A DNA stretch of 64,000 nt from Octopus bimaculoides (Eukaryota): the NCBI RefSeq assembly GCF_001194135.2, contig NC_068998.1, positions 2,058,321 through 2,122,320 on the forward strand, written 5' to 3'. The notes beneath the pieces were generated by a model that saw only the letters and a list, made by a program, of their open reading frames with translations, was not told the origin of the DNA and made no database searches. A program made the position numbers and the translations under genes. Below are positions 1 through 64,000 of this stretch, one piece after another; the first letter of the stretch is position 1; each line of letters opens with the position of its first letter.

Positions 1-257
1 GGACGCCTGTGATGCTGTGAATGACGATTGGTGATTGGTGATTCGTTGGTGATAATTGTGATGGTAATGTTCATTGATGGCATTGGTGGTAATGATGATG
101 ATGTTGGTGCTGGCAATGATGCTGGGGGTTACAGTGGTTAGATTATACCACAATTATCAACATTGTTTTGTCTTTACGGTGGGAATGGGTGACTTTGGTG
201 TTTATGATGATGATGATGATGATGATGACTCTGAAATCTAATGTTTTACTGTTTCAG

Positions 258-366
258 ATATCGAACAAGAATAAAATTATTACATCATTGATTGCGGGTG
301 CCTTGGCCGGGGCATTGGCCAAAACAGCTATTGCTCCCCTCGACAGGACGAAAATCAACTTCCAAA
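258..366 (+). CDS. SLC25A42: SLC25A42 exon ([36 protein letters not shown])
   Basis: tttcag|ATA acceptor, CAAA|gtacgt donor, phase 1 out. Confidence 0.9.
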
Positions 367-1289
367 GTACGTCTTTGAATCCTTTCTTCCTGGCCCTTCC
401 CCTTCTAGTTTGTTTTTATGTTCAACAGTTTGATATTTCAAAATATATTTTGAGAACATAAAAGTTGAAGAGTTAAGGAAGATAGAAACCTGACCATTTT
501 GATGTCCAGTTTTTCTACACTGGCAGGGGCTGGAGGGAGGCATTTGGTGGTGATTGTGTGTGTGTGTGTGTGTGTATATAGTGGGGCAGTGTTTCATGGC
601 CAGGGTCACTTCCTGATGCCTACCTTTTTTAGGTCCTTTTATAACATGCAGTGTTTCTTCCAAATTGTCCTGAGATAGCATCCCTCATGAATGGGCTGCG
701 TTAAAAATACAATAAATATTAGAAAGACAAAAATTTGTGCTACCAGTGGCCAGTGAGAGCCCCAGATGCATTTTGGCCTTTTTAGGCTTTTTTAATGGCA
801 CATACATACAACCAGCCATATACCCGAATGAAAATTTGTTGCCTCTGATATAGGAAAAAGGAATAAAACATTTACTGATGTTGCAAATAGCTGCTCTGCT
901 GAATAAAAATCTGCTATTCACAACTGAGGCATTTTAAAATTAAAATAGCCATCTATGTATCATACTCAATGTATACACACTGTCATACCCAATGATTGGC
1001 ATTACAATATCATCATAAACTGTATACATATTCTTGAGTGACTACTTTGTACGTTATTTTGCAATATATATATATATATATATATATATAGTTTTAGGGA
1101 AAATAACCAATTTTCAAGAACTCATCGATGAAAATCCACTATCACATATAGAAAAATTAATAATTAAAAGCACAATAAATGAGTATAATATAAAGTAAAG
1201 TAAGACTCAATTTAATTTTAATTTTTTATAAATTGATTTTAATTGAGTTTTTTACCTGTAATTTTGGATTTTGTCCCTAATATTATTAT

Positions 1290-1320
<31 letters not shown>

Positions 1321-1718
1321 AATAATAAAATGTAACAAAAGAAAGCGACCTTGATGTTAGAGAAATAGAGGATTGTTTATATATGTTACAATTTAGAACA
1401 AACAGTAAAAGGTTGTCATTATAGTACTCAGAGTTTTGAATGTCAGAGCTATGATACGTTCTTGTTGGCTGTCAATGGCAACAGACGCTATGAAAAAAAA
1501 ACTGTTAAATAGAAGGGAAGTAACTCTAATAGGTGGAAAAAGAAAAAAGATAAAAAATATATGCAACCATATTCTCACAATACATAGACTTAAACCTCCT
1601 GCGTTCACGTCTACATACATACACACATACACACAAACATAATTGTATGAACATACTCATTCATACACACATATCCACACACACACACACACACATGTAG
1701 ATATACATACATACATAC

Positions 1719-1768
<50 letters not shown>

Positions 1769-3040
1769 ATACGCAACCACCTCCTCATATACACATATAT
1801 TTAGACATTTATACGTATAAATATACGTGTATAAATATACGTGTATATATATATGTATATATGATCATTTGCTCCTTTTGATACCAACCTACTCAATACC
1901 AATCACATTGATTTCACACCTCTTTAGCCTTGCCTACATCTCTCCCTTTCTGACTATTTAAATTTCAAAATTTCTTTGTATCAATAGCTGACATCATGTT
2001 TGTGTGTGATAACAAATTCATTTTTATTTCCTTTCAAATAAGAACGTGTGTGTGTGTGTGTGTGTGTACAGGTGTGCAATTGTATTTTTGTTTGCATAAT
2101 AATTGATTCTTATTCCCCAACAGGTAAGAACATAAGGTTCTCTGCCCGAGAAGCTGTCCGTTTCCTCTATTCCTGCTTCAAACATGAAGGTTTCCTGAGT
2201 TTGTGGCGTGGTAACACAGCCACAATGGCTCGGATCATCCCTTACGCTTCCATGCAATATGCTGCCCACGAACAGTACAAACAGCTCCTAAATCGAGACA
2301 AGAGGAAACGGTAAGTAATCACTAAGGTGAAGTTCTAACAGTGGATGATCCCAGCATTCATCTTCGTGGGTTTAGGATTAAGGGCTATTCTCTACAATAA
2401 TTCACCTAGAAACCTACTCCTGTATATAACAACTGTTTTATCGACCAATCAGAAAGACAAATCTTTTGTCAGTCCTAGCTGGGTCTTGAACACACTCGGT
2501 GATAACTTCCAAAGCCTAGTTTGATAAGTGACTTACACACATTGTGTTGTGTTTACATACTGAAAATAAACTTAATAAAAACAAGTTGATCACTGATTGT
2601 GTCAGCAGTTTGTGTTCCATTTCTTGGCTACAAAATACAGCTGTTATCTATGTGTTCCTCTGCCCAACTTATTAATATAATGGTGAATATCTTAAGTTAT
2701 ATTTATCTACTTTCATAATGGGAGACTGTAGAGATAAAAATCTATTTCTTTACACTTTTAGTCTATTCATATCTTGTCCTGAAGTGCAAAGTCAGTCACG
2801 AGTCCTCCACTAATGTCCTTTGTGTTTCACAGTTTATATAAACCCAAATTTACATCTCTGGTTAATGGACTTCATATTGGAGGATTCTGATGAACTTGCT
2901 TTAAAATCTGATCTTTCCACATGGGCCTGCCTAACAGCATATTTTTATTCACAGCTATTAACAGTTCCTTGTTTGTGATGTGTGTTCAATGTATGAGATG
3001 GACAAAAGATACCAACTCACATGCATTTATCTGAAGATTA

Positions 3041-3085
<45 letters not shown>

Positions 3086-5616
3086 GAATTTGATCACATA
3101 TAAAACACTTTTCCTTTTTTTCCCTTTCTTTTTTTCAAAATAAAACCTCAAAAAAAATCACCCCTAATCCTATATGTGAATTTGGACCAATATCATATAC
3201 TTTAATGTATTAAAAACTGTTTTTCCCGACTATGTTCTGTTGAAATTGGAGTGCATCTAATATGGCCATGTGTCTCTTATACCTTCAGATATGGTAGTTT
3301 GTTGTTATTTTTTCAGCCTCGTTAATCTGTCCATACAAATATCTCCTTCTGTACTAAATGAGATTGCAATTAACAACACCCAAGATTAGCTAAACCATTT
3401 GGTGTGGCAGGAAACACACTCACACACACAAACACACGTGCACACACAGTTTCTTATTTAGACACAAGGCCTGCAATTTTTAGTTGATACCATCAACCTC
3501 AGTATGTGACTGGTATTTTAATTTATTGACCCACAAAGGATGAAAGGCAAAGAGCTAGAAGAATGGGAGCAAAGCATTTTCCCCAACATTCTATCAGCAG
3601 CAACAACAACAGAAATAATAATAATAATCCTTCCTACTCTAGGCACCAGACCTGAAATCTTGGGGGAGGGAGTAAGTCGATTACATTGACCCCCAATGCT
3701 CAACTGGTACCTACTTTACTGGCCCAGAAAGGATGGAAGGCAAAGTCGACCCTGGTGGCATTTGAACTCAGAACATGAAGACAGACAAAATACCGCTAAG
3801 CATTTCAGCTGACTTGCTAACGACTCTGCCAGGTTGCAGTATTAACAATAATGATGATGATGATGATGATGATGATTGTGGTAATGAATTTGTATATTGT
3901 ATTTTTCAGACATTTGACTCCTGGTAAACGATTTTTAGCTGGAGCTCTTGCTGGGATGACTGCAGTGGCCTTTACCTACCCCCTGGATATGGTCCGTGCT
4001 CGGATGGCAGTCACAGCGAGAGAAAGGTGAGTGCAAACACTCTTCTATCCTCTTTCTTGTTTCAGTCATTGGACTGGCCATACTGGGGCACCACCTTAAT
4101 ATTTGGTGTGAATGTGTGTGTGTGTGTGTGTGTGTTTGTTTGCATGTTTATGTGATATCTCTATCTATTTCCTCTCTATCTATTTCTATCTCTCTCTCTC
4201 TCTCTGTCTATCTATCTATTTCTGTCTATCTATCTCTCTCTCTCTCTTTTTCTCTCTATCTATTTCTATCTCTATCTATCTACCTCTCTGTCTGTCCGTC
4301 TTCATGTATGTATATGTATTGAATTTTGAATCTTTCATGACTGCAGGTATCACAACTTACCAGAAGTGGTTGTAAAAATTTACCGTGAAGAAGGTTTACG
4401 AACATTATATCGAGGATTTTCACCAACAATGCTGGGTAGCATACCGTATTCTGGGACTGGTTTCTTTACCTATGAGTCACTCAAGAAACTTCATGCTGGT
4501 AAGTTCTTCAACCAACCATTTCTCTGGAGAAATGGCTTTGACAAATTCTTTGATTGCAATATTTCTGGATACAGTTGATGGATTGAAACAAGGAGTCTTG
4601 TGTTGTTTGCATGGATTGTTTTAGGGTTGGAGGTTTGTTGTTGGTGCTGGGGATGTGTTTCGGTAACAGAGGCATGACTTATTTGTGAAGCCTGTGTATT
4701 GATGGGGGTTGGGGTTGGGGTTGGGGGCATGTATCAGTGAATCTTGTATTTTTAATGTGACCCCCAATATTAATCTCATAAAATTCTCATTTTTAGTGAC
4801 TGCTACCATTTCATAGTCAGTAGGGATGGTCACTGGAATGTCTTTGATCATAGGTCTGATATATCAGGGTTGGTATAGTGTTAAATAATTCACAGTTTTG
4901 TTTCAAGGTTTGAAATTGTGACCATGTTAACAATGTCTTTGTTACAATTCCATGAAATAGTTGTGGGATCATGAGAGAAAGAAAGACAGAAAAAAAATTG
5001 TCATTTTGTATAGAGGCTGACATATTTTTTGTGGTGAGCCCTAAAATAGGTTTAATTAAAATTATACCTGTAACAAGGAGAAAAATTACTAGCCTTAAAA
5101 ACTCAGGGTAAGAAATGCAAGGGAGATAATTCCATGATCTAAATTGATTAAAAATTGGCTGCTAGCGAGGTTGTTTACTATGAATGGAGGGAGCCTGATC
5201 TTTGGTTAGTACAGATAACCTTATCAGATCTCATTACCCAAACTAAACATACCTATATATACCAGACTTTAAAATGACTAAGAATATTGAGAAACCTATC
5301 AATTCCACCATATTTGAGAAATGTAGGATTCTAATACAAATTCAAGTTTTAAGTGATGTTCAGTTGCTCTTTAGCTCTAGGTGTGCCTTGTTATTATTTT
5401 TTTTTTTGTGTACTTATGTAAGTATTTTTTTTCGTTTTTTTAAAGATAAGATGTGATGATTTGAAGATTTTCCTGCTATTTATAGCAAGTCAAATACACC
5501 ACTTAAAAATTCGTTTGTTAACTTAGCCTCAATTGTTTCATTTAAAATGGGTTGTGAATGTCAATGTGTACACTCACACACTTTTATAACACACTTTTAT
5601 AACATAAATACACAAA

Positions 5617-5652
<36 letters not shown>

Positions 5653-6730
5653 CGTGTGATACTTAGAAGTGATGTACTTTATCAGAATTTTTTGACTGGG
5701 TCCAGTAAAACAAACCACTCTGAATCTACCCTAGAGGACTGGTGAGTTTTAATGGGTTGGGTCGTGTGTGTGCATACATGTACACACACACAAATGAAGT
5801 TTAAATTTTCTTCTTTTTATACCTGTGCCACACCTAGAATGCAATGTTGTATCTATTGTTGTTGTTTTATTGCAGAGTATGGGCCTGGTGTGGAACCTCA
5901 GCCAATTGAAAGATTATGTTTTGGGGCAATAGCTGGCCTCATCGCCCAGTCTGCATCGTATCCTTTAGATATAATTCGCAGGAGAATGCAAACTGCAGGT
6001 ATGCAATAGTTTCTCTTTTTGTTTATCTTATTGTTGTTCAGCTCCAAATAAGCTTTTCTTGATCAATCCTGATTGATCAAAGACCTTCAGGTAATGATCT
6101 ATCTTTAATTAAAATATGATACCCCTTATATAATGTGTCTACATTACGTTGGGCGTATAGTTTGTGTTCCCTTTTAAGGTGATAGGCTATAATAACAGGG
6201 AGATTTGGCTGTTATTTTTAGCAGGTCAATCACATAGATTGATAGTTATTCCTTTGTTGTTTTATGATCATGTGATAAATAACACAGAAGAGCAGTCAAT
6301 TATTGACCCCTTCTTTCGTTGTATTTTTGCTTCCGGTCATTTCACTTTATTTTGCTTAGTATTGAGCAAGGCATTAATGTCTCAGCTTCGCATTTCCTTT
6401 TTAAAACTCAAAGGCTTCGTGCTTAGAGGGTCAGCCGTGGGGAATATCTGGTACAACCCTTGTCTCGTCCAGACTGAATTGTTCCTCGTCCACCACTACA
6501 CAATCTTCCCCCTTCGTTAGTGTTCATCATTTTGTAGAAACATCAAAAGATTTGATACAAGTTAAACTATAATTATTCTATGTCTGCCAATATTTCCTGA
6601 TATTAGCCATGGAGGTAAAAGTACATTACCCATCATATGACAAGTAACACTCTAGTTTGTAATAATTCTCAGCAAAAGTAACTCTTTTCTGGAAAATGTA
6701 ATTTATGCATTTTATATATTTTTGCATTAA

Positions 6731-6826
<96 letters not shown>

Positions 6827-7362
6827 TTTTTACTAAGTAGATAAAGTTATAGCATGTGATATTTGGATAAAATATCCTTTGGACAGAAAAAGTTGAAGGT
6901 TACCTGTGGTCCGATGGTGGGACATTTATCATGTTTACAGGAGATGTAGGTTCAAGTCCCATTCACAGCTTTCGACTTTTTCTATCTTAAAGGCCTTTTT
7001 AACCTGATATTTACTTGCTATAATTTTACCTTGATCTGCTTTGAGTTCATCTGTTAAAAACAAATTATTGCACGTTCTCTTGTAGTTTCTAAATTTTTAT
7101 GATGTAAGCAATATATATATATATATATATATTTTTTTTTTTTTGTTTGTTTATTGCAGGTGTAACTGGTCGTAGTCATGAATATACTACTATCTTAAAT
7201 ACTGCACGCACTGTGATAAAAGAAGAAGGCTTCCGACGGGGGATGTTTAAGGGACTTAGTATGAACTGGATCAAAGGTCCGATTGCTGTTGGGATTAGTT
7301 TTACTACATTTGACATTTGTCAGAATTGGTTACGGAGAAAGGCAATGTTCCATGATGGATGA
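258..7362 (+). CDS. SLC25A42: Mitochondrial coenzyme A transporter SLC25A42, 5'-partial; join(258-366,2124-2310,3910-4026,4347-4498,5876-5998,7160-7362)
   Basis: Six exons with GT-AG boundaries and matching phases total 891 nt (296 aa + TGA). Three carrier signature motifs ([32 protein letters not shown]), plus [21 protein letters not shown] and [22 protein letters not shown], match what I recall of SLC25A42. The start exon lies upstream of the window. Confidence 0.93.
1094..1280. mobile_element. Small MITE-like element in SLC25A42 intron
   Basis: Imperfect ~26-bp terminal inverted repeats (ttagggaaaataaccaattttcaag / cctgtaattttggattttgtccctaa), AT-rich palindromic core, flanked by TA-rich repeats. 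Confidence 0.5.
2124..2310 (+). CDS. SLC25A42: SLC25A42 exon ([15 protein letters not shown]...LLNRDKRKR)
   Basis: ccccaacag| acceptor, CG|gtaagt donor, phase 1 to 2. Confidence 0.92.
3910..4026 (+). CDS. SLC25A42: SLC25A42 exon ([38 protein letters not shown])
   Basis: atttttcag| acceptor, AG|gtgagt donor, phase 2 to 2. Not captured in frame by the ORF track. Confidence 0.92.
4347..4498 (+). CDS. SLC25A42: SLC25A42 exon ([24 protein letters not shown]...LKKLHA)
   Basis: ctgcag| acceptor, G|gtaagt donor, phase 2 to 1. Confidence 0.92.
5876..5998 (+). CDS. SLC25A42: SLC25A42 exon ([41 protein letters not shown])
   Basis: tttattgcag| acceptor, G|gtatgc donor, phase 1 to 1. Confidence 0.92.
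6836..7040. mobile_element. Inverted-repeat element enclosing a tRNA-like core
   Basis: Degenerate ~65-bp inverted arms (6836-6900 vs 6969-7040). The core 6903-6969 has an A-box-like TGGTCCGATGG, a B-box GGTTCAAGTCCC and an imperfect CTGTG/CACAG acceptor-like stem. Confidence 0.45.
7160..7362 (+). CDS. SLC25A42: SLC25A42 terminal coding exon (GVTGRSHEY...RKAMFHDG*)
   Basis: tttattgcag| acceptor, TGA at 7360-7362. Confidence 0.92.
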
Positions 7363-7679
7363 TTATTAACATTTCTAAAACTTCAAACTGCTTGACCACT
7401 AAATCGGTAGAGTCTCCGAACAGCAGATTAAATTGGGTTATTTTATTTTATTTTAATTTTAATTTTAATTTTTTTTTTTTTTGTAAATCTATTTGTATTA
7501 CCTGTGAAAAACAACAACAATAACAGCAACAACATATTCCATGTAGTCACAGTGTGAAAATATGGAATGAGATGTAACATGGAGTAATCTCAAAGAGGCT
7601 ATCTCCTAATTTGGTGGTTTATGTATTTTGGATTTGGTATCCTACAAACCTACACCCTCTCTTCTCAGAACAGGTATTG

Positions 7680-7685
7680 AATAAA
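7680..7685 (+). terminator. Candidate polyadenylation signal for SLC25A42
   Basis: AATAAA about 320 nt after the stop. Another AATAAA lies near 8805, so the real site is uncertain. Confidence 0.35.
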
Positions 7686-8198
7686 ACAGCTATATAAACA
7701 ATAAATGTGAGCCACCATCCCTCTTCCTCTTCCTCCTCCTCCCTTTCTTCCTCTTGATAACATTTTCAACAATTTTTAATTTATTTTGTATTTCAATTTG
7801 CTTTTAGCTTCATCACGTGACTTCTGTCATCTATTTCTCTCTAATACGGATGTATACATACATGTATGTATAAATACATCTCATGTATGTACACATACAT
7901 GTATGCATGCATGTATACATACATATTTGTGTGTATTTATTGCATATTACGAAATGTATTTGTAACACACACACACACACACACAATCTGCATCCATGTA
8001 TACGATTTTTTATTTTCATTTTGAAGTAGCATCAGTTACAGAGGCATTCAAGAGCTGATGGTTTCTTACATTGTGCAGGAAAATCTCAACTCTTGCATCA
8101 CTTTGTAACTTTTGCTAATTAAAAAATAAAAATAAAAAACATACTCGTGTTATGAGTTCTATTTATCCTGATTGTACAAGCCAGCCTGTGTGTGTGTG

Positions 8199-8254
<56 letters not shown>

Positions 8255-8744
8255 TATATATATATATAGATATATATATATATATAGATATATATATATA
8301 GATATATATATATAGATATATATATATAGATATATATATATAGATATATAGATATATATATATATATAGATATATATATATATATATAGATATATATATA
8401 TAGATATATATATATATGTATATATATGTATATATATATGTGTGTGTATATATATATAGTGTATTTATTGCATAATACATTTTGTATGTCAGTCATGTTG
8501 TATAAGGCAAAGGAGATAATAGATGTATAACTAAATATTGAGTGTACAAAACCTTTAGATATCCACCTGTAATTTTGTTTTACCTGACACAGGACATTAC
8601 CAATCAAGCTCTACCCATGTCTAAAGTATATTGAGCCTTTTGACATTTTTGTATAGCAAATCAAGGTAATACAATACATTGTGTGTGTGTATGTACGTAC
8701 GTACGTACCTACATACCTACCTACATACATACATACATAAATAC

Positions 8745-9273
8745 ATCAGGTCATTAAGAATGAAATGTCCAATTTTGAACTGAAAGTTTATTTTACTTTA
8801 TCTCAATAAAAAGCAATGCAGTTAATCAAAGTATGCACCTAAATTATCAACACAATTTTACCATTTTATCGGTAGCTTATTTATGCCAGCAGTAAAGAAT
8901 TCTGGAGAGCAAGAGTTGATGAAATCGCGAAGGGCTGTTTTTGCATCGTCTTCAGATTTGAAGTTTTTTTCCTTGCAAAAGGTTGTCTAATGCCTAGAAA
9001 ACGTGATAGTCAGTTGGTGCAAGGTCTGGTGAAGATGGTGGATGACAGAGTGCTTCCAAGTTCAGTTCCTCTGAATTATTGGTCTATCCATGGGTTCGCA
9101 AAAATTGATTTACAAGAGAAAACTCACAATATAATCAGACAACATGAATTACATTTCGCAAAGTGCTGTAACTCTTCAATGTCATAAAACAAAGAATTGT
9201 CAGGATAAAACATTAAAGTTAACGACTGTCAAACTTGGTGCATAAGAAAATAGGACATTTTATTCTTAATAAC

Positions 9274-9278
<5 letters not shown>
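8745..9278 (-). mobile_element. Mariner internal-deletion derivative (non-autonomous)
   Basis: 26-bp TIRs, 24/26 identical (atcaggtcattaagaatgaaatgtcc / ggacattttattcttaataacctgat). The minus strand at 8822-9071 encodes a decayed transposase C-terminus: HPPSSPDLAPTDYHVF*ALDNLLQGK, then a frameshift, FKSEDDAKTALRDF...KW*NCVDNLGAYFD*. Confidence 0.88.
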
Positions 9279-9321
<43 letters not shown>

Positions 9322-9807
9322 TGGTGTATTTATTACACAGTTCACTCACACATGTATACACATATTTATTTTTGTGTATATTATATAATACATGATGTAA
9401 GGTAGATGTTATATATTTTCATTACATAAATGTAATGTCAGAGGTGAGTTCTTTGTGAACAGTGTTTGCAATTTGTCTTCAGTTACCGGTTGTACTGATT
9501 TCACTTCAGTTTTCTTCTTCCTTTGTGTTATTTATGCCATCAGAAAAGGCCTGAACACCACAACTCTAATCTCTTCAAGCTTAAAAGTCTTAGCAGAAGA
9601 CCCATATCTACCTGGATGAAGCATTAATAACCTGTTCTTGCGCTTCCTTCCTCGGCGGCAGTCATAGCAAGATTCCTTCGGATATGGTTAGGAGTGCAAA
9701 CCAGGCCTGGAATGGGATGTCATGTGTTTTATTGAGTACGTTAATCATTTGGTTCAGTATTAAATAATTTTTCATGAATTTAAAAAACTTGTTTTTAAAA
9801 TTTATTT

Positions 9808-10198
9808 TATTGTGTTGAGTCAAAAGTTTTGCAATATTTTGGTAACTTATTTGCTTCATTCTTCAAGTTACAACAAAAGCATCCAAGCATCCAACAGTAG
9901 AGGCCGTCATGTGGTCAGTGTCTGAAGCCACTTTTGTGTCAGTTCTTTGATCCCATGCTGATACCATTTCTTATTCTTCAAGGTGAAGAACTCTTTCACT
10001 GAAACTTCTACCTAAAAGTCTTAGAAGTCCTATATCTCCGTGGATGAGGCAACAGTAACCAATTCCTTGGAGATAGTTACAGCAGGGTGCAACCGGAGGG
10101 CCTCTATTCAAAGGAATGCTTGGCTGTTTTTGGTGTCATTTGACAAATAAAGAAAATTAGTTACCAAAATATTGCAAAACCTTTCACTCAACTCAATA
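9808..10198. mobile_element. MITE-like element with ~58-bp inverted ends
   Basis: 9808-9866 is an imperfect reverse complement of 10140-10198, with a shared core gttttgcaatattttggtaact. Confidence 0.5.
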
Positions 10199-11690
10199 TT
10201 GTTTTGTTAATGTAATTTTTGGTTTTTGGAGATATTTTTGAAATAAAAATGGTGAGCTGAGATAATTTAAAGGGGAACACGAATACAAAAGAGAAATCTT
10301 CCTTAAAGGACGAAGTGGAAAATCCATGAGAAGTAGTGGGAGAGGGGGAAGGATTGTAGGAGAGAAAGGGATGTCTGGTGAAAAGGTAGGACAAAGAATA
10401 TCCAGAGAGAATATTCTGGAAAGCTAATGGTTTCCAATAATTTTTCTCTCAGACCATCTTGGCTGGAATCAAATGCGACAGTTTTGAAAATTTAGTTGTT
10501 TGCCCATTTTTGTTGGAGCAAAAAAAGACAGGTACTCTTTTCTTTTTTTTTAATTATTATTGTTAAGTGTTTCATAATGAGGTAAGAGTGGAACCAGTTT
10601 GTCAGCCAAGCAGCCAGGGTGAATGAAACAGTCATGGCTTGTCACATACATTACAGTAACAGCCATACACAGATTTGAACCCTTGGTCAGCTGTACTAGT
10701 GTTAAATGCTTTAAAACAAGTGAGGAGCTCTTTCTTTCTCTCTCTTCACACATCATTCCTACAAGGGCTGGCAATCATGGACCTAACCTTTATGCCAATA
10801 CCTGAAAATTCTTTGATTTTTCTTTGGCTAGATACAATAATGGTTTTCCATTGCCTTCTGTTGTTTTATTTACACTTAACTCTGCTAGTCTCTTGTTCTT
10901 TTGAGCTTACCCATGAGGCATAGGGTGTGTTTAATCCTCACAGAGGGAGACAGGTTCATGTAGCAAAGGACATGTTTAACCTTCATGTAGGGAGACAGGT
11001 TCGTGTGGCATAGGGCATGTTTTACACACATGTGGGCCTGCATTAAACATCAAACATGCCGAGGGACAAGTTCTTTTCTGAATTCTGAATGCCTTAGGTA
11101 CAAGACTGTCTTCTGCTATTTAACTTGTACTGGGACCCTTGAGAGCTATTACCACCCTGGGACCAGAGTAGTGTTGACTAAGGAATAACTCACTGCTTCC
11201 CAAAACTCCTGAACTCCTAAGCTGGAGCGTCATCATCAGATGCAGTTTAAAGTCTTATCCAATGTTGGACAAATGGATTAAATACTTGAATTGCTGTACC
11301 TCATCTCAATATCAACTTCAAACTGCACCAAGATCGGCTTTTATGTTCTATTTCTCTAGTTGTCAATATAAATACCTGTAATATAATGGGGTTGAGTTTA
11401 ATTAAATACCATCTGTTGCTCTTTAGAAAATCTTTGCATATGTTTCATCCAACTGGTTTCTTATCAAAGACAAACAGAACCCTGTTTAAGTTCAGGAATG
11501 GAAAGAAGGAGCTGGGGGACCCTTTTGCTGTAAGAAACAACAAACACGTCTTTGAGATTTAAGGATTCTCCTTAAAAGACATTTAGATTTCCTTTATTAT
11601 TTTCAAACATATATTATTACATTTATTGGTAAACAAAAACCACATTGAGTTAAAGGAGGTCTACAAGGAACCAATCAACGGTTCACTGTG

Positions 11691-11725
<35 letters not shown>

Positions 11726-12089
11726 TGTTTGATATTAGTGTGTATGTGTTGGTGTGTATATTTACACACAGGTATCTAATCTGCTACTTAAAGACTAAAG
11801 TCTAAGTGGGATGTTATTTTAAGGTTAAAAAGTGAGTTTAGATAAATTTAGCAAAACCCACTGAAATATATAAAAATATTATCTTTCAAAGAAGAACATG
11901 AAAAAGGTTGAGGTAATCTCTTGGTGGAGTAAGTTATCGGTTGGGTTTCGACTGGAGAATCTAGGGGGCAGCACTTCATTGATGTCATTGAGAAATCAAT
12001 GAATGTCATACAATCCCATTAGCTTACTCCACACAGTTTTCCTTTCTTATTCACTTTTAATTTTGTTGTTTGCATATTTCCAATGAAAT

Positions 12090-12380
12090 CCATGGCCTTT
12101 GTTTCAATTAATTTTGAAAATAATAATGAATTTAGTAAAATAATTGTCATTTTTAACTTGGTGTTTAGAACATAACAACATGAAACTTTGATGGAAGGTT
12201 TTAATTTTAGATCACTTTAAATCTTTTGTTACCATATTTCTAATAAAACACATGACTTTTCTTTCAATTAATTTTGAGAATAACACTGAATTTAGTAAAA
12301 TAATGTATTTATTACTCTTGCATTTGGAACATAAATTAGCATGAAATTTTATTGAAAGATTTTAATTTAGATCCGTTTAA
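12090..12380. repeat. Diverged tandem pair of an AT-rich dispersed repeat
   Basis: Two ~150-bp units (ttcaatt(t)aattttgaNaataa...gaatttagtaaaataat...aatttagatc). Related reverse-oriented copies at ~37325-37385, 58885-58945 and 59120-59180. Confidence 0.55.
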
Positions 12381-13269
12381 AATGGCAAGTTTGTGTCATA
12401 GAAGCTGCATCAATCTGAGATGGTATCAAAAGCATTGAAACATGTGACTGCATGTCTAATTCTTTTCATTAATACAGTAATTAGAAGCACTAAACAAAGT
12501 TCCTGGTAAACCAAATGTGTGATAGGGGTTCCATTCTTGATAACCACCATTTCACCTCACATTTTCTCATGTTTTTCTCTTAGAAATCTAAACATTTTTC
12601 TTGTCTAATAAGAATTTGTGAGTTCTACCAAAATTGTTGTCTTTGTTTTATTTCCTGATTTGAGTTATTTCACTTGAATTGCATCTTTAATTAATTAGGA
12701 AAAAGCATGAACAATACAACTTCCTGTTTTTCCTTTTTTAACACTTTATATGAAATGGTTATTTTTATTGACGGAGATGGTCGTTGAAATCGGCAGCTAT
12801 GAAATAAATTCTGTATTTAAGTTCCTAATCCTACCCAAATCAGCTTTTCTGTTCGTCACTGCTGGAATGAATTAATAAACTGTGGTACCAGTAAACTGTT
12901 GAGGTTGATTTAATCATGTTCTTATTCTATTTTTATACAGAATTGGTTTGAAAATAAGTTTCCAGTTAACTGGATCTCTAAGCAGATTCTGTCTGTACTT
13001 TGTTTCTTTTTTTTTTTTATCTTGTTTAGACTTTGAATACACACACACACATACAGCACAATGGTGAGACATATTTTCATGGCAGATTGCAAACAACACT
13101 GTCTGCATGATGGTAGCATTTGTTTGCAATTAGATCGTGATGACAAGACAAGGAGATACAAACACATATGGCAGGCATCTTTCAGATAAGAAAGTGATTT
13201 TAAAAATTGCTTTAAGAATTTTGCAAAAAAACAAAATTCTCTAATTTTATTCCCCCACTTCTCAATCAT

Positions 13270-13535
13270 CAAAAATAGATTACTCTCCCCAGTTGGGGAG
13301 ACTTTGTCTTGTCTTGCAAGTTATTTGGTGACCCCACAGGTGCTGGTGCTACAGAAAATGCACCCAGTCCACTCTGTAAAGAGCCTGGCATTAGGAAGGG
13401 CATCCAGCCCTGGAAACCTGGCCAAAACAAGACAGCTGGAGCCTGGTGCAGCTCTCTGGCATGCCACCTCCTATCAAACTGTCCAACCCATACCAGCATG
13501 GAAAACTGGTGTCAAATGATGATGATGATGATGAC
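13270..13535 (+). mobile_element. RTE-LINE 3'-end-derived repeat with (GAT)n tail
   Basis: ggcattaggaagggcatccagc...caacccataccagcatggaaaactggtgtcaaatgatgatgat. Same family at ~19240-19505 (+), 26740-26890 (+), 36985-37197 (+) and 63775-64000 (-). Linked to RTE through the 42682-43390 copy. Confidence 0.7.
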
Positions 13536-14115
13536 ACTGATATCACCAAAGTAACCAGACACCACTCATCGTATGTTGTATTTATGCAGACACTTAACGC
13601 GATGGCCAAACTGGATGCTTCTTAGGTGGCACTGACAGGTGTCTGATATATGTATGTCTAACCATTCCTCCATTGTCTGGGCTTCACTGGAAACAGGTGT
13701 TATTTTGTTTTAATTACTTTCAGTCTTTGTTTTTATGTTTTTATGAAATATTTATGAGGCTTTCTTAACATCTCTTAGGTTTATTTCAATTACAGCTGGT
13801 ATTTATCCTGTTGGAAAATGATTTACTGTTTCTTAAATAATCTTTATGAGACTTGCTGGACATTTTTGTTAGGAGACATTATTCCACACACACACACACA
13901 CACACACACACTAACATACAAACACACGCACTCTAACATACAAACATACAAAGACACACACAATCGTAATAATAATAATCATCATCAGTGGAGTTTGGGA
14001 ACAGCTATCCTTTGAACTCCCACACAACATGGAGAATGGAAAGAGGTTGAAGGAAAAATATGAAAAAGAAACTTTTGAAAAACCTCTTCTTTTTTTGCCA
14101 GAATCACAAACTCAT

Positions 14116-14153
<38 letters not shown>

Positions 14154-15232
14154 ACACACAAACATAGATAAGCACACATACACGCACACCAACACAGGTT
14201 GTCAAGTGGTGGTGGAAGGCAAGCACACAATATGTGCACTTGTCCCCCCAGAACAAATGGTGTGCTTAGCTGTGGTAACAACTGCGACGGCATTGCCATG
14301 GAGAATGGTCAGTGATGCTCACTGCAGCAGCCACTCAACTGGTTGATTTAAAAAAAAATTTTTATTAATGAATGAAGTCCCTTGACATGTTTGTTGTGCA
14401 GTGAGTTACATACACTCACTGTCTTATGTGTAGTGATTAGCCCACTGGAAACTTGTGACCAGTGAGATGTAAAATGCTTTTGTCATAGGTTGATATAGTC
14501 TTACCGTTCCATTTGACACACACTGACCGTCTTGGGATTGTGGTCCTTTGTTATGACTTCTCAACAACTCCCTGACTCTTTTCTTTCTTCCCCTTTCTCA
14601 CCTCTTCCACCACCTTCACTACCTTTTCAGTCCTTATACTACCTTTACTTTGCATGGTCTGGTTATATGTGCATATATTCTTTATTTGCGGGATTTACAA
14701 TGCTACTATTGATTCCATGCAGTAACATCACAATTATTCAAGCATTACAACACTTAAAAATGTTGATAATTCATCTCCATTTTTTGGTTAAGCTTTATCC
14801 AAAATGGAGACAGACTAACAACATTTCCAAATGGAATGCTTCGTAATTATGATATCGCATGAAACCAATGGTAGCATGGTAAATTGATTAATAAAGAATA
14901 TGTTTATCTGCCAGATGTGGTGTTCAGTACATATACTCACTGTTTGCAACTAATACCTGTGTGTGTATGCATGTGTGTGTGTGTGTTTATATGTATATAT
15001 ATATATATATATCCATTGCACCTCTTTCTCCTAGTACACTAGCCTTCCTTCTGTGACTCCCTCCTCTACTACTGGTTCTCTGCTTCTAACCATTGCACTT
15101 CTTACACAAACAAACGAATGACCACAACACCAACAATGGCTGCTATGCCATAACAGTATCGATTGCCGTCAGTTTTCAGTTACCTTCGAACTAAACACAT
15201 CTCTCTTCCTTCTATCAAAACATCTCCCTCTT

Positions 15233-15266
<34 letters not shown>

Positions 15267-15534
15267 GTTCATTGGCTTAAAACATATCTCTGTTGCTCTC
15301 TCTCTTCTCTTTCTGATTAAAACAAAACAAAATGCAGCTTCAACTCAATAAAAATGTCTAAATGTGTTTTTTTATTTTAAAAAAATGAAAAAACAATAAA
15401 TTTCAAAAAAATCAATAAAACTGTATATGTTGCTAAAGATGGAGTCTTTGGTTCTGTTTGTGCTGCTACATTTCAAAATGTGTGAAGAAGACTGCAGGTG
15501 AGCGGTACAGAATGAGAAATAAATGAAATAAATA

Positions 15535-15937
15535 GGCACAGGTGTGGATGTCTGGTAAGAAGCTTTCTTCCCAACCACATGGTTCTGGGTTCAGTTCCAC
15601 TGCATGGCACCTTGGGCAAGTGTCTTTTACTATAGCCACGGGCCGACCAAAGCCTTGTGAGTGGATTTGGTGGATGGAAACTGAAATAAAGCCCATCGTG
15701 TATATATAAATGTATATATCTATGTGTGTCTGTGTTTGTCCCACCACTTGACAACTGGTGTCAGTACCAGTGTATTTACGTCCCTTGTAACTTAGCAGTC
15801 TGGCAAAAGAGACTGATAGAATAAGTACTAGGCTTTAAAAAAATAAGTCCTGGGGTTGATTTGTTCAACTAAAACCCTTCATGGCAGTGCTCCAGCATGG
15901 CTGCAGTCAAATGACTGAAACTGGTAAATGAATAAAA
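15535..15937 (+). mobile_element. SINE family B (tRNA-like head, CA/TG microsatellite middle)
   Basis: gtgg...gtaagaagctttcttcccaaccacatggttctgggttcagttccactgcatggcaccttgggcaagtgtc...ccagcatggctgcagtcaaatgactgaaac. Further copies at ~20085-20290(-), 20690-21000(-), 33780-34070(-), 43412-43794(+), 45150-45310(-), 47410-47530(+), 54360-54505(-), 59400-59760(-), 62040-62405(-). Confidence 0.8.
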
Positions 15938-16285
15938 TATGTCTTGGCCAGGTATTGAAACCTTGTCTCTAACAAAGGAACATCTACCATTACTTGATCT
16001 GCTAGAAATGGCAGCCAAATTTTCATCAAATAACAGTTTACCATGTTAGAAAATATAAAAGTACTTTGAGGAAAAGAGAGTTACATTGGAAAATAAAGAG
16101 TTACATCTGAGTAAAAAAACGGGAGGGCCACATCTGGAATCTCCTTGATCATAGGCCAGCTGAACCTGGGTCAAACAGAAATGCAATTCGAAGAAGATGG
16201 CTTCACTGACAAGTATTTGGTTGTTTAACTCTTCAAACCTTCCATTACCATAGTTCTGTGGAAATTCAAAACAATATCAAGACAT

Positions 16286-16354
16286 GCATATGGTGTGGTG
16301 GTTAAAAGCACGGGTTACTAACCCCAAGATTCTGAGTTTGATTCCAAGCAGTGA

Positions 16355-16392
<38 letters not shown>

Positions 16393-16514
16393 TCGAAAAA
16401 TACCTTAGGAATGAGAACACAGGCTCGAAATTTCCCCAAGACACCTGATGAAGGCTGGAGGGTATATCAGCCGAAGCGTTGTGTTAACAACAAACAAGAT
16501 GAGGACAAATATCA
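16286..16514 (+). mobile_element. tRNA-headed element with (AAT)n linker and Penelope-like tail
   Basis: A-box TGGTGTGGTGG (16291-16301), B-box-like GTTTGATTCC (16336-16345), (AAT)n, then a tail that nearly matches 27258-27380 and includes a hammerhead-like motif. Confidence 0.7.
16440..16485 (+). ncRNA. Minimal type I hammerhead ribozyme motif, copy 1 (core variant)
   Basis: GACAC-CTGATGA-A-GGCTG[gagggtatat]CAGCC-GAAG-CG-TT-GTGTT. Stem I GACAC/GTGTT and stem II GGCTG/CAGCC are intact, but GAAA is changed to GAAG. Confidence 0.5.
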
Positions 16515-16519
16515 AGATG

Positions 16520-16740
16520 TGTGTTGGAGAGATGTGTGTTCGGAATGATGGCAGCAATCCTTACTGATGCCAACAAAGAAAGGGACATGGAAATGTTATT
16601 AAGAGAGGAGAATGCATGGGGAGAATCAACTTGCCCAAGATGACCCAACAAAAAGACCAACCAATGAAGTTGACATCAATGCAATCAAAAGCAGAAAGAC
16701 AAGGAGAGCAGCTGGGTTGTCAGGAATAGTTGGTGAGATG
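16520..16740 (+). mobile_element. Decayed RTE-type ORF2 fragment
   Basis: Translates to ...AIKSRKTRRAAGLSGIVGEM, resembling the pre-RT AIK.MK.GKA.GPSGI.AEM motif. Stops and frameshifts present. Confidence 0.55.
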
Positions 16741-16899
16741 TGCCCAGAAGTTTGCTTTCCAATGACAAGATTCTAGGTTCATATAGTTTGTAGTCTGTAT
16801 CACATTTTATGCTATAGATAGATAGACAGATAGATAGATACACATGCACTTGAAAGAGTAAACACACACATGCAAAACTCATATATACATATACATACA

Positions 16900-17362
16900 T
16901 AGTAACACCTTCATCAGTCAGACTCTGTTGTGTTGCATGCAATCTGTGGCATGGAGCTCCATCATGCTGAAAGATCTCACCTTCAACCAAGTCTGGTATC
17001 AAATTGTCCTTCAGCAGCTGGATGTATTTGGCACTATTCAAGTTACCATTAATTTTAAACGATTTTCTTGAACCATCACTTTTTATGCATCCCCAAAACA
17101 TCAGACTCTTACTCCCAAACTTCACTATTCTTGTCATGTAACGTGGGTCATTTCACTTTCTAATAAGTGAGAATTTGTCAGAAGGCCTTCAGGAAAGCAA
17201 AATAACTCCTACCACAAAATATAATGATTAGGTATGGAAATGACCCCAACAGGGCCAATGTTTCATCTGTAAAAAACACAATGCAAAACGTCTACTTATA
17301 AGTTGACAATTAGTAGAAATTTACAATAGTTTAAAGTAGCCAAAGAGTTTTGCATGGTACTG
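16900..17362 (-). mobile_element. Tc1-family transposon fragment (left end plus DDE region)
   Basis: VKFGSKSLMFWGCIKSDG...NLNSAKYIQLLKDNLIP...FQHDGAPCH. Tc1-like terminus TA-CAGTACCATGCAAAACTCTTTGG on the minus strand ends at 17362. Confidence 0.85.
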
Positions 17363-17452
17363 TATATATGTATATATCTGCATATATTTTTTTGTAATCT
17401 ATTAAATTACTGCATGCACAGTGGGATATTCCCATCATCATCAGTGTAAAGA

Positions 17453-17502
<50 letters not shown>

Positions 17503-17595
17503 ATTGTCTAAAATACATTTGTGGCCTTCACTAGATACAGATTAGTTTTACAAGCAATAACATGGCATCACCAATCTCCTTTGTTCTTATCTTAG

Positions 17596-17616
17596 CAATC
17601 ATTCTCCAGTCTGAAG
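17596..17616 (+). CDS. 21-nt microexon E21a (xIILQSE)
   Basis: ctcctttgttcttatcttag|CAATCATTCTCCAGTCTGAAG|gtaagc. Confidence 0.6.
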
Positions 17617-19141
17617 GTAAGCTTTCTAAGGATTCTTCATGTCTTTAAACCCTTTAAAATACATATTTAATTATTGTTAACGTTACTGTAGTCGTTGCTG
17701 TTGTTGATGTTATCATTATTATTATTATCATTATTTTAGCATGCTGGGCAAAATGCTTAGTGGCACTTTGTCCATCTTTATGTTCTGGGTTCAAATCCCA
17801 CTGAGTTCAGTTTTACCTTTCATTCTTTCAGGGTCGATAAAATAAGTACCAGTCATATACTGGAGCTGATGTAATTGACTTACCCAGTCTCCCAAAATCG
17901 CTGGCCTTGTGCTAAAATTTGAAACCATTATTATTATTATTATTATTAGTAGTAGTAGTAGTAGTAGTAGTAATAGTAGTAAGGCAGCGAGATGGCAAAG
18001 TCGTTAGCACAATAGATGAAATGTTTAGCTGTATTTCGTCCGTTTTTGCATTCTGAGTTCAAATTCCACTGAGGTCGACTTTGCTTTTCATCCTTTCAGG
18101 GTCGATAAAGTAAGTACCAGTTGCATACTGGGTCGATCTAATTGACTGGCCCCTTCTCCAAAATTTTGGGCCTTGTGCCTAGAGTAGAAAGGATTATTGT
18201 TGTTGTTGTTGTGTTCCTAATCTTTGCACAAAGACCACAATTTAGGATAGAGGGGTTAGCTACTTCGACTGGCTGTCATGACTTGACTGGTTATTTGTTT
18301 GACCACAGAAAAGATAAAAGTCAAAATTGGTCTTGGCAAGAATTGAACTCAGAACATGTAAAGATCCAGAAAAAATTCCCCACGGTACTTTTTCTGCAAA
18401 AATCATGATTCTGTCAAATTCTTACCATTATTCAGAACATTATTGCTGCCTCAAAGACAGGTCTTTAGACTTGCTTCTACCACTTACTGGCTTCTTTTAG
18501 AAATATTTTTTGTTTTCATGACTCAATGAGAAGACAAAGGGTAGCAACCACCTATGACTCGTTTGGAGTAAAGGGGAGATCTCTGAGGTTGGTGGGAAGG
18601 GGTGGAGGGAGAAGATTATCTTCAGATTATAGACCTGACCTGAAGACGTCACTGGGGGTAGTGTTAAAGCAGATGTTAAATTACCACCACCACCACCACC
18701 ACCACTGCTACTATCACCACCTTTATCAATGATGATGATGATGATGACAATGACATTCCATTTCATTTGTTTTTGTTGTATTTTTCAGGGGACAAAATTC
18801 CCATTCCTAAATGTAAGTATTCCATCACTTTCTAAAAGATAACCATTTCCCCGTCAACAGACCCTTCTAGAATTCCCTGCTTCTCAAAACTCACCAACAC
18901 CACTCCTGGCATACCTCCACACCCTTTCCTCATTATGACTCTTTTAATTTTCTATCTTTCACTTGTTTCAGTCATTAGACCATTAACCAGACAAAATGCA
19001 TTTCCTCTGTTGAAATTCTGCTGGGGTCAATAAATTAAGTACCAGTTATACACTGGGGTCAATGTAACTGACTAGTCCCCTCCACACAAATTTCAGGCCT
19101 TGTGTCTTAAGTAGAAAAGATTATTATTATTGTTATTATTA

Positions 19142-19196
<55 letters not shown>

Positions 19197-22100
19197 GGTA
19201 ATGAGTGCAGAATTGTCAGTATGCCGGGCAAAATGCTTAACGGCATTTTCTCTCTCTCCCAATTGAAGGGTCTTGTCCAGCAAGTTGCTTGGGGACCTAA
19301 CTGCAACTGGTGCCATGTAAAAAGCACCCAGTACATTCTGTAAAGTGGTTGCTATTAGGAAGGGCATCCAGCTGTAGAAACCCTGCCAGAGCAGACAATG
19401 GAGCTCAGCACCGTCCTCTGATCTTTCAATTCTAAGCAAAACTGTTCAACCCATGCCAGCATGGAAAAAGAGATGTTAAACGATGATGATGATGATGATG
19501 ATGACATTCCATTTCATTTGTCTTTCTTGTATTTTTCAGCGGACAAAATTCCCATTCCTAAATGTAAGTACTCCATCACTTTCTAAAAGATAACCATTTC
19601 CCCGTCAACAGACCCTTCTAGAATTCCCTGCTTCTCAAAACTCACCAACACCACTCCTGGCATACCTCCACACCCTTTCCTCGTTATGACTCTTTTAATT
19701 TTCTATCTTTTACTTGTTTCAGTCATTAGACTGTGGCCAGGCTGGGGCAGCACCACCTGGAACTATGAATTAACCCCACTATGTACACACACACACACAA
19801 TAAACTTCTTTCAGTTTCCATTTATGAAATCCATTCAGCATGGAAAAAGGGATGTTAAACGATGATGATGATGATGATGATGATGATGGTGACATTTCAT
19901 TTCATTTGTCTTTTTTTGTATTTTTCAGCGGACAAAATTCCTATGCATAAATGTAAGTACTCCTCAACAGATCCTTCTAGAATTCCTTGCTTCTCAAAAC
20001 TCACCAACACCACTCCCGGCATACCTCCACACCCTTTCCTCATTATGACTCTTTTAATTTTCTATCTTTTACTTCTTTCAGTCATTAGACTGCAGCCCAT
20101 GCTGGGGCAGCACCACCTGGAACTATGAATCAACCCCACTGTACACACACACACACACACACACAATAAACTTCTTTCAGTTTCTGCCTACCAAATCCAC
20201 TCACATAGCTTTGGTCAGCCTGAGGCTGTAGTAGAAAACACTTGCTCAAGGTGCCACCCAGTGGGACTGAACCCAGAACCAAGTGGTTGGGAATCATCAT
20301 CAGTGTAAAGACCACACACACACACACACACACACTTCACTAGATACAGATTAGTTTTACAAGCAAAAACATGGCATCACCAATCTCCTTTGTTCTTATT
20401 TTAGCAATCATTCTCCAGTCTGAAGGTAAGCTTTCTAAGCATTCCTCATGTCTTTAAAAGAGATGTTAAATGATGATGATGATGACAATGACATTCCATT
20501 TTATTGTATTTTTCAGGGGACAATATTCCCATTCCTAAATGTAAGTATTCCATTACTTTCTAAAGGACTACCATTTCCCCGTCAACAGATCCTTCTAGAA
20601 TTCCTTGCTTCTCAAAACTCACCAACACCACTCCTGGCATACCTCCACACCCTTTCTTTGTTATGACTCTTTTAATTTTTTATCTTTTACTTGTTTCAGT
20701 CATTAGACTGCAGCCCCACTATTTATTTGCTTTTTTAAGCCTGGCACCTATTCCATTAGTCCCTTTTGCCAAACTGCTAAGTTACAGGGAGGTACACACA
20801 CTAACACCAGTTGCTAAATGATCTTCGGGGACAAACACACACATAACAAACTTCTTTCAGTTTCTGTGTACGAAATCCACTCACATGGCTTTGGTCAGCT
20901 TGAGGCTATAGCAGAAAACACTTGCTGAAGGTGCCACACAATGGGACTGAGCCCAGAACCATGTGGTTGGGAAGCCAGCTTCTTACCACACAGCTATGCC
21001 TGATCATAATACTATTACCTTCCTGCCTGATGATGATGATGTAATTAGCTGCAGGGGAAGATGCGTCAGTGAAAATAGAGAGAAATCAGATTCATTTCAA
21101 ACTTCTTTGCAGTATGGTTGTGCTTGATGAGTACAAAGCTGATGTTAAATATCAACTTCAGGAACATTCTGGAAAATATTGATCAAACACACAAACAAGA
21201 AATGGTAATCATACAATGTTTATTCTTCTCAAATTGTTTTTACTCTTTTGTCAGTGTTACAGTTCATGTGCTTCTCATGATCTTGCAGGAGTATCAACAA
21301 AATAATGGTATAAATTCTTATCAGAATATTCCGTTTTTCCCAGGCCTATACCAACATAAAAGTGCAAGCATGTATGTGTGCCTGGGCTAAATAAAATATT
21401 CTTTCTGGTTTAATTTGAAGAATTAATTTATAGGGAAAATTTAAAAAAAAAAAAAAAAGCGTAAGAATTAACTGGTTTCAACCTGTTATTTCCTCCTGGT
21501 TGTATTTTAGTCTGAAGCTATGTGGGTGGTGGGAGATTCTTCAACAACAGCAATGGAAAGCTTGTTTTCCAATTTGGATAATTTCTGTTAGTGACATATA
21601 TCGGTCAAATAACAGGTAATAATACTGTAAATTGAATTTTAGATCTTATGAAGTTTACAGTCAATTTAAAACAACATCAGATACCTTGATATTGTACCTT
21701 TGTGGCCTTTTTTTTTCTGATTTAGTTTTTACAGGGCTTCACTTTATTATCCTCTAAAAGACTGTAAATCAAGCGTATATTTCCATAACTTTAAATCATT
21801 CCACTGCAAATGATATTTCATTTTTTATCATCTTGTCTAAAATTATTAAAAAAATAGGAATAAAGGTATCATTTCCAGCTTCTATGTCTAGTTTAGCTGC
21901 TATGTCCATCTCATCTATACCTGTAATTACATCGGGTTCTCTCTTTTAAAGGTTTGTACTCCATCCTTATCAAGTCATAAGCTTTCTGCAGAAGTGTTTG
22001 AGATTTACGTCGTTGAAGACGGTTATTCCTTGCAATGTTTTCTTGTTCCATGGCAACTTTTGCCTGTAATTTCTTCTTATTTTGGTCAGATTGGTAAAAA

Positions 22101-25100
22101 TTTTCAGCATCACACTCACTGGAGTCTCTTTCATCACTCACATCAGACAAGTCAGCGTAATCAATTGGTTTCATACATACCGTACAAGTATTGTGGATAT
22201 CATAGTAACAATCCAGACAATACACAGCCTTACAACTTTCATTCTCACAATGTTTGAAGTTCACTCTGTCACTAATTTTACCATCTGCACTGCATCCTAA
22301 ACAATATTTGATTTCAAACCCCAGTATCTCAAGTAATCGCCTAACTGGAGGACATCTTGCCGCTAGTTTACCTTTCCAGCTGATGTTTTTTGCATCCATA
22401 GAACTTCGATAATCAAGACGCATTTTCCGCCGTAGAAACTTTTCCAGACTTCCCCGTTGTACCAAGAGATTAGAATAGAGCCATACTGCTCTTTCTTTGG
22501 CACGAACTGGATAAAATTCATCACAGACAATATGGCGTAGTCGTCGCCCGTAGCCTTCAAAAACGACTGATATTAGGCACAAGCCCATAATCATGCCGAT
22601 GGTTTTGTATACTTCGTAATTGGGTTCAGTTGGATTAGGGAGACAAAGAGTAAGGTTTTTCACATCGTTGGTTGCCAAGGGACCAAAAATGGATATCAGA
22701 GATTTATACATGTCTGCATACGGCCCATTACCACTAACATGTACTTGGACATGTGACAGTTCTTCGACGTCAACTTTCATTGAAAAACTCTTGCGCACTA
22801 GTTCCAGGATCCAGAAAAGGCCATAATCACAAAATAAATGAAAAAGTATGGTGGAAGAAGTAATTAAAAAGAAAACAAAGCCTTTACAGAATTTTCGTTT
22901 CTCTTGACAAGTTAGCCTTAACGAAGTGGAACTAATATAGTTTTGTTTCTCAGATCTCTTTAATGGAAGTAGTGTCTCTTTCGACTGCATCCCTTTAATG
23001 TAGTCAATATCATATAAATTTTTCGAAAGGTAGATATTATCAAATTTATCTTTACTCAGGTATTTAATTCTATAACGATAAGCTTTTACAAACACAATAA
23101 TTAGCATTAAGTCTGTGACAAATTTGATGAATTCCAATTTTGTAAAATACATGCTCAGTTTTTCTTTGACTTCACGGAGCACATCTCTTTTCACTTGACT
23201 GTAACTTTTCGTCTGTTCCATAGACACTTGGTATTCGTAATCGATTTTTATTTTAAAGTAGAACATGTCATATAAATTCTGAATTGCCTTGCTAACTGGA
23301 GCGGCAAACGTTCGAAGCACAAGCTTCTTGAGTACTTCAGTAAGAGAACATAACATTTCGCCAATTCTTGCTAAGTGACATATACTTTTAAAAAAGGTTA
23401 CAATATTGCACAATTTCACAAATTCGGGTAGCACCGTCCTAACACAATTAATACGAGCCAATCTAAAAGCCCTCGTGCATTTTCTAAAGGGGTCGAGCAT
23501 CCTTTCATTGCAAACATTCACTATGTTGCCAAGCCAAGAAAAGATATTATTTATTGACGCAATTAGTTCTTCGATTCCTTTCTTCATTGACAGAAATGCT
23601 TGCTGTGCCATACGACTGTAGCGATTGATTGTATTCACAAAATCTTCAATCCCACCGATAATCCCAGATAAAGGATTTAAAGCGATGGCTATAAGTCTCT
23701 CTGTTTGATTGTAGGCAACTTCTTGACCGCAGGTCATTGCCTCAGTCATCACGACAATGTTGTTACTAAAATTGGCCACTGGTTGATTAAGAGTGAGCAT
23801 GAAAGCATACAGAATTAGAAACGATCGACCTTTGCTTGTGAAAAACCCCGGGGCAGCCAAAAGGATCGTACAGCGAACTGCCACCGAGTATGGTAAAACT
23901 AAACAAAGCACAAAACCAGCGAAAAAACAAATTATGATCGCTGTCCATAAGGTCGTTTCAACATGATAGATTAACACCAAATAAAGAAAAAGATTAACCA
24001 TAGAACCAAACAGGAACCATAACGACAACGAGCAGAACTGTTGATAGTAGCTACCTGGTTTTAAGTCCTCTTTTTTACGGATACAACATTCTTCATGTAA
24101 CTTCACAGCTCTTCTCTTTGCCTTGGCAAGACGACGTAATGATATTTTCAGCTGAATGGCTTTCAGCGTTTTTTGCACAAACATCATATTCCAAGAATAA
24201 TCAGATATCAGTTTTAATCAACAGTAACTTGTAGATCATTACACACAGCCTGGAGCCCTCCATGGAAAATAAGGATCAAAGGAACATGGATGTTATTCAA
24301 TGAATTTGAGAAGCTTTTTGAAATGGGAATTGCATTGCCATTCTTTCTTTTATTTTTACCTGTTTAATGGCAAATTCACGGCAAGAACTGAAACATTTTT
24401 TAACGTTGTTCTTCTTACGATTATCTGTGTTGGTTTGCTTCTTGTTAATCCCAATATTTCGACACTGCTTCTGTTGGTTTTGTATTCCTGTTAAGTTTTC
24501 TTGCAAGCAAGGTTTTGAAAGGAATCGAAACAACGGAATAGTTCTACAATTTGTACAGACACGTATGGCTAAATAATTAATAACCTATAAAACAATGGAT
24601 TGAATAAGACAAATCGAACTATTGAGGCAAATTATTGATTTCAGGCAACGCTTGAACGAAGAACAAATCTTAACGGAAGTTACGTGACATGACGTCAAAG
24701 ATGGCTTCTGGCCACCAACGACATTTCTTTCATTTTCTCTTCTTTAAGAACAAAACAGAAATTAAAATCTCACGTACTCGTTTCACATTTTATATCATGG
24801 ATTCATTTAAGAATTAATTTAACATGTTTATTTTCCATTAATAGTACAGGTTATTGATTATGTGCTGTTAAACGCAATGGAACCATGATCCAGAAATGGG
24901 AGACTGATGCCTTTCAGATGAAGTCAAGCTTTTTATTTTACAATTTGTCTTAAAAATTGTTATACGTATGACTGGATTACAACATCAGTATTTTCTTTAC
25001 TGAAAATAGAGAAGAAAAATGTGTGGAAATCGTCATCAACTCAATTTAATAATTAGAATTAGAATTAGCTGGCAGAATCGTTAGCACGCCGGGCGAAATG

Positions 25101-26357
25101 TATTTCGTCTGCCGTTACGTTCTGAGTTCAAATTCCGCCGAGGTCGACTTTGCCTTTCATCCTTTCGGGGTCGATTAAATAAGTACCATTTACGCACTGG
25201 GGTCGATGTAATCTACTTAATCTCTTTGTCTGTCCCCTCTATGTTTAGCCCCCTGTGGGCAATAAAGAAATAAATATTATAATTAGACTCTATAACAAAA
25301 GCATGATCGCCCGATCATGTAATCAGTATGCGTGCGCGAAACGACCGAAAGTTGTGGCGTACTAGTATCGAAAGATCGCCTTATATTTAATTAGCAACAC
25401 CTGATTTTTAAAATTAGTTTTATGTCATAATAATTATAAAAAAATTATTTTAGACAAACCAAGGCAATCATTAGCTGTAACCCCAATGTATCCCCTTGTT
25501 GTTGTAGTGGTAACGACTTGACACTTGTAGACGATGTTTCTAGTGAGGTAGATTCTGTTTAAAGGGCAGTTGGGTGTTTTGCTACAGTTATATGTTTTGA
25601 TCATAGGAATCCTCCATTATTAGAGTTGGATTTGTCAGTGCTCCAGCATGGTCGCAGTCAAATGACTGAAACAAATGAAAGGATACTATTTTCTTCACTC
25701 CTACTCCCCTCCACTCACTACTCCCCCTACTTCCACTCCACTACTATCAGCCCCCCCCCTCCCCCCTGTTCTGTCTCTGGCTGACATTGAAACTTTTGAA
25801 TTTCTCTTCTTGCAGCAATCCAACCTAAACTCAAATGTCCGAAAAACAAACCCAAAGTCAAGTACTGTCTGATGAACCCATGTACCATAGGACCACACAG
25901 TTTTTGCCCATTATATCCCGTTGCTACTTGTTAGTAAGTATAAACAACCAGCTTCATATTCTCTTTAATGAGTTGTTCCTTATTCACCCNNNNNNNNNNN
26001 NNNNNNNNNNNNNNNNNNNNNNNNNNNNNNNNNNNNNNNNNNNNNNNNNNNNNNNNNNNNNNNNNNNNNNNNNNNNNNNNNNNNNNNNNNNNNNNNNNNN
26101 NNNNNNNNNNNNNNNNNNNNNNNNNNNNNNNNNNNNNNNNNNNNNNNNNNNNNNNNNNNNNNNNNNNNNNNNNNNNNNNNNNNNNNNNNNNNNNNNNNNN
26201 NNNNNNNNNNNNNNNNNNNNNNNNNNNNNNNNNNNNNNNNNNNNNNNNNNNNNNNNNNNNNNNNNNNNNNNNNNNNNNNNNNNNNNNNNNNNNNNNNNNN
26301 NNNNNNNNNNNNNNNNNNNNNNNNNNNNNNNNNNNNNNNNNNNNNNNNNNNNNNNNN

Positions 26358-26389
<32 letters not shown>

Positions 26390-26403
26390 TACATACATAT
26401 ATA

Positions 26404-26441
<38 letters not shown>

Positions 26442-26557
26442 TATATGTAAGTGTGTGCATACATGCATTCCTTTATTGCAGTTCCTATTTATGTGGCGGC
26501 TGTTACTCAAAATGGTTCAACAGCAGAGGAAAAGAGGTGTTTTGCTCTCGGAGATAA
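17596..26557 (+). CDS. Putative microexon gene, 5'-partial: join(17596-17616,18789-18812,19540-19563,19929-19952,20405-20425,20517-20540,25816-25933,26482-26557); Ile/Pro/Lys-rich repeat linker plus C-terminal 8-Cys module
   Basis: All exons have a pyrimidine tract + YAG acceptor. All internal donors are GTAAGT or GTAAGC. Phase-1 splicing gives an open frame: IILQSEGDKIPIPKSDKIPIPKSDKIPMHKSIILQSEGDNIPIPKSIQPKLKCPKNKPKVKYCLMNPCTIGPHSFCPLYPVATCYSYLCGGCYSKWFNSRGKEVFCSRR*. The link across the 5.3-kb intron is inferred from phase only. Confidence 0.55.
18789..18812 (+). CDS. 24-nt microexon E24a (GDKIPIPK)
   Basis: ttgtatttttcag|GGGACAAAATTCCCATTCCTAAAT|gtaagt. Confidence 0.62.
19540..19563 (+). 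CDS. 24-nt microexon E24b (SDKIPIPK)
   Basis: ttgtatttttcag|CGGACAAAATTCCCATTCCTAAAT|gtaagt. Confidence 0.62.
19929..19952 (+). CDS. 24-nt microexon E24c (SDKIPMHK)
   Basis: ttgtatttttcag|CGGACAAAATTCCTATGCATAAAT|gtaagt. Confidence 0.62.
20405..20425 (+). CDS. 21-nt microexon E21b (SIILQSE)
   Basis: ctcctttgttcttattttag|CAATCATTCTCCAGTCTGAAG|gtaagc, identical to E21a. Confidence 0.6.
20517..20540 (+). CDS. 24-nt microexon E24d (GDNIPIPK)
   Basis: ttgtatttttcag|GGGACAATATTCCCATTCCTAAAT|gtaagt. The intron from E21b is only 91 nt. Confidence 0.62.
21113..21865 (+). other. Cluster of four candidate + strand exons (21113-21204, 21289-21371, 21511-21615, 21735-~21880)
   Basis: Short introns of 84, 139 and 119 nt with YAG acceptors and gtaatc/gtatgt/gtaata donors. 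The first three exons each have one open frame and these chain (phase 1-0-2-2). AATAAA at 21860-21865. The peptide resembles nothing I recognise. Confidence 0.35.
21911..24187 (-). CDS. DCST2: DC-STAMP domain-containing protein 2 (DCST2 / SPE-42 / Sneaky family), single-exon CDS, 758 aa
   Basis: N-terminal TM block with VRCTILLAAPGFFTSKGRSFL, MTCGQEVAYNQT, Cys-rich ectodomain, KDKFDNIYL...TLLPL, DYGLFWILELVR, RRLRHIVCDEFYPVRAKERAVWLYSNLL. The RING-like tail CLGC...CENESCKAVYCLDC...NTCTVC followed by an acidic DSSE is closer to DCST2 than DCST1 as I recall them. In-frame stop upstream of the ATG. Confidence 0.9.
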   Translation of the reverse strand: MMFVQKTLKAIQLKISLRRLAKAKRRAVKLHEECCIRKKEDLKPGSYYQQFCSLSLWFLFGSMVNLFLYLVLIYHVETTLWTAIIICFFAGFVLCLVLPYSVAVRCTILLAAPGFFTSKGRSFLILYAFMLTLNQPVANFSNNIVVMTEAMTCGQEVAYNQTERLIAIALNPLSGIIGGIEDFVNTINRYSRMAQQAFLSMKKGIEELIASINNIFSWLGNIVNVCNERMLDPFRKCTRAFRLARINCVRTVLPEFVKLCNIVTFFKSICHLARIGEMLCSLTEVLKKLVLRTFAAPVSKAIQNLYDMFYFKIKIDYEYQVSMEQTKSYSQVKRDVLREVKEKLSMYFTKLEFIKFVTDLMLIIVFVKAYRYRIKYLSKDKFDNIYLSKNLYDIDYIKGMQSKETLLPLKRSEKQNYISSTSLRLTCQEKRKFCKGFVFFLITSSTILFHLFCDYGLFWILELVRKSFSMKVDVEELSHVQVHVSGNGPYADMYKSLISIFGPLATNDVKNLTLCLPNPTEPNYEVYKTIGMIMGLCLISVVFEGYGRRLRHIVCDEFYPVRAKERAVWLYSNLLVQRGSLEKFLRRKMRLDYRSSMDAKNISWKGKLAARCPPVRRLLEILGFEIKYCLGCSADGKISDRVNFKHCENESCKAVYCLDCYYDIHNTCTVCMKPIDYADLSDVSDERDSSECDAENFYQSDQNKKKLQAKVAMEQENIARNNRLQRRKSQTLLQKAYDLIRMEYKPLKERTRCNYRYR
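24674..24705. promoter_or_regulatory. Dense motif cluster (ETS, CRE/ATF, YY1-like), likely DCST2 promoter region
   Basis: CGGAAGT (24674-80), TTACGTGA (24680-87), TGACGTCA (24690-97) and AAGATGGC (24698-705) within 32 bp, about 500 bp upstream of the DCST2 ATG, in otherwise CpG-poor DNA. Confidence 0.5.
25067..25271 (+). mobile_element. SINE family A (tRNA-related)
   Basis: agctggcagaatcgttagcacgccgggcgaaatg...ttctgagttcaaattccgccgaggtcgactttgcctttcatcc with B-box GTTCAAATTCC. Other copies at ~3620-3835(-), 17738-17930(+), 17980-18195(+), 28455-28660(+), 29390-29610(+), 49385-49610(-), 49610-49760(+), 53800-53960(-), 57200-57410(-), 57880-58075(-). Confidence 0.85.
25816..25933 (+). CDS. Exon encoding first part of an 8-Cys module (IQPKLKCPKNKPKVKYCLMNPCTIGPHSFCPLYPVATC)
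   Basis: tttctcttcttgcag| acceptor, TA|gtaagt donor, 118 nt, phase 1 to 2. Confidence 0.75.
26482..26557 (+). CDS. Terminal coding exon of the 8-Cys module (YSYLCGGCYSKWFNSRGKEVFCSRR*)
   Basis: cctttattgcag| acceptor. Phase 2 completes TAT and gives CGGC in the expected place. TAA at 26555-26557. Confidence 0.75.
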
Positions 26558-26659
26558 AAAAGAAACCCAAGGAAATTCCTGAAAGCCAAAGAATTATGTC
26601 AGATTGGTACGAATGATATTTCTATGATTCATTTGATATCAAATATATACAGCTGTCTT

Positions 26660-26665
26660 AATAAA
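26660..26665 (+). terminator. Candidate polyadenylation signal of the Cys-module gene
   Basis: AATAAA about 100 nt after the TAA at 26557. Confidence 0.5.
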
Positions 26666-27039
26666 TACACTGTTGCTATCTTGCAATCTAGTTGTTTTAT
26701 CGTAATAATTTTTAATTCTTTTCACATGTAAGAAATTGCCCATGCTGGTGCTACATAGAAGGTACCTAGTACACCCTTTAATGTGAGTGGCATTAGGGAA
26801 GGCCTCCAGCCGTAGAAACTATGCCAAAACAGACAACTGGAGCCTGGTGCAGCTCTCCAGCTTGTCCGGTCCTGTCAGACTGTCCAAGACTGGAAATGAG
26901 TAACACCATTTGTATGATGGTGATGCTTGTTTATGCCATATGATGTCAGGACAAGGGCACACACACGCATACATATGAGAAGTATAGAGAAAATAACAAA
27001 GTACTGGGACCTACAGTTCTATATTTAAGAGATGAGGAA

Positions 27040-27396
<357 letters not shown>

Positions 27397-27699
27397 TGTA
27401 AATAAAATATCAAGACATTATTGGAGAGATACACTTGAGGACAGAGTTGGCTATTTTTAAATCCAGGAATATTGGATCCAGATTTAGACTGTAGTTATGT
27501 CCCTTGTATCATGAATCACAATTTTGCAGGGGAAGTAACTCTGGTACTAACGATAGCTAGAGTAACAAGAAATAAAGCAATGAGTTAGCAGAATCGTTAG
27601 TGCGTCGAACAAACGATAAGATCGCATCTACAAGGAAAGGAATTCACATAAAATATGTGAGATACCATCTGTGGGATCTTTTGCATGATTTTAGTGAGA

Positions 27700-28376
27700 T
27701 ATTTATTACCTGTTCAGACATGGAAGTGCCAACAGCCAAATCTGTTTATGATGTATGCAGGGGGACGAATCCATTCAGTGTCTGTACATTAGCGATCTGT
27801 GGGTTTGTGTTGAGCAGCTTCTGGTCTCATGTAACACAGATGCGGCTGTCCGCCGAGTGTGTAGTGAAGATCGACTCACCAGCTTCTTTTGACAGAGTAG
27901 GGAGTCGGGTCTTTCTCTGCTTAGCGGTTGTAGTGAAAGAAACTGTGTGGTGGACCAGTCAGAAAGGTCTGAAGATTCCTATCTTACCAAACTCTCATCG
28001 GTTTCTTCAAATATCCTTTGAAGAGGGAGGTGATGCCTTCCATTGTGTTTATCGAAAGTTGGATGTGAGTGGCAAGACTGGAGAGGCTGAATGGATCTAC
28101 TCTGAGTATGACTTTCGAAGTAGGAGGAAAGAAACTGGAAGATGGCACTTCCCATGCCTTGGTGCTGGCAGAGTATTCCGGGTCTTTTTGTGTGGGGTTT
28201 ACCCTCAGTTACCCCGAGTGGACTACCCAGCTACTGGGGATTCGGTTTATTTATCTTTCTTATTTGTATTTTAATATCCTTTTGTTATATCCTTTAATGT
28301 TGTAGTGTTTTCCCTTTGTGTGTTGTATCCCATCCTTTGATGTGGTCTTGAATGTCTTGGGCCAATGTAGACAAAG

Positions 28377-28427
<51 letters not shown>

Positions 28428-28428
28428 A
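27700..28428 (+). mobile_element. Tx1/L1-like LINE 3' fragment with (ATC)n tail
   Basis: Across frameshifts: RHGSANSQICL*CMQGDES-IQCLYISDLWVCVEQLL...RLSAECVVKI...VFLCLAVVVKETVWWT, the post-RT zinc-knuckle region. Then a T-rich 3'UTR and caaagaaatcatcatc... tail. Confidence 0.65.
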
Positions 28429-28662
28429 CATTCTCATGCTTAATATTATTATTATTTAAGGTGATGAGCTAACAGAATTGTTTGCACACCAAATGAAATA
28501 CTTAGCATCGTTTCATCTGTCTTTACGTTCTGAGTTCAAATTCTGCCAGGGCCTTTCATCCTTTTGGGGTGGATAGGTTAAGTACCAGTGAAACATTGGG
28601 GTCGATATAATCGACTAGTCCCCTTCCCTGAAATTTCAGGCTTTTTGCGTATAGTAGAAAGA

Positions 28663-28695
<33 letters not shown>

Positions 28696-29904
28696 TGATG
28701 AAAGCTCCCAGCTTATCTGGCTGAGTATGATGGGGAGTGTCAGTTGTCCGCAACCAGCAGACTCAGGTGACACTTGTTTACTGGTCATGTTTCAAGAATC
28801 CTGCAAAGAATTCTTGCAGCTCCAAGCAATGCTGGTTTTTGTAGGTGTGCTACCTTCACACTTGCACCAATCTCTTTCAGCCATGTTGGTTGTTGAGTGC
28901 TGATACTTCCAAGCATGCCAACCACGTGAAATTTTTTTTTTAATGTTGTTTACATGAATTGTTAAAATCCTCGTCACCACTGTTATGATGTGGTGTTTTC
29001 TGCAGTTATAATGTGTGGCCACTTTTGTAACTGTAGCTGTTGTATCTACTCTAGTAACCATGATATTTTCTTGGTATCAGATACAGTGTATCTCTTCTAT
29101 ACCAGAATGGTAATACACCAAATTTGAACCGTCTTGAGTGTAAACCTGAACTCAACTATAACATGTAACTGACACTTAACTCCAACTGAGAACTCATACA
29201 ATGACTCTACAACGACTGACACATGATTCTCTGTACTGGTTGATGTCATCTCACTTTATAGTGGCTGGGTCATACCACTTGTCCTGTGGAAGCAGTGTAC
29301 CATTTCTAATCCAACAGATATTAAACTCAATGTTTTTACGAATGAATTATGTTTCAGAAATTGTCAGCAATGTTCCAAAAACCTGAAGACAGTGAGCTGG
29401 CAGAATTGTTAGCAGAATTGTTAGCATGCCAGGCAAAATGCTTCGTGGTATTTCGTCCGTCTTTATGTTCTGAGTTCAAGTTCCACTGAGGTTGCCTTTA
29501 ATCCTTCTTGGGTCAATAAATTAAGTACCAGTTGAGCATTGGGAGTTAATATAATTGACTTACCCACTCCTCTGAAATTGCTGGCTTTGCGCAAAAATTT
29601 GAAACCACTATTGCTAAAACTTAAAAGCTTGCAATGTTTAGAGTGGAACAATTTGCAACACCAAAGACGAAATGAGGTCAAGTAGTCAAACAGCTTTTCT
29701 GTTGAATTCCTGGACATTATTTTTCATAAAACTGAAGTGATTCTTAAAATAGATTAGCTCGTGACGATGTGGATTAACGATTATACGGGACATAATGTGT
29801 TCACAGACATGATGGTCATTCAAATGACGTAGGACAATTTACTGAAAGTGGAAAGTGAAATTTCTTAGGTGAAACTTTTTTTTTTTTACATATTAATAAA
29901 GACT

Positions 29905-30240
29905 AGTTTGAAAGGTTTAAGAGTTGATTTGATAAGTTTGCACAACATTAAAATGGTTGGTGAAGTCCCCATTCTGGCACAGAGGCTGTTATTAATCATC
30001 TTTAGGGGTTGAAGGAAATTATTACTGAAGTTCATTCTACAGAACATGCATAGAATAGTGATGAAACTTGGCTTTTCTGGAAGACATGTCTTGTATGACA
30101 TATTTGCCAGGAAGAAAAATTGGTTTCAGGCTTTAAAACTTCTTGAACTAATCAAATACTTCTTGTGGGAGGAAATACAGCTGGTGACTTGAAATCAAAG
30201 TCGTTTCTTACCATTCACTCCCAAAATCCGAGAACTGTTC
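29905..30240 (+). mobile_element. pogo/Tigger transposase remnant
   Basis: LHNIKMVGE...DETWLFWK...ICQEEKLVSGFKTS*...LLVGGNTAGDLKSKSFLTIHSQNPR matches the Tigger DETGLFWK...EEK..PGFK...LLLGGNAAGD.KLKP....HS.NPR pattern. Confidence 0.75.
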
Positions 30241-30727
30241 TAAGTTTAATCAACCTAGTTTAATTGATTTTGCCTTTCATCCTTTTGGGGTTGATAAATG
30301 AAGTACCAGTTGGGCACTAGGGTCAATGTAATCAACTTACTCACTTCACATAAAATTGCTGGCTTTGTGCCAAGATTTGAAACCAATGTGTCTTTGGCCA
30401 AACTGTATCTATGACTTTACAGGTTTACACCAGCAGAAATTTTTCATCAAGTTCAGCAGGATATTCTGACAATGGCAAATGATGAGTGCTGTGGACTGAA
30501 AGAGAAATTCTCCCTATATTTTATTTTTTGAATCACAAGTACTTGATTTTTTTCTTTTCTTAAAGGGGAACATTACTATTTTATTCAAAATAAAATATTA
30601 ATCTTTATCATCTTAAATCAAAAGGCAGAAAAACAGAGAGAGAGAGAGAGAGAGACTCTTTCTAGACAAAGATCAGTTGCAATGGGAGGAGTTGAATCTC
30701 ATAAGAATGGAAAAACAAACAAACAAC

Positions 30728-31230
30728 AAATGGGTTGTAGTTTATAATGAAACTGCAAATGCCACTGCAATGTTGAAATCATTGCCTCAGTGAGGTCAAT
30801 TAAGTACATGATGAAGTACTCACTGAAAGGAAATGACCAAGCTGCTTTTCAAAGAAACAATGATAATGAAATTAGTTAATATCTAATGGTTAGGTATATT
30901 GGACCATCTGAAGCAGTTGCATCCATTTTAGGATTTGCAATAATGAGACTGCAAGTTCATCTACCAGATGAACAAAGAATATTGCTCAGAAATTATGGGG
31001 GATATATATGGCTGTCAATGAATGACATATGAGAAGAACATTGACAGAATTCTTTCCATTGTGCATCAATGATGACTTAGCAAAAATATTACTTTATGCC
31101 AAAGTAGTAACAAAGAATGGCAAAAAAGAGAGTGGGTGGGGGGAGAAGGAACTCTCGGTCATGTTTATATTGTCACACCAAAGGCAGAAGAACTGTATTA
31201 TTTAAGTATTTTATTGCATGAAGTTCGAAA
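30728..31230 (+). mobile_element. Helitron Rep/Helicase remnant
   Basis: CHCNVEIIASVRSIKYMMKYSLKGNDQA...NEIS*YLMVRYIGPSEAV..ILGF..MRLQVHLPDEQRI...TLTEFF...LGHVYIVTPKAEELYYLSILLHEVR, typical of the Helitron region after the Rep domain. Confidence 0.82.
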
Positions 31231-31719
31231 TAACATCAACATTTTCAACTTGGAGTGGTTGTCACCCAATGGGTCACAGTGGGTACATAAGACTATGCTC
31301 AATGTAATTGCCATATTTCCTGCAACAAACTCCCTAATGTCTACCAATAGGGATCACTTGAATTGGTGAGGGAATTTCTGTGGAGTCTTGATTGTGGTCA
31401 ATGTAGCAGTTAACAAACTCGAATACAGCGTTTCGAAAAGAAGAGACATCTTGTGTCTGTGAATGAGCGTCAACGGAGTCCCAAGAACAGCTTGAGAAAG
31501 CAGTTACTTCTCCCTCAAATCTACAACTGTCCTTTGATTGTGAACCACGGGTTTTCTTTTATTTGTAAATATCGGTAGAAATTGGACTGACCTCACATGA
31601 TCAGATATTGGACAGTCACAAAAGAAATGTCGTCAATCAAATGTTTCCTTCGATCAGCTTCAAATGTGACTGACGTCATTTCAGTCTAAGCTGATTATAG
31701 ACTCGACACCCGCATAGAC

Positions 31720-32005
31720 ATCACCATCATCATCATCATCATCATCATCATCATTGCTGTCGTCGTTGTCATCATCATCATCATTGTCTTCATTGCTTTT
31801 GTAATAGTCAACTACTACTACTACTACTACTACTGCTACTGCTACTACTACTACTGCTGCTGCTGCTTTTGTTGCTGCTGCTTTTGCTGCTGCTACTGCT
31901 GCCAGCACCACCCATAGCCACCAGCAGCACCACCACTGTCACCGCTGCCACGTTTACCACTACCATCACCACTGCTGCTACTACTACTTCTGCTGCTGCT
32001 GTGCC
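31720..32005. repeat. Compound trinucleotide microsatellite (CAT/TAC/TGC/CAC)
   Basis: Visible directly in the sequence. Confidence 0.85.
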
Positions 32006-33105
32006 AAAATCTATAACAGGATCTCTATCAGAAAGTTTTTCAAGAATGAACGCCACTTGTTTAGAAGCAGGATAAAGGATAAAATAAAGTTTATTTGGTA
32101 GTAGGAGAGAGAGAGAGAGAGAGAGAGAGAGTGAGAGAGAGAGAAAAAAAGAGAGGGGGGAGAGAAAGAGAGAGTTTTGTGAATGGTTGTTTCAAAGCAC
32201 AGAATTGTGGAGGCGTTTTTGGAAGAAGACCACAGACACAAATGACTTGTTTATGATATTTTTTTTACCAAGAACTGTGTTGGCATGAATTTTTTTTTTT
32301 GTCAAAGAAAGCTTTAATTGTGTTGCAAGATTGACTTCAGTGAAAATAGTTCTACTATATTTGAGTGGAATGGCAAAACTGGAGCAACACTTTGAATAAG
32401 ATTTTGATATCAGTGAGGGGAGGGGAGGGATATTAGGGAGAAAATATCTTCTTAAAGAAGACTTTGTGAGAATCAAGGTTTCTCTAATGTAGAATGGCCA
32501 ACAGACTTGGTCATTCCAAGACTCTTTCATTTTCTTTTTCAAAATGCAGTCAGTTCTTTATTTATCAATCTATAACATAATGGTTAAGTGAGGGACAATG
32601 ATTTATGGACTTGACAAGAGTGACAGATCAAAATTTTGTGAAATTGACAGGAATGATGAATTACGATTTGTAGACTTGACAAGAAAGGGTTGGATCGATG
32701 GTTTGTGGTCAGCTCTACCATCATGAAAATGTTGTTACTTTGTTACTTGGAGCCTGTCTGAAATACCCAGGAAGTGACCAAACAGATCCTTAAGATGGGT
32801 GTCCAGCAATGAAAACCATACCAAAGGTAACACCGCAGCTCAACATGTGACTTGCCAGATTTTCTCAAACTGTTCTTTAACCGATGCCAGGGTGGAAAAC
32901 GGACATTAAATGATGAAGATGATGATGACGACGATGACAACGACAACTATGATACATCCTGTGCTCCCTACTATTTGCTTTCTATGAAGGAACACATAGT
33001 TCTGTGACATGTCAAAGAAGTCAGAAACTCCAAATAAGAACTGACTTGGAGATCAGCAACAACTAGTCTGACCTATTCTAATATGGAAAAGGGTCATGAA
33101 ACGAT

Positions 33106-33107
33106 GA

Positions 33108-33141
<34 letters not shown>

Positions 33142-33365
33142 CATCGTCATGATGGTGATGACAACAATGTCTATGACAACAATGATGATGATGATTATGA
33201 TAATGACAATAATGTCTATGACGATGATAATGATGTTCATGATGATGATGATGATGGTGATGGTGATGATGATGATGATGATGATGGTGTTGGTGTTAGT
33301 GATGATGGTGCTGACGACAATGACAATAACAACGACAGTGATGATGATGATGACAATGATGACAA
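33106..33365. repeat. Degenerate (ATG/GAT)n tract
   Basis: Visible directly. It produces the poly-Met ORF 33083-33454. Confidence 0.9.
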
Positions 33366-34199
33366 TAACGGCAGTACTAGACAAAGATAACTTAAAACTA
33401 GGAAATTACCACTTGCAAATTCCAAATAAAAAAAAAGCCATTTCTCTGCAGTGAAGTGGAAGAGAAATAACAAGCAGGAAACGTCGATCCTTCTTCAGTT
33501 ATTTCAATCCGTCAGTTTGTTCCTGTTGTCGCTGTTGTTGTATAGATTTGGTTGGCTCTGATCAAATTGATCAATAGTGGTGGGGGTGGGCAGGAGGTCA
33601 ACTCAAAGATCCTAATTTCCCTGGTAAAGCCCGGCTGATGACCTGATCCGGTCTGGCTTGGGCCGGATCACACAATTATTACATCAGACACAACTCCATT
33701 GTGTATGGCAGAAGAGGACAATCCAAGTCAAAGAGGCCAACACCTGGTAACTAACCCCATTGAATGTTTCGTATCTTTTATCAGTATACTGTGGCCATGC
33801 TGGGGTACCACTGCCTTGAAGAGTTTTTAGTCGAATGAGTGGACCCCAGAACTTTCTCTTTTAAGACTGGTACTTATTGCATCAGTTATTTTTTGTTGAA
33901 CTGCTAAGTTACAGGGATGTAAACAAACCAACACTGGTTCTCATGTGTACAGTGGTTGGTAGAGGAAACACACAAACACACACACGCACACATGCACACA
34001 CGCACACATACACTCACACACACACACGCACATATGTACAATGGGCTTCTTTCAGTTTCCATCGAAACGTGTATTGTGAGATACAAATAAGATAACAATC
34101 TGTTTTCAAATACACAAACACTGATAGAACAGCAGAGACAGGATAAAATGTCCATACAAAGTGGAAAAATATGTCAGAAACCAGCCATGAGTTCAAATT

Positions 34200-34335
34200 T
34201 ACAGAAGACAAAAGATGAAGACAGGTGTAAGAACACCAAGCAGGTGTATTAGTTTAACGCTCAGGAAGAATGGAAAAGTGTTTTATGTTTTGAGCCTATG
34301 CTCTTCAACAGAAAGGATTAAGAGGTAAAACAATG
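34200..34335 (-). mobile_element. Possible second Penelope-like terminal fragment
   Basis: Minus strand CTGTTGA-A-GAGC[atag]GCTC-AAAAC resembles a decayed hammerhead-type terminus. Confidence 0.3.
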
Positions 34336-34479
34336 GAGAGAGAATGGTTTATATACATCTGGTTATTTATCATAGGCTTACAACTGTTTCAGATATATTT
34401 TGAGTGCATTTAAGGTTCAATATTACCAACTGAGCAACTGAAAATATGGGGAACCATTCTTAACTTACTCAGAGCTAAT

Positions 34480-34640
34480 TGCTCATATTCATATGAGGCA
34501 TATGGATGATCTGTCCAGACCAGCGGAGACTATGTCATGCCATGGTAACTTCAATGTTGGGCAGTTCGGCCGTGAGCAAAACCTCTTCATTGGTAATATA
34601 GTTCTTCCATGAGATAAATGCAAATTTACTTCGATTTGAT
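34480..34640 (-). mobile_element. Decayed LINE ORF2 post-RT fragment
   Basis: ISWKNYITNEEVLLTAELPNIEVTMA*HSLRWSGQIIHMP matches the I.W.D.ITN.EVL....LRW.GH..RM motif. Confidence 0.7.
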
Positions 34641-34755
34641 AAATGGAAACAGCTGCAAATGGTTCTGAACTACAATTAAACTATGACCTTTTAATACCAA
34701 TGATCAACTTCTCATTGTTATCTATTGCTCCATTTCTTTTCTTTTCTATACACAT

Positions 34756-34786
<31 letters not shown>

Positions 34787-35629
34787 AACATATATATATA
34801 TATGTACATATATATGTATATTCATGTATATACACACATATATATATGTATATATATATGTATATATATGTGTGTGTGTGTCTGTGCTTTTGTTTATTTG
34901 CTTTCTTATTATTTTGACGTGGAGTTTTCAATAAAACATCAATAAAATAAAATATTTGAATAAAAAAATCATATTCTTTAAAAAATAGAAATAAAAATTA
35001 ACAAGGAGTCATGAATGAGACAAAAAAATGTGGAGGAAATACAAAATTATAAAAAAAAACACAAAGAACTAAAACAAANNNNNNNNNNNNNNNNNNNNNN
35101 NNNNNNNNNNNNNNNNNNNNNNNNNNNNNNNNNNNNNNNNNNNNNNNNNNNNNNNNNNNNNNNNNNNNNNNNNNNNNNNNNNNNNNNNNNNNNNNNNNNN
35201 NNNNNNNNNNNNNNNNNNNNNNNNNNNNNNNNNNNNNNNNNNNNNNNNNNNNNNNNNNNNNNNNNNNNNNNNNNNNNNNNNNNNNNNNNNNNNNNNNNNN
35301 NNNNNNNNNNNNNNNNNNNNNNNNNNNNNNNNNNNNNNNNNNNNNNNNNNNNNNNNNNNNNNNNNNNNNNNNNNATATAATATATATATATATATATGAT
35401 GATGATGATGATGATATATATATATATATATATATATATATGGTGAGTGGATTGATGGCAAAGAAAGAGAAATAAGTATTTCTTTTATTGAATATTCTAC
35501 AAGTGAGTAGAACATTCCAGAATTTCAGTTGCTGATGGTAAATGGATAAATATAGTTTAATCAGTGTTTTATTCACTAAAACTTTATTCAATGGATCAAC
35601 AGTTGATTGATGGGACAGCAAGGAATATG

Positions 35630-36010
35630 ATGGAGAAGAAGAAGAAGAAGAAAGAGAAGAAAGAGGGAAAGAAGAAGAAAAAGAAGAAGAAGAAGAAGAA
35701 GAAGAAGAAGAAGAAGAAGAAGAAGAAGAAGAAGAAGAAGAAAAGAGAAAAGAGAAGCAAAAGACGAAAGCATAGAAAGAGGGAAAGAAGGTGAAGATGG
35801 TGAAGAAGGAGGGAAGGAGGAAGAAAAAGAAAGAAAAAAGGTGAACAAGAAAGGGAAAAGAAGAAGAAAAAGACAAAAAAAGGAAAAAGAAGAAGAAGAA
35901 GAAAGGGAAAAAGAAGGTAAAGAATAAGAAGAGGGAGGAGGAGGTGGGGAAGAGGAGGAAAAAGAATGATAAGAAGGTGAGGAAGAAAGAGAAAAAGAAG
36001 AAGAAGAAGG
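35630..36010. repeat. (GAA)n-based purine tract
   Basis: Visible directly in the sequence. Confidence 0.9.
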
Positions 36011-36350
36011 ATTGTACGAAGACAGACAATTGGTACGAAGAGGTTGCATGCTTAGAGACCAGCATTTTGCCTGAATAGCTTCTGTTGGGTTCCTTCCTCT
36101 TGTAGCAATGCTACTTAATTTTAAAAAGCTTTATGCTAGTATGGTTCATTATAAAACTTTGTGTCATCCTCCTCGGCCCAACAAAGCTTCTTCTTTCTTC
36201 TCCCGATTCAATGTTACTTCTGCTGATGATGGGTGACACAGGCAGATGTTAATAATTTGGTGAACTTTATTAGTGAAAAAATGTGCCATAATAACGATAA
36301 AGTATTTATCTGCTGATTCCATTTATTAAACAGATTCAATTGCTGGAGTT

Positions 36351-36399
<49 letters not shown>

Positions 36400-37669
36400 A
36401 TGATTTGAGACAACTTATCACTCTTTCATTGACTTCATGATGAAGTAAAAAGAAAATAAAAGAAAATGTGGAAAAAGAAAATGGCCATTGTGATATAGAT
36501 ATCTCTTACAACAAGAAACTTTGTGAAATAGCTGTAATCAGCAACATTGAAAACTAACGTTGGAGACTTAGTTTGCTCGAAGCTAACATCCCTTACAATG
36601 GCTGTCACCAAGATGAGTTAGAAAAAAAAAAAAAAACGGAAGAATGATGGAAATTTCTAACATTGGTACCAAGGCCGCAGACTTTGAGAGAGGGTATGGT
36701 TAATTAAATAGACCCCAGTACATGACTGGTACACATGTGTATGGCCTAGTATGAGGGCGTTGCATTCATGATTGCAAGAATGTGTTTTTGATTCCAGCAC
36801 TGGGCAATATGTTGTGCTCTCGAGCACAACGCCTTTGTTTCATGTTGCTTCAGTTTACTCAGCCGTGAAGAGGATCCCTGGGATAGACCAGTGTCTCGTT
36901 CAGAGGGGATGCTGTAATTTTTGGTCATCTATACAACAACTTTGGTAGACAGAATCTGAAACAAACCTGTCTTGTGGCAGATCCCAGTGTCACGCAAATG
37001 GCCCCTGTGCTGGTGGTATGTAAAAGCACCCATTACACTCTTGGAGTGGTTGGCGTTAGGAAGGGCATCCGGGACATTGAAAGCCATGCCAAATCAGACT
37101 GGAGTTTGGTGCAGCCTTCCAGTTTACCAGCCCTGGTCAAACTGTCCAACCCATGCCAGCATGGACAATGGACGTTAAACGATGATGATGATGATGCTGT
37201 GTGTATATGTGTGTTTGTGTGTGTGTGTGTACCCTTACCTTGACATCATGTAAAGATTGTAAACAATTTTTTTTTTGCTTCAAACATCAAATTAATAAAG
37301 ACAAAGAAATTTTACAGAATGCTTCATTATTTTTGCAATTAATTGAAACAAAGGCAGTGCATTTTGGCAGAAAAAATGGTAACGAAAGCATTAAAGTGAT
37401 CTAACTTAGTGTATTACTGGTACTTAATTGATACCAGTGGATTCTGGTTTGACTTGAATCAAGAACAAGCAGGCACTGAACAAAATTTCATTTACTACTG
37501 TTTCATAAAAACTGAATGATTTTTTACATAAAGAAAAAACAACAAAAACACTCAGGTTAATTGCTCAGTGATGCCATCAGCATGAAAATCAACAGTTAAG
37601 TAGGGGTGACGATATTTAATGCTGAGTGTACAAAAAAAAAAATCTAATTAGGAATACTAATGAGGTGAG

Positions 37670-38353
37670 TAGAAGAGAGAGGATTAGCTTAATGACTAAT
37701 ATTGTTTTAATTATAAAGGAGATTATTTTAAGGAGAATGAAAAGGGAGAAGGAAGGAAGAAAGAAAGATAGTAAAGAAAAAAGGAAGAAATGAACAGAGA
37801 AAAAAGACTGAAAGATGGAAGGAACGAAAGAGAGATAAAAGAAGAAAAAATAATGAAAGAAAGAAAGAAAGAAAGAAATAAGTAGGAGAATAAGGATTAA
37901 GAAGGAATATTGTAGGAAGGAAATAATGAAAGAAGAATAGATGAAATAGAAAAAGGAAAAGAACGAGACAAAGAAGGAAGAAAAAAAACGAATGAAAGAT
38001 AAAGAGAAGAAAGGAAAAGGAATAAACGAGAGAGAGGGAGAGGGGGGGGGAGAGAGAGGATGAATAAGAGAAGGCAAAATGAAAGAGAGAAATAATGAAG
38101 AAAAAAGTGATGAAGAACAAATAAAAAAAGAAAAGGTATTTTATGGAAAAGGAAGAAAGAAGGAATAAACGAACGAAAGAGAAAGAAAAAAGGAAAAAGT
38201 AAATGAAAGAGAGACAGAGAAGTCATGCTGAAGAAAGGAAATAATGAAGAAAGAGGCAGGGAAGAAGAAATAAAGAATGAAAGAATAGGTGTGATAAAGA
38301 AGAGAAAGAAAAAGGAACGAGCGAACGAAAGCGCGAAGAAAAATGAAGGGAAT

Positions 38354-38398
<45 letters not shown>

Positions 38399-38538
38399 NN
38401 NNNNNNNNNNNNNNNNNNNNNNNNNNNNNNNNNNNNNNNNNNNNNNNNNNNNNNNNNNNNNNNNNNNNNNNNNNNNNNNNNNNNNNNNNNNNNNNNNNNN
38501 NNNNNNNNNNNNNNNNNNNNNNNNNNNNNNNNNNNNNN

Positions 38539-38584
<46 letters not shown>

Positions 38585-39440
38585 GTATATATATATAAAT
38601 GTATATATGTATATATATGTATATATATGTGTGAATGTGTGTGTATGTGTGTTCGTCTCATTTTTACCGTTTTACTCTCTCTCTCTCTCTTTCTTTTCTT
38701 GCTCTCTCTCTCTCTCACACATATACACTCACGCACGCGCGCACTCACTCACTGTCTTTCCTCTTCGTTTCATCCACTCCTTCACTTATCCATTTCCTCT
38801 TACTCTTTCACTACCATCTCTCTCCTCCCCTTCCTCCTCTTACTCAACAATCTGCATCCCTCGCCCTCTCTTTCTAAACCACTTCCACCCTCACCTTACA
38901 TTTCTCTTTCTTTCTCTTCCCCGAACTTTATTTACTTCACACTTTTCCCCTCTCTCACATACACGGTATACCTCTCTCTCTTACTCTTTCTTGTCTTTCT
39001 GTCAACCACTTTCTCTCTTTCACATGCATATTACATGCTCTCTTATTCTTCCTTTCTGTCCATCCCTGTCTTCCTCTCTCACTTTCATGTTACATTCTCT
39101 CTTACCTTGTCTATTCCTCTACCCCCACTCTCATATTTGCCCTACACTTCCTTACGTTTTCCTTTCTTTCTCTCCATTATTCTTCCCCTCCCGTCTCTAA
39201 TTCTTCCTTACCCTCACTCTTTCCGTCTATCGATCTTCCCCTCTCTTTCACATTTACATTATCCACTTTCTCTCTATCAATCTTCCCTCTCCCCTCCTCA
39301 CATTCAGAATATTCTTTCTCTTTTTCTGTCTATACTTCTTCTCCCTCTCTCTTTTTCTTTTCTGTCTGTCCGTCATTACTCCTCTCCCTCTCTTACATAC
39401 ATACCACTCAGCTCTTAGCCTTACTCTCTCTCTCTCTCTC
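37670..39440. repeat. Low-complexity block: purine-rich tract, (GA)n-gap-(TA)n, then pyrimidine-rich tract
   Basis: ~37670-38398 is almost all A/G and ~38670-39440 is almost all C/T. Confidence 0.85.
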
Positions 39441-41021
39441 TTATAAATATATATATATATATATATATANNNNNNNNNNNNNNNNNNNNNNNNNNNNNNN
39501 NNNNNNNNNNNNNNNNNNNNNNNNNNNNNNNNNNNNNNNNNNNNNNNNNNNNNNNNNNNNNNNNNNNNNNNNNNNNNNNNNNNNNNNNNNNNNNTATATC
39601 GCTCTCCTCTCACTCTTCTGCATTCACACTGCTCACTCACTCTTCAGTCCATCTTTCACAATCACACTGCACCCCCCACTCATACTTCTTCATCACATTC
39701 CTCCTCTTCTCTCCCCCTCTCTCTATATATGATTCACTTCGTCTCGCACCTTCTCCAAATTCAGAACGTCCCTTTAAACTGGAAGGAACACAGCTTCAAA
39801 CATTTCTAAGTCTGAGGAGAAAATTAAAAAAAAAAGGCCAAACCAATAACAACAACAGGAACAACTAAATTTAAAAACAGAAACCAAACTTTATCATTAT
39901 TCCTCCCACTTCAAACATCTTTCTGAAATAATTAATTACATGAGTGTTTGTTTTAATTAAGAAACTGGATTTCTTTCACAATACAAATTAAAACTAGCGA
40001 GGTAAGTGTAGTTTTTATTCAAGTTATTGTTGTCGTTTGAAGTCAATTATCATAGATTTCCGTGCATGTTTTATTTTTAAAAAATCAATCGATTGCATCA
40101 CCTTTGACCCGCCACTTTTGCAATTTGTCCTTGTAATGTTCTCTTGGCTGTCACCCTTGTGGCAAATAAATGATTTTAATAAAAGAAAAAAAAATCCTTG
40201 TTATTATTTTGGCAAGACCAGTGGCCGAGAAGTGAGGGAATCGTTTCAATGACGGTGTTTATTATATATCGATCCCCAACTTTGTAACCGCTCTCACAGT
40301 ATGTTCTATAGTTTCGCTGTGGTGTGTGTGTGCGGGTGTATATACGCGTGTGTATGTATGTATATATATATATATATATAGATATAGATATAGATAGAGA
40401 GAGAGAGAGAGCAATATATGTGTGTGTGTTCACCTCAATATGTTTTGGTCGTAGGCTTGTCATTACACCGCTGTACCAGTTTCAAAAACTCCACTTAACT
40501 TATATCTATAGTATGTATAACTTACATTCACGCACTCTCTCTCTCACACGCACGCACACTCACACTCATACGCACGCGCGCGTGTAAGTATGTCTGTCTT
40601 TATTTGTATACTTTTCCCAAGTTTTTTTCTTTGATTCACGTTCTATAATTGTGTGGGTTCGTGTCACATTTTTTAAACAACGACTTTAAACTGTTTCCTT
40701 GTCTTTCTTATACGCACGTACACACCCACGCGCGCGCATACATACAATACATACATACAAACATACAAGCGAGTGTTCCAGCATGGCCTTAGTCACAATA
40801 GTTAAAACAAAACTCAAATACGTTACCACGTGTGTCTATGTATGTATGTACATATGTGTGTCTGTGTAAGTATATATATTATACATATATATGTATATAT
40901 ACACATATATATATGTCCATACACATTTTCTTGTGATGACAATCGTTCTATAAGTGTCATAAATACACTCGTATAAAACACAACCTTCCATCCAGTAACC
41001 GCTCTTCAACATACACACACG

Positions 41022-41056
<35 letters not shown>

Positions 41057-41066
41057 NNNNNNNNNN

Positions 41067-41108
<42 letters not shown>

Positions 41109-41417
41109 ATGGTGTTCAAGTAACGCTCGCACATCGAACGGTCATTGTCCGTTCTATTATTATCAGCCAGCAATGTCATGTCAACATTGGTTTCTCTTGT
41201 CTTTACTTCTTCGTATTTCTCTATTGTTTACAATGGTCACTCTACCTAGGATGCTGTTGAACACACACACACATGCATGTATATATTAACTCAGAGATTT
41301 AGCAGAAGCCACAGAGTGACTCAGGCGCCAAGAGTTTCGTGCGTTAGCACTTATGAAACTAGTTAGCGCCAAACGTCACCAAGCCTATATATATATATAT
41401 ATATAGGTAATCTTCAA

Positions 41418-41448
<31 letters not shown>

Positions 41449-42253
41449 CACTCACATATATGTATGTGAGTGTATGTATGTGTGTGTATGTATGTATATA
41501 TGTGTGTGTATGTATGTATATATGTGTATGTGTTTATGTATATAAATGTATGTATATATATAAATGTACGTATGTATATGTATATATATTTTTTATTATT
41601 TTTTTTTATTTATGTGTTTCAGCCAAGTGGCTGCGGTCATGCTGGTGCACCACCGTNNNNNNNNNNNNNNNNNNNNNNNNNNNNNNNNNNNNNNNNNNNN
41701 NNNNNNNNNNNNNNNNNNNNNNNNNNNNNNNNNNNNNNNNNNNNNNNNNNNNNNNNNNNNNNNNNNNNNNNNNNNNNNNNNNNNNNNNNNNNNNNNNNNN
41801 NNNNNNNNNNNNNNNNNNNNNNNNNNNNNNNNNNNNNNNNNNNNNNNNNNNNNNNNNNNNNNNNNNNNNNNNNNNNNNNNNNNNNNNNNNNNNNNNNNNN
41901 NNNNNNNNNNNNNNNNNNNNNNNNNNNNNNNNNNNNNNNNNNNNNNNNNNNNNNNNNNNNNNNNNNNNNNNNNNNNNNNNNNNNNNNNNNNNNNNNNNNN
42001 NNNNNNNNNNNNNNNNNNNNNNNNNNNNNNNNNNNNNNNNNNNNNNNNNNNNNNNNNNNNNNNNNNNNNNNNNNNNNNNNNNNNNNNNNNNNNNNNNNNN
42101 NNNNNNNNNNNNNNNNNNNNNNNNNNNNNNNNNNNNNNNNNNNNNNNNNNNNNNNNNNNNNNNNNNNNNNNNNNNNNNNNNNNNNNNNNNNNNNNNNNNN
42201 NNNNNNNNNNNNNNNNNNNNNNNNNNNNNNNNNNNNNNNNNNNNNNNNNNNNN

Positions 42254-42501
42254 CTCTCCCGCCTGCGCTCCAGGGAGTAGAGACCTAGTGCCTTCAGTCG
42301 CTCCCTGTAGTTCATCTGTTGGACTGTGGCGATCTTTTTTGTATAGTGCCGCTGAATTGCCTCGAGTTCTGCTGTCCGCTTAACACTGTGTCGTGACCAC
42401 AACTGAGAGCAATAGTCTAGGCGGCTCAGAACAAATGTCTTCCATAGAATCAACATGACTTTTTGATCCCTTGTACGGAAAGTCCTCAGTATCCACCCCG
42501 C
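42254..42501 (-). mobile_element. CR1-type LINE ORF2 C-terminal fragment
   Basis: GWILRTFRTRDQKVMLILWKTFVLSRLDYCSQLWS...ELEAIQRHYTKKI...MNYRERLKALGLYSLERRRE, then runs into an N-gap. Confidence 0.85.
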
Positions 42502-42681
42502 CATACATATATATGTATGTATATGTGTATGTATATATGTGTACATGTATATATGTGTATATGTGTATATGTATATATGTGTATGTATATGTGTACATAT
42601 ATGTATGTATATGTGTATATGTATATATGTGTATGTATATGTGTACATATATGTATGTATATGTGTATATANNNNNNNNNN

Positions 42682-43390
42682 ACCACTCCGAGAGTGTAGT
42701 GGGTGCTTTTACGTGCCACCGGCATGAAGGCCAGTCAGGCGGTACTGGCAACGGCCACACTCAAAATGGTGTTTTTTTTATGTGCCACCTGCACAGGAGC
42801 CAGTCCAGCGGCACTGGCAACGCCCATGCTCGAATGTTTTTTCATGTGCCACCAGCACAAGTCCCAGTAAGGCGACGCTGGTAAGGATCAGGCTCAAATG
42901 GTGCTATTTACGTGCCACTGGCACAGAAGCCAGGCAGCTGCTCTGGCAATGATCATGCTCGGACGGTGCTCTTAGCGCTCCACTGGTACAGGGGCCATCA
43001 CGATTTCGAGTTCACTAGACCCAACAGCTCTTCGCATGCCGAGTTTAGTGTCCAATGAAGGAGAGGTTGGCATGCGTGCCAGTCGTCGAATTTGGTTCGA
43101 TTTCGATTTCACTTGCCTCAACAGGTCTTTGCAAGCAGAGTTTAATGTCCAATGAAGGAAAGGTACGCATAAGTGGGCTGGCTACACCCCTGGCAGAGGC
43201 CTCGGATTATGGTCTCACTTGGCTTGCCGAGTCTTCTCACACACAGAATATTTCCAAAGGTCTCGGTCACAAGTCATTGCCTTAGTGAGGCCTAATGTTT
43301 GAAGGTCGTGCTTCACCACCTCATCCCAGGTCTTCCTGGGTTTACCTCTTCCACAGGTTCCTTCAACCGCTAGGATATGGCACTTTTTTG
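42682..43390 (-). mobile_element. RTE LINE 3' region (ORF2 end plus 3'UTR)
   Basis: KCHILAVEGTCGRGKPRKTWDEVVKHDLQTLGLTKAMTCDRDLWKYSVCEKTRQAK*. The UTR end overlaps in sequence with the 63775-64000 copy. Confidence 0.85.
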
Positions 43391-45075
43391 TTATATATAT
43401 ATATATATATATGCATGGCTGTGTTGTAAGAAGCTTTCGATTACATGGCACTTTGGGTAAGTGTTATCCACTTGGGCCACCCTAAACCTTGTGAGTGGAT
43501 TTGATAGACAGAAACTGAAAGAAGCCCGTTGTATATATATATCTACACATACACACACACACATACATGTATGTGAGTGTGTCTCTTTGTATGTTTGTTC
43601 TCGCACCACCGCTTGGCAACCAATACTGTTGTATTTACATTCCCTTGACCTAGCGGTTCAGCAAAAGTGACTGATAGAACAAGTACCAGACTTAAAAAGT
43701 GAGTCCTGGGCTTGATTCATTCGATGAAAATTTCATGGCAGTGCTCTAGCATGGCCGCAGTTTAATGACTGATACAAGTAAAAGATAAAAGAGAACACAC
43801 ACCTCACACACGCGCACGCACACACACATGCATAAATGCTCACATAGAAATATACACACACAGCCTACAGAAGACTTCTCATGAAGATTGAAGTTCAGGT
43901 GTTCTGAAGCTTGTGATATTAAATGCCCCCTCCACTCACCCTTAAAGGACCAACACACTCACTCACTCAGTTACATGCCCTGTTGTGTTCGACAACAATT
44001 AGCTCAATTGTGCCAGTAACTGACCAACCACCTACCCCTTATCCACTTCATTCATCTACCTGGACACTAAGTACCCTTAAAGTTATTTTTCCTTATATCC
44101 AGTTATAGTTACAAGTCTGTTTGTTCAATTTCATTTATGGGGGATTGAACCAAAGACATTGTGATTACAGATCGAACTTCTTTACCACTGTCTTCTATCT
44201 GCACCTATACACACTCTCGCAGGTTATAACAAGTATACATAAAAGCATTCCAAATTGGTGACTTGGTTTCTATACCCTGGTCAGATCGTTCTTTTCTTAC
44301 GCCACAAACGTCTATGAGACTAGTATGAATATCATAGTAGCTCACCTCTGTTCACCATATAAACATAGGACTTTCATTCACACACACACATACATAATTG
44401 TAAATCAGAGCAGACCAAAACACTGAAGAGTTGCAGTTTTTGTGAAATTAGGAAAGTGAACTTATTAACATTAAATATCAGAATAGTAATCAGTATTTAT
44501 CGACGAGGAAGTTATATAGTAATGTTAAATTTGGGTTAACATCTGCTGGTGTGTCATTTAAAGCTCATTCATCGTATTCGGTTACCAGGTGTCATCAACA
44601 GTATGGATTTAAATGTCACTGGATTTACTTCAGGGATTCCTTCTTGTCCATAGAGTTTATAAAATATGAGAGAAAGAAAAAAAAATAAATAATGTCGTAT
44701 CGCATGACAACAGTTATATATATGTGTGTGTGTGTGTGTGTGCCTTATTGGTATACAGGTGTGTCACTAGACTTTGGTGCCTGGGGGTGCTTCAGAATAT
44801 TCTGGGTAGACCCTAATTTGTATTGTGGAAAGCTTTTTCTAAACTGTATTTTCTAACTGTATTGAGAAGACACCCACATAGATTGAATATCTGCTTTGGA
44901 CCACCAAAAACTGCATTTAGGTTCTGATCTTTGTGGATTTTGAAATGTCTTTTAAGGCCTCCGCTAGATTTGCAGACCTTATGGCATACACAGCATTGAC
45001 AGGTATGCACAGATAGGTAGGCAGAGTAGCTTGTTGTTCTTGGGCTCAGCAAAAGAAAAGCATAGTCTGTCACAT

Positions 45076-45154
<79 letters not shown>

Positions 45155-47628
45155 GGACTTCGTTCAGTTTCCGTCTACCAAATCCATTCACAAAGCTTTG
45201 GTTGGCCTGAGGCTATAGTAAAAGACACTTACTCAAGGTGCCATGCAGTGGGACTGAACCTGGAACCATGTAGTTGGGAAGCAAGCTTCTTACCACACAG
45301 TCACGCCTATGTAAATAGATTATATAGTTTTAGATATGTCATGACACCGACAGGCTCATTAAATCGGTGCTTATTTCAGGTCCCATGGTATAATATTCAC
45401 CCTCATTCAGAGCTTTTGGTGGTACTTATTTTTAGCTGAGCAAACTGGGGCTTTTTCAAGTGAAGTATTTTATTCAAAGTCAATGTGTCATATAGGCTGA
45501 AGCCACAACCGTTTGATTGTAAGTGCAACACTCTAGTTGTAGATTCTACACTATCATAAGCATACACACGTGTGCTTGATGTAACAAAAAGCAAAATAGA
45601 ACTCAATACATGAGTTTATATTACTTTTTCATGAGCAGAAAGTTATAAAAGTAGCTCGGGGGGGGGGGGAGAATTTCAATTAATGAGTGCCATGCACAAG
45701 ATTCTTTGTCCTTGAGGCACTGTTGTCATGTGATACTGACTAAAAGAATATTTCTCTCTCTTTCTCTCTCTCTCTCTATATATATATGTGTGTGTGTGTG
45801 TGTAAATATATACACGTGCACACAAGTGTACATAAGTCATGGAAAGGTAATATTACCCGAGTATATTATAACAAAGTTGTTTGTGCAACAAACATGTTGA
45901 GGACTCTCAATTTTGTTGTCAAACCACTTATATTTATGTATGCATAAATATATAACCTAGTTCAGTCTCTTGTACAGCCTAAATCTCTCCAAATGCAGCC
46001 AAAAATTTAAAATTTTTAATTAGGCAACATTTCCCAGCACAAATGAATACCACAAATGCCACAGACTTTTTAAAGCACATAATGTTAAGGTCAATTATTC
46101 TTGCCTAGACAACACCTATGCAGGCTTAACCTCAACTTAGTTGCAACTATCGAAGTAAGTTCATCCATCAGCTGATTATATTCTGCTATTCCAAAGCAGA
46201 ATATCATTAGTTGATAGGTGAACTTATTTCTAACTAGCAACTTTTAACCAACCTGATATTATACCTAGAGTTACATGGAATTTACAGTCAGTCTCTTCAA
46301 GGAAAAGTTTATTCAGCATATCCACTCCTTTATGTTTAGGAACAGGGAAAACACCCTTGTTTCAATTTCATTTAAAAGCTCTAGGGTTAAAATATCCTGT
46401 CTAACTGGAACATTCTCAACAAAGCCCCTTAATATTCAAGTGTGTGCAGCTGTTGTTTTTTTTCTCAATGAGAAAATGTACATATTTTAACAGCCCACCG
46501 TATGTATCCCTTAAAAAGGGATACAATGGCAACCAACTTTATTTAAAAAACAAACAAACCATGATTGCTTCACAACTGAGGTGTCCAGATAATCAGATGA
46601 TTAATTAATTGTGAATCGTTTAGTGAGTCAAATCTGAGTCAGACAGTCAATACAAATATTCAATCTCTTTCACATAGACACACGCACATATATTGTTTGT
46701 ATGTGTGTTCATGTGTATCATGACTTTTCTACTCTAGGCACAAGGCCCGGAATACTTGGGGAGAGGGCCAGTCGATTATCTCGACTCCAGTATGCAACTG
46801 GACTTAATTTATCGACACACACACACACACACTACACACACATGTTGGTATGTTTAGGTGTGTGTGTGTGTGGTGTGTGTAGAAAAGCTACTGCAGTGGA
46901 CTGATTTTTGCCAAAATGAAACCACCATGTACATGTTGTAAGGGAATTTTCTCAAGACTAGCGAACATCTTTCGTTGTGTTCCTCAGGGTGCTCTACCAG
47001 ACCCCTTTCTGTTTCTTTGTAGTGTCATTTCTGTAAATAAATACGAGGAAGTCGAACAGAGCACTTTTGTGATTAAGGAGTTCACTTTCCAACTGTGTAG
47101 CTGTGAGTTTAGTGTTGCCTACTTTAGCCTCAGGCTGGTCAAAGCCTTGTGAGTGAATTTGATGGACGGAAGTTGTATGTAAAATGTATGTATTTGTGGG
47201 TTATAGTCTCCATATTTTGACAGTTCCATGACATGACTGTTGTAAGTATCACCATCATACAACCAGTGCTATTTGGTTCCATTCTTCTATGGAAATATGT
47301 CCCAACAAAAGCTAAATATTATCTTGCTTGGGAACAGGTGAGGGTTTCGCAACAAGGAAACTTGTCTGTTGTATTGCTTTTTTTTTTCTTGTTTTTCCTC
47401 ATTCATGACATGCATAGAGGTATTGGTGTTTGGTTAAGAAGCTTGCTTCCCAACCACTTAGCTCTGGGTTCAGTATCAATACTTGGCACCTTGGGAAAGT
47501 GTCTTCTATAATAGCCCTGAGCCTGCCAAAATGATGATGGTGTGTGTGTGTTTGTGTGTACACACCCACAGGCACAAATTATTGTCTGTGCAAATTTTTA
47601 GTGACATCATTCCAGTCCATACATGAAG

Positions 47629-47697
<69 letters not shown>

Positions 47698-48982
47698 NNN
47701 NNNNNNNNNNNNNNNNNNNNNNNNNNNNNNNNNNNNNNNNNNNNNNNNNNNNNNNNNNNNNNNNNNNNNNNNNNNNNNNNNNNNNNNNNNNNNNNNNNNN
47801 NNNNNNNNNNNNNNNNNNNNNNNNNNNNNNNNNNNNNNNNNNNNNNNNNNNNNNNNNNNNNNNNNNNNNNNNNNNNNNNNNNNNNNNNNNNNNNNNNNNN
47901 NNNNNNNNNNNNNNNNNNNNNNNNNNNNNNNNNNNNNNNNNNNNNNNNNNNNNNNNNNNNNNNNNNNNNNNNNNNNNNNNNNNNNNNNNNNNNNNNNNNN
48001 NNNNNNNNNNNNNNNNNNNNNNNNNNNNNNNNNNNNNNNNNNNNNNNNNNNNNNNNNNNNNNNNNNNNNNNNNNNNNNNNNNNNNNNNNNNNNNNNNNNN
48101 NNNNNNNNNNNNNNNNNNNNNNNNNNNNNNNNNNNNNNNNNNNNNNNNNNNNNNNNNNNNNNNNNNNNNNNNNNNNNNNNNNNNNNNTATATATATATAT
48201 ATATATATGTGTGAATGTGTGTATATATATTATATATTTTATATGTACAGTACATTGCTGTTTGAAAACTCACTGCTATAGATATATTTCAATATTGTTT
48301 CATACACACATAATAAACATATGTTCACACACACACACATAATAAACATATGTTCACACACACACACACACACACACACATCCCCGACACTGACACACCC
48401 ACCCTAAACATATTTTCTGAACACATTTCCCATTTATTTCATCTTTGCTAATTGTCATAACGACCAGTTTCAATGGAATGGATAGGAAATATCACTGTCT
48501 CCCTCCCTCCCTCTCTCTCTCTCTGTCTCCACTTCTCGATTTCTCTTCTTTCACCCTTCTTTCTTTCTCTTCTTTCTCTACTTGTTATCTCTCTCTCTCT
48601 CTGCTGGTCTTTATCTTTCCTTCCCTATCTTTCTCTCTCTTTCTTTCTCCCCCACTTCACCTGATTTCGAATACAACATGCAATCCCTTGGTGGACTGTT
48701 GGAAAACAATGCACACACACACACACACACACATATCTGTGCATGCGCGCATTATTGGTTTCAACTAGAGGTTGTGGCCATGCTAGGGCATCACCTTGAA
48801 GGGTTTAATTGAACAAATTGAACCCACTACTTATTTAAAGCCTGTTACTTATTCTTTCAGTCTCTTTTCCCCAAACCCCTAACTTACAGGGATGTAAACA
48901 AACCAACACCAGTTGTCAAGCAGTTTTTCAATTCCAATAAATATTCCATGTTCTCTCAAAAGTTTATAATTTCTTGACATCA

Positions 48983-49014
<32 letters not shown>

Positions 49015-49939
49015 TTATATATTCATACACACACATACATTCTTTCCACTATAGGCACAAAGCCTGGCATTCTGGGGGAGAGGCCTGATTGATTACATTG
49101 GCCCCAGTGTTCAATTGGTCCTTATTTTATTGACCACAAAAGGATGAAAGGCAAAGTTATTCTTGGCATATTGACTTTGTCGAGAATTCTTCCGGAGTTA
49201 ATAAAATAAAATATAATAAACTAGAATACCATTCAAAAACTAAAATCCTGATATAACTATGTTCTTGGAGCAGTTAGAAATCATTACTATGTTGTTTAGC
49301 CCCAGGTCAGTCTGGATCTGGCAAACCTTTGATCAGAGGCACTTCAGGCACGACCATTCCTCTGTTAAGCAGGTATTTTGAGGATTACATTCTTTTCTAT
49401 TCTAGGCACAAGGCCCGAAATTTGGGGGGAGGAGAGCAATCGATTAGATCGACCTAATACGCAACTGGTACTTAATTTATCGACCCCGAATGGATGAAAG
49501 GCACAGTTGACCTCGGCGGAATTTGAACTTAGGACGTAAAGGCACGAAATACTGGTAAGCATTTCGTCCGGCGCGCTAACGTTTGTCGCCTTATTTTGAG
49601 GACTACATTAAGGTGGCGAGCTGGTAGAATCGTTAGCACGCTGGACGAAATCCTTAGGGGTATTTCACCCATTGCTACATTCTGAGTTCAAATTCCACCG
49701 AGGTCGACTGTCCCCCTCCCCCAAATTTCAGGCCTTGTGCCTATAGTAGAAAGGATTTTGGGGACTACATTATCCAATGTGTTCGCCCTTGTTTAGGGAA
49801 GATGACGTAGTTTAAATTGAGGGGAAATTTGACTGCTATTTCTACGGGTTCGAGCGACCATTGTTGGTTCATTCTGCTTCAATGTGACGCAGGAACACAA
49901 CTCCATAACTGGGTCACACTAACACGGGACGGAGCTTCT

Positions 49940-50165
49940 CTATACGATCGCTCAACGTACTAGAAATAGCAGCCAGATCTCCTTCAATCTATACACTGCT
50001 GTTGAAAAAAAGGAAGGACCTACTGGAAAATGTAATCCAAGGTCTATGTTTATGTTCAGAAAAAAATAAGAGGGATAGTGACGGTTGGACAACCTTTGAT
50101 GAGAGAGGACGCATCCCCTGCACCAGGTCTGACTGGGACGAAACCATAACAAACATGAAACGATT
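49940..50165 (+). mobile_element. Dispersed non-coding repeat (MITE-like) with ctagaaatagcagccaaat core
   Basis: Related segments at ~15990-16175, 52200-52380 (+) and 51180-51240, 56865-57000 (-). Confidence 0.5.
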
Positions 50166-52620
50166 TAGTTTCTTCTCAAACAGCTTCCTTCTTTCTCTTC
50201 GTATTTGATTTTGTTGCTTTAATTTCTTCGGCTTCCTCGTTTTTCCCCTCTCTTCTTCTTCTTCATTTCTCTCTTGTTTTCTTTTTTTCCCCATTTCTTT
50301 CCCTTTCTTTCTTTTTTATTTCTTCTTTTCCCTCTTTCATCTCTTTTGTTCTCTCTTCCTGTCTTCTTTCCTCCCTTATAATTTCCTTTCTAATTCTATT
50401 TTTTCATTCAATTGTTTTTTCCTCCCCCACTACACACACGCACACCCCTCTATCTTTCTCTTATTTATTTCTTTTAATCCCTTCCTTCCACATGGTCTCT
50501 CTTGTACCCCGGGTGTATACGATACAACTAGGTACTTGGTATACATATAATAAGGGTGACCTACTACACTAAGAAAAAAAAAGGCCTTTATTCTAATATT
50601 ACAAACTTCACCACCAAAACAACCAACCTACTCATTTAACAAGCTAGTTTCTCTATACTAACCCTAACCCAGACTGTGCCTAGAGACCTGTTCTGTCACC
50701 GTGTTCACTAATCTCTTTCTGCCTACCCGCCACAAATAAGCGACATTAAACATTTCAAGAAGCCGAGTGAAGTTCGTGGCGGATTGAAAAGAGGAAATAA
50801 AAACCCGGAATGTTTGACACAAAACTGGGGTGGGGTGTTCTGTCGTTGTTGTCCTCTGTCCCACTTTGTCTTTCTACCCACAGTGATCAATTTTCTCTTC
50901 ATAGTTGCCCCTTAATCGTTCTTCTTTGAATTAGTGACCTTCTATATTCTCGCCTATTGACCAGCTGTTCTTCAACTGAACAATATTGATTATAAATCCG
51001 TTTTTGCTCGGGTCAGAAACTGGAGGTTAACGGGTTTTTTGTTTAGCCCTAGTCGAGGAGGCTCGTGGTGAAACTCGTTTCAATCTTGACCTTAAAAGTT
51101 TTTTTTGTTTACTTTTCCTGACACAGTACGCATAGGATTGTATTATTTAACGTATCGTCTTTTCATTTTTCTATTTTGGTTAGGGTACAATGTGAGGGAT
51201 ATTTAGCTGCTATTTCTAGTAGGTCAAATGACCATTTGAACTCCCTCCCCACCTTGTTAGCCCCTATCTGAACAAAAACTTAAAGTATGTGTAATTAATA
51301 CATGCATTCTTGTAGCATGTGTAACATGCATCATATGTACACACATGAGCATTTTTCGTTTTGAATTGATTTGGGGTATATATAGCTTTTACATACACAC
51401 ACTCACACGCCTATATACAAACCCATTTACAGATTTGTATTATACACTCTCTCTATGCTCCAGTATGGCCGCAGTCATGACTGAAACACAAGAATGCTAA
51501 TATAATCTATATAGATATATATACGCGCACTCACATACGTACATATTTCTATGTCTATAGATTTGTGTGTAATTGCATAAAATAGCAATTTGCTGTTGTC
51601 CGTCTAGATACACTGTCTCTCTCTTTATATATAGTTTTATTTTTTGGAAATCTCGGTGTGTGTTTATGGGTGTAAATAAACAATTAGTTTTTCATTTTCT
51701 GGTATATGTGCATGCATAGATGTGTGTGTGTGTGAGTATACGCACACACACACACACACACACACACATAACTCTTCACGCATCTTTCAATCTATCAAAA
51801 AGCGCGCGCGCACACATATCAGTGTGTGTGTGTGTGTTATTGTGAATCTTACTGTTTAATATATAACATGAAATGAAAAGGAAGTTTGATGTTTATATGT
51901 GTGTGTGTGTGTGTATATATATATTGATATATTGATACTTATACACATACATACACTTGTGTGTGTAAATTATTCTCTGTATGCAAATATTTACACACAA
52001 ACACTCTCACACACAAAGAATGTCGTCTTCTAGCGAAGTGTGTGTGTGTGTGTGTGTGTACTCCCACCCTTTTCCCGTCAGCATATATCTCTTGTCACTA
52101 TCAACCAATCTGGTTACACACTGCATAATAATGTCTCGTGTTTCGGGTGACATTATTTCACAAACCAACAGGGGAAGGCGGCGGGGAGTGAAAGGACCCT
52201 CTAAATTTCGTTTGACCGGCTAAAAATAGCAGCCAAATTTCCGTCAGATCAGATCGTCTTAAAAAAACCTACACATGCACACAAAATGCAAAGAAGTACA
52301 TGAGACAATGTCATCCCAGGGTACGTTGTGGTTAAAGAAAAACAAGATGGGATGGTCACGGTTGGAACGACTTGAGATTAAACAATAGCATATACTAGAA
52401 AGGACCTGCCCCTCCTTTTTTTCGTGCGCCCTCCACTCACGTTAGCCAAAACTCAACATACTTTACGAGCAGTTAACGCGCTCCCTTTGTTGTGCTTTTC
52501 AGGTAATCACTTTCTAGAAAACAAACGTCTACATGTTACCGACTCTATTTAAAATCAAGTGCACGAAAGAGACAGACCTAGCACTTGGCTAACGTTATGC
52601 CTTCACATACTCGCTTCCAG

Positions 52621-52681
<61 letters not shown>

Positions 52682-53039
52682 ACCTGTCTGCTGCTCCATT
52701 TGTCTGTCTTCTGTTTGTGTGTATATATCTTTTCTGTATATTTATACATGTATATATATATATATGTGTGTGTGTATGTGTGCATGCATGTAACACACAG
52801 CTATGTTATACCTATCTACATATCTATTCTGTTAGTCAACACACCTTCCTATCTGTCTGTCTGTCTCTCAAGAAACTGATATCCTGTTAGTCATAGTACA
52901 CTCATGTGAGATACCACTTTTGACAGATGTTATTCATTATCTATCTATCTATCCATCTATGTCTGTCTGTCTGGCTGTCTGTCTGTGTCTATTGATTTGT
53001 CTGTCTACCTATCTATCTGTCTGTCTGTCTATTGATCTG

Positions 53040-53074
<35 letters not shown>

Positions 53075-53099
53075 GTCTATTGATATATATATATCATCA

Positions 53100-53139
<40 letters not shown>

Positions 53140-56100
53140 GTCTGCCTCTCTCTCTCTATCTACTTATCTACCTACCCACCTACCTGCCCATCCATTGTAA
53201 GATTTAAAAAAAAAATCTAACCTGTGTGTGTGTATGGGTCTGTGTGTGTGTTTGTGTGTGTATGAGAGAGCGAGAGAAAGTATATGTATCTGGGCTGGTG
53301 AAATGGTTGATTGATTGACAGATGCATACAAAAGCTGGAGCAAGTGTCTATTAATTTAAGCAGAAGATTTGGTTCCATTATTTCCGATCCCCTCCCTCCC
53401 TTAATCAATCATAGACTAAAAGGTGGTGAGTCAATATTGTAGGTCAGACCATCACGACCATTTCTGGGTGGGACTGATGTATCAGTATATACGCATGGGT
53501 GAGGCTTTCTATGTGTGTGTGTGTATGAGAGTATATAAGTGTGTGTACGTGTACTTGCATGTTTGCTAACAGCACTGTTTGCTTGCCCCCCCCCCTGCTT
53601 TACTATGCTAACCAAGTGAATTATTAAACAAACACAACACAGATTTATTACACATCATTTATTTAAACAGTGAAGCACTAGAATTTCCTGTTCTATGATG
53701 ATGATGATGATGATGATGATAGTAGTTGTGCTGGCGGCTACTACTATTACTACTACTACTACTATTACTGATGATGATAAGAATTCTAATCCTTTCTACA
53801 AAAAATGCATAGGGCCTGGATTTTTGTTTTTTATTTGTGAAAAGAGGGGACTAGTTGCTTGCATCAGCCCCAGTATTTGTTTGGGACTCGTTTTATCGAC
53901 TCCAAAAGGACGAAAGGCAAAGTCGACCTCAGCAGAATTTGAACCTAGAACGCAAATTTTTTAAGGGAGCCGGTCAGTTGAATACATGCTTGACTGGTTC
54001 TTTAGTTTATTGACCCTGAAAGAATGAAATAAGTTGACCATGGCATAATTTGAACTCAGACTATCAAGAGCCAGAAGAAATACTGCAGAGCATTGGTTCC
54101 AATGCTCTAAATAATTCTTCCGATGGTTTCTAATTGAGTCAGAAGGCCTGAAGTTTGAGGAAGGGTATATATATATGGCCAGATGCCCTTTCTTTAACAT
54201 CCTCCACCTGTTTCCAAATATGGTAATATTTCTTTGTGACCAGACATGTTTTCATGGAGGATTGGAAAATAGACATCACTTGCATGACAGTGAGTCTCAC
54301 TCATATCTATCATATGATGTCAAGGCAAAGCAAGAGTACTCCTTCCCATACATATACACACCTGATGGGCTTCTTTCAGTTTCCACCTACCAAATCCACT
54401 TTTGTTGGTCCCAGGGCTATTGTAGAAAACACCTAAATTGCCATACAGTGGGATTGAGCCTAAAACCACTTGGGAAGCAAACTTCTTACCACACAGCCAC
54501 ACCTGCATCTAGCTACATATATTCTTAGACCTGCTATTTCCTAGCTGCCTATCCAGGAACAGTTTGTCTCTCATTCATTAAATATCACTGATAACATTAT
54601 CCATCTATTTCTGTGGTGCCTTGAAAGCATTTACCATTATATTCTTCCATTGTCTTTTGTTAGCTTCCTCGTATAGGTGGGGGGGGGGGGTGTTGGTCGG
54701 GTGATTGTCAGGTAGTGATGGGGGAGGTTGAAGAGGGTGTGTTTACATATTCTGGTCCCTTCCTTAGTTAACCAATTTTCTTCTTACCCCTTACACACAT
54801 CTGGTCCTTTTCACTCCAGCCCCTCTTCTTTTCTCTCCTTAACAATTCTGTTCTTATTTATTTACTTCTTTGTTAACTCCTTTTTCTTCCTCTTCTTCTT
54901 TTTCTTTGCCTCCTCCTCCTCCTCTCTGGTATTTCTATTATCTTTTTGGATCTCATTAAAATGTTGAATTTATCCCATCGCCATCACCACCACCACCACT
55001 TTCGCTTCTCACCACAACCTCTCTCTCTGCTTTTTCTCCTCTCACTTCTACCCATTGACATAATTCTTTTACTTATTTATTTTATTCTTTATATTTTCCA
55101 TATGGCCAACTTTTTTATTTATTTATTTAATTCTCCTGATTGAGTTGAGGCAAAGTCTTTGAATTAGAAGAAATTTCCATTGTTATTCTTGTATTCTTTC
55201 ACTGGTTTCACTCATTGAACTGTGGCCATGCTGGAACATCATCACTTGAGGAATTTACATCAACTCCAGTGCTTCTTTTAGTCGAATATTTTATTAATCT
55301 CCATTTACCAAAAATTATGATACCATCTTTAACATAAACGGATACAACATGAGATACTACTTTAAACCAGTAACTTAAATACAGATATAGAAAACCGCAC
55401 ATATGTGATATATCCAGGGCTTGTGTTACATGCTAAGCCAACTGGTTGATTGTGCCAAAAGTACTAAAAGGATGAAAGGCAAATTTTCCTTGACAGAATT
55501 TGAACTTCAAGCATCAAACCAGAACAAATGCTGCTAAGCATTTGTCTGGCATTCTAACAATTCTGTCGAAGCTCTGTAAAGGCACAAAGCTCTCTGCTAT
55601 CATTGCCTCAGTTCCTTGCAGATGGTTTGTCTTGTACCTCCACCACTCAGGCACCCCCCACTCTGCTCATCTTTCCACCTTTTGTTACTTATGATGTGTT
55701 CATGCTCTTCAACTCTCCAGTCCTTCCTCCCCTGAACATTGCTCCTCTGGAATCTCTAAGTCTTTCCTGCAAATTTTGATTGATCTGCTGCAGTATAAGC
55801 AAGCAGACGTTATTAGCATCAAGCTCAACTGGTCTTGGAGGACTTGCAAATACCACGGGCCCTGCCCTCTCCTCCAAAATTAGTTTGTGAAAAAACAAAA
55901 CAAAAAAAAATTCAGCTGAATTTATTTTTATTTAACGCATTAGAAATTAAAATAACAACAAACCGGGTAATTGATTGACTTTTTTTTGTGTGTTTTCCCT
56001 GTTTGTCACTCTAATGATGTGTTTAAATCTTGCAGCTGACCTCTCAGTCTGTGTCTGTCTGTCTGTCTCTTCTGAAGTGACATAATATCTGTGTTAATAT

Positions 56101-56280
56101 ATGTTGATACATGCACTTAGCTGTTGCCCACCTGTCAAACCCATTTCTGCTGGGGAGAGAGAGAGGGAGAGAGAAAGGGGTAGGGATGGGGGGAGAGAGA
56201 GAGAGACACACACACACACACAGATGAGAGAGACAGATACGTACGTGGATATAGAGAAAGCAAGACAGAGAGAAGGACAA

Positions 56281-56352
<72 letters not shown>

Positions 56353-58078
56353 GTAAAAGCAGAAAAAGAAAGAGATGCAAGCAATGAGAGCCAGACACAG
56401 AGACAGATAGAGGGAAAAATAAAGGGAAAGTGACAGAGAGAGAGACTGATATACATATATATATATGAGAGGGGGAGAGACAGTCAATGAGAGAGATAAA
56501 CTAATAGAAATGGTCAGAGAGAGAAAGAGAGCAGCAGAGAGAGAGAGAGAAAGAGGAGAAAGCATTTAATCTTGCTATTGTCGTTGAGTTGATCCATTCA
56601 ATTCCACAGCTGTTGGCTACATGTGGAACCTCTTCAGTTATCGTGTGAGAGGTTTCTGTGGAATTACATGTGGCCGTGGCCGTTTGTGTTCCGGTTTGTG
56701 ATGGAAGGGTTCCATGGAGGTTATTATTGCAGTGGACCTCTGGGTGAGCCCTTGGTGGTGTGTCTGAGGTTAATCCTGATCCTAATGGAAAATAAGCTGC
56801 AGTGAGTGACAAGGGTAAGATGGGAGGCTTATCTGTTGGGTCCGATCAAGTAGAACTATAAGGAAAGACATTCCAACCGTGACCATCCTGTCTTTTTTTT
56901 TTATACCCGAGACTGTGTTATCTAATATTCCTTTCCTTTATGAAAGGTGGCAGGGTATGATTTGGAGGAGATTTGGCTGCTATTTCTAGCAAGTTGTCTT
57001 ATAGATGGTTAATTGTACACCATACGTACACACACACACTCACACCCTCATACACCATACACACACTCACAAGGATACACTTTCATTAATTATTCCCTAA
57101 ACGAAATCCATTGACGTGTGTGTGTGTGTGAATTTGTTGATATTAGATTAATTTATATCTTATTGTTTAACAACAACAACAACAACAACAACAGCAATAA
57201 TAATAATCCTTTCTGTTGTAGGCGCAAGGCCTGAAATTTGGGGGTGGGGTGGGGGCTGGTTGAGTACGTCAATCTCCGTGCTCAACTGGTCCCTTATTTT
57301 ATTGACTCCAGAAGGATGAAAGCAAAATTTAATTTTAGAACTTAAAGATGGAAGAAATACCACCAGGCACTCTGTTCAGCGTGCTGACAATTCTGCCAGC
57401 TCATAAAAAGATAACAGCAATAATAATAATAATAATAACAACAATGATAATTATAATAATCTTATAATGATGAGGGTGATGGGTGAGTGGGAAGGAGACA
57501 TAACAGCGACAGATTACTCTAAGTGTGTGTGTGTGTGTGTGTGTGTTAGGATTTGGGCTTATACCAAAATCGGATGAAATGAATGAAAACACAAAAGTAA
57601 TGCTATAGACCATACAGAGATGATTCATATCAAGACCCTGGAGGGGAGGATTGTCAACTAGGACCAGTCAAGAAACTTCACAGATCTAAGATTATCCAGT
57701 CTACCAATGGCAGGTGCCCTCATCCAGCTCTCGCCTACACCAGACACCTGCTGAAAGTAATCTGTTAACACCGGCCATGACCACCACTCTTGATCACCTG
57801 CAGTCTTTTATTTTCGTTTTTTATTTATTTTTTTACTACAACAACAGTAATGGTTATTAATTCAGATTTAAGCTTAGCAATTTTTTCAAGGGTGAGTTGG
57901 GGGGGGGGTGGATACCATCTACCGTCAACCCCAATACATGACTGTTACTTCATTGTATTGATCCCTGAAAGAATGAAAAGCAAAGTCGACCTCAGCAGAA
58001 TTCGAACTCAAAACCTAACCGCAGACAAAATACCGCTAAGCATTTTGCCTGGCGTGCTAATGATTCTGCCAGCTTGAC

Positions 58079-58112
<34 letters not shown>

Positions 58113-58707
58113 TATTAATAATAAGGTCAGGGGTAAGACACCTAGACTATTAAGACTTTGTACTTGAAAATTTAAGAACAAATAAAAGAAACAATGTGAA
58201 TTAGCCAGAAATGTACAGCATAATCAATATATTATAAAAATTGGGTTGCGAGAGGGAATAATTAAGCTAAAATTATAGGTGAAAAAAAATATTAGTTTGA
58301 AACAAAAGAAAATAGAAGAAAAGAACAAAAGGCTATAAGCTATTTTGTTTTTTGTTTTTCTTGTTGCATCTGAACTAAAAACCAGCTGGAAACACTGTCT
58401 GGGAATTCAAAGACTCAGCAGATGATAGTTGAAGATCAAAAACAATAAACAAAGAAAATTCACTGTGTGTATATGTATATATGTATGTTTATATATATGT
58501 GTATACATGTGTGTATGTATAGATGCATAATATATATATAAAGAGAATGATAAATGAGAGCTGGGTGGTGTCAGGTTTGGCAGCGGTGTGTGATAAACTG
58601 GTGTATTTTTGTCTTGTTTTATGTTTTTGTTGTTGGTTTTGATTTTGTTTGGATTTGTTAAACATTGTTTAGCAACCTCTACCTCAGTACAAGGAGGTAG
58701 GTGGGTG

Positions 58708-58754
<47 letters not shown>

Positions 58755-60474
58755 TCTCAGATTAACCCCTTTTAATACGAACTCACATGAAACCACTCTT
58801 AGTTTTATGGTACCAACTTGCAATTTCATGTCAGTTTATATTCCAAACACCAGCTTCATAACAACCGGAGATATTTTACTGAACTCTTCATTACTTTCAA
58901 AATTAATTAAAACAAAGGAAGTGTTTTTAACAAAAATATGTTAACGAAAGCGTTAATTGTATGACTCAGTCTGTGTTTGTATCTCACCCCAGTCTGCCTC
59001 TGGCTCTATGATCTACAAACTTCTTGTTTTAAATAAGTCCAAATTAAATCTGTCCATGAAAATATTTCAGGTTAATTGATGTCCCATCATAATAAAGACC
59101 AAAATATTTGACTAAATTCTTCATTGTTTTCAAAATTAATTGAAACAAAGGAAGTGTTTTTCAGCAGAAATATGGTAACACTGAAATATGGCAATGAAGT
59201 ATGCATATATATAAGGTGGTCTGTCCTACCAAAGACAACAGCTTCTGCCATTTCTTGTTCAACATCCTGCTCAAATAATTTGTTTATAGTGATCAACTGT
59301 TTGAACTGTACATAAGCTCACTCTATCATCATCATCATCATCATCATCATATATCTGTTTTCCATGCTGGCATGGGCTGAACACAGGTACACACATCTTT
59401 TTACTTATTTTAGTCACTAGACTGGCCATACTGGAGCATCACCTTCAAGGATTTTTTAGTCAAATGAATCAACCCCTGTACTTTTTACCTTTAAAGCCTG
59501 GCACTTATTCTATTGGTCTCTTTTGCTGAACCTCTAAGTTACAAGGGTGTAAACACACCAATACTGGTTGTCAAGCAGTGATGGGAAGGGCACACATACA
59601 CACAATGGGCTTCTTTCAGTTTCCGTCTACCAAATCCACTCACAAAGCTTTTGGTCAGCGTGAGGTTATAGTAGAAGACACTTGCCCAAGGTGCCACACA
59701 ATAGGACTGAACCCAGAACCACATAGTTGTAAAGCAAACTTCTTACTACACAGCCATGCCTGCTTCTATAGAAATATAGCAAAGACACAGAGTAGGAAGA
59801 AAATGCCATCACTTTACCAGAACCATTACGTTAACAGTGACAGCAGTTACATTAGGAGAGGAAAAACAAAATATAGATTTCTTTCGCGTGGCACCTGCAA
59901 CCAACCATCTGTTTATAATAATGTCTGTGTTTTTTCTCCTCCCATTTCTTGACCATCTGTTAGCAGTGTCTTTTTGAACACTTCTACCACTCCTTAACAA
60001 CGACCAATGCCAGCACCTCTACTTCATACACATCTCATTCTTTATAGCATGAAGTTCACTTGGATCAAATGTCGTCTTTAGGATAAGATAGTTTACCAAA
60101 GTCTTTGGGAATATTTGTTACCAAGAGCTATTATGAATTTATCATCTTTTACACTAGATTTCTTCAGCAATATCTGCAAAGTTATTTGGATCTGATAGAA
60201 TGAGAATAGAAGGGTTATTTCTAGCAGATAGTCAACAGATTCCTTAACTGGTATCTAAGAAGCGGAGAGATAATGCTTTTATTTGTATTAAGACAATGCA
60301 AATTTGATGGAAGAATTAGCTATTAGCCCTGTTGGCACTCTCTCTCTCACACGCACACATGAAATGATGAGAATAGATATGGGAAAAATATATATATATA
60401 AACTTACACATACATATGTACCTGTGTGTATGTCTCTGTATGTGTAATTTTGTGTGTGTTCTCTCTCTTCTCTC

Positions 60475-60505
<31 letters not shown>

Positions 60506-61254
60506 ATAATTTCTCTCTCCCTCTTTCTCTCTCTCTCTACACTTATATATATATATATATATATATATATGAATATCTATTTGTCTATCCATATTTGATA
60601 AATATTGGTACATAGGCAACAATGGTGCTGTTACCTTTTCTTTTAAAGTCTGTGTGTGTGTTATTAACTCTGAAAGTGGTTTAGGCAACAATACAATAAA
60701 TGGCAATCAATGAATATTATTACATTTTGGCTCACATATTAGAGAAGACCAAAATTGGCTTGAAGGAACCAAAGAGTTTCACTGCTTCACTAACTCTACA
60801 TCAACCCCCCCCCCCCAGCAACAAATGATATCAAACCCAAACTAAAACACATTGCACTGACACCATTTAAATAACCAATTGTTAAATTATCTTCTCTGAT
60901 TAACTCTTAATCAAATGATGAGAATTTCTGTACTTTGACCCACAGATAAAGCTGTGAGGGCAACTGTAGCGAATTTCCACCTCTCCCAACCCTACTGGAA
61001 TAACGAAGTTGATTGGCTGGTTTTTTCAGTGTGTATTTGTAAAACTATCTTTGATATGCTCTTGTCCGAGTCACTCATTCCTTTCTTGTCTCTTATCAAT
61101 TTTATTGATTCAAGGAAAATTGAAATGCTTTCTACGTACATTCATATCTTGTTCTGGGAAGTCTTTTATTTGTAGTGTTTCTGGTTTTAAGTACAATGTC
61201 ATGTTATATTATTACCTGCTGTAGCCATATTGTGTATGTGAGTGTGTGTGTCTG

Positions 61255-61302
<48 letters not shown>

Positions 61303-61563
61303 ATGTGTGTGTATCTTACTGTGAGTGAATAGCTTATTAGATAAATTCCCACCAACACAGCCAACTATTGGTTATTAGGTTATATACACTCACTGAAATA
61401 TTATTGTCTGTACAATCTCAAGATTTGATTTGTTAACTTGATGTAATTAACGGAAAGAAAGGTCAGCTGACATGACTCACTACTTATTTCATACTCAATG
61501 ACTTAATTGCTAATTGATATATGTGTGTGTTTGTCAACATTTTATATATGTAATGGATGCAGT

Positions 61564-61594
<31 letters not shown>

Positions 61595-63533
61595 TCAGAT
61601 GGAAGAGAGAAAGTACTCAACGTATGTTGTAGAGTACATTTTTTTGAAGTTGACAGATGAGGGTCCCACTGAGTAACCTGCTCAGATGATTTGTTTATAG
61701 GGATCAAATATGTGTTGTACACCAAGCTCACTCCTTCCATCAAAGTGACATTTCCTGTACAAGGGCACAGTATGCCACATGTCGTCACATGATGGAGTGA
61801 TTGCAGACCAAATTGAGAATATTAGGCTTGGTGTACCTTTCTGGTCCCTATCAAGAATAGTATGGCATCATTTCCAATTAACCAACCATAGAGGAGAGTT
61901 TTGGCGGTCAGAGTTTTCTTTCTCTTTAATAGGGGCTGGTGGCTGGGGAGCACCCAAGATGGTCTGTGAAGACCTTTGCTCAGACCTCAAGGAGGAATTT
62001 CATATTCACACACACACACACACACACACACACCTTATTTGTTTCAGTCATTAAACCGTGGCCATGCTGGGGCACCACCTTGAAGGACTTTTTTTTTTAA
62101 GCCAGTTACTTATTCTGTTGGTGTCTTTTGCCAAATCACTAAGTTTGAGGACATAAACACACCAACACTGGTTGTCAAGTAGTGGTGGGGAACACACACA
62201 CATACACACGCATACACACGCACACACACATACACACGCACACACACACACATATGGTGGGCTTCTTTCAGTTTCCATCTACCAAATCCACTCAAGGCTT
62301 TGGTCGATTCAAAGCTATAGTAGAAGATACACAAGGTACCACACTGTGGTAGTGAACCCAGAACCATGTGGTTGGGAAGCAAACTTCTTACCACACAGTC
62401 ACGTCTGCACCTGTTATAGTTATCGTCATCGCTTGGTGTTAGTTTTCCATGCTGGCATGGGTTGGGCCTGCAACATCATAGCTTTTGTTGTGTGTATAGG
62501 AACCCTTGTCCACTATTCTGGTGGGATTATGTAATTATGATGAGAATGTTTTCTTTTTTTTTTTTAAATTAAAAAAAAACAACTTCTATGTGGAATAATT
62601 TATGTCTGTGAGATTGACACATTTCTAGTTCTGAGGAGAATTTAAAGTTTAATGTAATCCAATATGTTGAAATACTGCAAACATTCTTTGGGCATCATCT
62701 GTTTGAATTTATAAAAGTTTTGTAGTTTTCTTGAAGCCTCACAATCTTTAAATAATATAAATGTTTGCGAGAAACCTTTGAGCAATGCAGGAGAGAAGTG
62801 AGGGCAAAGTATTTAAAGCGATGTCAATAAATATAAAACAAAGAGAAAAGGTTAAATTACCTTACGTATGTTGTTTAATGATCGTTTAATATTTCAGGAA
62901 AAAATTTCCCTTTTGAAATAGAATACAGGAAATAAAGAGTTCAAAGAAATGTGTTGTTACCAGCAGGCCATTATAGTGTGTTGAGAACAGGAATCTTTCT
63001 TGAAATAATATAAGATCATTAAATAACTTATTTAGCATTATACAGCATCTTTTCTTTTTGTTTTCATCTATTGACATCACCTTGTATGTTTTTTTCTAAT
63101 TTCCTCACCTGCATTGTTTTTTTCTTTATTTTCAAATATCTACATTATTCTAATTAATGTAAAACATCCAAGAAGAGTCTCCTTGTAAACCTTTCGTCTG
63201 TCTCTAAAGGTTGGCATAATCATCACAGCTCTGAAAGAAAACCCCTCCAGCCTCACCACTTCCCGGATGATATTAGAATTGGATTCTGCCTTCAGCCAAT
63301 GTTTAGACTTACAGACCTATTCAACTTATAATAGAAGGAATTAATAACAAACAGAAAATGAATCTTGTGATAAAGAATGTTTCAAGATTGAGATCTTTAT
63401 CATCAAGTGAGTCAAAGTAGCTTCCATTACATTGCTGCCAATCTGGATTGGTGCCATTCTGGTTGAGAATTCCTTACTTTAGTGTTGTGTGCCTAAATAT
63501 ATTTTATGCATGGATATTCTTGCACATGCACAT

Positions 63534-63590
<57 letters not shown>

Positions 63591-63612
63591 NNNNNNNNNN
63601 NNNNNNNNNNNN

Positions 63613-63675
<63 letters not shown>

Positions 63676-63774
63676 AATATATATGTTTGTAATGTGTGTG
63701 TGTGTAATATATATATATATATATATACATAATATATATATATACATAAAATATATATGTATGTGTGTGTATCA

Positions 63775-64000
63775 TCATCATCATCATCGTTTAACGTCCG
63801 CTTTCCATGCTAGCATGGGTTGGACGATTTGACTGAGGACTGGTGAAACCGGATGGCAACACCAGGCTCCAGTCTGATTTGGCAGAGTTTCTACAGCTGG
63901 ATGCCCTTCCTAAGGCCAACCACTCAGAGAGTGTAGTGGGTGCTTTTACGTGTCACCCGCACGAAAACGGCCACGCTCGAAATGGTGTCTTTTATGTGCC
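63775..64000 (-). mobile_element. RTE LINE 3' terminus with (GAT)n tail
   Basis: catcatcatcgtttaacgtccgctttccatgctagcatgggttggacg...cttcctaaggccaaccactcagagagtgtagtgggtgcttttacgtg continues into the same sequence seen at 42682. Confidence 0.8.

What the first reader, a model, noticed from the sequence alone, without database searches (positions are those of the whole stretch)
17596..26557. Hidden microexon gene: tandem array of symmetric 21/24-nt exons feeding a cysteine-rich domain (MEG-like architecture)
Seen: six tiny exons (21,24,24,24,21,24 nt), each a multiple of 3, each with a pyrimidine tract + YAG and GTAAGT/GTAAGC. Spliced in phase 1 they give xIILQSE-GDKIPIPK-SDKIPIPK-SDKIPMHK-SIILQSE-GDNIPIPK with no stop, then join in phase to the exon at 25816, which starts with the same CAATC as the 21-nt exons, and end in an 8-Cys module. 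Established: Schistosoma micro-exon genes use arrays of short symmetric exons and exon skipping to diversify secreted proteins. Inference: any subset of these exons keeps the frame, so the locus could make a secreted Cys-domain protein with a length-tunable Pro/Lys/Ile linker (up to 64 combinations). I do not know of this architecture being described in cephalopods. No ORF in the track shows it. Caveat: phase 0 is also open through the microexons, and the 5' exon is not fixed.
Basis: partly seen in the sequence, partly recalled or inferred. Interest (0 to 1): 0.88.

Follow-up and report, generated by a model that had tools for sequence, protein, structure and literature searches.

The report
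Octopus secreted-protein gene with 24-nt micro-exon array

Summary
The sequence observation holds, and the gene is real. The window is Octopus bimaculoides (CM046618.1), and the locus is RefSeq LOC128249893. My reconstruction from window exons matches both RefSeq isoforms exactly, which confirms five annotated junctions, including the one across the gap.

The gap (25990-26357) lies inside the last intron. It does not affect the reading frame, because the gap-free O. sinensis orthologue has the same two exons.

The main correction concerns the "21-nt exons". They are the 3' ends of the first coding exon (ATG 17562-17616, signal peptide MASPISFVLILAIILQSE) and of its internal duplicate (20371-20425). 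That leaves four true cassette exons, not six, so "64 combinations" is wrong.

O. sinensis has 16 intact 24-nt micro-exons and 9 exon-1 copies. Splice signals are invariant in all 20 micro-exon copies, and no copy has an indel. The exon interior varies about 2.5 times more than the adjacent intron.

The C-terminal 8-Cys module belongs to a metazoan-wide family with no match in Pfam, by sequence in the PDB, or by fold search against the PDB.

The architecture is MEG-like but not homologous to schistosome MEGs. Exon skipping and use of the internal first exons remain untested. Both O. bimaculoides RefSeq models lack the signal-peptide exon.

The parts
16902..17561 (+). Upstream region of the first exon-1 copy. 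It is orthologous to the O. sinensis upstream region and contains a (CA)n microsatellite and a TATA-like TAAAATA at 17509-17515, 53 nt before the ATG. This is the likely main promoter and 5'UTR.
   Evidence: It is 85.5% identical over 678 aligned columns (about 650 nt of each locus) to L001 9352-10000. Internal exon-1 copies share only about 72-110 nt of it. The TATA-like motif is kept in most copies. Promoter function is inferred, not shown.
17562..17616 (+). Coding exon 1 (E1a): ATG plus the signal peptide MASPISFVLILAIILQSE plus the first base of a split codon. It ends at donor GTAAGC with intron phase 1.
   Evidence: It matches the N-terminus of the O. sinensis RefSeq protein XP_036365701.1 (MASPISFLLILAIILQSE). 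The hydrophobic core scores 2.2-2.9 on the Kyte-Doolittle scale.
18789..18812 (+). Micro-exon m1, 24 nt, phase 1-1, encoding (G)DKIPIPK.
   Evidence: It is included in RefSeq isoform X2 (exact reconstruction).
19540..19563 (+). Micro-exon m2, 24 nt, encoding (S)DKIPIPK.
   Evidence: It is in RefSeq X1 and X2.
19929..19952 (+). Micro-exon m3, 24 nt, encoding (S)DKIPMHK.
   Evidence: It is in RefSeq X1 and X2.
20293..20458 (+). Internal duplicate of the exon-1 unit (E1b). The ATG is at 20371 and the coding part is 20371-20425, with an identical peptide and donor GTAAGC. The 27-nt segment holding the TATA-like motif is deleted.
   Evidence: Repeat families D8 and D10 are 97-100% identical to 17434-17649. 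Both RefSeq isoforms skip it.
20517..20540 (+). Micro-exon m4, 24 nt. It encodes (W)DNIPIPK after another micro-exon, or (G)DNIPIPK directly after exon 1. It is orthologous to the last O. sinensis micro-exon (DEVPIPK).
   Evidence: It is in RefSeq X1 and X2.
25816..25933 (+). Exon C1, 118 nt, encoding (S)IQPKLKCPKNKPKVKYCLMNPCTIGPHSFCPLYPVATC plus two bases of a Tyr codon. This is the first five Cys of the 8-Cys domain.
   Evidence: The O. sinensis orthologous exon is L001 49535-49652, the same length with the same splice sites.
25934..26481 (+). Last intron, containing the assembly gap 25990-26357. (TA)n repeats flank the gap.
   Evidence: The same gap is present in the public chromosome assembly.
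26482..26557 (+). Exon C2 coding part, encoding (Y)SYLCGGCYSKWFNSRGKEVFCSRR plus the stop. This is the last three Cys.
26660..26665 (+). AATAAA polyadenylation signal about 100 nt after the stop.
   Evidence: Read directly from the sequence. Its use is inferred.

Best explanation
The locus is one real gene: O. bimaculoides LOC128249893, orthologous to O. sinensis LOC118766410. It encodes a small secreted protein made of three parts.

(1) Exon 1 (17562-17616) encodes an 18-residue signal peptide and ends in intron phase 1.

(2) Four 24-nt phase 1-1 micro-exons (18789, 19540, 19929, 20517) each add one eight-residue unit, x-D-K-I-P-I-P-K. Together they form a Pro/Lys/Ile-rich spacer.

(3) Two terminal exons (25816-25933 and 26482-26557) encode one copy of a metazoan-wide 8-Cys domain.

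The predicted full product is 114 aa: MASPISFVLILAIILQSEGDKIPIPKSDKIPIPKSDKIPMHKWDNIPIPKSIQPKLKC...FCSRR.

The array changes by tandem duplication of roughly 0.25-kb micro-exon units. Each unit carries its own invariant splice signals. The duplications have also copied exon 1 with about 100 nt of its upstream flank into the array. This happened once in O. bimaculoides and eight times in O. sinensis. They have no upstream acceptor, and the annotated mRNAs pass over them.

Shown: exon positions, five annotated junctions, the orthologue's structure, the copy-number difference, the conservation pattern, and domain family membership.

Inferred: secretion and the cleavage site (after QSE-G/A). Also inferred is that the repeats act as a spacer whose length is free to vary between species, and possibly between transcripts, because any subset keeps the frame. 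A third inference is that micro-exon recognition depends on the conserved proximal intron sequence.
For: - Identity of the locus: the window is 100% identical to CM046618.1 of O. bimaculoides.
- A search with the spliced peptide returns only two proteins, XP_052830423.1 (O. bimaculoides) and XP_036365701.1 (O. sinensis).
- Concatenating window exons reproduces RefSeq X1 exactly. It also reproduces RefSeq X2 (XP_052830424.1) exactly. Together these give the junctions 18812>19540, 19563>19929, 19952>20517, 20540>25816 and 25933>26482.
- The O. sinensis protein starts MASPISFLLILAIILQSE-A-DKTPIHK, which shows that the "21-nt exon" is the end of the signal-peptide exon.
- O. sinensis has 16 of 16, and O. 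bimaculoides 4 of 4, unit-B copies that are intact: AG, 24 nt, GTAAGT, open in the gene's frame.
- The 13 nt before and 7 nt after the exon are invariant in all 20 copies. No alignment gap touches the exon or splice sites, although 141 of 319 alignment columns have gaps.
- The exon interior has 0.79 minimum mutations per site against 0.32 in the next 90 nt of intron (binomial p=0.003). There are 14 non-synonymous and 5 synonymous variants.
- The C-terminal domain has 100 HMMER hits at E<1e-3 and 285 domain copies with the pattern C-x8-C-x4-C-x4-C-x7-C-x4-C-x2-C-x12-14-C. The alignment runs across the C1/C2 junction without any indel at the junction.
- The AF2 model of the domain has pLDDT 89.
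- Only the first exon-1 copy has a long orthologous upstream region.
Against: - No RNA reads could be examined. The junction evidence comes from automated RefSeq (Gnomon) models, and I could not see what supports them.
- Neither O. bimaculoides model contains exon 1, so the junction 17616>18789 rests only on the orthologue and on frame logic.
- The collection held no transcript-derived protein of this gene from read assemblies.
- The O. sinensis model uses only 11 of 16 intact micro-exons. That could be real skipping or a modelling ambiguity among near-identical exons.
- The function of the protein and of its domain is unknown: no Pfam family, no PDB sequence match and no PDB fold match.
- Genome-wide copy number of the 250-nt unit could not be checked.
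Confidence: 0.82

Rival explanations
1. Six cassette micro-exons, including two 21-nt exons that use the acceptor ...cttatcttag|CAATC, can be combined freely (up to 64 isoforms) downstream of an unidentified 5' exon.
For: The sequence upstream of each 21-nt segment does look like a 3' splice site. Including the segment would keep the frame and add IILQSE. The motif is also present in all O. sinensis copies.
Against: That "acceptor" lies inside the codons for L-I-L-A of a signal peptide that starts at an ATG 34 nt upstream. No annotated product in either species contains an internal IILQSE, although 1 (O. bimaculoides) and 8 (O. sinensis) internal copies are passed over. Inclusion would put a hydrophobic signal-peptide core inside a hydrophilic spacer.
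Confidence: 0.06
2. Promoter-choice ruler. Each internal exon-1 copy is an active alternative first exon with its own core promoter. The chosen start site then sets how many repeats the secreted protein carries: 1 or 4 in O. bimaculoides, and 1 to 16 in O. sinensis.
For: All 11 exon-1 copies in the two species keep the ATG, the open frame and a GT donor. Most keep a TATA-like TAAAATA 53 nt upstream. The terminal G of exon 1 joined to GG, CG or CA always gives Gly or Ala, a suitable -1 residue for signal peptidase (the cleavage rule is from general knowledge).
Against: Internal copies share only about 72-110 nt upstream of the ATG with the first copy. The first copy has about 650 nt of orthologous upstream sequence. 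The copy next to the last micro-exon has lost the TATA-like motif in O. bimaculoides, and the motif is mutated there in O. sinensis. The copies are too young for their intactness to prove selection. No annotated model starts at an internal copy.
Confidence: 0.15
3. Passenger array. The gene makes essentially one product, and copy-number change is neutral slippage of a tolerant spacer. There is no regulated exon skipping and no diversifying role.
For: The ratio of non-synonymous to synonymous variants (14:5) is about what neutrality predicts. The distal intron is as variable as the exon. The repeats differ between species in a way typical of concerted evolution, DKIPIPK against DKTPIHK. The domain itself evolves quickly, with pN/pS 0.71.
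Against: All 20 copies keep the exact length, the frame and the splice signals, while the flanks are full of indels. The O. sinensis model omits 5 intact exons, which hints at skipping.
Confidence: 0.35
4. This is not a gene feature. The units are pieces of a dispersed repeat or an assembly artefact of a repetitive region.
For: The last 25-45 nt of the 250-nt unit and its (GAT)n tract match elsewhere in the window. The introns are full of SINE-like repeats, and the assembly has gaps.
Against: Full-length units occur only inside the array, across 64 kb of O. bimaculoides and 62 kb of O. sinensis sequence. The O. bimaculoides array region (window 9461-25989) is gap-free. An independent assembly of a second species shows the same design. 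The spliced product is a bona fide member of a conserved domain family.
Confidence: 0.03

Closest known systems
Schistosoma micro-exon genes (MEGs)
   Same: Both encode a secreted product with an N-terminal signal peptide. Both have a central coding region made of very short symmetric exons (multiples of 3) separated by much longer introns, so any subset keeps the frame. Both evolve quickly and arise by lineage-specific tandem expansion (definition from PMC4350168, and bioRxiv 10.1101/2023.06.21.545858).
   Different: There is no sequence homology. MEGs are reported as restricted to platyhelminths or Schistosomatidae. Here the micro-exons are near-identical copies of one 24-nt unit encoding a simple repeat, not a series of different exons. 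They make up only 28% of the CDS in O. bimaculoides and 51-61% in O. sinensis. The protein ends in a conserved, folded 8-Cys domain. Alternative splicing has not been demonstrated.
Variable-first-exon clusters (clustered protocadherins, UGT1A)
   Same: Several copies of a first exon, each with its own donor, lie in tandem upstream of shared downstream exons (general knowledge; structure).
   Different: The first-exon copies here encode the same signal peptide, so they carry no variable domain. They bring only about 100 nt of upstream sequence. Their use as start sites is untested.
Combinatorial mini-exon cassettes such as the 5' mini-exons of fast skeletal troponin T
   Same: A run of tiny in-frame cassette exons can tune the length and charge of an unstructured N-terminal segment (general knowledge).
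   Different: Those exons are ancient, differ from one another and are proven to be alternatively spliced. They are not a recently duplicated array, and the protein is intracellular.
Unnamed metazoan 8-Cys module (consensus CPPGKPxVxCxxDPCxxAxCPAYPDAxCVxNYCGGCNAxFxDxxGxxVxC)
   Same: The C-terminal 58 residues align along their full length. Seven of the eight Cys columns are invariant, together with the G of CGGC and the P of DPC. P-x-A is nearly invariant. The last Cys varies in position among members.
   Different: The octopus copies have a longer third loop (x8 instead of x4) and x5 instead of x4 before CGGC. The domain is single and follows a repeat spacer. Many relatives carry 3-12 tandem copies or combine the module with Kunitz, WAP, TIL or thyroglobulin-1 domains.

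Membership tests
Schistosome micro-exon gene (MEG) superfamily | Homology to, or taxonomic membership among, platyhelminth MEG families | tested here: not met
   A search with the spliced peptide found only the two octopus proteins. The relatives of the Cys domain whose source I checked are rotifer, nematomorph, echinoderm, amphioxus and sponge proteins. MEGs are described as restricted to platyhelminths or Schistosomatidae.
Schistosome micro-exon gene (MEG) superfamily | Most of the coding region is made of very small symmetric exons (multiples of 3) | tested here: inconclusive
   The four 24-nt phase 1-1 exons give 96 of 345 coding nt (28%) in O. bimaculoides. In O. sinensis the figure is 264 of 513 nt (51%) for the annotated mRNA, or 61% if all 16 exons are used. 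The criterion is met in one species and not in the other.
Schistosome micro-exon gene (MEG) superfamily | Short exons separated by long introns (0.1-5 kb) | tested here: met
   The introns measure 1172, 727, 365, 564, 5275 and at least 548 nt (coordinates).
Schistosome micro-exon gene (MEG) superfamily | N-terminal signal peptide and secreted product | tested here: met
   MASPISFVLILAIILQSE has an 11-residue hydrophobic core and small residues at -3 and -1 (S-E-G/A). No dedicated predictor was available, and secretion itself was not tested.
Schistosome micro-exon gene (MEG) superfamily | Protein variation generated by alternative splicing of the micro-exons | not testable with these tools
   No RNA reads were available. 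The only hint is that the O. sinensis RefSeq mRNA omits 5 of 16 intact micro-exons.
Metazoan 8-Cys CPPG...CGGCNA module (unnamed; absent from Pfam) | Eight Cys with spacing about C-x8-C-x4-C-x4-C-x7-C-x4-C-x2-C-x12-14-C, plus the conserved CP, DPC, P-x-A-x-C and CGGC motifs | tested here: met
   phmmer gives E values down to 2.7e-60, with 100 hits below 1e-3. Seven of the eight Cys columns, the G of CGGC and the P of DPC are invariant, and P-x-A is nearly invariant. The octopus spacing is x9, x4, x8, x7, x5, x2, x14, a loop-length variant.
Variable-first-exon gene cluster | Each first exon has its own functional promoter and encodes a distinct variable segment | tested here: not met
   The exon-1 copies encode the same peptide. 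Only about 72-110 nt of upstream sequence was duplicated with them. Promoter activity was not testable.

The most novel reading that the evidence does not exclude
Octopuses may have independently evolved a MEG-like diversification locus. A rapidly expanding array of frame-neutral 24-nt micro-exons is interspersed with copies of the signal-peptide exon. Exon skipping, start-site choice or both would then yield a ladder of secreted isoforms that differ only in spacer length (1 to 16 repeats). The array size would change quickly between species and possibly between individuals.
Probability: 0.22. Interest if true: 0.75.

Novelty: new variant of a known kind. Interest (0 to 1): 0.52.

Why it matters
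Micro-exon gene architecture is regarded as a platyhelminth peculiarity. Here is a clear, independently evolved example in a cephalopod, with a four-fold difference in array size between two Octopus species. It shows that tandem micro-exon arrays can arise elsewhere by duplication of a single exon-plus-intron unit.

It also offers a compact natural system for asking how 24-nt exons are recognised. The splice signals are invariant, the proximal intron is conserved and the exon interior is variable.

On the practical side, both O. bimaculoides RefSeq models of this gene lack the signal-peptide exon. One of them is a wrong-frame ORF, so the annotation can be corrected.

The C-terminal module is a widespread animal 8-Cys domain. 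It has no Pfam entry, no PDB sequence match and no PDB fold match.

Tried and rejected
- Pfam on the spliced peptide and the domain gave nothing real. Pfam on ten relatives found only their other domains: Kunitz, WAP, TIL, thyroglobulin-1 and Lustrin_cystein.
- NCBIfam gave nothing.
- A PDB sequence-profile search gave 0 hits at E<=10.
- Foldseek of the pLDDT-89 model against the PDB gave no match below E=2.5, with TM<=0.34.
- tblastn for further copies of the Cys domain or the micro-exon peptide elsewhere in the window found none.
- Literature searches for cephalopod or octopus micro-exon genes and for the gene's accessions found nothing relevant. A search for the SRA run of the closest non-octopus relative also found nothing.
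- I looked for transcript-derived proteins of this gene in read-assembly collections. None were present, so I ran no further search on candidate isoforms.
- My first exon-1 coordinates were 2 nt off. I corrected them.
- I rejected the dispersed-repeat reading because only the (GAT)n tract and the last 25-45 nt of the unit recur elsewhere.
- I also rejected the idea that the gap could break the frame.
- I considered but did not test the idea that the shared CAATC at the start of exon 25816 and of the 21-nt segments reflects common origin. Five bases are too few to test.
Full report
**Where the window comes from.** The window is 100% identical to Octopus bimaculoides chromosome record CM046618.1 (assembly GCA_001194135.2). 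Window position equals locus L002 position plus 9460. The gap at 25990-26357 is present in that public assembly too.

**Checking the observation.**
- All six short segments lie at the stated coordinates. Their lengths are 21, 24, 24, 24, 21 and 24 nt. Each is preceded by a pyrimidine tract plus YAG and followed by GTAAGT or GTAAGC.
- In the stated frame they read IILQSE-GDKIPIPK-SDKIPIPK-SDKIPMHK-SIILQSE-GDNIPIPK. They continue in frame into 25816-25933 and 26482-26557, ending ...CYSYLCGGCYSKWFNSRGKEVFCSRR* with eight Cys.
- Pattern searches allowing up to 3 mismatches find 4 copies of the 24-nt unit plus donor and 2 copies of the 21-nt unit plus donor. Both have 0.00 expected by chance.
- The copies are not independent. 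Each 24-nt exon sits in a duplicated unit of about 250 nt, and each 21-nt segment sits in a duplicated unit of about 165 nt.

**The gap.**
- It lies inside the last intron, 56 nt after the donor TA|GTAAGT (25934) and 124 nt before the acceptor (26481). Its unknown length therefore cannot change the reading frame.
- The gap-free O. sinensis locus has the same two exons (118 and 76 nt, identical splice positions) separated by a 2117-nt intron.
- The start and end of that intron align to the sequence on both sides of the gap, at 93% over 56 nt and 87% over 86 nt.
- The spliced product aligns with a conserved domain family with no indel at the junction. RefSeq isoform X1 uses this junction.
- (TA)n tracts on both sides probably explain why the assembly broke here.
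- The true intron length, and whether the gap hides anything optional, remain unknown.

**What the locus is.** A search of 5.8 billion proteins with the spliced peptide returned exactly two proteins. They are XP_052830423.1 (LOC128249893 isoform X1, O. bimaculoides, 114 aa) and XP_036365701.1 (LOC118766410, O. sinensis, 170 aa).

The O. sinensis protein reads MASPISFLLILAIILQSE-A-DKTPIHK-S-DKTPIHK..., with eleven 8-residue units, followed by ...SIKHKFKCPKDKPKVKYCLMNPC...FCSRR.

This settles the 5' end. In the window, an ATG at 17562 has the context AACATGG and an in-frame stop upstream. It opens MASPISFVLILAIILQSE and runs straight into the donor at 17617.

Its supposed acceptor, cttatcttag, is the coding sequence for L-I-L-A. 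The second "21-nt exon" is the same part of an internal duplicate of exon 1 (ATG 20371, 97-100% identical).

**Annotated junctions.**
- Concatenating window segments 19461-19563, 19929-19952, 20517-20540, 25816-25933 and 26482-26557 reproduces isoform X1 exactly.
- Concatenating 18729-18812, 19540-19563, 19929-19952 and 20517-20666 gives a 93-aa phase-0 ORF. An exact look-up shows it is XP_052830424.1, isoform X2 of the same gene.
- RefSeq therefore contains the junctions 18812>19540, 19563>19929, 19952>20517, 20540>25816 and 25933>26482.
- Both isoforms skip the internal exon-1 copy.
- Both O. bimaculoides models start at an ATG inside an intronic (GAT)n tract and lack the signal-peptide exon. 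X2 is also in the wrong frame with a retained intron. These 5' ends look like modelling artefacts, whereas the O. sinensis model has the proper start.
- The corrected O. bimaculoides product would be 114 aa, or 90 aa if only the last micro-exon is used.
- I could not see the RNA evidence behind these automated models.

**The orthologous array.**
- In O. sinensis (L001, no gaps) the gene spans 41.8 kb.
- It has 16 copies of the micro-exon unit. All are intact: tgtatttttcag, 24 nt, gtaagta, and open in the gene's frame.
- It has 9 copies of the exon-1 unit. All keep the ATG, the 18-codon frame and a GT donor.
- The order is A BBB A B A BBBB A B A BB A BB A B A B A B, followed by the two Cys-domain exons.
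- The annotated mRNA uses 11 of the 16 micro-exons and none of the 8 internal exon-1 copies.
- The repeat consensus is species-specific, DKTPIHK against DKIPIPK. Only the last micro-exon looks orthologous one to one (DEVPIPK and DNIPIPK). This points to independent expansion or concerted evolution.

**Conservation pattern** across the 20 copies:
- The 13 nt before the exon and the 7 nt after it are invariant.
- No alignment gap touches the exon or splice sites, although 141 of 319 alignment columns contain gaps.
- The exon interior needs at least 19 mutations in 24 sites (0.79 per site). The next 90 intron sites need 29 (0.32 per site; binomial p=0.003).
- Variable columns number 15 of 24 in the exon against 28 of 90 in the intron (Fisher p=0.008).
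- More distal intron is as variable as the exon, at 70-77% pairwise identity.
- The exon has 14 unique non-synonymous variants and 5 synonymous ones, close to the neutral expectation.

My reading is that length, frame, splice signals and roughly 100 nt of proximal intron are constrained, while the encoded residues are largely free. This is an inference. Conserved intron flanks are a known property of micro-exons in other animals (general knowledge).

**Internal exon-1 copies.** The first copy in each species has about 650 nt of orthologous upstream sequence (85.5% identity). Internal copies share only about 72-110 nt upstream of the ATG.

That short stretch contains a TATA-like TAAAATA 53 nt before the ATG. 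The motif is deleted in the O. bimaculoides internal copy and mutated in its O. sinensis counterpart.

The internal copies therefore look like passengers of the duplication process. Weak alternative-promoter activity cannot be excluded.

One point is compatible with modular use but may be coincidence. The terminal G of exon 1 gives Gly or Ala with every possible downstream partner (GG, CG or CA), and either suits the -1 position of a signal-peptidase site.

**The Cys-rich end.**
- HMMER against 1.84 billion representative proteins found 100 proteins at E<1e-3, 22 of them at E<1e-10.
- Together they hold 285 copies of a module with the pattern C-x8-C-x4-C-x4-C-x7-C-x4-C-x2-C-x12-14-C. The consensus is CPPGKPxVxCxxDPCxxAxCPAYPDAxCVxNYCGGCNAxFxDxxGxxVxC.
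- Hosts include rotifer proteins with 11 copies, a nematomorph protein, a sea-cucumber papilin with seven Kunitz domains, an amphioxus zonadhesin-like protein with WAP, TIL and thyroglobulin-1 domains, and sponge proteins.
- The module has no Pfam or NCBIfam model and no PDB relative by sequence.
- A confident AF2 model (pLDDT 89) has no PDB fold match.
- Its company suggests an extracellular module, possibly related to protease inhibitors. That is association only.
- Between the two octopuses the domain has pN 0.10 and pS 0.14 (ratio 0.71) with all Cys kept, so it evolves fast.

**Comparison with the known.**
- MEGs are defined by most of the coding region lying in very small symmetric exons, which allows alternative splicing to make pools of similar secreted proteins. 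They are said to be restricted to platyhelminths.
- The octopus gene shares the signal peptide, the symmetric micro-exons, the long introns and the rapid evolution.
- It differs in four ways. It is not homologous. Its micro-exons are copies of one repeat unit. They make up 28% of the CDS in O. bimaculoides and 51-61% in O. sinensis. Splicing variation is unproven.
- It therefore works like a MEG in architecture but is not a member of that family.
- I found no paper describing such a gene in cephalopods.

**Verdict.** The finding is real and worth keeping, with three qualifications. The gene is already in RefSeq as an uncharacterised locus. The 21-nt "exons" and the 64-isoform arithmetic are wrong. 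The diversification mechanism is still a hypothesis that needs RNA data.

Noticed in passing
window 21911-24187 (- strand); also L001 41703-43979 (-): An intronless 758-aa ORF lies on the opposite strand inside the 5.3-kb intron between the last micro-exon and the Cys-domain exons. Its precomputed Pfam hits are Dcst2, DC_STAMP and zf-RING_DCST1_C. The nesting is conserved in O. sinensis. DCST proteins act in gamete fusion in other animals (general knowledge). Whether host and nested gene share expression is unknown.
   Followed up: partly
window 18729-20666 and 19461-19563: Both RefSeq protein models of LOC128249893 start at ATGs inside intronic (GAT)n tracts and lack the signal-peptide exon. 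Isoform X2 (XP_052830424.1) is a phase-0 ORF through the micro-exons that ends in a retained intron. These are likely annotation artefacts.
   Followed up: yes
window 25816-26557 (protein domain); proteins P0003-P0100: The C-terminal 8-Cys module defines a widespread animal domain family (sponge to amphioxus), often in long tandem arrays or next to Kunitz, WAP or TIL domains. It has no Pfam model, no PDB sequence match and no PDB fold match, despite a confident AF2 model.
   Followed up: partly
window +37 to +96 downstream of each 24-nt exon (e.g. 18849-18908, 19600-19659, 20577-20636): A C/T-rich intron block of about 60 nt (...caacagacccttctagaattccctgcttctcaaaactcaccaac...) is 91-94% identical among all 20 unit copies of two species. 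That is more conserved than the exon itself, so it is a candidate intronic splicing element.
   Followed up: partly
window 17455-17499 and 20312-20334 ((CA)n); 18730-18747, 19483-19504, 19862-19888, 20473-20487 ((GAT)n): Every exon-1 copy is preceded by a (CA)n tract and every micro-exon by a (GAT)n tract of variable length. The same holds in O. sinensis. These microsatellites may favour unequal exchange within the array.
   Followed up: no
window 17736-17863, 18004-18131, 25073-25200; also 19015-19174: Copies of a SINE-like dispersed element (...ggttcaaatcccactgag...) fill the introns of the array. The last 25-45 nt of the micro-exon unit (...tgtttcagtcattagac) also recurs elsewhere in the window on the other strand, which suggests that the unit ends in a fragment of a dispersed repeat.
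   Followed up: partly
L003 (Logan contig SRR24189489_70020), protein P0120: The closest non-octopus single-domain relative is 48% identical and has the same long x8 third loop. It is a signal peptide followed by a short linker and the domain, with no 8-residue repeats. It comes from an unidentified sequencing run. If it is a mollusc, the repeat array would be an octopod addition.
   Followed up: partly
window 25928-25939: The donor of exon C1 is embedded in TGT TA|G TAA GT. An unspliced transcript would therefore stop immediately after the fifth Cys, giving a truncated 5-Cys product.
   Followed up: no
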